A DNA stretch of 64,000 nt, taken from the NCBI GenBank assembly GCA_050084985.1, contig JBITNC010000001.1:163308001-163372000 (forward strand), written 5' to 3'. This document shows positions 1 to 64,000 of the stretch, piece after piece (within the stretch, counting starts at the first letter, position 1; every line of letters starts with the position of its first letter). The translations under genes and the position numbers were made by a program. Under the pieces are notes generated by a model. It searched no databases. It saw only the letters and a program-made list of their open reading frames with translations, and was not told the DNA's origin. Source of the stretch: Nageia nagi (Eukaryota; Plantae; Pinophyta).

Positions 1-96
1 AATTGGTAATGCATTCCCAACTATGTTGTTGGGCGGCTTGTAAGTCCTACACGCAATCTTCAGAGGGTCGCCGCGGGAAAGGAAAGCATCCCAACA
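1..96. mobile_element. Probable terminus of an LTR retrotransposon inserted into the left hAT element (rest outside window)
   Basis: On the minus strand the hAT-like reading (..YVSRSALGSQP, matching FFPTRSTPRSQP of the neighbouring hAT) switches abruptly to TGTTGGGATG, a typical LTR start; plus strand ends CCCAACA at 96. Confidence 0.45.
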
Positions 97-1019
97 GGTT
101 GGCTGCCAAGAGCTGAACGGGAGACATAATAATCACATGTTATTGCATCAAATGAAGCTACAAGAAACCCTTGCTGAACCCTAGGGCCAATGTTGCTGTG
201 AACTTCATCTGAATCTATGGGAAAAGGTGGAGGTGTTTCCATTTCTGTTTGAGTTGTTTTTATAATGACTTTTTTTTTCTTCTAATGCCTCCAAATAAGC
301 ATTCATCTCTCGTAGTTGCAGAGTCTAACATCTCGGCCAGGGATTCTAGCAAGCTGAAATTTCAGGCCCCCACGGACAACTAAACCATAATAGTTACATA
401 TTGTTTGCCCTTGTTTTGGATCTTGTGTGCAATGTTTCTAAACAGGGTCTCTTTAAAGTCTTTGTGAGCCTCTATGTGTGCCTATGGGTGTTGAAGAACT
501 CATGTTGACAGTTAAACAAATAAATAACCCTACAACTGTAAATAGAAACAACAAACCAAAAGCAACTGTTACAAAGATTTTAAAGAGAATAGCAGCAAAT
601 AGATTACAATTTATAAGCACAAAAAAAGAATACAAGTAGGAAAAAACAAGCAAAACAAAGTTACAAACATTGTATATTCTAAAAACAAGTAAAAAAGAAT
701 TCTAAACCTGGAGAATGAGTGAAAAATTTGTCAAAATGCACTTGCAATGAGAATTCCAGTTCTTGAAAACAAGTTAGCAGCAGCAAGAGTGAGTGAGAAG
801 TGAGGTAGAGATTTTCGTTTTTATCATTTTTCAGCATTCTGTTTTTGATATAATTGTGTAATTTCATGGACTTGACAATTTCTCAACAAGTAATTGCAGA
901 AAAATTGCCCATACGCGGCCTTAAAATACTCATTGAGTTGTTTGCGAGTTGCTTGCAAGACTTTGCTCGGCTTGCTACTCGGTGAGTTATGTGATTACTT
1001 GTTGAGTTTGATATCAATG
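97..1019 (-). mobile_element. 5' part of a degraded hAT DNA transposon (BED zinc-finger region plus terminal repeat)
   Basis: Minus translation from ~503: MSSSTPIGTHRGSQRL*RDPV*KHCTQDPKQGQTICNYYGLVVRGGLKFQLARIPGRDVRLC, a BED finger. Terminus GAGTTTGATATCAATG at 1004-1019 (rc CATTGATATCAAACTC) resembles the TIR of the 1418-5045 element. Confidence 0.7.
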
Positions 1020-1417
1020 GTGATATTGATGAGACCATCCTAAACACTCCGGGTAGATGTTCTCTCCTCGTAGCTCATCATTTTGATTCTTGCGTACTAT
1101 GGTGATTCATGTTTAGTAGATATTTTTTTCATAGTTCTTAATGATATGTTATGATAATTATTGTTCATGTGTATCAGTTAATTATGTATTTCATTTTCTT
1201 CGTATTTATTTTTATGATGTTTACTTACTAGGGGGGTGCTTGATCGTTATTAAGATTTTCTAATGTACCCCATGACACCCATGATAGGCGGAAACCCCTC
1301 TAAACATTTGAACCCCTTGCAGGACCTTTTCTAATCTTTTTTGCGAATTCATTTTTGCTTTGAATCCCTTTTTCACAACAGGTTAAAAATGCAAAATTCT
1401 AGGCTCATGGTATTCAC

Positions 1418-4400
1418 CAAAGTTGTCAAACTCAGACTTGGCGCAGACTCACCGAGACCCACTTGGATTCAGGATTCGGGAAGAAAATCGGTTGGACTCG
1501 GAAAAAATCAGCAAAATGAAAAAAATACATATATTTTCATTGAAAACATATTTTTTTCAACAATAACATCAACATTATACAATCTACAATATACACAATT
1601 ACAAATGGCGTATAGGAAGTGGCATATGTTTATATTTATCAAAATGTTAAAACTTAAAAGTTAAAACTTCAGTGTTCACAATACAAATTACAAAATGTGC
1701 CTACAAATCTATGATGGCTACAAAATAAAAAAGCTGCAGCGCACAATCTAATTAATAAATCTATCATGGCTGAAAACATCAATTCTTTGCTGTTCTTTTC
1801 TCCTTTGACCTAGCATAAGATACAAGCTCGTTTTGTGCCTGAGATATGGAATTGGATGCCACTTCCCCTTGTTGTGCCCTTTGCTCTTCTTACCCCCTTG
1901 CTGCCATCTCCTTTGCTAGATTTTCAAGATCATCAACAAGAATATTGGGAATATTAGGATCTTGTGTGTGTAACTCTATAGGCTGATCCTTATCATCTAA
2001 AAACTCATCTTCATCCCCTGAAGGCTGATCCTCTCCCTCTAAAGGCTGATCATCTACGATTCATTCATTGGATGGATCAATGGCATTAAGTTCAATGGCC
2101 TCGTAATCTATACCTGCAATGTTTGCATCAAGTTCAATATCAATTTCTTAAATTTGTTTTACAATTTAAAAGAGTTGTATACCTCATAATGTCCTCATAA
2201 TTTAGATTCTAGATTTTATACCTGCAATCTTTTTATGGATGAGGTGTAGATTGTAGTGAACAAACACAAGATCATTTAATTTTTCTTGTGTTAATCTTTT
2301 TCTCTTCTTGGAGTGAATGTTCTCAAACATATTCCAATTACGCTCACAACCATAAGCATTGCATGGCTGGGATAATATACGGATTGCAAAATTTGCAAGT
2401 TCGATGTAATTGACCCAAAATCCTCCCATCATAAATTTGAAAAATTCCAATAAAAATATATTTAAATTTTAGAAATTAATAAATCACAAGTTCATATGTA
2501 AAAAGTTGATACGAAGATTAAAAGTTTAAAACTTTAAAGTTTAATGTTTTAATTTTAAATTTAAATAACTTAAGTGGTAGCAATGTATCCATTGCTTTGG
2601 CACACTCAACAGAACTGAAAAGGATGCCATTGGCACTTTTATATGCTTGCATCTCATTCTGTATTGCTAAGCAAATGTTTGGATCAGCCACCAAACTGTG
2701 AAAAGCAATCTTCATTCTTGATTGTACCTGATAATCCCTACATACTTTTCCAAACCAAAATTTGGGATTAAGATAGTAAGCCGTTGCATGAAAAGGGCTA
2801 TGAAGTTGGTGATCCCAATGATGATCAATGATGTACCACAAGGGTGTGTATTTGGTCTTCTCCTTGCCATAATGTTTAGCAATTGCCTGTTTGGCCCTTT
2901 CCATGTCCTCAAACAAATAACCCATGGATGGTTTTTCTCCATCAGCAAGATGGAGAACTCTCACCAAAGGCTCTACTATTTGGAAAAAATAAACATTTAA
3001 ATTCAATATAAAGTTTCAAGTTTCAGCTTTAAAAATCTGAAGTTAAAGCTTAATTTTGCAAATTTTACCTTGATGGCCTCCTCCATGGCAATCCAAAGGG
3101 CTCCTCAAATATGATTTCGTAGACCCTCTTTCATTCGGCCATGGCTTTGAACTTAGCTCCTCTTTCGGTGCGCCACTGATCACCAACAAACATCTGCTTC
3201 AATGACCCCTAAATATCAAATGAAGTTAGTTAATTCGATCACAAATCAACAATTAAAAATAAATAAGAATGATCATGTTTATTTAATAATTATTAATCAT
3301 TAACCTATGCGTCGAAGAGACTTTGCAATGTAATAAAACTCGTGGCAAATCGTGTAACACCAGGTCGTGCTATCTCCCTACCACTAGTGTATTCCTTCAT
3401 AAGATGCAACACCCATGAATGATTGTAAATAAATTTGAGCACTTGCTTTGCCTTTTCTATAATCTCCATCACCAAAGTCAATTTGCCAATGTCCTCCAGC
3501 AGCAAATCAAGACAATGGGCTGCACATGGGGTCCATTTAAGTGTCTTGTATCTCTGCTTCAAAATCCTTCTTGCTCTCTTGTAGGCTGAAGCATTTTCTA
3601 TGATGATTTGGACAGCATTTTCAACCCCCACCTCATCCACTATGTTACCCAACAAAACTGCAAGGTGTACTCCTTTCTTCATATATCCAGATGCATCTAT
3701 AGATTTCAAGAACACAATGCCATCATGTGAAGCAACCAAGAAATTAATCAATGCCCTACCCCTACCATCTTCCCAACCATTTGACATTATCGTGCAACGT
3801 GATGTCCGCCAAGTCTCACAATGCTTATCAAACAACGTTTGAATGCCTTGCACAACCTCTTTAAGTAGAGGACCCCTCAAATCATGATATGAAGGCGGCT
3901 TAAATCCTGGTCCGCATGCTGCAATGGCCTCTACCATACTCTTCCAGTATGGAGGCCTAGCCGCATTGAATGAGATGTCTGAAAAAAACCAGAATGCAGC
4001 TATCACCTTCCTGGCTGCCCTATGTTTCTCATTCCATGTGGGCATACCATGCAATGTGGGTTGTGACCTTGGAGTGGAACGTGTAGGAAAAAAACCTCTA
4101 GGGTTTGCATATGTGCTACTTGTCGCTCCAATGGGGCTTTCCATAGCCTCTTCATGTTTCCTTTTCAGTTCCTTCTCCTATCAAAAATTAGTGACAGCTG
4201 CATTACACTCATTCATAACCTCAATGGAAACATTTGGGCATGGTCTAACTTCTTTCTTCAAAATCCTGGCTAACTGATGTTTGAGGCGGTTTATGCCTCT
4301 AGTCATGTCCATGCCACAAAAGATGCATATCAAGTTCCCTGCTCTTTTTCCTTCTTTTGCATATTTTCATGCAAAGTCTTTCTTCCCTTCAGGTATCATT

Positions 4401-5045
4401 TCTCTAGGGATAGTTTGTGGCTGATCAGACTCACTAGCCATTACCCTACAGCTGCACAGAAAAAAAATAGTAAAAAATTAGAAGCAAAAAAAAAACAGTA
4501 AAACCTAGCTTAAATGACAAGCTAAAAAACATAACAATAAACCCTAACTTAAATCATAAGAAAAAAAGATAAACCTTAGCTTAAATCACAAGCTAGAAAA
4601 AAAAAACAGTCAATCCTAGCAAGTAAAATGAAAAAAAAAAACTAGAAAAAGAAAGTAGATGAGAAATAAAATTACTTACTGCAAACTTTCAGCCAGTGGG
4701 TGTTAGATTCTTCCCAAAACCAAAAAAAAATCCTTCCAACTGAGAAAATTCATGTTTTCTAGTTGGAGAATGCTTGTTTCCCTCTTCCTTACCCTTCTCC
4801 CAACAACAACACAACAAAAAAGTGAAATTGTGAAGTGTTTTTTTTAATTTGATGTTGACTTTTTCATCTTGTTTGCCTAGGTGAGTCAGAGCGAGTTAGG
4901 AGGGTGAAAATTGTGAGTTTCCGGCCGACTCACGACTCGCCAAAACTTGTGAGTCATGCGAGTCTGAGAAGCTAGGAATTGTTTTGACTGACACAGACTC
5001 GGGACTCGCGAGTTTTGGTGAGTCTTGAAGAGTCTAATAACTTTG
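1418..5045 (-). mobile_element. Full-length hAT DNA transposon (3628 bp)
   Basis: TIRs CAAAGTTGTCAAACTC (1418-1433) and rc CAAAGTTATTAGACTC (5030-5045), 13/16 match. 8-bp TSD GTATTCAC (1410-1417)/GTATTCGC (5046-5053). Subterminal GACTC/GAGTC arrays. Internal transposase. Confidence 0.93.
1770..4441 (-). pseudogene. Intron-containing hAT transposase pseudogene (BED finger, DUF659-like catalytic region, hATC dimerisation domain)
   Basis: ATG at 4441, in frame with ORF 3305-4144 (CIFC..GINRLKHQLA; CTIMSNGWED; WTPCAAHCLDLLLEDIG; RPGVTRFAT). Further exons ~3070-3210, ~2575-2980 (PLVRVLHLADGEKPSMGY; HSPFHATAYYLNP), 2202-2450 (RILSQPC..CERNW..IHSKKRKRL) and a terminal piece. Several in-frame stops; 3' end approximate. 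Confidence 0.9.
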
Positions 5046-5153
5046 GTATTCGCCAAGAAGGGAGGTGTCTTCAAAAGTGGTAATATCTTTTTCTTTCTTG
5101 ACTTTAGAAATGTAGCCTTGGTTGTTGTCGCTACATCTTCAAAGGCGGTAAAC

Positions 5154-6271
5154 TGTAGACACCTAATTTTGATTTGCTATTTAATTAAAAATCATAATTT
5201 AGTTATCTAAAAGGAATTAATTTAATTTAGAGAATTTTAATAAATTATATCCTAATTTCAAGATAAAATGGCTAATGTGCTTCTCTTTTTGTTTCTTTTG
5301 CAAGGTATAAAAAGAGGTTCCAAGATCATTTGAAATCATCAATTCTCTTTACAATCTAATGCTCTAGTCGAAAAGACTCAAGATCTTCCTCTTTTCCAAG
5401 CTTTTGAACCTTCAAAAGATCATCATTGTGAAGCTAAGACATCAAGGAATTCATTGTTAATCACTGAGGCAAATTGGAGGGCATTTTTGGGCAAAATCGA
5501 TCAATTTTGCAGAAACAAAGAGAATGGACCGAAGGGTAAGGTCTTGAGCTGACTAGATAACCCCCAAAATTCATTGCAACTCAAAAATATCCTAAAAGAG
5601 GGCTGACCTTGGCCCTATTTTAGGCTACAAGACTGACCTTCGCCTTGGTTGTGGTAGATATCAACTTTTAAATGTTGTCCAGGTTGCTTGATTTAGTCTT
5701 CGGGCCTTCTAAATCCTTTGTTTCTTGGAAACAGGTATTTTCATTCATGTTTTAAGTTCATATTTCATTTCAATTTCAATTTTGGTTTCTAACAAACAAG
5801 GAGGATCTTGATCATCATTCAGGTTGATCCTAACCCTTGCGAAATCTAGGACATGCGTCAATCCCATGCATGTTCTAAGTTCATATTTCATTTCAATTTC
5901 AATTTTGGTTTCTAACAAACAAGGAGGATCTTGATCATCATTGAGGTTGATCTTAACCCTTGCGAAATCTAGAACATGCGTCAATCCCCCTGAAACCATT
6001 GGGTTTTCAGGTACATTTTAGAGAGGCCTTGGCAGCTCAATCCAAAGGGTTAGAACCTGTCAAGCAGGTGCACAAGTATCAATTTGTTTGTTTGAAGTTG
6101 ATATGCATGCTAGATCTAGGATTGTGATGCTTATTTGTTAGATGTTGCGTGCCCTAGTTTGTTGTAAATTGTCATATTGCACTCCTAAGACACATCATTT
6201 TAGTCATTTGTATTTACACAGCCTATAGATAAATATCTTATTAATGCTATAAATCATTTTATTTGTCTACA
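5154..6271 (+). mobile_element. LTR of an Ogre/Tat-like Ty3/gypsy element (3' LTR; upstream 3' region split by the hAT)
   Basis: Terminal inverted TGTAGAC...GTCTACA; preceded by purine-rich AAAGGCGGTAAAC (PPT-like); TATA-like GGTATAAAAAG at ~5305. Lineage assignment is from recalled terminus style only. Confidence 0.6.
5746..5988. repeat. 123-bp tandem duplication (2 copies) inside the LTR
   Basis: CATGTTTTAAGTTCATATTTC...TCAATCCC at 5746 repeats at 5869 with only a few substitutions. Confidence 0.95.
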
Positions 6272-6950
6272 CAACTATTAGAGTGAATTTCTCCTTGACA
6301 AATATTTTATGATGTTTCCCTATGTTAAGGGTTCATATTTAGTTTTATTCTCTCTTATGGATTATTCTATTGCATTTATTTGAAAATATTGCAGAATATT
6401 TTTGTTGTATCTATTATTATTGTTGGTTGGTCCATAATGATTGTTATTAGAATATTGAATTTGGCTACTCCAAGACGCAAAAACTAGCAATTAGTTTTCC
6501 CTTTCGGAGGGCCAGAATGTTCATAACTTGCACATCCTTGGGAATTTTTTAATGAAATTTGGACGGCTGATAGAGGATAAGCCAAGAAAATTTGCATTCC
6601 AAATTTGTAGAGAATTGGAGCTATGTTGGTCGAGGTATAGGAATTTGAAGTTTCATATTAAAATCTCTCGGGTGGAAAATAAGACATTTTGTAGTGACTC
6701 TTGACAAGAAGTTGTAATACAAGGGCAAGTAGTAGATCAAATTTCAGACTATTTTCTCCCAAGTTAAGGGTATTCTACCAAATTTTCTCCCTAGGCTACA
6801 AATCATCAAAGTCTTAGAGATTTTTGGCAACCAGGTAGAAAATAAGACAAATACCTTATAGTTTAATTTTCAGCTCATTCTGATCTATTCTGAAGAAGTT
6901 ACTGCATTTTCATGATTTATTTTTCCTTAGAAAAAGTTGGAAATTTTTCA

Positions 6951-7290
6951 GGCCATATCTTTTAGTGGAGGTATCACATTATAACACTTATTGGTTCATT
7001 TTGAAAAAACAATTGAGAGATTCAAATCAAGGGGTTATTCGCCACACTCTGAGCAATAATGAGCAAGTAATGATTTTTTGAAGTTGGAGCAATTTTCTTA
7101 TTGCAAATTTTTTTTACGAAAAATTTGAGTACTTTGTTAGGCCATATCTTTCAATGAGATCATCATAGTTTAGCAATATTTGATTCATTTTGAAGAGAGT
7201 TTAAGAGCTTTAAATGAAGGGGTGATTTGCTGCATTCTATGGAATATTGGAGGAGTTATTAGCTTGGAAATTTGGGCAGTTTTCTTGAAA
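6951..7290. repeat. Degenerate ~189-bp tandem module, probably the leader of an old retroelement
   Basis: GGCCATATCTTT...TTCATTTTGAA...AAGGGGT...TTTTCTT at 6951 and 7140. Confidence 0.6.
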
Positions 7291-8764
7291 CCCCAGTTTT
7301 CAGTGAAGCTTGCTTCTAAATCATAGTAGTTTTGGAAGAATTAACTATGGATTCAAAACCATTGGATTGTACCTCCTTTCGGTAAAAGTGATGGATATTT
7401 AGCTGCAGAATGGTTGTTTGCATTTAAATTGATGTATGATAATATTTGGATGTTAAGACATTTTTTTGCAAGGAGAATACCTGAAGTGGTGGAAAGAGCT
7501 TGTTAAAAATATCATAACTTCTTGGAATAGTCTCGAAAAAGGATTCTTAGCAAAATGGGAAGATAAGGAAGAGGAGTATGATGGTTGCAAATATAAGGAA
7601 GGAAATTAAGAAGAAAATGAAAAATAAGAAGATGAAGACAAAGAGGATAATGATAGAAAAGATAGAGAGAGATATATCTGCTCATTGCCCATGGTAATGG
7701 TACGAGAAGTGATAACTGCCTATTAAAAGGGTGCTGAATATTCAGAGTTTGGGGCATGTTGGAGGAGGATTGCTTCTGAATAAACCAACTGCAAGCCTTG
7801 TGATTGTTGAAGCCCTGTATGCTCTAAATAACTGCCTTCATGTGTTGTGGAAACCTCTCAGGAATTTGTGCCCACATTAACCAGTTTGGGAGGTAGTACC
7901 TCTGCTAGAATGGTAGCATATATAATTAATGAGAATAATTGCTGTTGCTTTTTCAAACGTTTATTTAGTGGGGCTGGTTCTTCTCTCTATTTATTACATT
8001 CCTGATTAGGGCTTTGAAATTTTATGACTGATATTGCTGCACATTATCAAACACTATTTCCATTTTCCAATCACTTTTGAAAACATTTTAAGCTGTGTTT
8101 TTAGATCAAAAATTTCTTTATTCATGGCATCCATGTCACTTTCATACTGATTCTTCCATATATTGTTCGGCCTCATTGGATAATTTGCAAGTTTGACAGC
8201 AGTGTCATGTAATTCAGCTTTCTTCACTTTTTTTAAAGATTAAAGTGTCGTGTAATTTGACTTTCATGTCATGTGTGTGTTGAGCTTTGAACATATCCTT
8301 TTGAACCATGCAGGACAAATCAATCATAAATGTTTACAATGTTTGTTAAATATGTCAGGAAGTTTGTTCCGAACACATGAAGTACATTCTATCTAATAGC
8401 TAGATGTGATGCACATGACAAGTACTATGTTTCGATTCTCTTTACAAATGTGAAGCATATGGTGACTTACGCTTGCAAATTATCTTATTATTTGAACAAA
8501 CACATGTATTGAAGAAGACAATCCTGTACGCATTCATAATCAAGTTTGTTGTTCCTCTTCATGTTATGCATATGTTGAGCCTTTCATTTACAACAATCAC
8601 AAAATTTCAATTAGGTATTCTGTTTTTGTAAGAAGATTATAGACACATACTGCTATATGTTAGGTCTCCTAATTCGTCCTTAATGGATCTATGTTACTCA
8701 GACATTCAGGTTGAACTATATTCCCACTGATTTCTTTAGTGTCTTTTTTGTTTTGTTTTAACAG

Positions 8765-8940
8765 ATAAGAGTTCATGCTCAATATCTTGGTTATCCCCTT
8801 CTTGGTGATGATTTATATGGAGGAACAACAGGTATGGCATTATCTCGACTGGGACCAAAAGTGGCTCCAAAATATCATGGCCATCTTTCTAAACTAGTAT
8901 CAAATCTCCAACGACCTTGTCTCCATGCCTTGTCTCTTGG
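8765..8940 (+). CDS. Penultimate coding exon of RNA pseudouridine synthase (RluD/RluA family; resembles plant 'RNA pseudouridine synthase 2, chloroplastic')
   Basis: Polypyrimidine tract plus ACAG acceptor at 8764, GTAAGT donor at 8941. Reads IRVHAQYLGYPLLGDDLYGGTTGMALSRLGPKVAPKYHGHLSKLVSNLQRPCLHALSLG, with the (HQ)IRxH..G.P..GD..YG and LHA..LG motifs. Confidence 0.92.
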
Positions 8941-9077
8941 GTAAGTCCAACAAGCGGAGCACTTTTGAGTCTTCATATGAGCTAACACTGATAACTGGTA
9001 GAAAGAGCCTATGCACAAGCTATTAATATTTTCAATGTTTGGTTAGTAAGTCATAGGACTTTCTTCTATGGTTGCAG

Positions 9078-9180
9078 ATTTGAACACCCCCAAACTGGAA
9101 AGGAAATGAAATTTTCATGTCCACCTCCACTTGATTTTATGGATGTGTTACACCAGCTTAGAAATATGGAGGCCAGATGA
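9078..9180 (+). CDS. Last coding exon of the same pseudouridine synthase
   Basis: TTGCAG acceptor at 9077; phase matches (GG|A = Gly). Reads FEHPQTGKEMKFSCPPPLDFMDVLHQLRNMEAR*, the typical RluD C-terminal F.HP.TG....F..P.P motif; TGA at 9178-9180. Confidence 0.92.
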
Positions 9181-9982
9181 TGACTCATTTACGTTTACAA
9201 ATCCATTCTTTATTGGTGATACAGTGCCACGGATTATAGAGGGACACTGTTCTGTTACCACATGATTAAAATATGCTTAATGCCTTAAATGTGGTGATGA
9301 GATGAAAAGATAAGAACAAAGATATATCAAGAGAGCTGCAGCATTGGTTTCAATGGAGTTTCCACATTGCAGGTGATCAACTTGATGTTTCGCGATGGGA
9401 AGTGATTTGAAAGCATCAATATTTCCACACAATTCCCAGATCTCATGTGAATAGTATCCTATATGACATTCTCGTGTTGCTTGTTAGCATGGAAATGCTT
9501 ATCCTTTTGTAAAGTATTCACATGATTTGAAATTTCAATGCAAACTACATACTGATGTCTTTGCTCAATTTTATGTATGTGTGGATGTAGCCTTGTAGAA
9601 TTTAGCAAATCAGAACCCAATCTGAACTGATCTTACTCTATTTGTTGTTGAAAAAGTTAAACTCTGTATTGTAGGATCTAGCAAATCATAACCCAAAAAT
9701 GTAAATCATAACCAGATAGTTCAAAAGAATAAGCTTCAATGTCATTATATTAGATAAGAAGGAATCTTTTGGTGACAAAAAAAATTAACTATTTGAATAT
9801 AAGGATATTTTTTTATAGAGAAACTTATAATAATAAAAAAAAAAGTGTTAAATGATGTTCGTCACATGAAGATATGATACAAAATACCTAAAAAATAAAC
9901 ATGTTTACCTTTTACTTACAACAATTACTTCCATATTATATATATTTTATCAATTGCAATAATAAGTGAAGAAAATATTCTA

Positions 9983-10053
9983 TCGAGAGTTTTACTTTCA
10001 ACAAAGAGATACTTGTTTCGAGAGTTTACTTTCAACAAAGAGATACTTGTTTC
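9983..10053. repeat. 35-bp tandem duplication
   Basis: TCGAGAGTTT(T)ACTTTCAACAAAGAGATACTTGTT occurs twice. Confidence 0.9.
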
Positions 10054-12959
10054 ATGTAGTTTTCAAACTCAATTATGCTAGAAGTTGGAAGATCATTTTA
10101 AATATAAATTTTTTTGAAGTTCTTGAAATGCAATATGGAAGAAATACCTTGTGTTATTATTCATATCCAAAAATATAGTACTTCAATATATATATTTATT
10201 AATGTTAGAAGCTACCAAAGGAGAATTAGGAATTTATTATTTTACATAACATCATTACTATTTAATATAGTTTAAACCATCGACAGTCATCTAAATTCAT
10301 GTCACTATATTTTTATTTAAAGCCACAAATTGCATTTTTTTTGGTAATTCATAATTATCCTTCAAAAATTGTGGTTTATAGGTGTCTTAAGCTTTTGTTA
10401 CCATTGGATTACATTTAATTTCTTTTGTTAACATTCTTCCCATTTGTAAAGTATGGTTGATGTAGTAAAACAAAATTCACAAAAAAGAATAAATTGCATA
10501 TTTTTGTATTTTGACAAAATTATTAAAAGTTTATCTAGTCTTCGTAGTAATCATCAGAAAATAGTCTTTAAAATCTTTTAGTTACCTTTTCCCAGCAAGC
10601 TTAGTCGTTTGTAGAGGTGGTTGTAAAAGAAAAATTGGTTGTCGATCTTGATGTCATTCCAATAATTGTTATGAAAATATTGGCTGCCATTTTTGAATCT
10701 ATTGTCATTGTTGAAGTAGATGCAAAGTCTAGCAAATGATGTCTTTTAATGCCCTTCAAATCCAATGTATTGTAGGATCTATCAAAATTTGTCCAAAAAT
10801 AAATGTATATCATTTATATACTTAAATGATCATTTTTATCAAAATTAAGATTCATAATAAAGTCACTAAGTTTTTTTATTTTTATTTTTTTATTATCTTG
10901 TTTTAATAATTCATGGACGAAGTTGTAATTACAAATATCCTTATAGGTTTTCTAATGTCTTTGTAAAATGGGTAGAGAAGGAGAAAATGAGTCATGCGTG
11001 GATTTTGATGCAACCTGTGTCCCGTGTTCCATTTCTAGTACGAGACATACATGTTATGTAATAGCCTACTGTAAGTTGTCTGTCCCATAGATCAGTTGGT
11101 CTCTAGTGGACGTTAATATAATTTCCCTTTTTTGTTTATGTTATTTAGGTTACAAAATATATAAATTCTTTTATCCCATGGTGTTTTAGGCATTGTCCAT
11201 CTACCTATTTCACTATGTTCCTCATGTGAATCGGTTGTTAATTTTGCAATCATAAGTTTCTTTAATCTTATATGGGTAAAATGGATGTTCAATTTTTGCG
11301 TGCTTAATTTTTTTTTATTTTTTTATAGTAGGCTAGCTTATTCTAATTTTTGTTACTATCATCACTCCAAAATTTTTCAATTACTTCATTTGCGATTTAT
11401 AATTATAATTTATTTAGATGGTAGGTGTTGATTCTAAAGTAAAAGGAGACCCAAGTTTTGAATGATTTGATGCTTGATAAAGAATATATGGGAGGACAAG
11501 ATTAATTGACTTTGAATAAGCTATGAAGAAGCTTGGTTTATTTTCCACCAAATGATCAATTTCATCTTTCACTTGGACAAACTGGCTTGGTCGATAGAAC
11601 ATAATATTGTGCATAGTAATGCTAGAAGACAAATAACTAAGTTCATTGATATCTAGTAAAATTTTCTTTAATTTCATAAGAATCAAGACGTAATTCAATA
11701 AAAGGATCTTATTTCACTATCTCAATATGCAACATTGAGAAACACCTATATCATAGGTGGTACTAGCTACGAAGATGAAATCTTGATAGCTTTCCCATGT
11801 AACATACTTACATTTATATAGACAAGAGAACCACCATAATGCATGCTTATAAGCCTAGGGTTGATGCTAGTGTACCTTGCATAATAATAGATAATATTAC
11901 ATGAGAAAGTGCTTAAGTGGGTGTGACATCCCCTTTAGATAATTGTAATTAATTATGGAATCCCACATATTCCCCCTTTTGTACAATTAATTACTTAATT
12001 GTGCTTTATTAGTTAGTAATTGGGATAGAAGACTTAATGGGTCATTGGACCCCACTGTGAGCCCCAAGTGGCACATCTCCCTCCCAAGCATAGATTACGA
12101 GTTTATTGTACTTGGATATCCTGATCATAATTGTGGGAATCACAAGGTCTATTTAGCACTTGGATGGATGAGCACTTATGTATGAGTTAGCCTTAGGGAG
12201 ACTTCTAGATCCCCACATTGGCCCATGATGACACCCAACCCTCATGCATGGCTCTTAGACCCATGTTAGGCATGTGTGTACTCCAGACCCCCACGTTGGC
12301 ATTTATGGCACTCAAGGCCCCCACATTGGCATGCTTGACCCCTAGGCACCTACGTTGGGCATTCTGGGCCCTTAAGAGTTTAACGTTGGAATTAAGGTGT
12401 TGGGTGATGACTCCTATTTGAGATCCAGATCCAATAAAATGTTATAAAAAGGCATTGGAGTGTCATAGCTGGATATACTTGATTATTATTATTATCTCTT
12501 GATACCGTCCTGTGGAGACAAGTCTTAGTGACGGTGCAACGTTTAAGAGGGTTATAAAGCTGAGCGATCTTATAGCCTACGACATTGGTGTAACACCCTT
12601 GCCCATTTGATGATATTCCAAGGTTGTGTTTCTACCTTCAGTGATTGTCAAGACAGAGGAGGGCTCCTTCAATGGAGAGGATTCAAGTTTCAAGGGAGCA
12701 ATATCGTCCCATGGTTCTATCATCCATCCAATAGTGAGAGACATCAATTGTGCCCTAGTTGGCTCCTTAGAGGTCAACGTCTAGCTTTGGGAGCTTTGTA
12801 TTTTATTGTTATTCATTATTTATCATATATATAGCCATTAGGCATTTAGATCTCATATTATGTTGTGCTTGTGTCCATTATTGCAATGTTATGGTATACT
12901 TATCCATTTATGCATGTATGAGCCAGATGTTGGCATTGTGAGAGATTGAACATTGATAT

Positions 12960-15900
12960 TGTGATGTCCCCCTTGTACTTTAAGTGGGACTAGTCTAGTC
13001 ATCTTGTACTATATCTATTTGATGTATTTGCATTCACATTGTTGTAACTCATGATAGGAGTTTTAATGGGTCATGTGGACCCCATTGTGAGCCCCAAGTG
13101 GGATGTCTCCCTCTTGAGTAGTAAATCAGGCATGTATTGCATTGGAGATCCTAGATTGTGGGAATCCCAAGGTATGTTTATGCATTATAGTGATTGATGG
13201 CCACCAGCATGCTAGCACCACACTAGGGAGGGCCTTATACCCCCACGTTGGCTCATGAGGACTCTAGGACCCCCACATTGGCACTTTAAGTGCTAGGGAT
13301 CCCATGTTGGCATATTATGTGATCATGACCTCCATGTTGGCATTATGAGTGATCATAACCCCCATGTTGGCACTTTAAGTGATTGGACCCCCCAAATACC
13401 CAACATTGGATTACATGGGCTTGAGATGACTCCTAGGTGAGTTCTGGACACTAGTAATGTATAAATAAATATTGGAGCTTTAGTATTGGACAACCATTAT
13501 TACACATTACTTCTATTACAATCCTTTGGACACAAGTCTTAGCGGTGCTAAGCATTCCATTCTTAGGCAGAGTGTTTAAAGGGTAGTCAGGCATTGGGAC
13601 CCTGATTATCTATGACATTGGTGGAGCATCTTTTCCCATCCGATGGCATTCTGAGGGTTTACTTCTACCTTCTATGGTTATCTAGGTTTTGAGGAGGGCT
13701 CCTTTGGTGGGGAGGATTCAAGATATGAGGGAGTAAATATATACCATGGTTCTACAACTGTTCAGTGTTGCAGATTGCAAAGTGTTGTGCCCTAGTTAGC
13801 TCCCTTGAGGCCAACAACTACCCATTCAGCTTGGTATTGTATTTACTATCATTGTATATCATTCGTATAGCCAAAGGGCATTTGGGATCTCATGTTTACG
13901 TGTATTGCTTCATCTTATGCATGCGCTAGGTCTTGATGGTTGTATGTGTTTGTAATTATCATTTGAAGGGATCTGAATATGTTAGGGTTTGAATTATGCA
14001 TGTATAAGCCAAACAGTGGCATTCTGGGATTGTGTTCATTGATATATACTTGCATATGCTAGACATTAGCATTTTGGGTATCTAAATGTTGAATGTTAAT
14101 GCTCTAACCCTAACATTGCATGCTTTAGGATTTGAATGTGTGTATTGGATGCCCTAGACTTGACATTAGGGCTTGATGATCTTGCATTGCTGGTGTGAGC
14201 TTGGAATTTAATTTTTGGATCATCATAAGTGGTATCAGAGCCTGGATCTAGCTAGCCTATGCATGAGACCTAGAATCCATCGCTACTATACCAGATCTAG
14301 TGAGAGAGATGGCATCCTCTAGGAAGAGCGAAAGATCAGAGGAGACATTAGAGAGAGCCATCTGAGGTGAGGAGAGATGACCATGGATGAATGAGCTATT
14401 AGAAGAGAGGGATTCTAGTGATGAGGGAGATACACAAGGGGTGTAAGGAGATAGGTAAAGGACAAATAGAAGGAAAATCCCTACTTTGATTTGGGGATCC
14501 ACTCTCAAAAAGAAGTTTGATGTGCTAATATCTGCCATTCACAACATGATTGGGGTCATGTCTTCTATGCACTGGCATATATCTAGATATTGGGGAGATT
14601 TAGAGGATCTAGAGAGGTGCCAGTCAGCACCGCGGTATGCTAGAGATTATCAAAGAGCACATCGCCATGTCTCGGATGAGAGGGAGCACCCACGATTGGC
14701 TAAGGAGTAGCTATGTTGGGCCAGGATTGAGGAGGAGCACCCACATCTAGCCAAATATGACTAGGAGATCCCACATTTAGCTAGAGAGGGCAAAGGAGCC
14801 CCATGTTTGACCAAAGGAGATGAAGATGACTAGATTGAGGAGGATCAATTTGATCTAGATCATAGTTTGAGGATATCAAGGAGCTTGAGGGATAGCGAAT
14901 CCACCCATCATGGGTTGTTGGAGAAACTAGAGGCCACATTCTTGAGATTTCACTCACATAGGGCACCCCAAGGTACAAACTCTCTCCTAGGGAGGTACCC
15001 GGAGGAGGAAGTTGGTAGAATTAAGGAGCAACCAATGATTTTGAATCCATCCAAACCCATGTTTGCACAAAAGGCAAGGGAGGCTTTGAAGAGCACGATG
15101 CCTAGTCCATGGAGTTGAACTAAATCTTCAGAGAGTATTCCATGTTGGATCATGATATGAGGAGAGATTTCAACTTCAATGGCTATATTGAGCTCTTGGG
15201 GTTGAAAGGTAGAAGTGCACATGGCCCACGACATTCAGTGAGCTAGTGGGAGGAGAAGAAGGAATTGCAGCATAAGATCAGTAAGATGCAAGTGCCTTTA
15301 TATGATGGGAAGAAGATGATGGATAGGGCATGGCTACATTAACTACAAACTTATTTCACACTAAACCCTAGAATGGTGGAGGAGGATGCGATTCTCTTTG
15401 CATCATTGCACTTGGAGGGTGATGCCCTATAGTGGTGGTAACATGACGTGATCGACCAGGGGTAGTCACTCATCACCTCGTTCTATGAGTTTTCTAGGAG
15501 ATTGGCAAAGAGATTTTATTGAAAGAAGGAGAATGATTATTTCCAAGATTTGATGACTTTGAGATAGTTAGGAGCAGTGGATGAATTTGTGATGGATTTC
15601 TAAAGGATAACCATCATGATCCATCACATTTCATAGGAGAGGTTGGATTTCCTCTTCGTTGAGGGGTTTACGAAGTTGTTGAGGGATGGTCAAGGTGTCC
15701 TCCTAGGCGCCTTGACGATGCTATCCGATAAGCCTACAACTTGGGGGAGGATCGATTTCCAAGGGGCCAGCTAATTGAAAGCCATTTTATAAGGGGCCTA
15801 GTAGGGCCAAGACACTTCCTTCATCTAGATCAGATCAATTGGATGTAGCTACATGAAGGAAGCTGAGAGAAGAGGGCAAGTGCTTCTATTGCAAGAAGAC

Positions 15901-17999
15901 TTGGGATCTCAGGCATCGTTGTTTGGGGAAAGGACAAGTGCACTATATTGAGGTATTTTCAGAGGAGGAGTCAAAGGAACTCAGATTTGGAGTTGGGAGT
16001 TAATGTTGAGGATCCAAGGTCACCACAAGTGGAGGGCATGCTAGGAAGCATGATTGCTTCATTTCATGGGGTGAAGAAGTACCTAACTTTGAAGATTATG
16101 GAACAGGTGGGTGAACGGGATGTGATTGTGTTGATAGATCTTGGAGCATCCCACAACTTCATTGATGCTGGTTTTGCAAAGTGAAAGATTTTGAATACTA
16201 AGGCATTTGAGGGGTTTCGAGTTTCCAATGCTAATGGGAAACTCACCTTGGTTGATCACATTGTGGAGTGATTTGGAGTGAGGTTGTAGAGCTATGTAGT
16301 GAGGATGGACTTTTGCATCTACGCTTTGAAGGGGCATCCTCATATCATTCTTAGAGTGTAATGGTTGTTTGACTTAGGGAATATTCATACCAACTATCAG
16401 AATTTCACCATGAGTTTCAAAATAGATGGTAAGACACACAAACTGCAAGGAATCTGATATGATTATCCACATGTGGACAACAATCAGTTAGAGGTGATTG
16501 AATGGTATCAATAGGATTAGGCTGAAGGAGTGGCCATGTTGTAGTAGGAGGAACCAGGAGGGGCCATAATGGATCATGGGGGAGTTAGGACCCTAATGTT
16601 GGGCTCATTGGAACATTTCCACCCCACATTGGGTATGGAGGTATACTAACCCATGTTGAGCTTCCTAAGGAGAAACCACCCCATGTGGAGCATCTGGGAG
16701 GCATATGTTGCCACATTGAGCTACCAGGAGGATCACTATCCCACATTGAGCATCTAGAAGATTTGTGATCCCATGTTGGGCATCACAAGAGGATTGGAGC
16801 CCCACATTGAGGATCATGGAGGCCAAAGTTGTTGCTGAGAGGTGTCATGATGATGGGAACCCCACATTGAGGATGGAGGAAGTTGTGTTTATTGTTGAGA
16901 GGTGTCATGGTGATACACACCCATTGTCAAGCTTAAGGAAGGCTACATTCCCCTCATGGAGGTTTCAAGAGCTTGAGGAGGAGGAGATTTCTTGCCTCAC
17001 ACTAGCCATGAGGAGCTTGGGAGTTTTTGAGTGGAGCCTAGGCTCTACTTGCTTTTCACTGACTATTATCTTTCCTAGGTTTTTGTAGGTACAGTTTAGC
17101 CTTGGTGTGCATGTGCTCTCATAGCTATGGAGGATCATCACCAATAATCTACTAAGGAGTGATCGGTATATCAGACTAGATATTTTACCACTTGCATTGA
17201 GATAGGAGCATGGAGCTCCAGCCGTCCACTCCTCACCACCATCCAACATGGTGCATATTGAAATTGCATTTCGTCACCATGTGCTTCGGTTGATAGTTTC
17301 AAAGGATGCATGGGAGACTAGATGTTGTGATCTTCTATGATTACTTGAGGGCAAGCAATTTGAGAGGGGAGGCTTTGTGACATCCCCCTTATACTTTTAG
17401 TGGAACCAATCTGGTCATCTTATATTATATCTATTTGACGTATTTCCATTTACATTTGTAACTTTTTAATGGGTCATGTGGACCCCATTGTGAGCCCTAA
17501 GTGGGAAGTCTCCCTCTTGAGTAGTAGATTAGGCATGTGTTGCATTGGAGATATTGAATTGTGGGAATCCCAAGGTTGTTTATGCATTATAGTGATTGAT
17601 GATCACTAGCATGCTAACACCACACTAGGGAGGGCTCCGTACCTCCACGTTGACTCATGAGGACTCTAAGACCCCCATGTTGGCAATTTAAGTTCTAGGG
17701 ACCCCATGTTTGCATATTATGTGATCATGACCTCCACATTAGTATTATGAGTGATCATAATCCCCATATTGGCATTTTAAGTGATTGGACCCCCCATATA
17801 CTCAATGTTGGTTTAGATGGGCTTGGGATGACTCCTAAGTGAGTTTCGAACATAAGTAATGTATAAATAAACATTAGAGCTTTAGTATTGGACAACAATT
17901 ATTACACATTACTTCTATTACAATCCTTCAGACACAAGTATTAGTGATGCTATGCATTCCATTCCTAGGTGAAGCGTTTAGAGGGTAGTCAAGCATTGG
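12960..17999 (+). mobile_element. LTR retrotransposon B (gag + protease only, TR-GAG-like), nested in the 5' LTR of A
   Basis: 5' LTR 12960-14227; PBS TGGTATCAGAGCC (tRNA-iMet) 14230-14242; PPT GAGAGGGGAGGCTT; 3' LTR 17376-~17999 (truncated). Confidence 0.88.
15270..16460 (+). pseudogene. Degraded Ty3/gypsy gag, zinc knuckle and aspartic protease of element B
   Basis: VPLYDG..AWLH*LQTYF..ILFASLHLEGDAL*WW; KLREEGKCFYCKKTWDLRHRC; VIVLIDLGASHNFID; many stops. Confidence 0.85.
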
Positions 18000-18407
18000 C
18001 ATTATTTGGATGCCCTAAACCAAACGTTAGGGTTTATTTAATTAAATTTGCTAATTTGCACTTAAGATTACATTTTGGGTCTTATAGTGGTATCAAATCT
18101 TAGATCTAGGCAACTTGTGTGGTGAGATCTAGCTAGAAGCAAATTGAACCAGTAGATCGAGAGGTCCTGTACTTAAAAGGCTAGTTTCGAGTTCTAGATG
18201 ATAATTTTTCAAAAAAAGTTTGAATCCTTATACTAAGTTGTCTAGGGTATGGAGAATATATTTGCAGTTTTGAAAGTTATTTCCAGGTATAAAAAGTTTT
18301 GATCTATTATCATGGCTAATTAGAAAAAATTAATATGAAAATTTTAGATTTTGTGCTAGGGTTTTTTAAAGTTCAGCTAGATTTGTATTCTATTTGAAGC
18401 AATTAGG

Positions 18408-21400
18408 TTGGCACCAATAGAAAAATATATTCTATCCATATCTACATTCTATATATGGAAATTAGAATTGGGAGAAATCTTAGTGAAGAATTTAGTCATC
18501 GAGCTAACCGAGAAAGGTGTTTGTCAAAATGAAACAAATAAACTATTATGGCATCTCAATACGTATTATGAAAAAGAAATATGGAAGAAGAAAGAAATCA
18601 TGGGGAGTAAGGAGGAATCTCAAATTCCACCCCCACCATCATGGACACATGAAACACCACTAAGGGTAAAGCTTCTACCCCAAATCTATCAAGGGACTTC
18701 CAACAAATTTAGGGAACAAATAAGGTTTTAGCTTTATTTGGGTCTATTGGGTTAAGGGGCATATGAGTTGGCAAAGGAGTTTGGAGAGACTTGCAAAGGT
18801 AAGAAGGAGGCTAGGTCTACCCCTATGGCCAAGATGGAGGCATCACCAATTGCTTGGAAAGAGAATGCACACTCTTTACAACATCCCTTGCATCATTGTG
18901 AGACTTTGATAAGCCATGTTGATACCCCAAAAAGGTATGAAAGTAATTCTAATTTTTATGTTTGTAATTCAAAAATTTTCCGTAGTGTTGTTGAAAGTAA
19001 TAATATTGGAAAGAAAGAGGAAAGAGCCATTGTTGTTCCAGATTTGGTTTCTGGAAATATTTATGAGGAAAATGAAGATGGCTTTAAGTATACTATGGAG
19101 GAAGATAAAGATTGCAAAGAGGAGAATGCTATTTTAGATCTTGGAAACTCAAAAATCATTGGCCAAGGAATTGCACCACTACATGAGGTATGTCTAGCAG
19201 AGCTTCAAAATGGTTCCTTTGAAGTACACTCACTTCATATGTTGTGAAAGAGCATATGCATATTGGAGTTTCTAGATTAGCTTGCAAAAATGTCCACACT
19301 AGTTTCATGTATTTGATTTTGAAGTATATTGTGTGGGAAAGATCAATTCTTCATATTATTCATAATACCTTTTTAGTTCCTTGGGATCTAGGTGTTTTGG
19401 TACCCAAGTATGGTGAGGTTATGAAGGCAATTGAAGGCTTCTCTTTTATAGTACTAGCTTATAAGAAAAATATGACAACATTGTATGAGGATGTGGGATC
19501 ATCTCTCACCCTTGGAGTGAGGTCCATGAGTTTATAATCTTGGAGGGATTTAGCACCATGGATCGATAGGGATCTAAACTTGAGAATGTACATCTTGCTT
19601 TGAGAAGGTATGACTTGTTTTTCAATTCTATTTTGCTGATTACTAATCTTGTTTTTAGCATGAACAACAACTACATACAAAATAAAAGAAATATTGGTGT
19701 TAGCTACAACACTTACCACCTTTTAGAGGTGTTTTGGGCTCCAACATACAAGATTGGAAGTCCACACTTGCTGACCTTTATGATAGATCTATACATGCAT
19801 ATTTCCCAAGTAAATTTTCAAGAAATGGTGCCTCAAAAGAAAATTAAATGCTTATCTCTTAGAGAAGGAAGTTCGTGGTTGATGGAAGGATTATTAGCTC
19901 ACATTATTGCTACACATTGCACATTTTGAGGGTTACTATTACGCATAGTTTGAGGACTGTTAGAAGCATCCTTAATTTAGAAATCAACATTCATGTTTGC
20001 AAAGGGGCTATTGCAATTACTTTTGAGATTAAGTTTGTTGAGCATACAAGGGATGTTCCTTTTAAAGATGCATTACATAAGGATTCTTGGATTGTTGTGT
20101 TTTACTTTGCCATATTTCTTGGTGCAATTTGGGCTACACATAAAAGATAATTGAGATAGCAGCATGCAAGGAAGTTGGGAAAGCTTTGAGAAGGAAATTA
20201 GGTGACCAAATAATGATAATTTGGAGTAACAATTAATTGGTTTTTAGGATTGATTCTTGGATTGTATATGAAACTATTTTGAGAATGAATTTTGACATAA
20301 AGAGTACAAATTACTTGCTGATTCTAGGAGCTGCATTTGAGAAGACAATGGAAATGGAAACCTTGAGTAAGTTGAGGTCATCTTGCATCTTGAATGGGGT
20401 TGTAACTTCAGCACTTTGTGGGATGGAATTGGCATTGAATTTTATGTTACATGGGCTAATAGGTGAGATAGTAAAGGTTGAACTTATAGTTGATGCAAGA
20501 GGGACTATTGAAGATGGTATAAGGAATGTTTTTACTTGATAGGGGCTTCCTATGACTAGGGAATATCTATCATCACTACAATAATAATTATCGTTGCATT
20601 TGATGATTTGTTAGCAATTGTGTGTAGAGAGACAATAAGGGATGCAAAATTAAGGACTAATTTCCATAATTGTAGACCTATACACATTGTTGAAGGCAAA
20701 TGTAGAATCACTTCATCAAGGAAGAAAATAGCTCATCATTCAATATATCATTGGGGAAGTTACTCAAGACTTTTTGCAGTACCTTTTATGATTAATTTAG
20801 AGAAAGAAAGGTGTGTACCGAGGGCTGCGTTTGATATCCAAAGGCTGTTGAATGTTTGGAAACTCCTTTCCTCACTAGCCAAAGATAATTTAGACCCCAA
20901 TGTGGGAGTGGAAAAGCTTTTCATTAGTAAAGAGTACATGTATGCTACTCACACTAATGACTTAAGCCCTAATGTTCCTATTTGGAATTGCACATTTGCT
21001 GCATTTTGTAATGGACTTGCCATTTTTAGTTTGATCGTTGATGGTGCTTTGAGGAACCATAAGCTTATTGTCATTTGGTGCTTAATGAAAGAAAAAGGAA
21101 TTGCTCTTATGGATCATATTTCATACATATTACATGTTGTAGAATGCATCATGGAGAGCTATTTGAGGGCTACAAATGAAGTACAAATCTCAAACCTTGA
21201 TGCCTTTGACCAGATGCCATATTTTTAATAAATGAGATGGTTGATTTTTGGAGGGGAACATTTATTATTGATTGGATACTCATTAGATCACATTCTTGCT
21301 TCACATTGCATGGTTTGAGGAATGGATTACGTGAGGAAAAATCAACAACATTTGGAAAGGTTGCCACCCTAATTTTACACCCCATTTTGTGCTCATCATG

Positions 21401-21730
21401 GATAGTGTTGGAGCATAGAGGGGTTTTTGGTTTTCCAGACCTTTTTGGTGACTTTGATCACATGGAGGAGGTTGCATATCCTTACAGATTGATAGTTGCT
21501 TGCATTTCAGATGTTAACATGCATGTTGGGGTGTTGGCTTTACCTCACTTTGAATATAATAATTCACTTTTGAGGATTATTAGGCATAATCTTAAGGCTG
21601 AGTTTGTTGGATGCATAATTGGTATCACTTCTTCACTAGAGCATGATGGACTCTATTGTTTGAGATGGTTTTGGGACCCTGTATTGTATTGTAATTGCTT
21701 GAGGGCAAGCGATTTTGAGAGGGAAGGCTT
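18408..21730 (+). pseudogene. Long frameshifted coding-like region of unknown function inside element A
   Basis: Eight consecutive plus-strand ORFs of 91-206 aa tile the interval between PBS and PPT; no gag/pol motif recognised. Confidence 0.45.
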
Positions 21731-24700
21731 TGTGACATTCTCTTTGGATAATTGTAATTAATTATGGAATCCTATAGATTTCCCCTTTTGTATAATTAAT
21801 TACTTATTATTCTTTATTAGTTACTACTTGGGATATAATACTTAATAGGTTATTGGACCCCACTTTGAACCCTAAGTGGGATGTCTCCCTCCCAAGCATA
21901 GATTAGGAATTTATTGTACTTGGAGATCATGATCATGATTATGGGAATCCTAAGTTTTTTTTTAGTACTTAGATGGATGGATGAGAGCTTATGTACATGC
22001 ACCAGCCTTGGAAAGACTTATAGACCCCCATATTGGCCCATGATGACATCTAATCCCCATGTATGGATCATATACCCACATTAGGCATGCGTGGCACTCT
22101 ACACCCCCATGTTGGTATTTATGGCACTCTAGGCTCCCATGTAGGCATGCTTTACCCCTAGGCACCCATGTTGGGCATTATGGCCCCCAAGAGGCTAACA
22201 TTGGAATTAAGGAGCTGGGTAATGAATCCTAGATGAGATCTAGATCTAGTAAAGTGTTATAAAAAGGAATTGGAGCCTCATAGTTGGATATACCTAATTA
22301 TTATTATTATATATTGATACCATCCTATGGATACAAGTCTTAGCAGTGCTAAGAAGTCCCCTATGTTCAAAATATAGGAGGGTTATCAAGTTGAGGGATC
22401 ATGTAGCCTACGATATTATTGTAATATCCTTGCACATTCGATGGTATTTAGAGGTTATGCTTATACTTTCAATGGTTATTGAGATTAGAAGAGGGATACT
22501 TCAATGGAGAGGATTCAGGTTTTGAGGGAGAAATACTATCTCATGGTTCTATCATCTATCCAATAGTGAGAGACATCAATTGTGCCCTAGTTGACTCCTT
22601 AGAGGCCAATGTCTAGCTCTGGAACTTGCTATTGTATTGTTATTCATTGTTTGTCATACATACAACCATTGGACATTTGAATCTCATATTGTGTTGTGCT
22701 TGTTTCCATTATTGTAACATTATGGTATACATGTCCATTTATGCATGTATGAGCCAAACATTAGCAAAATATCAAAGTAAATTTGGGTTGCAAGATAAAT
22801 GATATTAGTAATGATGTCAGCACGATGTAGGAAGATGTAATATTCCAAATTATAAAAATTAAAAATTACCATAAATTATATCAAGAAAAATATGGATGCT
22901 AAGAACTCAAATATAATATTATTGATTCTCAAGAGATAAGTACAAATCATCCAGATGCCTTAGAGGGCTAGATGTCACACTAGAAATGCCCCAAATGTTG
23001 ATACAATGGACAATATGGTTGGACATTTTGCTTACTAGATAGATCTAGTATGTATATATATAGGCTATATATGTCTCTCCAATCCTAATGTCACACTCCT
23101 GGGCTTATGATCACACTAAACTTAATAATGAAGGTATTCTCACAAGGTGTCCAGAGCTTAATGAGGCCTCAATAATGACAGGAGATTGATGAGGTCCATC
23201 GAGGGCATGAAATCTTAGTAAGGCTTTTGATCCTAAAGGTAAAGGATGGCAATGTCCAATTAGCAAATAAAATGATTGATCATACAAATATATCCCTATC
23301 CCATTTGTCCACTTCTCCTTATACCCAAATGTTACACCTAAAGGCTAGACATCCACCTTGGGATCCCCACATTGCCTTGGATCATGCATGTTTGGATGTT
23401 GGGCATGATTTTCCTCATAGTCATGGAAATCACTCCTATATGTCCTACATACCTTACTCTCCTCAAGGTAGTCCCTCTTAGGGCTAACAATTATCCTTGA
23501 TATCTAAAAAAAATAATAATAAATGGGCCTAATCTTTGCTAAAAGAGGGGATTTACAAATAATAATAAAAAGTCACTCCTAATTAATTACAAAGCATAAT
23601 TTTGGATTTATTTAATTATGTAATTTGTGAAAGAATTGAACTATAAAATAAGAAACTCTAAACTCCAAAGATCACATGAAAGCTAATTCACATCTAATAA
23701 ACTCACAAAGTAATGTCACAAAGATAACTCAAGATGTAAGTGGTTCCTCCAACTAGGAGTACATCCACTAATTAGATTTCACTTCTTAATAAATATGAAC
23801 TCTTACAATCCTCTTAAACTTTTCTCCTAAACACTATTCTATAGCATAACTTTAATCTATAAATTGGTGTTTGATTCAAAGAGGAATCCTTCTATTTATA
23901 TGCCAAAATGCTTCTTTGGATCAATCTTTTACCTAATGTGCAAAACCATGACATGCACATCTTTTTACCTAAGGGGTATTTTCATGACATGGAGTGTAGG
24001 ATAAGTTACATTATCATATTCAATTAAATACTTAAAGCATCAAATGATACCCTTAAGTATTAATGAATTTATAAAGAGAATTATTACAAAACCTTTACAA
24101 TAATGCATTATACATTCCAACACTCCCCCTTAATGCAATATTGGGATAGAGCAAAATAGAAGAGAAGAAGAAGAGAAAGTAAGAGAGTTCTCATCCAAAT
24201 AGAAACAATTAGAGATGAGAAATTTTTACATATTTTTGAAGTAAGCAAGATCTAGTTGAAGAATCAATAATTTTTCAAATACAATCATTAACCATAATTG
24301 GTTTAAATCTACATGAAGTAGTCATCCAATTGAAAGTCATAAAGAGTCTCCAAGATCTTGCATACAAAAAGTAACTTGCAATATTAAAGGAACTTGTAGG
24401 TCATAGGTAGCTCAAATAACAAGATCAGTTAGATGTAACATATTCATATCAACAAGGATATATGAATCACACAAATGCCATCATGAACTGATCAATGATG
24501 CACTATAAATCATCATAAAGATGCTAAGCTAAAAAACTCATAGTCTCCTACTGTATATAAAACATGTGTTGATTATCATTACAATATAGAGCATGTACAT
24601 ACAAGTTCCTCACATATGGATAACTGAACAGTGTTAGAAAAACACATAAGAGTTTTTCACATATGGATAACTGAACAGTGCTAGATCTGCCAATCTTTTG

Positions 24701-24849
24701 ATTTAAAAAAATTGTACGATAAGTTCCTCATATAGAGTGAACTTACCATGAAGGTGTACAACAAAATCAACAATATACAACACAAAATCCTCCTAGGGGT
24801 GAAGTTGTCATCACAAACATGAATTCATCACAAGAATTCAAACTTCACT

Positions 24850-27800
24850 CTCCCTTAAGGGAAACTTCACCAACCCAATAACATCCCTAAGCTTATAGAA
24901 CTAAGCTTGAGGAAGGGGCTTAGTGAAAAAATTAGAAGAGTTCAAGGTAGATGGATAATACTCTAGGTGTATGATACCATCAAGAACCTTCTTATCAATA
25001 AAATGGGCCTAGATTTCCACATGTTTTGTTATTTTATAGAATACAAAATTCTTAACCAAAGAAATAGCTGATTGATTATCTAAAGAAATAAAAGATGAGC
25101 CAACTTGGTCATACCCAATTTCTTTCAGAATATGCCTTAGTCAAATAGCTTCCTGAGTTGCAATAGACATGGTACAGTATCTAGCTTTTGTGGTGGAAAG
25201 AAAAATAGTAGGTTGCTTCTTGGAAGTCCAAGAGATAGCACTTGAACCAATGCTAAAACACATGTAGAGGTTGATTTCCTATCATCTCTATCTCCCCTAT
25301 AGTTAGAATCAGAGAATCCAAAAAGAACAAATGAGGGTAACTTGAAAAATTTGAAATGCACTCTTTACATTAAGTTAAAAAACTTTCCATCCTTGAGCTA
25401 CAAAAAGAGTACAAAAATTTCTAATAGTGGACATCTTTTCTATAGGAACAAAAGTTTCCTCATAATCAGCATCGTATTTCTAAGAAAAACCTTTGGTTAC
25501 TAACCTTGCCTTGTATTTCTCAATATCTTCAAATGAATTGAACTTGAACTTGTAGATCCACTTATTGCCAATCACATTTTTCTCATTAGGATAAGGAACC
25601 AAATCCCAAGTTTTATTTTTTATAAGCACCTCATATTCCACTTTCATGGATTTCATACAACGCTCGTGCTTTGAATCTTCTTTGAAGGATGAAGGCTCAT
25701 GCTTGTTGTTAATCTTGTTAAATAAGGATTTGTTCAAGGTCATGCTCCTTGTTACCCTTTGAGTTGAAGAGTTTTATTCCTGAAGTGACTTGTCTATATC
25801 AATATCCAACTAGCTAGGAGTAACTAATGAGTCATCTGGATCATCAACATCCTCATTAAAAGCAAATTCTTTAGGAAGTTCATTGAACTTTACATCCCTT
25901 GAAATGAGCATTACTTTATAGGATGGAGTGTAGATCTTGTAGCCTCTATGCTAACTTTCATAACCCATAAAGATGCACTTTTCATCTCTTTTGTCTACCA
26001 TTTTCCTTTTCTCAAAAATAATTTAGGAGAATGCTTCACAAGCAAACACCCTAAGGTGAGAAATGTTAGGTTTTCTTCTTGAAAATGCCTCAAAAGGAGT
26101 TTTACCTTGAATGATTTTTATGGGACACCTATTTAAGGTGTAAATATTAGTGCTCATAGCTTCATCGTAGAAGAAACTAGAAAGATTACCCAGCATGCAT
26201 CTAGCCATATTCATAATTGTCATGTTTTTCCTTTTGAAAACATTATTCTGCTAAGGAGTGTATGGAATTGTAAACTAACTTTTGATTCCATACTTAGCAT
26301 AATAAACATTGAACTCATTGCTATTATATTCTCCCCCATTATCTAATCTTAACATCTTGATTTTAAAGTTAGTTTGATTTTCAACTAAGGCCTTAAAATT
26401 CTTGAAACTCTCAAAGGTTTGATCCTTGTGCTCAAGTAGATACCCAAAGGTCATCCTACTAAAGTAATTAATGAAGGTCAAAATGTAAGATGCCCTTCCA
26501 AGTGACTTAGTCTAAAATGGACACATCAAATCTAAATGCACAAGTTGAAGAGGTTGAGATGCTCTTATTGTCTTATCTTTTTCAAACTTTTGCCTATGCA
26601 TCATGCTGAGGATGCACTTCACACATAGACCAATTGAAGGTGAAATAGAAGGGAAACCTTCCAAAAGTTCTTAATATTTAATGACTTGAATATTCTTATG
26701 GTTAAGGTGCCCTAAACATTGGTGCCAAAGATTTTCTCTAGAACATACGCTTGTAGCAAGACACATCTTTGATGGAACTTGATCCGCAATGTAGAGATCA
26801 TCTTTCACTAACCCTTTAACCAAAGTGGCAAGTCCTTTCTTCATGCACCAAGATTGAGATTTGAACTCAAACAAGTACCCTTTCTTAGAAACTTGGATCA
26901 TAGAGACAAGGTTTATTCTAAGCTTAAGAACATAGAGCACATTATCAATAACCTTCCTATGAATCAACACACTTCTAATTCTTTGGACTTCAAGGATAGA
27001 GTTATCACCTATCACGACCACATCTTTTTTATACTTATGAAAGTTCTCAAAATTTCCCTTTCAAAACATAAGTGATTAGTGTAACCAAAGTCAACAATCC
27101 AATCAGACAAAAAAGTGCAAGACATGGAGTAGAGCACCATAGCAAAACCATCTTGAATATAGTTCTTTACATTTCCATTGGCTTTATTCTTTTCCTCTCT
27201 TTTCTTTTTGTAACAATCAACTTCTTTGTGACCTTGGATACCACAATAGTTACAATTACCATCAAAATTTTTCTTAGGATATGGATTGTTTGCTTTACCT
27301 TTTCCATTTCTTTGCTTGAAGTGGTTGTTGTTACCATTATTCCTATTGCTATTGTTGTTGTTCCTGTTGTTGCCATTATTTCTATAGCTGTTGTTACTTT
27401 TACCTCTTTTCTCAAACCTTTTGGAGGAAGAAGGATAAGATTTCTTTTTATGGTTTAACTTATTCTTGAAAGGAGTTTTAGTTGCTCCAAGAGCCAAGTT
27501 ATTATCCTTAGGAGAAGAAATTGACATCTTTTTATCAAGGGTTTTCTCATGCTTCAAAAGAAGCCTAGAAAGGTTCTCAAGGGAGAAGACTTCTTCTTCA
27601 TCACTAAGCCTAGTTTCCATAACCATCATAAAGTTTCCAAAATTTGAAGAATGATGAAGACCATGAACTTATCTTTGATCCAATTGCACTTACAAGCAAC
27701 AAATTGGCCCTTAGTTCAATGATTTTGTTCAAGTAGATGAAAAAATTTTCATCTTCCCCTTGATGAGATTGAAGCAACTTTTGGAGAATTGTAAACCTTC

Positions 27801-28095
27801 TAGAAAACTTGGATCCAAGGTAGATTTGTTTAAACTTATTCGAAGATTCCTTTGCTAAGGTTGAAGATGAAATCATTAGGAGCACATCAATTGAAACTAC
27901 ATAAAAAATATTGGAGGTAGCCAATTAATTCTTCATGTTATAGGACTCAAGTGTTTTGTCATCTGGAGGAGCAACAAGGTTCTCATTCATAGTTTGCCAA
28001 AGCTTCCTTGCCTACAATTCAGCTCTCATATGAGGTTCCCAAATCCTAAAGTTAGAACCATCGAGAATGTGTTTGGGTAAAAAGGCATGTCCCAT
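24850..28095 (-). pseudogene. Degraded copia gag-pol of element D (most of RT deleted)
   Basis: CNYCGIQGHKEVDC knuckle; WIVDFGYTNH protease; LWHQCLGH; LRLDNGGEY integrase; TWDLVP..KWIYK..YKARLV RT start; GFSDSNYRGDRDDRKSTS RNase H. Confidence 0.9.
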
Positions 28096-28944
28096 TTGAA
28101 CATAAGAATGTGAAAATAAATAAGCATGTGGTTCAATAAATAACATTATCTATTAATTTTTAATCAAATAATACATGTTACCTTTAATTAACTAAGACAT
28201 GCTTGATTTGATTTACTAGTGCAAATGTTTTACAACTCAAATAATAATCCATGTACCCAAATACATTTCTCATTTTAAGAACCATAGATGTAGAGTGAAA
28301 TTATCGAGGCTTGTTTTCTTGTTTAAAATTAGGCCTTCACCTAGATGCCCACACAAGAGGAGCCCAAGTACTACCAATCCTCAACCAGTTTTCTTTGGTC
28401 AGTATTATACCCTCATAAGGACAAGTACATACTATTTTTCAAGATTATGATGTATATTGGATCGACCAAATTATTAATCTTGATTAGGTGTCAAGTTATC
28501 CTCTTAGGTTATCATGATAATTTCTAAATGTACGTATGAACATGTGGTATCACTACACACATGTTTGTACACATATTGGAGTTATGTCCATACCAATAGA
28601 AGACTTAAGAGCAATTGAGAAGTACGAACATTTCACCATTTGAATTATCAAACTTAAAGGATCCAGTCCACCTATCCTCACCTCATGGCTCCCTAAACAA
28701 GTCATGTTGTGGAATGTACATGAAGATGTGTTCATTTTAGGGGGTTTCTCATATCAATGTTTGATTTTTTTTTTTTGCATAAGTAAAAAATACTAAACAT
28801 GAAATAAATCGCATTAAATATTATCCATTCATAACTTGAAACCTAAGTGTCTAATGGGTTTTATTTTCCAACCCCTAAAGGACATCTTTTAAATCATTCC
28901 TAATTTTGCACAAATCCATTCTTGCATAAAAAAGCAAATTGCAT

Positions 28945-29215
28945 CATAACTTAAGTACTAAACACAAGTACTAAGCATTCTTTTAACTTTTAAGTAGTAA
29001 GCATTAACTTAAGAAATTTAAGCTCTAAGCATGTATCATTAACTTAAATATTTAGGTACTAAACATGCATCATTTAAGCATAAGCATACATTAAATTAAC
29101 AAATAAGTATTAAGCATATATAAAATTTTAAGTACTAAGCATAAGCATGCATCATTTTAACTTTAAAAGTTAAGTAATAAGTATGCAACATAAACAAAAA
29201 TTAAGTAATGCATTA
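28945..29215. repeat. Degenerate TAAGTACTAAGCAT short-repeat array in the leader of D
   Basis: About ten imperfect copies of (T)AAGTA(C/G/T/A)TAAGCA(T). Confidence 0.7.
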
Positions 29216-31501
29216 TTCCCATAGTTTTTAGAGAGGCATAAAAAAAAATTCTAAACCATAAAGGATCAAAGAATTAAGTAAAGAACTCATAAATATTCCC
29301 CTCCCTTTTTTTACTTTAAAACATTGATCCCTTCAATGAATGCTTAGAAAAAACAAATTACATATTTTATCATTAGTAATCATGAAAAAATTGCCACTAT
29401 TGCTAAAAAATAAATAAATTAACTTTCTCCATTTAAACAAGTAATCATTATTAAGCCTCAAGGAAATTAATGACAAGTACTAAATTGTGAAAGAGGAATG
29501 CATGGAATCAAAAGAATAGCATTTAATATGACAGATAAGCCCACACTTCACTTGAATGCACCCACCAAATTTAATGCTTTTTGCATTCTCCACATATTAG
29601 ACTAACCATGCATGTCATGATGAGAAAGAAAGACTTGCTTGTAAATCCTAACATTGCTTGTAAGAACTTAAAAAATTATTGCAAAAAAAAAAATTAATGC
29701 ATTCACCAAGAAACATTAAGGAAATTGGTAGATGAGGATTTTAAAAAAGAAGACATGCAAGGTAGAAAGAATGGAGGCATGGGCTACGAGCATAGGGGAG
29801 GTCTTAGCAAAGGAAGAGAGGAGGGAGCAAAGGGCTTAGCAGAGAAAGACCAGAGCAAAGTGAGAAGGGCTATACATAGGATTCACATGAGGAGTGCAAT
29901 GGAGAGGAGAAGAAGAGGGGAATACTAGCAAAGGTCCTAGAGGTTATAGAGTTGACTGTGCCAAGCTCCCATAGTGGTGCACACTGGCAAAGGTTGCAGA
30001 GTTGATTGAGAGGAAGAAGTTTCATGGTGTGAGGAGAGGAAGGCACCAAAAGGGTGTGGGTTCAAATACCACTCTCAACATGTGTGAAGTAAGAATACTG
30101 GCAAAGGTTCCAGAGGTACAGAGGTGAAGGGTAGTGAGAGGAGGCCCGACGATTGGCAGGTTGCGTGTACTATGGCTAATTTGATATCATGTGGAGTTGA
30201 CCTACCATGGTCCAATAAACCTTCGCAAGTATAAATACCATAAAATGCATTTTTAGAATGCATGCTTTCTATTCTAGAGCTTCATTTGCTTTACGGACTA
30301 TAAATATTAAAAGTCCGCAATGACTACTGACTTGGTCTTTATGCTAAGACGCTATAAGAAAAGATTTGGGCTTTCTTTTGGTAGGTAGTGAAATCACAGG
30401 AGATCTATGTGCAAGAAGGGTGGACTTCATTGTTTTAATATCTCATAATGAATTTGAGTCAATTCAATTTTGCAATTTTTGTTTATATCAATATATGAAT
30501 AAAATTGCAGATTTAGCTAAGTTTGGTGCTCCTAGTATATTGTTGTTACTTTCTATTAAAAAAAATTAAAAAATAGCAACAATATATGTTTGAGCAAAAA
30601 ACAAATCGCAACCAACGTTCAAATAATGTTAGCAATGTAACAATAATATGTAACATACATACTTGTTTCAAACATAATGCTATTTTAGCATAATGCTATT
30701 TTGTATATTAACCCTTTTTTTTTAAATTGTAATAAAAAAGATTGCATGTAATATAGAGGGTTAGTAAGCAAATGAAACTTTTGTTAGCCATATTTTTCAA
30801 AAAAAAGACTAACATATAGTAATTAATATGTTAGTAGCAATAGCAAAATAAGCCCAAAAGACAAAATGAAGAACATTATATCTTTTCTTGATTTTACCTC
30901 ACAATGAAGAGTAAGTTGAAGAATGAAGAAGAGATTCCATACCATGGATGTGAAGAGGAGATTCCAAGGAGTTCTGATACCAAATGAAATAACTAAACTA
31001 TAAAATAAGCAATTCTAAACTCCCAATATCACATGAAAGCTCACAATTCACATCTAACAAACTCACAAAGCAATCTCACAAAGATAACTCAAGATGTAAG
31101 TGGTTTCTCCAACTAGGAGTACATCCACTAACTAGATCTCACTTAACAAATATGAACTATTACAATTCTCCTAAACTTTTCTCCTAAATAGTATCTTATA
31201 GCATAACTTTACTCCACAAATTGGTGTTTGATCCAAAGAGGGATCCTTCTATTTATAGACCAAAATCCCTCTTTGGATCACCCTTTTACTCAATGTACAA
31301 AAGCATGACATGCACATCCTTTTACCCAAGGGGCATGCTCATGACATGGAGTGTAGGATAAGTTACATTATCATATTCATTTAAATACTTAAAGTATAAA
31401 ATTATACCCTTAAGTATTAGTGAATTTACAAGGAGGATTATTACAAAACATTTACAATAATGCATTATACATTCCAACAATTTCTATTTTAGAATATTAC
31501 A

Positions 31502-34500
31502 TCTCCACCCTCCCCAAAATTTCTTTCCCTCAAGCAATTCAATGTCGAATGTGTGAGAATATCTATTCCTTCCCATGTGGTATCTTCTTCTGGAAGATAT
31601 TTCCACTTAATCAAGTATTCTTGGAGGATTCTAGATCTCATTCTCCTTTCCTTGGTTTCTAATATCTTTTTAGGTACCAACATCAGCTTTCCCTCATCAT
31701 CACTTAGGGTGGTAATTCCTATGAGGGTGGTACTTGTATCCTAATGAGCTTCTTCAAACAAGAAATATGAAAAACATTATGAATTTTGCATGTGGTGGGT
31801 AGTTCTATATCATATGAAACCTCCCCTATCTTGCATAGTACCTTTTAAGGACCAAATAAATGTGGTCTCAACTTTTTGAAAACTTTCTTATTGAGTGTGG
31901 ACTATTAGTAGGTTTGTAGTCTTAGATACACCATATCTCCTTCTTCAAATACATGTTCAATTTTTCTTTGATTTGCATACCTATTTTTTGATTCTAGGCT
32001 ACCCTTATATTCTCCTTAAGAGACCTCATGACATCTCGAGTATCTTGTAGAAATTCTTTGGTCTTTCAAACTCTACTATAACAAAAAAGTATGTCAATAA
32101 GAGTAGGTGCCTCATACTCATATAGTGCAATGAAACAAGACATCTTGATGAATGAATGATAGGTGTAATTGTATCATTATTATCCAAAATGCAACCACTT
32201 CATGCATGCCTATTGCTATTCTAAAACATAGTTCCTAAAGTAACCCTCCAACCATTTCTTTATTATCTCTATTTTTCCATCCATATAAGGGTGGTAATTG
32301 GTACTAGAAGTCAAGTTTGTTCCACTGAGTTTGAAGAGCTCTTACAAGAATAAGCTCATGAATCTACTATCTCGATCACTTACTATTTATTTGGGAAGCC
32401 CATGAAGTCTAAATATTTCCTTGAATAATAGTTCAACCACTTGTATGATTATGTATGTAACTAAGATAATAAAGAAGTGTGCAAATGTAGTTAGCCTATA
32501 TACAACTACATAAATACAATATTTGCCTTGCATCTTGGGTAGCCTGATGATGAAATCCATGGAAATACTTTCCCATTTTTGCTCTGGAATGGATAGAGTT
32601 TGTAGTAAACCAATAGGGGTTTGTTACTACTATTTTGCTAGAAAATATCACATTACTTCACATGTTTTATAACATCTCTCTCTCAACATTTTATATGTTT
32701 TGTTGAATCCTTGATGTCCAACCATAGGAGTATCATGGAATGCTATGATAAGTTTTCCTTTCATAAGATAGATTATATTTTTGAAGAATATCAACCCCTC
32801 CTTGATCTTGAACCTATTATCATCCATGTTTCTATCCATAAGGCTAGAGGTGAGGGAATTATTTTCATATTCTTCCATGATTATGGCTTTCCAATCAACT
32901 TGAAGAGTGGTGATGGCATAAAAATATAGGTGGTGAGATAAAGCATCTATAACAATATTTTTTTTTCCCTTTGACATATTTTATCTCAAATTTATAGGAC
33001 TATAATATGGTCACCCACTTTTTTTGTCTTTCATTGAGCTTATTTTGGCCCAAAAGATACTTGAGACTGTTATGATCATATTCTACAATAAATTTACTGC
33101 ATACCAAGTACTACTTAAATTTAGCTAACACATGCATAATTACTAACATTTCTTTGTCATATATGTAAAACATTTTCTTGAAAAGAGTGAGATTCCTACT
33201 TTCATAGGAAATTGGCCTCCCTCTTTGCATTAAAATAACTCCAAATCGTACTCTTCATGCATTGCACACCATTGTCCAAGATAGGGAGAGGTTTGAAATA
33301 GATAGGCAAAGGAAGGAACATATGATATTTTTGAGCTTCTCAAAATATTTCTAAGATTCTTCTCCCCACACGAAGGCTTCCTTCTTAGTCAGTAAAATCT
33401 ATCAAAGGATACATAACTTGAGAGAATTTATTGATAAATATTCGATAATGATTGAAAAAACCCCAAAATACCCTTATATGTGTCAAGGAGGTAGGCGTGG
33501 GCCAGTTTTGAATTGCAACAATCTTCTGTTGATCCACTCACACACCTTCATGGTTGACCATATGCCACAAATACAAGATTTCCTTCATACCAAATTCAAA
33601 TTTAGATTTCTTAGTGAAGAATTATTATTTCTCCAAGATCTCCCACATGGTATCCAAGCGTTGCAAGTGATATTTCCATGTATGGCTATATATGAGAATA
33701 TAATTAAAAAATACGAACACATAATCCCTCATATGAATCCTAAAGATCTATTTCATGGCTGACTGGAATATTGCTAGTGCATTGGTCAAACTAAAGGGCA
33801 TCACTAAAAATTCAAAGTGGTCATAGTGACACTTGAAAGCCTTTTTTGGGATGTCACTTTCTCTCATATGGATATGATGGTATCCTAATCTCAGATCTAT
33901 CTTGGAAAAATATTGGGCACCATGGAGTTCATATAGCAATTCGTATACCCTTGGAATTGGGTAATGATTTTTAATAGTCTTATTGTTGAGAATATTGTAA
34001 TCAATGCAAATTCGTAATGTGCCATCCTTATTCTTAAATAACACTATAGAGGTCATAAAAGGGGTAGAGCTTGGCCTGATGAATCCCATGTTGAGGAGTT
34101 CCTTGATAGTCTTTTCAATATCATTTTTGTATATATTATGATACCTATATGGGGTGAACATGATTAGTTTTATGTCAGCCTCCAATTCAATCATATGCTC
34201 AAAATACCTATTTGGTGGTAATTATTTAGGCATAATTTTGAATACAACTTCATGTTTTTCTAGAATGGATTGAATCTTAGGGTGGTAGGAGTGGTATTGT
34301 TGAGAAGAATATGTGGGCATGCTTTTGACCATATGAAACATCACTCTCCACTCATAGTCATTGCTACTCATAATCCTCTCCATATTATGGGCTGTTACCA
34401 CTTGGGGTGGTTGAATTTCCATCCTCCTTAATGAATATTTCTTTCCCTTGCCATATGGATTTAGATCTAATCACCTCCTTTCTTTTTAGAAAGTTTGCTT

Positions 34501-35050
34501 CTTCTTACAATGAGATTAACTTCATTTGAGCATATTTGTCTTTAGATTGACTACCTTTTAAAGATTGCTTCAATATATTGGACCTATTTATAGCATTTCA
34601 AAGATATGTTGAAGCCAAAGCCCCCACTATGCCCTTTAAGGATTCCAACAACCCTTTAATGAACATAAATATCAAACCCTTCTTACTGCTTACATTTACC
34701 CTAAGGAAAATCTTATGAAATTACTCAACATACATGATCATTGTGTCCTTATACCTCAATGTTACCAATTTCCCAAAGAATTCATACTCCTTATTTGATT
34801 CAAATCTCTCTAGAATCCATTGAAAGAATTCATAAATTTTTTGAATAGATATATACTCTTGTGCCCATTTTTCATGTTTCCACCAATCCCATACTACTCC
34901 TTCCATGTGCAAGATAGCCAATTTGATAACATCTTCCTCATACATTAGCTTTAACCAAAAATAGGTTTCTAATTTATGCAACCAATATTTTTTCAATATT
35001 CCTCTTTCTCCATTAAATAATGGGATCCTCATTGAGTCCTCCCCCTGCAC
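31502..35050 (-). pseudogene. Degraded gag-RT-RNaseH-integrase-chromodomain of element C
   Basis: gag WLHKLETYF..LHMEGVVWDWW; RT GFIRPSS..LRICIDY..FSKIDLRLGYHHI..FEFLVMPFSLTNA; integrase FHDTPMVGHQG; chromodomain EYLIKWKYLPEEDTTWE. Confidence 0.92.
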
Positions 35051-35723
35051 GTCTTCATCTTGTGATTGGATGTTATATGAACAAGGTGAGGGAGGTGATC
35101 ATTTATAGGGATGATGCCCTAACATTTCCATCTCATAGTCTCCTTATGTAGTGGGTGTTGAGATCTGACTCCCTTATAAGCTCCTTTGTTAAGCAATTTG
35201 GAAATTATACTCAACAAGGCATAAATATGTTGATCCTTCATAGATATTCTCCTTTCCATCCTCATAAGTTGGAAAGATCTTGTCTCTGATACCATTTTTA
35301 ATATTTTGAATTATACAAATTAGGAATTACCATAAATTATATCAAGAAAAATATGAAAGAGACAAATATGGATGTTAAGCACTCTGATGTAATATTATTG
35401 ATGCTCAAGAGATAATTCCAAATCATCTAAATCACCTTTAGGGCTAGATGTCACACTAGAACTACCCCAAACACAAATATAATGGCCAAGATGGTTGGAC
35501 ATCTGGCTTACTGGCCATATCTAGTATCTATGTAGGCTAGATATGTCTCCTCAATCTTGATGTCACAATCCTGGGCTAATGATCACACTAAAATTAATAT
35601 TGAAGGTATTCTCACTAGGTGTCCAAAGCTTAATAAGGCTCCAAGAATGGAAGGGGATTGATGAGGTTCCATTGATGGTATGAAACCTTGATGATGCTTT
35701 CAATCTTGAAATTAAAAGGTGGC

Positions 35724-36137
35724 TATTAGTATTTGTAATGTAATATTATGTAATATTTCTCTTTAATGTAAATTCACTTAATGCTTAAAGTATATTTAGA
35801 AACCTTAAATCATTAAGGGAATAAATATAGGAAGGGGAATAAATATAGAAACACCTTTAACTTTACCCTTGGGTTAAAGGGAGGTTAAAGGGTGGGTTTC
35901 TTCTTATAAATAGAGAGGTACCCCCCTCCCATATTGTACAACTTAGAAGCAAGTTTTGCTATAGGTTTAGGGTTTGTAGAGAGAGAAGAGATTTTGTAAG
36001 AGAGGTCCTTGAGAATAAGATCTTAGTTAGTGGATGTACTCCCAAGGAGGGAGGAACCATTATTGTGTTGATGTTGTAAGTGCCTTTTTGAGATCTTGGT
36101 AAACTAGAGATTAATTTAGAAAGAGTTAATTTCATCA
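35724..36137 (+). mobile_element. Solo LTR of a copia family related to D, inserted in the 5' (right) LTR of C
   Basis: 414 bp absent from the other C LTR; ends TATTAG(TGTTAG-like)...TTCATCA; TSD GTGGC/GTGGA; TATAAATAG box; shares TTAGTGGATGTACTCC..GGAGGAACCA with the reverse complement of the D LTR. Confidence 0.85.
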
Positions 36138-36542
36138 GTGGAGTTGGCTAATTAGAAAATAGAATGATTATGTATGTAAATATATCCCTCTCCCATGCAT
36201 TAAATTCTCCTTATACCTAAACATCACACCTGGAGGCTAGATGTTCACCTTGGGATCCCTACATTGGCTTGGATCATGCATGATTGGATGTTGGGCATGA
36301 ATGTACCTTGTACTCATGGAAATCACTTCTAGATGTTTGAAATACCTTACTCTCCTCAAGGAAGACCAATATCCCTCTTGCGGATCACAATTATCCTTGA
36401 GATCTAAAAAATAATAATAAATGGGCCTAATCTTTGCTAAACGAGGGGCTTTACAAATAATAATACAAAATCATTCCTAATTAATTACAAAGCATAATTT
36501 TAGATTTATTTAATTATGTAATTTCCATTTTGGAATATTACA

Positions 36543-37075
36543 TAAAGCTTTGAAGGTGCGAAATAATATAAAATTGACTAATTATTGCATGGTAAGAGCG
36601 ATGATGTTAGAAAGAGTATGAGCACAATGTGATAAGACTTTGTAGGGCATGATAAGGTATGACACAACACAAAATGATATGGAAAATAATGAATAACAAA
36701 GCACCAAAATATGTTAGTTGATCAAGGAAAGCTCTCGAGAATCTTAAAACATGTTCTATCTTGAAGATGGAGATCCAACAATGCTTTCAAGGGTCTAAAA
36801 AAAGATTCAATCAAATGTAAGAGGGAAAATATAGTTTGGATGTGATTCTATTAAGAAAAATCATGAAATTGAATAGATAAGTCAAAGAATTAAGTATACA
36901 ATTTTGTCTGATATGCTAAATAGGGAAACAAGAATACAAATTAAAATATCTCACTACTTAAAGTATAAAATGATAATCTGTCTAATACGTAGAACCCAAA
37001 ATATGGACTTAACAGTAAGAAATACATCAAACCAACTTTAAGATGCCTGCATGGAGACATCGAATCATACATAAA
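36543..37075 (-). mobile_element. Leader fragment of a second copy of copia family E (host of C; continues at ~22767-22835)
   Basis: Aligns by eye with 40790-41385. Confidence 0.7.
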
Positions 37076-40000
37076 CTAGTTGAGCATGGAAGAAGAGGAG
37101 TTCATAAAGATAATATCATCAATGTAGAGGTAAATGATGATATAGTCAAATGTGAATATAATTATGTATAATGTGGCTTCCATAGATCACCTCTAATAGT
37201 CATTCTAATTGAAGTAGGTGTCAATCTAAGAATACTAGGTGTGACAGGATTGCTTCAACCTATGAAGAGCTTTCTTGAGCTTGTAAACGTTTTCCTCATG
37301 GTCAATGATGGTGAATCCTTGGGGGTTGATTTACATAGAATTATTATTCTAAGTATCCATTTAAGAAGGTAGAATTCATATTCATTTTGTAGATGCTTAG
37401 ATCAAAATGGGAAGACAAAGCAAGAAGAGAGAGGACCATATCAAGGTAGACAACATGGAAAAATATCTCTTTGTAGTTTAGTTCTTCTTTTTAGACATAG
37501 TCCTTAGCAACCAACCATGATTTGTGTTTAACAATGCTATGATCAACATTGTTATTCAGATTGTATATCCATTTGAATCTAATGACATTATTAATATTTG
37601 GAGGAGGGACAAGATCCCAAGAGTCATTTTTCTAGATCTCTTTATCTCATATTCCATTTTTATTTTCCAATATTCATTTCTCATCATTTCTTTGAAATTT
37701 GAGGGCTTAAGGAGGGAAGAGGACATCAAGGCATAATTGGTGATTTAATCACCCCCCTTGATTATTTTTGGGTCACATGCATGGTGAAGTCATCATCCCA
37801 CATATGATATTGGGGATGATCCCATACAATCCTCAACTTGGAAGGAGTAGGAGCTATTACAGGTTTGGCAATTTGAAGATGGAAAGGGTTTTGGTGATCT
37901 AACAAAGAAGAGGAACTAGAGTAATAAAACTCTAGGATGATGCAAGAATTATAAGAACCCTTTCAATAAATCCCCCCTTCATTGAAGATAGCATCATAAA
38001 TGATATACAACTTTCCAGAGACTAGATCATAGCACTTGTATGCTTTGGACTCATCAAAGTATCCCACAAAGATATATTTAATGGATTTTTAATCTAATTT
38101 TTACCTACTCTCCTTAGGAATGTGTACATATAACATAGAGCTAAAGATCCTCATGTCAAAGATACTTGATTTGTTGCCAAACCAAGCTTCATAAGGGGTT
38201 GAATCCTGCATAACCTTGGTCAAGAAAAAAATCAAGGTGTAAATGATAGTGTGGATAACTTCCCACCATAATTTATTTTCCATAAACATATGCTTCAACA
38301 TGTATAGATCCATTTAAATAACCATCCAATTCTTTCTTTTTCCAACAACATTTTTTAGGTAGCATTTTATTACCATTTAATGCCATACTTATTGTAATAG
38401 TCCTTGAACTCATCTAAAATGAATTCATTGCCCCTATTTGCCTAAGAAATATTTAGGTTATGAATGTGTTGTTTCTCAGCCAATGCTCTAAACTTGATGA
38501 AGTAGTAAAAACAAGTAAACTTGGCTAGTAATAAATATAACCAATTTATACAAGAATAATCATCAGTAAAAATAAGCATATACTTGCACTTGGAAATGTT
38601 GGTAGTTTGCATAGGGCCACAAAGGTCTATGTGCTTCAATTCTAGGGGCACCTTGGCATGATATGGTTGGATGGAAAACTTATCATAGTGTTGTTTCCTA
38701 AAAATAGAACTCTCATACATAGTTTTTAATGGATTTGAGGAGGTTGATAAACCTCTCACAAGCTTATGCAATCCTTGTAATGAGTTGAAGTTGATATGGT
38801 TGAAACACTTGTTTTACAGCCACACTTAATCAAGATTGGTCTTTAGTAATTTGAAAAATGTAGGTGGCATCTTGAGTATATACATTATATTCTCATTCAT
38901 GAGAATAGTGGTGATAACTTATTGATTAGTCTCATTTGTAATGGTGCAATTCTTATTCTTAAAAACTAGCATGTAGGTTTTCAAGCACATATGACCAATA
39001 TTGAAGAGATTATGCTTCAACCCCAAAAAATACAAATTATCATGCATGTTTATGATATTATTAGTATTTTATTTAAAATAAATGGAGCCTCTATATGTAA
39101 TACTAACTTGATTGTTATCATCAAACTTGAATTTGTTAGTGACAATATCCTTAAGGCTGATAAATAGGCTCTTATTTTGAATCATATGATTGAAATAACC
39201 ACTATCTAGATACCAGATATGATCATAAACAACTTCAAATTTACTATGCATCAAAAACATATTGACATCATCATTGGAATCTTTAGTAAAGTTGTCTTTG
39301 GAATATTTCTTATTCTTCTATAAATAATGTTATTTCATGTGATCTTCTTTACCATAAAAATCATAATGTCAAGGGAATAAGCTATGGTTATGATCTTTTG
39401 AGAGACCTCTTCCTCTACCATGATCACCTCTACAACCTCTATCACCATAACCTTTTCCATGACCACTTTAGCAAGAGTTATAACTAGAAGAAGTTGAGGC
39501 GTAATCATTCATGTTGAGCTTGCCTTGGAAAGCTTGACCAAGATCCTTAGACCTATCTTTGATCCTTTGCTCATACGTATGTAAGCTTCCAAGAAACTTA
39601 ATTGCAAAGGTGATGGGATCAAATCACTGGGAAAGAATTATAAGAACATTTTTAATAATTCATGTTTCATTAAGATCCTCACCATGAGAATAAATGACAT
39701 CAAACAAGTTCTGAACTTTATTTATAAATATATCAATGGTCTCTCGATCAACCATTTTGAGATATTCAAAGTCTCTTTAAAGTATTTGTAGCTTGGTAAC
39801 TCTAACCTTGATAGAATCCTTGTAGGCACTCTCAAGCATGTCCCAAGAATCCTTTAAAATTTTGCATTTTGCTATCTTAGGGAAGATTGAAACATCTCTC
39901 CCACTTTTTAATGAAAATGGATCTTTGGCATCCTTCTTTATGGTGTCCAAAATCTCCTTTTTCTCATTTGTTGAGAGTAGTTCAAATATCACTATATCTA

Positions 40001-41850
40001 ATTTTGTATAACCATGAAAGAAAAGAGTCCACATGTATTTAAAGATGAGAAATTTTTTGATTCTAATTCTCTAATATTCAAAGTGTTCACTACTGAACAC
40101 ATAAATTGGCAACTATAAGGAAATTCCATCCTTTGACTCTATTTAACCCAATGAATTCTAAAAATATGATATAAATTGAAGAAGTTATATTGCTATGATT
40201 AACATGAGAATTATTGCATTCAAATTTGAAGTAGTCATAGTCAAACTAGGCAATAGCCATAATTAAACAATGTGATTGTATAGAAGAGTGGAGTTGGTAT
40301 GATCAAGAAATGAGTTATCATGGTTAGGAATAGTGCAAAAGGTAGAATGCTACACTTTGAGTCCATTGATGTCAATAAGATATTTCCTATGATGTGGGAA
40401 AGGAAAGATGTAGATGCTATACTTTAAATATGATGACATCAATAAGTAGATTTTTGGGATGCTATGCTAGGAAGAAAATAGGGCAATACCATACTTTTGC
40501 AAGGATGATGATAGCTGAAGTGTTGTTGTGGTGTGCAACATAGGGAAACATATAATGCCATGATTTACAAGTAGTGACATCAATAAGTATTTTTTTGGAT
40601 TGTGACAAGGAAGCAAAGTGGCACTACTATATTTTTGGAGCAATGATGTCAGCAACAAGAATTTTGGATCATGACATAATAAGAAATGAACTAAGTTTCA
40701 AGTGAAAAGATAGATGACATCAATAAAATCTTAAATAAAGTTAATATTGCAATATAGATGATATCATCATGATAAATGAAGGCTTAAAAGGCTTAAAATA
40801 ATAAGAAATTGACTAAGTACCATGTGGTAAGAGCATTGATGTCAGCAAAAACTTGAGAGCAATGCGACAAGGTAAGATCATCATTGTATGGCATGTGAAA
40901 AGAGTGATGATGTCAATAGAAGTATGAGCACAATGTGATAAGGGTTTATAGGGCATGAAAATATGTACACTACATGACATGATACAACAAGCATGATATG
41001 ATATGATAAAGTATCATAATGCATTAGGCAAGCAAGGAAAGCTGATAACAAGCTTAAAATATGTTCTTTCTTAAAAATGGAGGTCCAAAAATGTTCTTAA
41101 GGGACTAAAAATTGATTCAAACAAGAGAAAGAGGGAAATCCATTTTAGATGTGATTCTAGTAAGGAAAATCACAAAAATGAATAGCTAAGTCAAAGACCT
41201 AATTGTATAGTCTTGTCTAAGACCCAAAATAGGATAACAAGAATACAAACCAAGATATATCACTACCTAAAGAACAAAATGAGAATTTAACTAATACCCA
41301 GAAGCTAAAATACAAACTTACCAATAAGAAATACCTCAAACTAGCTTCAATATGCTTGGATAAATATGTTGAGTCATACATAGTCTCTCAACCACATGAA
41401 GAGAACAAAAATAAAGAGTTGCAAAAAAAAGAAATATTTTCTATTATGAGTGCTTAAAATAGCAACATAACATTACAATATTCTCTCCTACATGTTTAAA
41501 AAAGGAAAAATAAGTCCTATTTATATATAAAAAATATGGAGGATTGCAGATTCTAAGAAATCTAATAGATCACAATCCATTCAGATAATTAGGAAAACAT
41601 AAATGAAATCTATTAGAAAGGGATGGATGACCATGTATATGAATACAAAGAAAATTTGATTAGATTATGATCATTAAATATCAACTACATGCTTGTAAAA
41701 GGAAATAAATATCAATTGTTGAAGAATAGGTCCATCTCATAGTAGCTATTGGAGGAGATGTGCACTCGCACTCACAAGCATTAGATTCCTTCATTTACCA
41801 TATAGTAAAAGTGTTACTATTTATTTCTCATCATTCGCCTTAATCCAATA
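37076..41850 (-). mobile_element. Degraded, 3'-truncated Ty1/copia retrotransposon E
   Basis: gag ~39500-40130; WYLDSG protease; PLELKHIDLCGPMQT and TPYEAWFG integrase; RT LYIDDIIF near 37110. Degenerate PBS ~41383-41394; putative LTR from 41397, right end uncertain. Confidence 0.8.
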
Positions 41851-41879
41851 ATTTTAATAAATATTTTTGAATATTTACA

Positions 41880-44800
41880 AAGCTAGGAAAGAGAACACAA
41901 AGGGAGATTAAATCATTAATGGGAAGCTCTTCATTGACATTCTAAAGGTTATAAAAGGAATTCCAAATAGCATTAATAGAAAAATACAAGCTCAAGATAT
42001 CTTGAACAAGAGATAGTAGCCATAAAACTCTAGAATTCTAAAATTTAAAGATCTAAGTGTTTGAATGATTATGTGTTAGAATGATTATCACCATATTATG
42101 GATACTTGAAAGAGGAGAACCAACTATTGTGCCTAATAATTTGAACTCTTTAATAAGCTCAATGATCTAAGTTAGGCTTGACCATTATAATATTGTTTCG
42201 TATAATAGTTTAGTTATTCCATGATGAATTTCCTACTTCATATATTATAGATTGCACTTGTAGACACATAAAATATACATATTTCCCTAACTCATAACAT
42301 TTAACATTGATCAAAATTGATGTTAAAACCTTTATTTTCCAATGTTCAAGGTTAGTTTCCTTTACTAGCACATTTTAATGTGATAAGGCATGCTAAGTAA
42401 TTAGGAAACATCTCCAAGTATTAGAGGTTATAACCTATTACCCTTTAACCAACCACTCCACACATTTTGAAAAGTCAAAAAGAGATCACATCTTGCTTAC
42501 TTAACCTTGTATTTCATTCTTGTGCCTCACCATACTTGGTGACTCACCCATCCACCTCACCATGGGGATTTAAGGCCTTTGCCTCTACCAAAAAAGTCTA
42601 ATTGGATTTGAATGCTCTTTGTACCTCCCATAACTTCTCCTAACCATCCCAAATTAGGTTTAGGGTCTCCTTGGCCATCACTATTATAATTCAATAAATA
42701 GAGATCTATATTTTCCTCTTACTTTTAAAGCATTCTTATGCTTAAAAATTCATTGTAGATCACTATTTTTCACAATTTTTTTCTCATAGGTATTTTTGTA
42801 TAGGTTTAATCTCACCCAATCCAAGCATTTAACTAACCCAATTAAAATTTATTCCATGGAAATCCAACCAACTCATTTTTCATTCATCAAAATAAGATAG
42901 AAGGAGGAGGCCAATAATATGTGAACAAAAGGTTAAATAACTACCATATTGAACTAGGAAAACTAAAACATACCAACTCAAAAGAACCTTAGAGCATATT
43001 TTAATGATTTTGAATTTTGATTCTACTTGTGAGTTGAGCCACCATTTTTTTCTTGTATGGAACCAATGTATCCATTTTTGCATGGATATAAATTGTACTT
43101 CTATATCCTCAAGATAAATTCAAACTAATCAAAGATAGGTGTATTAGTTATATTTACTCATTTCATGGTTTTTGACTTTATGCTTTGAGTTAGTTCAAGC
43201 CTATTTAACTATGGAATTTGACCACAACATGAAGTTTAATCATTTTGGGGTATAGATAAACTCCTAATATCTCCTTTTAATATTTCTTTTAGGTGCTTAT
43301 AGGATTAGAAAAACCCCCATAATAGTCATATATTAAGCCCATCAATTTTGAGGTCATTTGTGAAAAAATGCTAAGGTTTTGATATGTTGTACTAACTTAG
43401 ATGATGAGTTATTTATAGGTGAATATTTTGGAGATCATAGTGGGAAAATATCAATGGATATATCCTTATATTAACTACTAGAATAATCTCAACCACATAA
43501 GTATGCTCTAAATGAGATCTTTAAAACTATGAATTTACAAGCTCATGACCTTAATTTATTTGCTAATTTTTTAGCAATGTCCAAACATGTACATCCCCTT
43601 CCATAACATTTTATGATCATGAAATAAGAGCATAAAAGATTATTAATATCTTGGCTTGTGTATGCTCTCCTCTAAAGCCATACAATGACCATAGGGATAA
43701 AAAATCCTTTATCTTTCATTAACTAGTTTTGATCATTTCCAAAAATATAAAGTTTATTTTGTTAAATCTCAAACAAAATCTTGTTTGTATTGTTAATTAC
43801 ACATACAAAAAAAAATTGGGTTTTATTTTCTCATAAAGAAATATGTAAGATAAGGGTTATTTATTGACCATAATTCATATACATTTGAAAAACTTACCCA
43901 TAACATAATTTGGGCCTAACATACCTAAAGCATATCAAGGATGCCCTAACCTTTAATTGGAACTTACCATAATTAGCCATTATTCGTTCACCACATAATG
44001 CACTAGAAACATTCCATCATCAACCACATAATATAATGTAAAGATTCATCTAGGGATATTAGTTGGATGTATCATTATGAAGTAATATAATATGACTAGG
44101 GGTATGGTCCCAAGCATCCTTACTTAGTGTCCTAAAATATTGGAACAAGCATTATTGTTAAACCCTTTGTTATTATGAGTTTTGTATGGTATCACACACC
44201 CATCCTAGAAATACTTGTCCTTCACATTAAAGTAGAATTTACTAGATATGAATTAAAAATTTAGTGTGAAACCTATTTGGAAAAAATTGAATTCATTAGA
44301 GTTTTAAATTTATGATAATCTTGATCTTTAGTATAAAACATGTAGTCATTTTTATTTGATTATACAATCTATAATCAACTATATATTTCTATTCATATAC
44401 AAACTTTCATAAATAATACCAAAGTTTTATCTACTATATGATATTGAATTGAACATAGACCAATCCAATCATGGAGCCTCAACATTATCCATACCACAAA
44501 CACCCCTAAACCTATCCCACTTCAACTAGCCTAACCTAATCCTCTTAAGAAAAATACCCCCACAACATATTTTAATGACATATCCAAGCTCCCAATCATG
44601 CATATCCTCATGTCAACCATATTCCTCTCAAAGTCCCCAAATATAATCATGTTCACTCACATATTATTTCAATCCACCACAATCCTAATATCCAAATGCT
44701 TAACCATATATAAGTTCATATCAACCATATTCCTCTTAATATCCTTAAACTTAACTAAGTACATCCACATCTTATTCCACTCCACCATAAGCCTCATATA

Positions 44801-45978
44801 TGGCCTCCCAATCATACTCATTATCTTATCAAATCTATTCCTATCAAAATCCTCTATCTTTATCATATCCATCCATAACCAATCTCATCCCATTGCAAAC
44901 CTCATCCCTTTCCTAATCACTCCAAGTTTATGAAGACCCATAAATACAATAAATTTATTAAACCATACAATCCAATTTACCTTAAATATCATATCTCAGT
45001 GCCATTCCATTATGATTATATTCTTCACACCATATAAATTACCCTTGCTAAACCCCTCATGTACAACCATAGCCATCACTTTTTCAAGTATAACAAATCA
45101 TACCATCCACATCCTCTTCCACTCTTAAAAACATACATCTTTCTCAATCACCTCCAACATACCAAGATCTAGTATTGATTTTAAAATAAGCTAGACAACT
45201 CAAATAAAAACTAATACCTTCCTTTAGTCAAGATGATTTGTAACCATTCCTTTATCAGGGTTACCAATATTTCTAATAAGTTATTGAAATCTCACCCATA
45301 ATTACACCATATGACCCTAAATTTGAAATAATTTTAAAGGATAACCATGTTCCCCTTTTTAAATACATTACAAAGATTTCTCAATTCCTTGCCAATCAAA
45401 GGTTTGTGCAAGGTCTGTCAAGAGCTCATGATAAATCATCCACATAATGAAACATCCTTAAAGGTCAATATGTAATGGTATCCAAAGATTATGAGAAATA
45501 AAATCATTCCCCATCAACCTCATGCCTCCCTACTTAGGTACCTACCATATTAATCACATCAGCTTCCATCCCTACTATACAATCAATGACTCCATATCCC
45601 TCTCTCATCACTCCTCTCCCCAAATATAACCATAAATCTCCCTCCTCTAATAATATTTCACCTCTAATTAAATAACCCACTCCTCCTTTTCCTAACTCCA
45701 TAGAGGGGCATCACCTACCTACACCTCCCATCAAATATGCAATCGTCTCTCTTCTTTACCCCTCAAAGTACCCCATCCTCTTTCTCTTCCACTCATAGAG
45801 AACCATCATCCCATTCATCTTCCTCCATATATGAACATCATCACTATACTCCCTTACCCCCTTTATATAACATTATTCTCTCACTCTAACCATAGAATAA
45901 CTCCAACCCATCCACCCTCTTCCTAAAAAGAAACTCATCCTATGAACCATTACTTTGAAGTGGGATATTATCAATAAC
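41880..45978 (-). mobile_element. Highly degraded L1-type LINE sequence
   Basis: Minus-strand remnants AKKLANKLRS (LANRL-like, ~43560) and HIIGLLL (YLGLPL-like, ~42910) in the order expected for L1 RT; strong purine skew on minus strand. Confidence 0.55.
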
Positions 45979-46479
45979 CACTAGACCAAAAATGGACTTT
46001 GGGGACGGGCAATTTGAGGTAGTTTTATTGCAATGATTTTTAACCACCCTAATATTTCATTTTAGTTGTAGTTTCTAAGGGGTAGGTTTTACTCACCCTA
46101 AAAGAACTAGATGAGGTGGCTAAACACTACCTCTTCATGAAAACAACAAATAAAAATAAAAAAGGGTATGCGAGGGAAAGTTTTCAAACATTTGAGATAA
46201 TTTTTAGTTGAGGGGTTGAAAAGGAGAGGGGCATTTGTGTATTTGGTGATATGAGAGAGGAAAGGGGAGATTGGATGAGAGGATACATGGTGATACCAAA
46301 TGAGAGGATACCTAGTGAGACCAGACAATGGGAAATGTGTTTTCCTAGGAGGTGCAAGCAAGTATTTCAATCCTTGACCCTACAAACTTGAAATATTATT
46401 TTATATTCTATATATATGTTCATGATTTGTATTTTTTGCATTATTTTAGAAAATTGATGAATTTTGCAAACGTTTTAAA

Positions 46480-48220
46480 CCATGAAACTACATTTACATC
46501 ATGCATTTTATCAAACTTATCCTAAGTCTTGTGTATTCTTCCACAAGTTTCATGTGTTTATTTTTTTAGAAAACCTATTTTGTGTATCGCACAATCATTA
46601 GATACCATGAAACTATGTTTTATTTATGAATCATGTTAAATAAATCCCAAGTCTTATTTTATTCTTCCACATGTTTCATGTATCTATGAACCTTGTTTAG
46701 AAAACCCATTTTGTGTATCGTATAATCATTGTAGACTATGAAACTTTGTTCATGTTATGCATCTTGTCAAACAAATCAACAACTTTTGATTTACAAGCAT
46801 CAAGTTGATGCATCCACATACCTAATTTAGGGTTTATGGGTATTTTGGAAATGAAGTTAAAAGCTCCCATATCCTACAAAAACCACAACATTTGATTTAT
46901 GAGCACCAAGTAGACACATCCATATACCTAATTAAGGATTTATAGGTATTTTGGAAATGAAGTTAAAAGCTTCCTCAAGATAGCTTTCTCAAATCACAAC
47001 ATTTGATTTTCAAGCACCAAGTAGACACATGCATGCACCTAACTCAAGGTTTATGGGTATTTTGGTAGTGAAGTTCAAAGCTCCCTCAAGATAGCTTGGA
47101 TGAACCACAACATTTGATTTACAAGAATCGAGTAGCATGCACACAACCAATTTAGGATTTATGCGTATTTTGATAATGAAGTTCAAAGGCCCCTCAAGAT
47201 AGCCTACACAACCAAGAAGGTTAATAATGCATGTATAATGATTAATCCTATGATTGCAAGATATGCACAAAAATGAAAAACTTGTAGAGATTGTTAAGAA
47301 AATGCAATTGTCAATTGTAAAACTAGCTACATGATGAAACACTATACTTTAAGAAAGTATCAAAAACTAGTATCAAAGTGGTAATTTAGGAAAAATAAAC
47401 TTATAATACTTAACAACTATTCAACCTAGAAATTTAAATGCTATGTTATATTACCTCCATAATAAGCACAATAAGATATAAAGGTTATATGTCTCTCCCT
47501 CATGAAACTGTGTATGCATCATTCATCTTGTTAAACAATTCTCAAGCCTTGTGTATTCTTTCAAATTTCACATACATGCCCATAAGTGCATTCACAACCA
47601 CAACATTCAATGGAAATCCATTTTCAGCTACTCTTTGATGAATGTACATACCTTCTTCTAGAGCTCCCATTGTGACACATGCTGAAATATGATACATCTT
47701 AGGAATAATGCAATAAGAGTAACTCATGCTATTAAAGTATTTTCAGCCCTCATCCACTAGACCTACATGGTTGCATGTAAATAGAACACATATACATGTT
47801 TATATATGTAAGTAAAACACATATAAAGGTTTCTCATGATAGTTTTGTTCTTTCCTAAGAGACTTTTTTATTTTTCACCAAAAAGGGTTCTTAGTAAAGT
47901 AAAAAATATAGCTTGTAATACCTTGAAAGATATTGACACTGTACTTGCATCATGCATCTTGTTAAACAATTCTTGGGTATTGTGTTTTTTTCCAACTTAT
48001 CACTTTTGGATTGGTTTTTGACACTTGGAAATTTTTTGGGTTGAACAACTGCTTTCCTTCTCCAAGCCAATTTTTGGATCATATGGTACCATATTTAAAT
48101 AGATTCATATAATATCATGCATCTTTTTTATCTAGGAATTCAAAACCATAATATTCAATTTACAAAGCACCATGTAGACACATCCACATACATAATTTAG
48201 GGTTTATGGGTATTTTGGCA
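46480..48220 (-). pseudogene. Scrambled PLS/E-class PPR gene fragments (mostly minus strand)
   Basis: CGRIHK..FDKMHDVNVVSW; ACVTMGALEEGMYIHQRVAENGFPLNVVVVNALMGMYVKFERIHKA; CVLFTCNHVGLVDEG*KYFNSMS; HYTCIINLLGCVGYLEGPLNFIIK; CMCLLGA. Confidence 0.88.
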
Positions 48221-48734
48221 CTTGAGCTCAATTATGATGTTGGCAATGTCCTCCTAAAGAATGGCCTAATGGAACACATACACATGTTCATATATGTAAG
48301 TAGAATATATACAAATGTTTCTCATGCTATTAAAGTTTTATTCTTTGTAGGATATATACAATGTTTCTCAAGCTATTAAAGCACATAATATATGGCCTCC
48401 CTAAGCATGGTATAATGGAACTAACCAATCATCATTATATATATATATATAAATAAAATGAAAGATAAAGGCATGTTCATGATCAAGTGCATCATATCAT
48501 ATAAAATTATCCACTAACATATGGTATGAAATGATCTGATTACATCATATTGAATGATACTACTATACCATATGATATGAAATTATTCAAATATGCTCTA
48601 CTGTTCTAATTATTTCTCAAATAAGTCAAATATTATATATAGTACTACTACCACAACATTTGATTTAGAACCACTAAGAAGGCACAGAAAAACATCTAAG
48701 AAACACTTTTTGAAAAATTGAATTGCAAAATAAA

Positions 48735-51600
48735 ACTTGATAGACATGTATACAAAATATGGAAGATACATGATGTAGAAACATTTTCATGGACTGCAAT
48801 GTGGAATATGTTTGATGCAAACAAAGTTTCATATCATGTGCCATAATTTATTTGTATGAATATTTTGATACATGCTAAAAATGAAGGAACCCACAACATG
48901 TTTCATTATTTTCATCTCATCATTTTGTATATAGAATAGGATATCCACTTGGGAACCACATATTTTTTCTATGTTTGGTTAAGTATTACAAACATATTAT
49001 TTCCAACTTACCACTTTTAGATCATTTAGATCATCTATGTTTGGTTAAGTATTACAATTTAGGCAATGAAGGAGCCCACAACATGTTTCATTATTTTTGG
49101 GCACTTAAAATATTTTCATCATTTCGAGTTTTTAGAGCTAAGGAGTTGGAGGAGAGAGGTGCATTTAGATTATTTCATACCATACATATAGTGAACTTAA
49201 CATAGTTTCATATCTTATTATGTACTTAGATAATTTCACATCATATATATGGTACACTTGACATAGTTTCATATCTTATCTGTGCATATCTTGTGATCAT
49301 TATTGGAGGAGAAAGGGGAATTTGGTGTATTGGTGAGACCAAAGAGATTAGGAGAGACCAGATGTGAGAAGACATGGTGATACTATATGAGACATGGTAT
49401 AAATTATTTTGCTTCATATATGTATTTTTCTATAGGGAAAAATCATTTCATGTTATTATGATACAATTGCAATTGCCTCATCATATTGCAATCCCTACAG
49501 TTTTAAGCATCTAGGTTGGTTGTGTTGTAATATTATGAACAATACTGAAGCATAATGGTGATATATCTTTTGAGATCTTATAAATGTAGCTAGCCCTAAA
49601 TTTTCTAATTCATGAGGAAAGACATACAACCTTTATATCTTGTTGTTCTTTTTGTGGAGGTAAGCAACATAGAATATCATATATGATAATGTAGATGGAA
49701 TTATTAATAGATAGCATCGATTAACAATTCTATATGTATCAATATCATAGTTATCATAGTTATTTTTCACAAATATATGCTTATAATCATGTAATTTATT
49801 TTTATAAATTACAAGTGCAAAGAGAGCACCAAGTATGATATTATTCATAACTCGAAATGCCCAGTAACTTTCCAAGTGCTTGATGAGTCATTATACATGC
49901 ATTGTTGAAATTTTTGGTCATGTAGGCTATCTTGAGGAAGTTTTGAACATTATATATAATGAAATTGGCTCAATTGATGTCATATGTTTTATTTTGATAA
50001 GCAGCATAGCATTTAAATTTTTGGTTGAACAATTTCTAAGTATTGCAAGCACATTTTTGCCAACTTACCACGTTTGGACTAGTTTTGACACTTACTTAAA
50101 GTATAATGTTTCATTATGGGTGCAATATAATAATAATCAATCATCATATTAAAGGGTTTAAGGGAATATTTATTTTAGATATGAATTGCACATCCTCCAA
50201 TCATTGCCTTACGTGAGATTATCTAGGAACTTTATGTTGCTTTCCTTCTCTAAGCTAGTTTTACACATGAAAATTGCATCTACTTAAAAGCCTCTATAGC
50301 CTTTCATTTTTTGCATATCCTGCAATCGTGGGATTAATCATTATATATGAATTTTTGAACTTCTTATACATATAGACTATCTTGAGGAGATTTGAACTTT
50401 ATCTTCTGCAATGATTGCATGATACACACAAAATGGATGTTCTAAAAATTAAAGGCCCATAGACACATGAAATAATTCTTTGGCCTTGTGTATTGTTTCA
50501 CATTTTTTATACATGCCTATCAGGGTAGTCACAAGAATAATATGCATGATGCAAACATAGTTTCATGGTATACTATGATTGCAATATTCATGGGATTTCA
50601 AAAAGAATGTATAAAAATTCAAAGCACCAATTGCCTCTAAGTGCCAAAATACCCATAAATCCTGAATTGGGTGTGTGGAGTATCATAATTATTTTACAAA
50701 TAAATTATTACATGTGATATGGAATGATTTAAATACACCATATAATGTGATATGAAATTATTTAAATACACCAAATGCCTCTCCTCTTCAACCCCTCAAT
50801 TTTAAAAAATCAAAATGATAAAAATGGGTGTTTTAAAAATTAAGGATCTATAAACACATGAACTAATTCTTGGGCCTTATGTATTGTTTCACATTTTGCA
50901 TATATGTGATATGAAATGATTTAAATACACCATATGATCCAAATATTATCTTGGATAAGGAAAGAAACTATTCAACATGTGATATGAAATGATTTAAATA
51001 CACCATATGATCCAAAAACTCAAAATGATAAAAACATTCCAAGTTCTTGCCTAAGTTGGAAAAACACATGATGATAATACATAACCAAACACAAAAAAAA
51101 AGTGGTTCCCAAGTGGTTCATTAGATTATAGTTTAAGGGCATCCTTATTGTATCCATGAATTGCATTTCCTTCAACTATTACAATCTATGAGATTGTGTC
51201 TGCATCATACATCATCCATATTTTATATTCATGTCTATTAGCTTTTATGTTCCATCTCATTTATTTTAAAAAGTGCTACTTGGGTTTGTGGATGTTTCTA
51301 CTTGGTGTTTGCAAATTGAAATATTGTGGTAGTAGTATAGAGCATATTTGAATCATTTTATCAATAGTACTTGATCATAATTGTGGCATTCTTGATCATT
51401 TAAGCATAATTGTAGAGCATATTTGAATATTTTTGAGCTTCTTTAAAAAAATGTGTTTGCATCATGCATCTTATCAAATAATTCCTAGGCCTTGCATCAT
51501 ATGTTTATATCTTGCAATCATTGTAGATAATGAAATTGTGTTTACATCATGCATCTTCTCAAACTATCCTCAACCCTTGCATCATTCATATTCTTAAAAG
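48735..51600. pseudogene. Further dispersed PPR fragments on both strands
   Basis: Plus: IDMYTKYGR..HDVETFSW (~48740), SHYTCIVEIFGHVGYLEEVLNII (49886), HDANIVSWYTMIA (~50545), KIPINPELGVW (~50647). Minus: FDKMHDAN/FEKMHDVN-like pieces at 51455-51580. Confidence 0.8.
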
Positions 51601-51829
51601 TCCACAATTTCCTATCATATGGTGGACTTGGATCATTTCATATCATATGTTTGAAGCATCCAGGTTGGTTTTGTGGTAACATAATAGTGATACATGTATT
51701 GAGAGCTTCTAATTCATGATGATTTGAACAAGTTATTATGGGGTAAAGATATCTTATTATTCAAGTAAGACAACATAGCTTTTGAATTTTTGGGTTGAAT
51801 AGTTGCAAAGTATTACACACATATATTAA

Positions 51830-51851
51830 TATATATATACACCCACATTCC

Positions 51852-51882
<31 letters not shown>

Positions 51883-51922
51883 GTGTGTGTGTGTGTGGGT
51901 GTATGTACATATATATATATAT
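51830..51922. repeat. Compound (CA)n(TA)n(TG)n microsatellite forming a palindrome
   Basis: ..CCCACACACAC..ACATATATATATATGTGTGTGT..GTGGG.. is self-complementary. Confidence 0.9.
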
Positions 51923-52394
51923 TAATGATGATTGGTTAGTTCCATTAGGTCATCCTTCAAGAGTCCAAGGCCAACATCATAATTGGGCTCACTATGATTG
52001 AGCTCAAGTGCCTTGGGTAACTAAGGAAGGTGTAGCTTGAAATCATTCTTCCATTTGGAAGAATGCTTCTAGGCTAGCACTATTTTTTAAAATATATGAT
52101 AACTTTGTGCCAATTTTTAACCATCACCTACACCTATAAAGCAACAACTTAAATTGCCACCTTGAAAAAATGAGGTGGGTTTAAGTGATGTTATAGCTGC
52201 TCGCATTGTTTAATATAGTGGTAGTTTATACCCACTACTATATGATATTAGAAGGTAATTGTAGGTGATATATATCAATGATTTTTAATTGCTATCATAA
52301 AAGGGGGACTTTTGGTTGCAGGTGGAAAAGTGCCAGTGAATATGATAAGTAGCAATTTAAAACTACCCCCAATAGCCCTTTTTATCTAGTGAAC

Positions 52395-55300
52395 TTACAA
52401 ATTTCCCTTTATTAAAACATCCACTAACTAATATCCCCTTCACTAAAGGGATTGATCATCCTATCTATGATTTTCCCACTAAAAATCATTGTTAATTATC
52501 CAACCTTTCTCCTACAAAAGAAATTCATTCCATTAATCCTCCCCTTAACCAAGTAAATTACACTAATTGCATATACTTTGATAAACCCTTTATCAACATG
52601 ATCAACATCCATAACCAACATTATCTATCATACATGAATCTCAACCATCATCCCAATATATGAAAATCCATGATGATTAATTAAGACCACCTCTCACATC
52701 AAAGTTTCCTACTTCTTATATGGATACACCCTCAAAACCCAACACTATCCATATCCATCTCTTCATAGAGCCATATTTTCAATACTTAAATGTCTTTTCA
52801 AACCCACTTTTTGTAGACTCCTCTCCATACAATACCTATTCATAAAATGCACACCAATATTCAAACAAATACAAATCACCCTATCTAAAAATAGAACATA
52901 ATATTTATCCATACCATCATACACATCATTTTAAAACCTATCATGTTGTGACCTATAATTATGACACCTATTCTAATCCCATCCTAATTTCCAAACCCAC
53001 CCATTACCTCTCCTTTTCAAGTGACCTATAATATCACATGAATAATTACCCATCCTTGTTAATGGAATAATTACATTATATCCTTTTTGAAACAACTATT
53101 ATATCAACATTATCATCATCTATCCTTACTAGGGTACCTACCATGCAATAACATCATCACCCATACCTATTTGGGGACTAATGATACTAACCACCTCCTC
53201 TCTTCTGTCTAAACTTCCTCCTTCCTCTTTCTCTAATTCATTATTATATTCGAATCCTTCTTCTAGGACCTCCAATCCTTTTACTCATCCATCTTACCTT
53301 ATAATTTTTTCTTCTTCATTCACTTCATCTTTTAATCATTCAATTCCTTCATCCACTCCTCCTTCCAAGTATATCCTTTATAATTCCTCTCCTAACATTC
53401 TTCTTATCCTACATCTCCCCATCATGGGACTTGATGGGGAATAGAAATGGACTCATTTTAGCATATAAAATCCCATTAAAAAACCACCTAGGGATACTTT
53501 AGTAAATGATAATACATTTTTTATATATGTAATTAATCTAAATATTTATAAGATACTATATTTTGTTACTAGTTAATAATTTCATGTTTTAGAGACTTTA
53601 TATTACTAATATTTGTTATAATGAAAGGCATTTGCAATACAGATTCTTCTAGCACTTCTCTTAAAGACCAAGGCCACATGAAAAACCTAATTTTGGCTTA
53701 TGTTAAGAGAATGAAAATATAATATTTTATGCTAAAGTATTTTAGAGAGAATTCATTCTCTCTATTTCACAGGTGTATGGAATCTTGTATCTCCATATTT
53801 CACATGTTGTCCATAAATGGAGCCTTCTCAACTCACAAAAAATGTGGACTCTATTTGTGAATGGATTTAGTGCCATAATATGAAATAAGAGAAGAATATC
53901 TCTCACACATTCCAATCAAGAGTTCCAAAGAAAGTCATAATTTCTCCATGATCTTTGCAACAAGGAATTTGAATTAAAGAAGATGATGTAGTAGAAGATA
54001 AGGAGGAGAACTAGGCATATTCTTGGGATGTATCTTTCCTTTATTTGTAAGATACAAAGTGGTTGGACTTGGAGAATCATTTTGTTTGGATCTTCAATAG
54101 TAAATACTAAGGCCTTGTGGGAAATATTTGAAGATTATTCACAACCAACTTTGTAAGCATTGTATGGATTGTATAGTTGTGTTGTAGAATCTAGGTTATG
54201 CCAACAATAATGGGCTATTAGAGTTTAGTTACAACCATAGGATTATATAAAATCCTTGTGATTAGAAAAAAAGGTGTGTGTAAGGATAAATATTTATAAA
54301 GCAATGTTATTCAAGTCCTACTATGAGAAAAATACGAATCAATAAAGAATAAATTTTCTCAAGATTTTGAGTTCTACTTGTAGGTGTTTTGCTAATTCAA
54401 GTTTTGCCTCCTTCAATTTGTAGAGTCAGCCTTGCATTTATTTATTATTTTTTTAGTTCATATTTATGAAAATAGCTTGTATTATGTTCCATAATTTATC
54501 ATTGTAAATACATTATTACCCATATTTGTATAATTTATCCATCATTATTTCCATTAATATTATGTTTTATTAAGGCCTTATTGCAATTGCTATGTTTATA
54601 TATCCTTTCCTTCAATTTTCTTAGTATTTATTTCCTTTTCAAGAAATTTATAATTTCTAGTAGATAAACACATAATGGAGTACAATTTGCCCATGTATAG
54701 TCATAGGAAACCAAGCTTATATTGAGAAAATTAAATGGTGGATTGAAAACCCATCAAAACCTCCTGCTCTCTTCAATCTCCCTTAAATCTTTTATCCCCC
54801 AGTTCTTCCCTTTTCCTTTATTCCTATTGTAATAATCCCCCTTAACCACTTCTAATCCTTCCTCTCTGAATCTCAACATGTATTTTAATCCCCCCTCTAC
54901 TGATCATCCTCTTCCCTTACATCCTTTTCCCATCAAGGCCCCCTACTAACATCTCATCATTTCATTCATAAGTGTTCTATTCTATGTATTCTAATACTAC
55001 ATCTCCCAACCAATCTACCAATTATTACTTTAATCCTTCCTCTCCTTATCACAAAATACCCTTCAATACTCCCTTTTATAAACATTATTATTCCACTCTG
55101 CTCCTTCACTCCCACATCTTCCAACTAATCCAATAATCATTCATTTACTTCTTCTTCCTTCTAGAGAATATACTCTATTTTTCATTTTCCTATTGTAGCA
55201 TATCCTCTATCCATTACTCTAATCATCCTTTTACATCTTCATCACCTTACACAATAACCTTTACCAATTCTTCCTTTGTATAACCAAGATGTATCTTCAC

Positions 55301-55690
55301 ACTCTTCCTCCTCTTAGCTATAAGACTCCATTCATACCATCCATATGATCCTTCTTTCACACATCCTCCATCAAAATTGGTTTAAGCATACACCTCATAT
55401 AATCATCACCATAATTAACACCATTATGTACATAGAAAATCATCTTCCTTGAAATCACCATCACATTTAAATCCTTTAAAAAAAGAAAAAAATTCAAAAT
55501 CTTAATATGTCCTCAATGTTTTTTATAACTTGATTATAAAGAAAGAGTATCTAATATAATGGTCAAAGGTTTCAACTCCTCCTTTCATATCTCCACCTAC
55601 ATTATTGCCATACTTATATTTTTATATCATCCTTTTAGTCTACCACTATCCATATAATCACACCCCTTTTATAGTCATAATGAGTCTTAT
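52395..55690 (-). mobile_element. Degraded LINE-like sequence, continuing after the CACTA insertion, interrupted ~53460-54650
   Basis: C/T-rich plus strand; NFD-like RNase H remnant at ~52700; segment 53110-53170 resembles 45520-45580. Confidence 0.45.
53622..54415 (+). mobile_element. Possible isolated LTR
   Basis: TGAAAGGCA...TGCCTCCTTCA termini and an AATAAA signal at ~54341; no TSD found. Confidence 0.3.
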
Positions 55691-57599
55691 ATTTGACCAA
55701 CAAGTTTAGCTATGTGACTTATTTTGGGAGCATAAAATTATAAATTTCAACATCTATCATAATTCAAGTTAGGTGTCTGTTGTGTCATGAATAACCAACC
55801 CTAGTGGAAATAACACATACAAATCATGAAAAAATCTAGATGCATAAACAAGGCAAAGTCATTTTTCCCCAAGAACCTTAAAGTCATATCTATATAAGGA
55901 AAGGGACATACTCAATGCAAAAAAATTCATATATATCTCTCAAAATAATTTCAATTTGTAAAAAATATATGAAACACCAAAATTCCCTCTCTCTCTCTAC
56001 AAGGATTAAAACAAATCAAAGTTATCCTTTATATTATAAATAGTCTCTAGAAGGCTAAGATGGAGAAAGGAAAAGGGCATACAACTAGTTGTTTGTATAC
56101 ATCTATCTAAAACTAATATTGTAAAATAAAATCCATATCTCCTTACACCATCTAAGAGAAAATGATACGAGTCCAAAAAATAAAATCAAACATCCCTCTT
56201 TTAATTTTCTAAGTGAAAAATAAATCATCTAAAAGCAAAGCCAAATTTAAAACACCAAAGTAGAAGCTAAGGTAAAAGTACAAATTCAAAAGTAGTCCAA
56301 TATTAATAAGACCTCAAAAAATCAATAAATAGATATAATGTAATAAAAAATTCCATAAAGTAAATCCAAAGGTGTGTTTCTCCCTCAAAAGTAAGTAAAT
56401 TAAGTTACATGTTCATCTAACCCTAATCATGATACAAGGAAGATTGATGAGTCCAAACCCCTTGGGAAAATCAACTAATTAAATGTTTTAAGTTGAAATA
56501 TGATACTTATGCCTACATCCATATCATATCATTACACCTCATTTCCTTTTCCTATCCTTGTTATCAACCTTTTATCATTAAGTTTCGAACATGCATCTTA
56601 ACATGACCAACATCTTCATAAAATTTAGAACATGTCATAAACATAATTAAGCATTCAATCCCTAAAATAATAAAAGAAGAAAAATCAATCCCAAATCACC
56701 CCAACATATTTACTTCATCATAATACTTCGGTTGTCAAGGTTTCCCTCTCATTCACCTTATTGTTAGTTTTTTACTACATAAGAATAGTCTCCTTTATCC
56801 AATATGGGGTAAATATTTTCAATCAAATTTTGTACCAATAATCCTCAACCCTTCTCTATTGGAGTAAAGGTATAACACCAATTACACCTTAATCATTGTG
56901 ACATCTTAAGCTCTCACATCACCATCATCGCAACATCTTATAAGCTCACACATCATTATGTTAAACACATAATTTATGTTTTATGCATTGTTTGTTGAAA
57001 TCATCATGTTCCTAATTGGCCTATCTAAAAGTATTCTTAATCTAGTTCAATCTTTCTCTTCTACATCACATCATCTTCATATCTTTATCAAGCTACTCAT
57101 TTATGTTGTATTTTTTATTCCCCATCAACTCATCACTTGAGGGGGGATAAAACTCATCAAATCATCAATACCCATCCTTGGGATACCCCAATGATCACAT
57201 TCAATCATCAATGTAATCATAATCAATATGTTTGTAAATATTTTTGCATTATAATATAAATATACAACATAACATATAAAGGTGATAAATGTAGAAATTA
57301 AAATTAGACACAATAATCCTCACATTAGTATACATTAACTATTAAATTAATTATTAATGTAACAATACACCTTACACCACATTTCCACATCATTTCTACT
57401 TCACTCTCCACATCATCAAAGCATTAACTAATTGTAAAAAAAAAAAAATAAAATCCCTATCATCACCCACATAACCATATTTCCCTATAATTTTACCATT
57501 AAAATCCCATTCATAATCTTACACTTGAAAAGCTTGCTATTTCGTAAGGCCAAATCTATTCTCAAGTTCTTTTTGTGTATATTTTAGGTCTAAAAAGTA

Positions 57600-59420
57600 T
57601 ATTCTATTACCTCAAGCCAACAACCTCACAATTATTAACTTATAATTATTAACACCCTTTAGAGGAATGGTTGATTAAAGCTCAATAAGAGAAAAAAATA
57701 AATCTATAGGGCATCCTAAATAGGAGATATTAGTTGAGGAAGGAATATGATACAATAACATGGGAGTATGGACAACTAGGGATATTTTTAGTGAAAATAG
57801 GTTACAAGGCTACCATGTCCCCCTCACTTGAATTCATATGCAAATATGTTGGCTCTAACTATGTCATTCCAATGGATGGATAAATATAAACTTGTTCTCC
57901 TAATGGGTATCCCATAATGGAATCTTAACTCAATATAACTTATGTTGTAGAGGGTTCTTAGGTCCCAATTATTGTATAATTTATAACCAAAAAGAGGAAT
58001 CAATTTCCCACCTCCTTGTTGAATGTTATTTTTCTAAAATAATGTGGAGAGTGTGGAATGGAATCTTAAACCATGAGAAGATTTTAATCCTAACCATGGA
58101 TTCATTATAGGACTATTATATGACCAAAAAATTTAGATCTAAAAAATTCAAGATAACCTAGGCTTTAGAATTGGGTTTCACTTAGTGGTAGATATAGATA
58201 AATAAGAATGGAAGAACCTTTAATGAATAAATTAAACTAATGTATATAATTTAGGGAAAATTATCAAGGAAACTTATATAAAATTGGATATTAAACTTCC
58301 TATGGAAACTCAAGTACCTAAAAATAAGGCATGCATCTAGGCAAAATTGAGTAATGTGGACTATTAGAGAACTTAGGAGGATACAAGAATGACTAGTTAG
58401 GATTAAAGAGCTTAAAAAATGCAAGATAATGATGATGATAATGCAAAAGAATAACTAGATTTTATTTTTTTTTATCATGGAGTACTACCTAGAATTGATA
58501 GAAAGTTATACAATGAGGAAATATCATCCTAGGGAAATCTAGAAATCCATTTTTGAAGAGGATAGATAGAAAAAATATTCAATATGATCTTTAAAGATAA
58601 TAAATATATATATATTTTATCTAGGTTAGTAAAGAAAAGATGTTAATTCTTATATTAGGACTATCTAACAGATACAAGTCGCTAGGCACCATACTATAAT
58701 AAGAATCTCTTTGATAAATATATTTTTAACCTTTTTACTTAAAGAAAAAATATGGATCATAAGAAGAAATGATATGATAATTTTGATTTTGGTGAAGATA
58801 TACTAGTAACTTGATATGATATACTTTACACATCTAAGTTATAAATCAAAACATTTGATGATACAAATCCTCAAGGTTAGATAGCTAAAGTTATAAAATA
58901 ATTTATATGGTTACATTCATTGTTATACCAAATTGTACAAAGTATATAATCATTAAATGAAAAAAGAATTTTATTATTAATTTAAATGAATGGGATTATG
59001 AGACATATAAAGAAATTCTAAAATGGAAAAAATAACTATAGGTTCAATATTTGAGAGAAACAACTAAGGAGAGGGAATACTACCAAAATATGAATGAAGG
59101 TTTCTCATAGAAAATAAAAAGTTCATCAAAAAATTCAATAAATATCTATAAAAAATGCACAATGTTGATTCTAATTTGGGTTTTGATACTAACATGATGA
59201 ACAATTACGTACACCCATAAAAAATAGTCAAGGGGCCTTACACGCATTATGATAGTACTAGGTATAAAGAAGTAGAGGATATAATGAAGAAAAAGAATAA
59301 ATAATTTATTATGATATAGTAAAAAATGAATAAGATATGGATAATTAGGATATAATTAATCATTTAATCATGATGATTATTATGGTAAAGTGGAGGATTT
59401 CATATATGGATTTTCAAGCT
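57600..59420 (+). mobile_element. Very degraded retroelement-like region with a gag remnant
   Basis: SKL*IKTFDDTNPQG*IAKV at ~58835-58900 resembles the gypsy gag motif PK....FDG.NP..W..K. Confidence 0.35.
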
Positions 59421-59919
59421 ATTTTCTCCATGCATATCAAGAATTTAGTTTATGATCTTAGTTAGGGTTCATTTTTTCCACAAATATTTGCTAATAAGTG
59501 AATTTTAAAGATTATTGAAATTGAAAATGGTAATTTTTGAGAGTTACAAAAATACCCACATCACCAAAAGTTTCTATTTTTTTAAAAAAATTTCAACCTT
59601 GATCGCCAACACAAATTCATATTTTAAATTAAATTTTTATTTTTTTGTCAACATTTAAAAATATAAAATGACCTATTTTGCCTAGAAATTATAAATTATT
59701 ATTTAGATTTGAAATAAATACCTAATTTAAATACCTTAATCTAAATTTGATTTAGATATTATTTTAAACATTTGTTGTTATTTGCTTGCCTTAGAAGACT
59801 TGAATGATTGGAGCCAATGTATAAACATAGGATCTTAAGATAGTTGTGAGTATTTGGTGAGACCTTATTCTCATTCTATTTATGTTTTGTAAGATTTTAA
59901 AATATATTTTACAATATTC

Positions 59920-60210
59920 CATTGATCAAAGGCATTTTTGTTACTGAATGGAGATAGAATGCCATTGAATAGAGGTAGAATATCATCAAACAGAGTAATT
60001 ATTACCTCCATTCGATGGTAGGGTGCCTCCATTAGGTGGTAGTCTACCATTGTTTAGGGATAGTATACCATAGAACGAAGATATAATGACATCAAATGAT
60101 GGTACTACCTCCATCTGATGGAGTTCTACCTTTTTTTAATGGCATTTTACCTCCATTTGATGATAGTCTATATTCATTTGTAATCATCTTGCCTTCGTTT
60201 GATGGTAGAA
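59920..60210. repeat. ~21-bp repeat array in direct and inverted orientation upstream of hAT transposase
   Basis: Consensus TACCTCCATTCGATGGTAG..; inverted copies such as GAATGGAGATAGAATGCCATT. Confidence 0.8.
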
Positions 60211-60497
60211 TGAGAATAAAATTTTTGTTTCATGACATAATTGCAAGTACAATGGAATCTTGGAACAATAAAAAAAGGGGAGGCAAAAAGGGTATATTAT
60301 CTTATTTTTGGCATGGAAAATCACAAAATGAAATAACTCAATGAGCATATTCAATTAATATAGATACTTATCTGTAATCTTTTATGTAAGACTTACAATT
60401 CTAAATGTATATTTTGATATATTTAAAATATAATTTAAAGGTTGAATTATAAGAGATATCCCTTCATCTTTGATATGTACAAAACCCTAATAATCAT

Positions 60498-61963
60498 GTG
60501 CCACCTGATGATGATAATATTTTTGTTGCAATTGAAGTACAACCACTTGCAATAGAGTACCCTACAAATGAAGCACTTGCACATGATTATATTCCCAAAA
60601 CATATACCAAAAAATCTTTAAAAAAGTTTATAGAGAAATCTAAGCACAAGTTGAAAAGAAAAAGAAGCACAAAAAGGACTATTGGAAGAGCTTTTCAGGT
60701 TGTCTAAGTGAAAAATTATCCATTCATTGAACCAATAAATCTAAGTAATGGAACTAATCAAATAAAATACACATATAATATATATTTTTGGGCAAAAAAA
60801 AGGGAACACTGAATGCAACTAAAATTGGACACAATCCAAATATATTTTGGTAAAGTATATTACAAAAAAATAGATGAAAATGGATAAATAAATAGGTATT
60901 GTAGGGATAAAACTGAAGATGAATGCAATCATTTAAGATATTAAAAAATAAAAATAAAAATACATGAAGGAAAAATAAGATCTACAAGAGAAAGGTGGAA
61001 CACTAGCAACACATTTTGAAAAAATTACCAATGTAAAAAAGTTAGCAAAATTTACCCAATTATGTACTATCTTTCATATTCTTAAATAGGGAAAGCCTTT
61101 TTATGATTTTATAAATTTTAAATTTTATATCAACGGGTTGGATTATAAAACATACTGCAAAAACATTGGTTAGAGATAAGTTCTTGGGAAATGGAAAAAA
61201 TGTTTTTCAATGGTTGAGATTGAGAATTTAAAAAAAAGTTTAAAAAAATACAATTTATCTCACTTTCACTTGATGAGGTTACAACAATAAATAATACTTT
61301 ATTGGTTTGCATGCATATTTACAGTTTTGAGAATTATTGTAAGCAACTTTATCTATTGAATGTTCATAAAATGGAAGAAAATTGCACTATAGAAAATCTT
61401 TACAAGTTAGGTGTTTCCAACTTAAAAGATTTTGTTGGAATGGATGACTATGCAATTGCTATGAAATTTATATGTTGAAATAGATGGTGCATATGTAATG
61501 CAAGCTAATCAAAATGGTCTTTGTATTAGATTACAGACTACAATTTCTCTTTATATGATTCCCATTCATTGTATGGCATATAGAATGAACCTTGCATATA
61601 AAATTAATAAAACTATTGTAAATGTTTTAAGACTGGAAGAGATAATTCATGACTTACATGTATATATTGTAAGAAGTCTAAAAAGTTATAAGGATTTTAA
61701 AAATTTATCTATTGGAAGGAATGATGGAAATAAGCTTTTAAGAGATGTTGATACAAGATGGATTTCATTATATGAACCTAAAAAAAGAGTTTTACTTGAA
61801 TATCCATATTTAACTAGTTATATGTTTGAACACTATAATGCAGTTGATAAAGCAAAAGATTTATTGTACCATTTGACATATTTTAAAATATTGTTGACAT
61901 TATGCAGTATTCTATCAATATTATAGGAAATGAATAGTTTAATTAAACATGCCCAAGAAAGAT

Positions 61964-62004
<41 letters not shown>

Positions 62005-62860
62005 TTTATATCTTTGAGAAATACAACTCAAGATAATTTTAATGGTCCTTTATTTCGAAGATGGAAAACTTTGATCAATGTTAAAGATCCAAACATTTTT
62101 TTAAAATTTAATATTTATGATCACCTTTGTATAGAATTTAAAGGTTAGTTGATACCATTGCATGTTCAAATTCGAAGAGATTTCGTTAGAGTAGAATATG
62201 AAGATGTACAAGTAAATCATTTTCTATTTGATAATTGTATTTCTAAATTATAGATTAGTTTGAGAAATATTTCCATGACCTTATCTAACGAAAGTCATGA
62301 ACACTTTCAAAGAGATGATTTACTAAAATCAATGGCTGTTGTAAATCCTAAATTTTGGAATACAAATAATGGTGGAGAGTCAATTCATGATTTATTTTGC
62401 AAGTATATGGTACTTCTTGGATCATATTTTAGTTCACCTATAGAAGTAAATGGAATAAAAGTTAATGATATTCTAAATAGAGTTACTGATAAAATAAGCC
62501 TACCATTTTTGACTTGCTATGATTGATCAATACTCATTATTAATAGAATCAGTAGAAAATGGTGCCATTAAATGTCTTTCAATAAAACATTATCCTAGTA
62601 CCATTCTTAAAGAAAGTATTAGTGAGTACTTCATATTATATGAATTGTGTCAAAAAATGATTTTGGGTTCTTTTGAAGATGAAAGAGTATTCAATGATTC
62701 ATCTTTTATTAAATCTAAACTTTGAAATAAATTGGGAAAAAAATTGAACACATGTATTATATTATATGTCTCCCCTTATATAGTGGATTCTTTTCCCATA
62801 GACAAGGTAGTCACTATTTGGTTTTCTCTTGCACAATTGAGAGGTTTAGAAAATAATGAA
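60498..62860 (+). pseudogene. Degraded hAT transposase of ZNF862/DUF4371 type
   Basis: FISLSLDEVTTI; DGAYVM; IPIHCMAYRMNLA; LLRDVDTRWISL; LGSFEDERVF..FIKSKL*NKL; many stops and frameshifts. Element may start near TAGGGTTC at ~59463; ends not established. Confidence 0.85.
61966..62001. repeat. (AT)n microsatellite inside the hAT transposase
   Basis: ~18 perfect AT units. Confidence 0.95.
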
Positions 62861-64000
62861 GAGAATGTTCCAACATAAACTTACACACAAAAAAAAGGCA
62901 AGAAAATAACATGTTTTTGAAGGGTTTAAGTTTCAAATACTTGAATTATAGTTAGATATTTTTCATTTTATTTTACTATGATGAAATTTGTTATTGATAA
63001 TGATCAAAATTATTTATCAAAATTGTTGATCAAATTGGTTATCCATATGGATTTCATTTTTGAAATTGAAATACATGTTATTATTGCTTTATAATTTCTT
63101 TTACTCATTTCTATGAGATGTGGATAGTTTTTCAAAAATTTAAAATTTTTTACTTTTATTCAAACATAAAAATTCAAACAAAGCATTGTAAATATTCACA
63201 ACATTTTGAAATTTTTTTTAATAAGCCATTTTAAAGAAATCATTTTCATATAAAGTATTTAAAATTTATTCTTCATCAATACATATCATCATAAAATTCA
63301 AACACAAAAATGCAAATACTCACAACATGAATATGTTTAATAAATATTTTAATTCATATATAAATTATGCAAAATGTATAACAAGGATTTACACAATTTC
63401 ATCCAACATTGTAGTATATATAAAAAATAAATGAAACTATTATCCACTGGTAATGAAAGAAAGTGTCAAATACCATTTAATGAACATTTCCAAATGAAAA
63501 ATTTTCTCTTATAGGAACCACTGGATATGTCCCTTCCCTCTCATCCTCTAGTGAAATGCCAACAACATTGGTTGTTTACTCAAGATTTCACAATATTGTT
63601 CATTCTCCTATATATGCATTAGCTATTGAAAGCAAACTTGTATCAATATAAGTTTTCTCTTTCCATAATATTTTAGTATCAAAGCCATGGTATTTGATTA
63701 TCATACTATAATCATATTTCATTCTTCATAAAATCTCCATTTCATCTTTCATTTGTATGGTGATATTCACACTTTTCTTTCCTTGTTTCAAATGAATCTT
63801 TAACACCTGAACATCTTTCTTCATTTTTTCATATATTTCCTACAATCCTAACAAAATAGAAATATTAAAACCCATTAAATTTAAATTTATGAATTTATAA
63901 AAAATGTATTTGAATCTTACCTCACCTTGTTCCTTCTTTCCATTTGTAATCTCCACTAAATTTTTATCTCTCAACCAAAGGTCATAATAAGCTTGAGATT

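Follow-up and report, generated by a model that had tools for sequence, protein, structure and literature searches.

A non-autonomous CACTA element of Nageia nagi carrying rearranged PPR gene fragments, probably of old capture

Results

Boundaries and termini of the element

The window analyzed here (64,000 nucleotides of Nageia nagi contig JBITNC010000001.1) contains a non-autonomous CACTA element of 6413 bp (~6.4 kb; 45979–52391, forward strand), which starts with CACTAGA at 45979 and ends with TCTAGTG at 52391, as is typical of the terminal inverted repeats of the CACTA (En/Spm, CMC) superfamily. The left terminus reads CACTAGACC... from 45979 and the right terminus ...ATCTAGTG up to 52391; aligned to each other, they form a gapped inverted repeat of ~50 nt, with a left arm at 45979–46033 (forward strand, CACTAGACCAAAAATGGACTTTGGGG...GGTAGTTTTATTGC) and a right arm at 52340–52391 (reverse strand, CACTAGATAAAAAGGGCTATTGGGGGTAGTTTTAAATTGC as the reverse complement), and similar right ends occur in the related loci L016 (3338...) and L010 (1669...). 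Immediately outside the element lie the two copies of a 3-bp target-site duplication, AAC, read directly at 45976–45978 and 52392–52394. Such a duplication, also typical of the superfamily, flanks a complete relative of 6397 bp in L010 (TAC/TAC), and a candidate element in L016 (3338–11472) lacks a matching one (ATA vs. AAG). CACTA elements typically have subterminal regions in which short direct and inverted repeats, the binding sites of the transposase, are closely spaced. Here, the 10-mer GGTAGTTTTA has just two occurrences in the entire 64 kb, one on the forward strand 40 nt from the left end and an inverted one on the reverse strand 25 nt from the right end, both within the element. Two further motifs, CAATGATTTTTA and ATGAGGTGG, are each found near both ends in the same orientation; the shared subterminal motifs seen are few, and a dense array of any single motif was not evident.

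No transposase domain was found in a Pfam scan of 31 of the 33 element ORFs of at least 40 aa, which returned weak PPR matches only, plus a few sub-threshold matches taken as chance; the longest ORF encodes 110 aa. Likewise, there was no Transposase_21/Tnp2 domain within the element, and in the sequence covered here no autonomous partner with its termini was seen and no empty site for it was found. ORFs of at least 150 aa were present in four related loci (L003, L016, L019, and L020); those of L003 and L020 were scanned and contained copia-type domains only. We infer that the element, if still mobile, would be moved in a cut-and-paste manner by a transposase supplied in trans from an autonomous relative recognizing the shared CACTAGACCAAAAA... 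ends.

PPR-derived sequence within the element

A tblastn search of the window with 150 PLS-class PPR proteins (E ≤ 0.1) yielded 1272 HSPs, compared to 2 in the reversed window used as a control, and all except four single weak ones fell within 46450–51563. These resolve into 14 in-frame PLS/E-type PPR pieces, which together make up ~39% of the element; 11 are encoded on the minus strand and 3 on the plus strand, and stop codons interrupt most of them. The pieces align to the PLS triplets and the L2-S2-E1 region of intact PLS-E/DYW genes at 40–57% amino acid identity, and all of them correspond to a single uninterrupted region of a PLS-E gene, with none in the window past about residue 711 of the protein P0007 (early E1); a DYW domain was found neither in the window nor in related loci. 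A sequence-only reading of this DNA had described CACTA termini, an exact AAC duplication, no recognizable transposase, and more than a dozen PLS/E-type PPR pieces in shuffled order on both strands, all of which the searches bear out.

In the left part of the element lies a 131-bp tandem repeat of 2.1 units (46511–46777, minus strand; Tandem Repeats Finder and tblastn), which reads ..LFDKM..NVVSW..MI, corresponds to the junction of adjacent PPR motifs, and is represented in 13 distinct loci. It is followed by a 111-bp tandem array of 4.0 units (46771–47211, minus strand; Tandem Repeats Finder), whose unit consists of the end of a PPR S2 motif and the start of E1 (P0007 residues 645–704) and reads ..GYLEGALNF..KIPINP.LG....LLGACKSNV.., and the homologous arrays of L006, L010, and L016 are longer, extending over 8 to 12 units' length. 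A piece covering L2, S2, and the start of E1 (47112–47339, minus strand; ..HYTCIINLLGCVGYLEGPLNF..) lies within the 110-aa ORF (47010–47342) and matches P0095 (residues 431–475, 53% identity, E 5e-9) and P0007 (residues 645–689, 51%). Many other copies lack a 451-bp segment (47244–47694, minus strand), as indicated by contigs from all four sequencing runs searched that join 47243 to 47695; when this segment is left out, L2-S2-E1 is in frame and aligns as one HSP to P0007 residues 612–689 (54% identity, E 2e-24). The largest PLS-repeat fragment (47461–47943, minus strand; ..CNHVGLVDEG.KYF.. and ..GALEEGMYIHQRVAENGF.LNVVVVNALMGMYVKFERIHKA.ELFNKM..) accounts for 984 HSPs (best E 3e-14), to which each of the 150 PPR proteins contributed, and its 61-aa ORF has 2508 protein matches in a 1.84-billion library (best E 3e-48).

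Further into the element, a weak S2/E1-like piece (48169–48309, minus strand; E 0.024) is a direct copy of the 111-bp unit (83–88% nucleotide identity to 46789–46954), and another piece (49841–50080, plus strand; ..SHYTCIVEIFGHVGYLEEVLN.., 38 HSPs) is an inverted copy of the S2 piece, repeating 47181–47247 at 81%. Toward the right end are PLS-type pieces (50407–50721, minus strand; ..LIGMYKKCETIHKAKELF.., 96 HSPs from 58 proteins), a piece reading ..MHDANIVSWYTMIA.. (50536–50622, plus strand; 7 HSPs, best E 0.002), a PPR P-motif-like piece (51063–51215, minus strand; 7 HSPs, best E 0.002), and a weak piece reading ..FEKMHDVNTIS..TMIA.. (51483–51563, minus strand; 1 HSP, E 0.036) with nucleotide homologues in 12 loci. 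Many inverted module pairs (36–192 nt, 72–97% identity) join the left and right halves of the element, and in one case PPR and non-PPR sequence were copied jointly (47176–47506 vs. 50402–49609). The modules that the earlier reading took to be recurring and non-coding do recur, but some are themselves PPR sequence, such as the 65-nt D1 family (..LFDKM..NVVSW). A functional PLS-class PPR gene has a continuous ORF with ordered P-L-S motifs followed by E1/E2 and, in some genes, DYW; with stops and frameshifts, both strands used, and scrambled order, the pieces are decayed pseudogene sequence rather than such a gene, and we take them to be inert cargo.

Related copies

The related loci are metagenome contigs, which may include copies from species other than Nageia nagi. 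The terminus CACTAGACCAAAAA... occurs with unrelated flanks in at least eight independent copies (L004, L006, L009 twice, L010, L014, L016, and L020), with a more degenerate version in L013 (CATTAG...), and the window flanks have no match in the related loci that carry the terminus. The sequence-only reading would have been contradicted by termini without other copies or by an orthologous locus with the PPR pieces but lacking CACTA ends; both checks came out in favor of a real transposon, given these copies and the co-occurrence of the pieces with family ends in nine of the nine loci that reach an end.

Over window positions 45979 to 48034, L004 aligns colinearly at 80% identity. The internal arrangement varies among copies, and the centers of the L010 element and the window element align poorly. 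In six loci, the PPR array lies ~1.03 kb inside the left terminus in the same orientation; the PPR match ends 1029–1078 bp from the terminus in the window and likewise in L004, L006, L010, and L016, compared to 936 bp in L009. All 14 PPR pieces, with ~40 bp of their surroundings, recur in 10–14 of 14 distinct loci (69–87% nucleotide identity), and the related loci contain sequence homologous at the nucleotide level to 97% of the element. Forty distinct 111-bp units from all copies match a single consensus at 80–93% identity, with a mean of 87%. Some copies have kept long colinear PPR stretches (218–303 aa), as in L018 (P0007 residues 471–687, 47% identity, E 3e-57), L014 (394–688), and L009 (495–770), and only L009 (to 770, plus a separate match at 734–775) and L016 (649–736) extend past the residue of P0007 (about 711) at which the window pieces stop.

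In four runs from differently labelled organisms, 19,000 to 72,000 contigs per run matched the element interior, compared to a depth of 0–1 on the left flank, these depths being summed contig depth and not copy number. The bins with the most contig cover in each run were that of the 46771–47211 array and 47500–47699. Because the termini of different copies are only 66–74% alike, the search threshold accounts for part of the difference in depth that separates terminus from array.

Discussion

Origin of the PPR cargo

This is a real CACTA element, and its cargo very probably derives from PLS-E PPR sequence that was captured long ago, once or a few times, and then amplified within the element and by transposition. 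The cargo is common to a large, old transposon family and not freshly captured by the copy at 45979–52391: since all pieces are shared across loci with conserved position and orientation, they belong to the whole family, most simply through one or few old captures, and the apparent mosaic is accounted for by tandem and inverted duplication within the element. A single capture is suggested by the shared position, the shared unit boundaries, and the similarity of the units, although a few early captures would fit as well. In such a history, the family ancestor would have taken up the 3′ part of a PLS-E PPR gene, from PLS triplets through P2-L2-S2 into E1 (E2 in some copies). It sits ~1 kb in from the left terminus, which its 3′ end faces. 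The pieces would then have multiplied, two of them (the 111-bp S2/E1 unit and the 131-bp unit) into minisatellite-like tandem arrays and others as inverted copies in the right half. Segments would have been gained and lost where PPR motifs recombined unequally. Transposition would subsequently have spread the rearranged element widely, so that in each of the four relatives sequenced, contigs with related modules number in the tens of thousands.

Two other accounts of the locus need to be weighed. A decayed PPR pseudogene cluster could by chance be bracketed by CACTA and TAGTG pentamers and a 3-bp repeat, without any transposon; 23 CACTA..TAGTG pairs with a 3-bp repeat are indeed present in the window, and when such pairs were scored in simulated windows, the 30-nt termini were tied in 3 of 60, making a short inverted repeat weak evidence by itself. 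With 60-nt termini, however, the gapped inverted-repeat score of 19.25 was reached in none of 200 first-order Markov simulations of the window (highest 17), the same 45-nt terminus begins at the identical base in the eight or more independent loci, another complete element, flanked by a separate 3-bp duplication, is present in L010, and the repeated and PPR-like sequence all ends at both termini. As the flanks of the related loci differ, these are not simply assemblies of the same locus, and we regard a chance bracket as scarcely credible.

The more serious contender, though still an unlikely one, is a transposon family that captures repeatedly from many different PPR genes, so that each element would be a mobile PPR-fragment library put together independently of the others. 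At least three kinds of PPR piece are present on both strands with gene order broken, the centers of copies such as L010 and the window element differ, and maize Pack-CACTA elements often contain DNA of several loci (PMC8903248). Against this, not one piece is private to the copy at 45979–52391, and the place and direction of the PPR sequence relative to the left end are conserved. The units have common boundaries and lie far closer to their one consensus (80–93%) than to the PPR proteins tested (at most 57% amino acid identity), PPR and non-PPR sequence were duplicated together, and the pieces all stem from a single contiguous gene part. The proposal in the sequence-only reading that the family repeatedly captures and shuffles PPR genes, and serves as a mobile fragment library, is therefore not upheld; a family-wide cargo from one or few old captures accounts better for pieces found in at least 10 of 14 loci.

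Possible regulatory role

An addition compatible with old capture and amplification is that the inverted PPR modules yield hairpin or antisense RNA, and from it small RNAs acting in trans on PLS-PPR editing-factor genes. PPR genes of Arabidopsis are small-RNA targets (TAS2, miR161/miR400). The many inverted pairs between the two halves would suit such a role, and an antisense regulatory function was proposed by the authors who described a PPR fragment in grapevine (PMC2528002). However, none of the listed runs holding element DNA is recorded as RNA, the arms are short, imperfect, and kilobases from each other, the pieces are strongly decayed relative to the PPR proteins tested, and Rfam gave no match except low-complexity artefacts at a microsatellite. 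Such small RNAs would also be expected mainly to silence the transposon family itself, and we consider the role quite improbable. Its boldest form, in which the family has turned an S2/E1 PPR segment into a minisatellite at thousands of sites in related plants, with its small RNAs dampening PLS-PPR editing-factor genes genome-wide, is equally a long shot; if true, a transposon would here play a part comparable to that of TAS2/miR161 in controlling PPR genes.

Comparison with known elements

Pack-CACTA and other Pack-TYPE elements have been described in Arabidopsis (Catoni et al. 2019, PMC6379663) and surveyed by Gisby and Catoni (2022, PMC8903248), whose operational definition comprises terminal inverted repeats with a target duplication, no transposase, and a match to a coding gene. 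The Nageia element has all of these, its interior deriving from PLS/E PPR coding sequence, and the Pack-CACTA label given to it earlier stands. Pack-TYPE elements described so far are mostly low-copy and recently captured, with interiors less repeated than their ends and than transposons in general (PMC8903248), a typical property and not a strict criterion. In contrast, the gene-derived interior here is the most repeated part of the element, family-wide and now in tandem arrays, and no fresh capture was seen.

Part of a PPR coding sequence is also carried by the grapevine CACTA family Cactavine-5 (EnSpm-5_VV; Benjak et al. 2008), compared here by its published description, two copies of which hold a PPR gene fragment (PMC2528002). 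That family is of autonomous type and 21–25 kb long, and its one PPR fragment, made up of coding sequence and 3′ UTR, runs antisense to the transposase (PMC2528002), unlike the 6.4-kb Nageia element, which lacks a transposase, belongs to a very many-copy family, and has amplified and rearranged PPR pieces. Host gene fragments along with internal tandem arrays near one end are shared with the Chenopodium CACTA element Jozin (Belyayev et al. 2022, PMC8978399); there, the 171-bp satellite was added separately from the captured gene fragments, whereas here the repeat unit is itself a PPR S2/E1 junction fragment. The pieces also align to intact PLS-E/DYW PPR genes, which encode organellar RNA-editing factors (e.g., P0007), and do so colinearly over long stretches in related copies, but the element has no intact frame, frequent stops and frameshifts, and a scrambled order on both strands.

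Significance

The existence of the element changes little in itself, because transposons with host gene fragments are familiar and the grapevine CACTA family already provides a published case with a PPR fragment. Any relevance to the regulation of organellar RNA editing would arise only if small-RNA data showed trans action on real PPR genes. In practical terms, the family strews very many PPR-like pseudo-fragments over the genome, which would inflate or corrupt PPR gene counts and models unless masked. The 111-bp array is a clear case of a coding fragment that, within a transposon, came to be repeated in tandem, the number of units varying among copies, and as such bears on the origin of minisatellites and satellites from transposons.

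Termini and the Transposon Family

The element, a 6413-bp stretch with the structure of a non-autonomous CACTA transposon, starts with CACTAGACC at position 45979 and closes with ATCTAGTG at 52391, both read directly, and the triplet AAC stands directly outside each end (45976–45978 and 52392–52394). Its ends form a gapped inverted repeat of ~50 aligned nt, the left end reading CACTAGACCAAAAATGGACTTTGGGG, 14 extra nt, and GGTAGTTTTATTGC, and the right end, in reverse complement, CACTAGATAAAAAGGGCTATTGGGGGTAGTTTTAAATTGC. In a 30-nt comparison, 3 of 60 simulated windows equalled the element with a CACTA..TAGTG pair and a 3-bp repeat of their own, and the short inverted repeat by itself would not have been convincing. 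In the 60-nt comparison, the element scored 19.25, a value reached in none of 200 simulations (maximum 17). The 10-mer GGTAGTTTTA has exactly two copies in the 64 kb, one just inside each end of the element and inverted, and self-comparison of the window showed no further copy of the termini or flanks. The CACTA termini and exact AAC duplication claimed in the sequence-only reading are borne out by these observations, and the element is confirmed as real, with ends fixed to the base.

Scanning JGI metagenome contigs with the longest ORF of the element (110 a.a) returned 21 related loci (denoted by L numbers), ~14 of which are distinct when a contig recovered from more than one sample is counted once; plant-type copia genes lie near them. 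The family terminus CACTAGACCAAAAA[A/T]GG.CTTT.GGGG...AATTTGAGGT.GTTT, or a close variant, was found at no fewer than eight independent loci (L004, L006, L009 twice, L010, L014, L016, and L020), while a more degenerate terminus in L013 starts with CATTAG. Given that these termini recur, that the 12 nt outside them all differ from each other and from the window flank, and that the window flanks match none of the 21 loci, homology ends at the proposed end of the element. L010 contains a complete relative (1669–8065; 6397 bp) with a right end of the window type, its own 3-bp duplication (TAC/TAC), and one base changed in each CACTA pentamer; no right-end relatives other than those in L010 and L016 were found in the related loci. 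L004 is colinear with window 45979–48034 at 80% identity until its contig ends.

We also aligned contigs from four sequencing runs, labelled as four different organisms, on 45700–51699. Each run contributed 18,991 to 72,442 contigs at ≥80% identity; over the 200-bp left flank, depth, which here adds up contigs and does not measure copy number, was 0 to 1. No empty site was found among the 21 loci, where the flanks are unmatched, or in the runs, where the aligned interval takes in the left end of the element and stops short of the right. Other copies of the termini, whose absence from the genome would have counted against the sequence-only reading by its own account, do occur in the JGI loci in unrelated flanks, and the element belongs to a recurrent transposon family.

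Among family copies, the terminal 190 nt (45979–46170) are 66–74% identical and the PPR arrays (46771–47211) 75–87%, the opposite of the usual transposon pattern of conserved ends and a variable interior; the greater likeness of the arrays might reflect their homogenisation. Since the termini thus fall below the 80% matching threshold, we dropped a reading in which the arrays, with 100-fold the depth of the terminus, would show PPR modules outside the family.

PPR Sequence in the Interior

The PPR origin of the interior was examined using a library-wide HMMER search and tblastn with a reversed-window control. A homologous-protein search with the 110-a.a ORF yielded two short ORFs, P0001 and P0002, and nothing else. 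The 61-a.a ORF at 47542–47727 (minus strand) matched 2508 proteins in a library of 1.84 billion (best E 3e-48), each match running through several repeat units, and PPR-repeat domains were present in all four of the top matches that were scanned. Of the library proteins, P0007, used here as a residue ruler, combines PPR repeats with E, E+, and DYW domains; in P0008, PPR is accompanied by a partial E motif. With the 150 best proteins, tblastn gave 1272 HSPs at E ≤ 0.1 in the window and 2 in the reversed window; apart from four single weak ones, the HSPs are confined to 46450–51563.

The PPR pieces asserted to lie on both strands were recovered as 14 in-frame pieces, 11 minus-strand and 3 plus-strand, that together span ~2.5 kb (39% of the element) and are mostly interrupted by stop codons. 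Three kinds recur: a motif-to-motif junction (..A..LFDKM..NVVSW..MI), a larger PLS fragment (47461–47943), and the L2-S2-E1 region (..HYTC..LLG..GYLE.AL.F..K.PI.P....W..LLGAC...NV). The matches in the window reach at most ~residue 711 of P0007, in early E1. Part of the recurring modules described as non-coding is PPR sequence too.

Origin and History of the PPR Cargo

The sequence-only reading proposed that the family may capture PPR genes repeatedly, acting as a mobile library of fragments, whereas the related loci share their cargo in position, content, and unit sequence. The PPR-ORF match of the window, which ends 1031 bp from the left terminus, ends at 1029–1078 bp in L004, L006, L010, and L016 and at 936 bp in L009, always oriented towards that end. 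Compared with 40 bp of context per side, each of the 14 PPR pieces has nucleotide homologues (69–87% identity) in between 10 and all 14 of the distinct loci, and matches to related loci cover 97% of the element, the exceptions being one 34-bp gap and the final 113 bp. The 111-bp tandem array (46771–47211) comprises 4.0 units in the window, and its homologues in L006, L010, and L016 are 8 to 12 unit lengths long. Across all loci, 40 distinct 111-bp units match a single consensus at 80–93% identity (mean 87%), share its boundaries, running from the end of S2 through the first half of E1, and reach a best amino-acid identity of 42–57% to any real PPR protein tested.

Longer colinear remnants persist in other copies, namely in L018 (P0007 471–687; 47% over 218 a.a, E 3e-57), L014 (P0007 394–688), and L009 (P0007 495–770, into E2). 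A joint from 47243 to 47695 is present in contigs of all four runs, and the window sequence so joined yields one in-frame HSP to P0007 612–689 (54% identity, E 2e-24); recombination between PPR motifs has therefore either added 47244–47694 here or removed it from other copies. Composite blocks of PPR and non-PPR sequence are also duplicated within the element, direct and inverted, at 72–90% identity (e.g., 47176–47506 vs. 50402–49609).

Judged by sequence comparison, the PPR content belongs to the entire family, and the shared position, pieces, arrays, unit similarity, remnants, joint, and duplications together suggest that the 3′ part of a PLS-E gene was taken up in one old event or a few. 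The data offer no support for repeated capture by this copy. We propose that, after such an acquisition long ago, tandem amplification, inversion, and unequal recombination would have reshaped the cargo within the element, and transposition would then have spread the family with its PPR content.

PPR arrays of the 111/131-bp family type were noted directly outside the left termini of L016 (11473–12100), L020 (9954–10450), and L009 (8203–8350), indicating that family members inserted into each other's arrays, by either nesting or target preference. L009 has two left termini in the same orientation, at 4053 and 8202, 4.1 kb apart; closely spaced insertions of the same orientation are the proposed start of Pack-CACTA DNA capture (PMC6379663, PMC8903248).

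Coding Capacity and Possible Function

The element shows CACTA-type cis features and lacks coding capacity. A Pfam scan of 31 of its 33 ORFs of ≥40 a.a found no transposase, upholding the earlier claim that none is recognisable, and gave weak sub-threshold PPR matches, sub-threshold because the pieces on single ORFs are short, plus a few other sub-threshold matches taken for chance. Any mobility would need transposase supplied in trans by an autonomous relative; no such relative turned up in the window, nor in L003 and L020, the related loci whose long ORFs were scanned and yielded copia domains only.

The PPR arrays are decayed, and we take them to be carried along passively. In principle, the inverted PPR modules could act through hairpin or antisense small RNAs, given the many inverted module pairs in the element, but the arms are short and imperfect, none of the listed runs containing this DNA is recorded as RNA, and no Rfam family fits. 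The sole Rfam matches in the element are sub-threshold (several animal and plant miRNA families) and fall on a palindromic (TA)n(CA)n/(TG)n(TA)n microsatellite at 51825–51926; these are low-complexity artefacts.

Comparison with Known Elements

By the operational definition, the element is a Pack-CACTA (PMC8903248, PMC6379663). Such elements are usually pictured as low in copy number with a unique, recently captured interior (PMC8903248), whereas here the family is abundant and the interior shared. A PPR fragment lies within two Cactavine-5 CACTA copies in grapevine (PMC2528002), and CACTA elements in Chenopodium combine captured gene fragments with internal satellite arrays (PMC8978399); the small difference here is that the gene fragment itself forms the array repeat unit and that the family is very abundant. 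In the literature, repeat databases aside, we found no high-copy CACTA family with PPR sequence described, the grapevine case being the only one noted. In place of a fragment library, we describe an ordinary though abundant non-autonomous CACTA family with an old, internally amplified PPR transduplicate.

Surroundings of the Element

A G-poor (C/A/T-rich) domain of ~2.5 kb surrounds the element (44470–45978 and 52395–53440; GC skew −0.3 to −0.54), with no match elsewhere in the window or in the fetched related loci. Within this domain, at 52480–52491 (minus strand), lies a single perfect match to the subterminal 12-mer of the element, CAATGATTTTTA; the domain may be an arm of another element. 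Elsewhere in the window, an ORF at 2518–4144 (minus strand) matches DUF659 strongly (E 3e-52), a domain typically found in hAT-related transposase genes, and a second ORF lies downstream; retrotransposon remains, both on the minus strand, occur at 26671–27629 (copia-type Pol beta-barrel and gag-pre-integrase domains) and 33748–34194 (a reverse transcriptase, RVT_1, fragment). Finally, a sequencing run labelled as air metagenome (coded X6) contains 9% of the sampled words of the element, which suggests abundant release into the air, e.g., of pollen, by the host or a relative.
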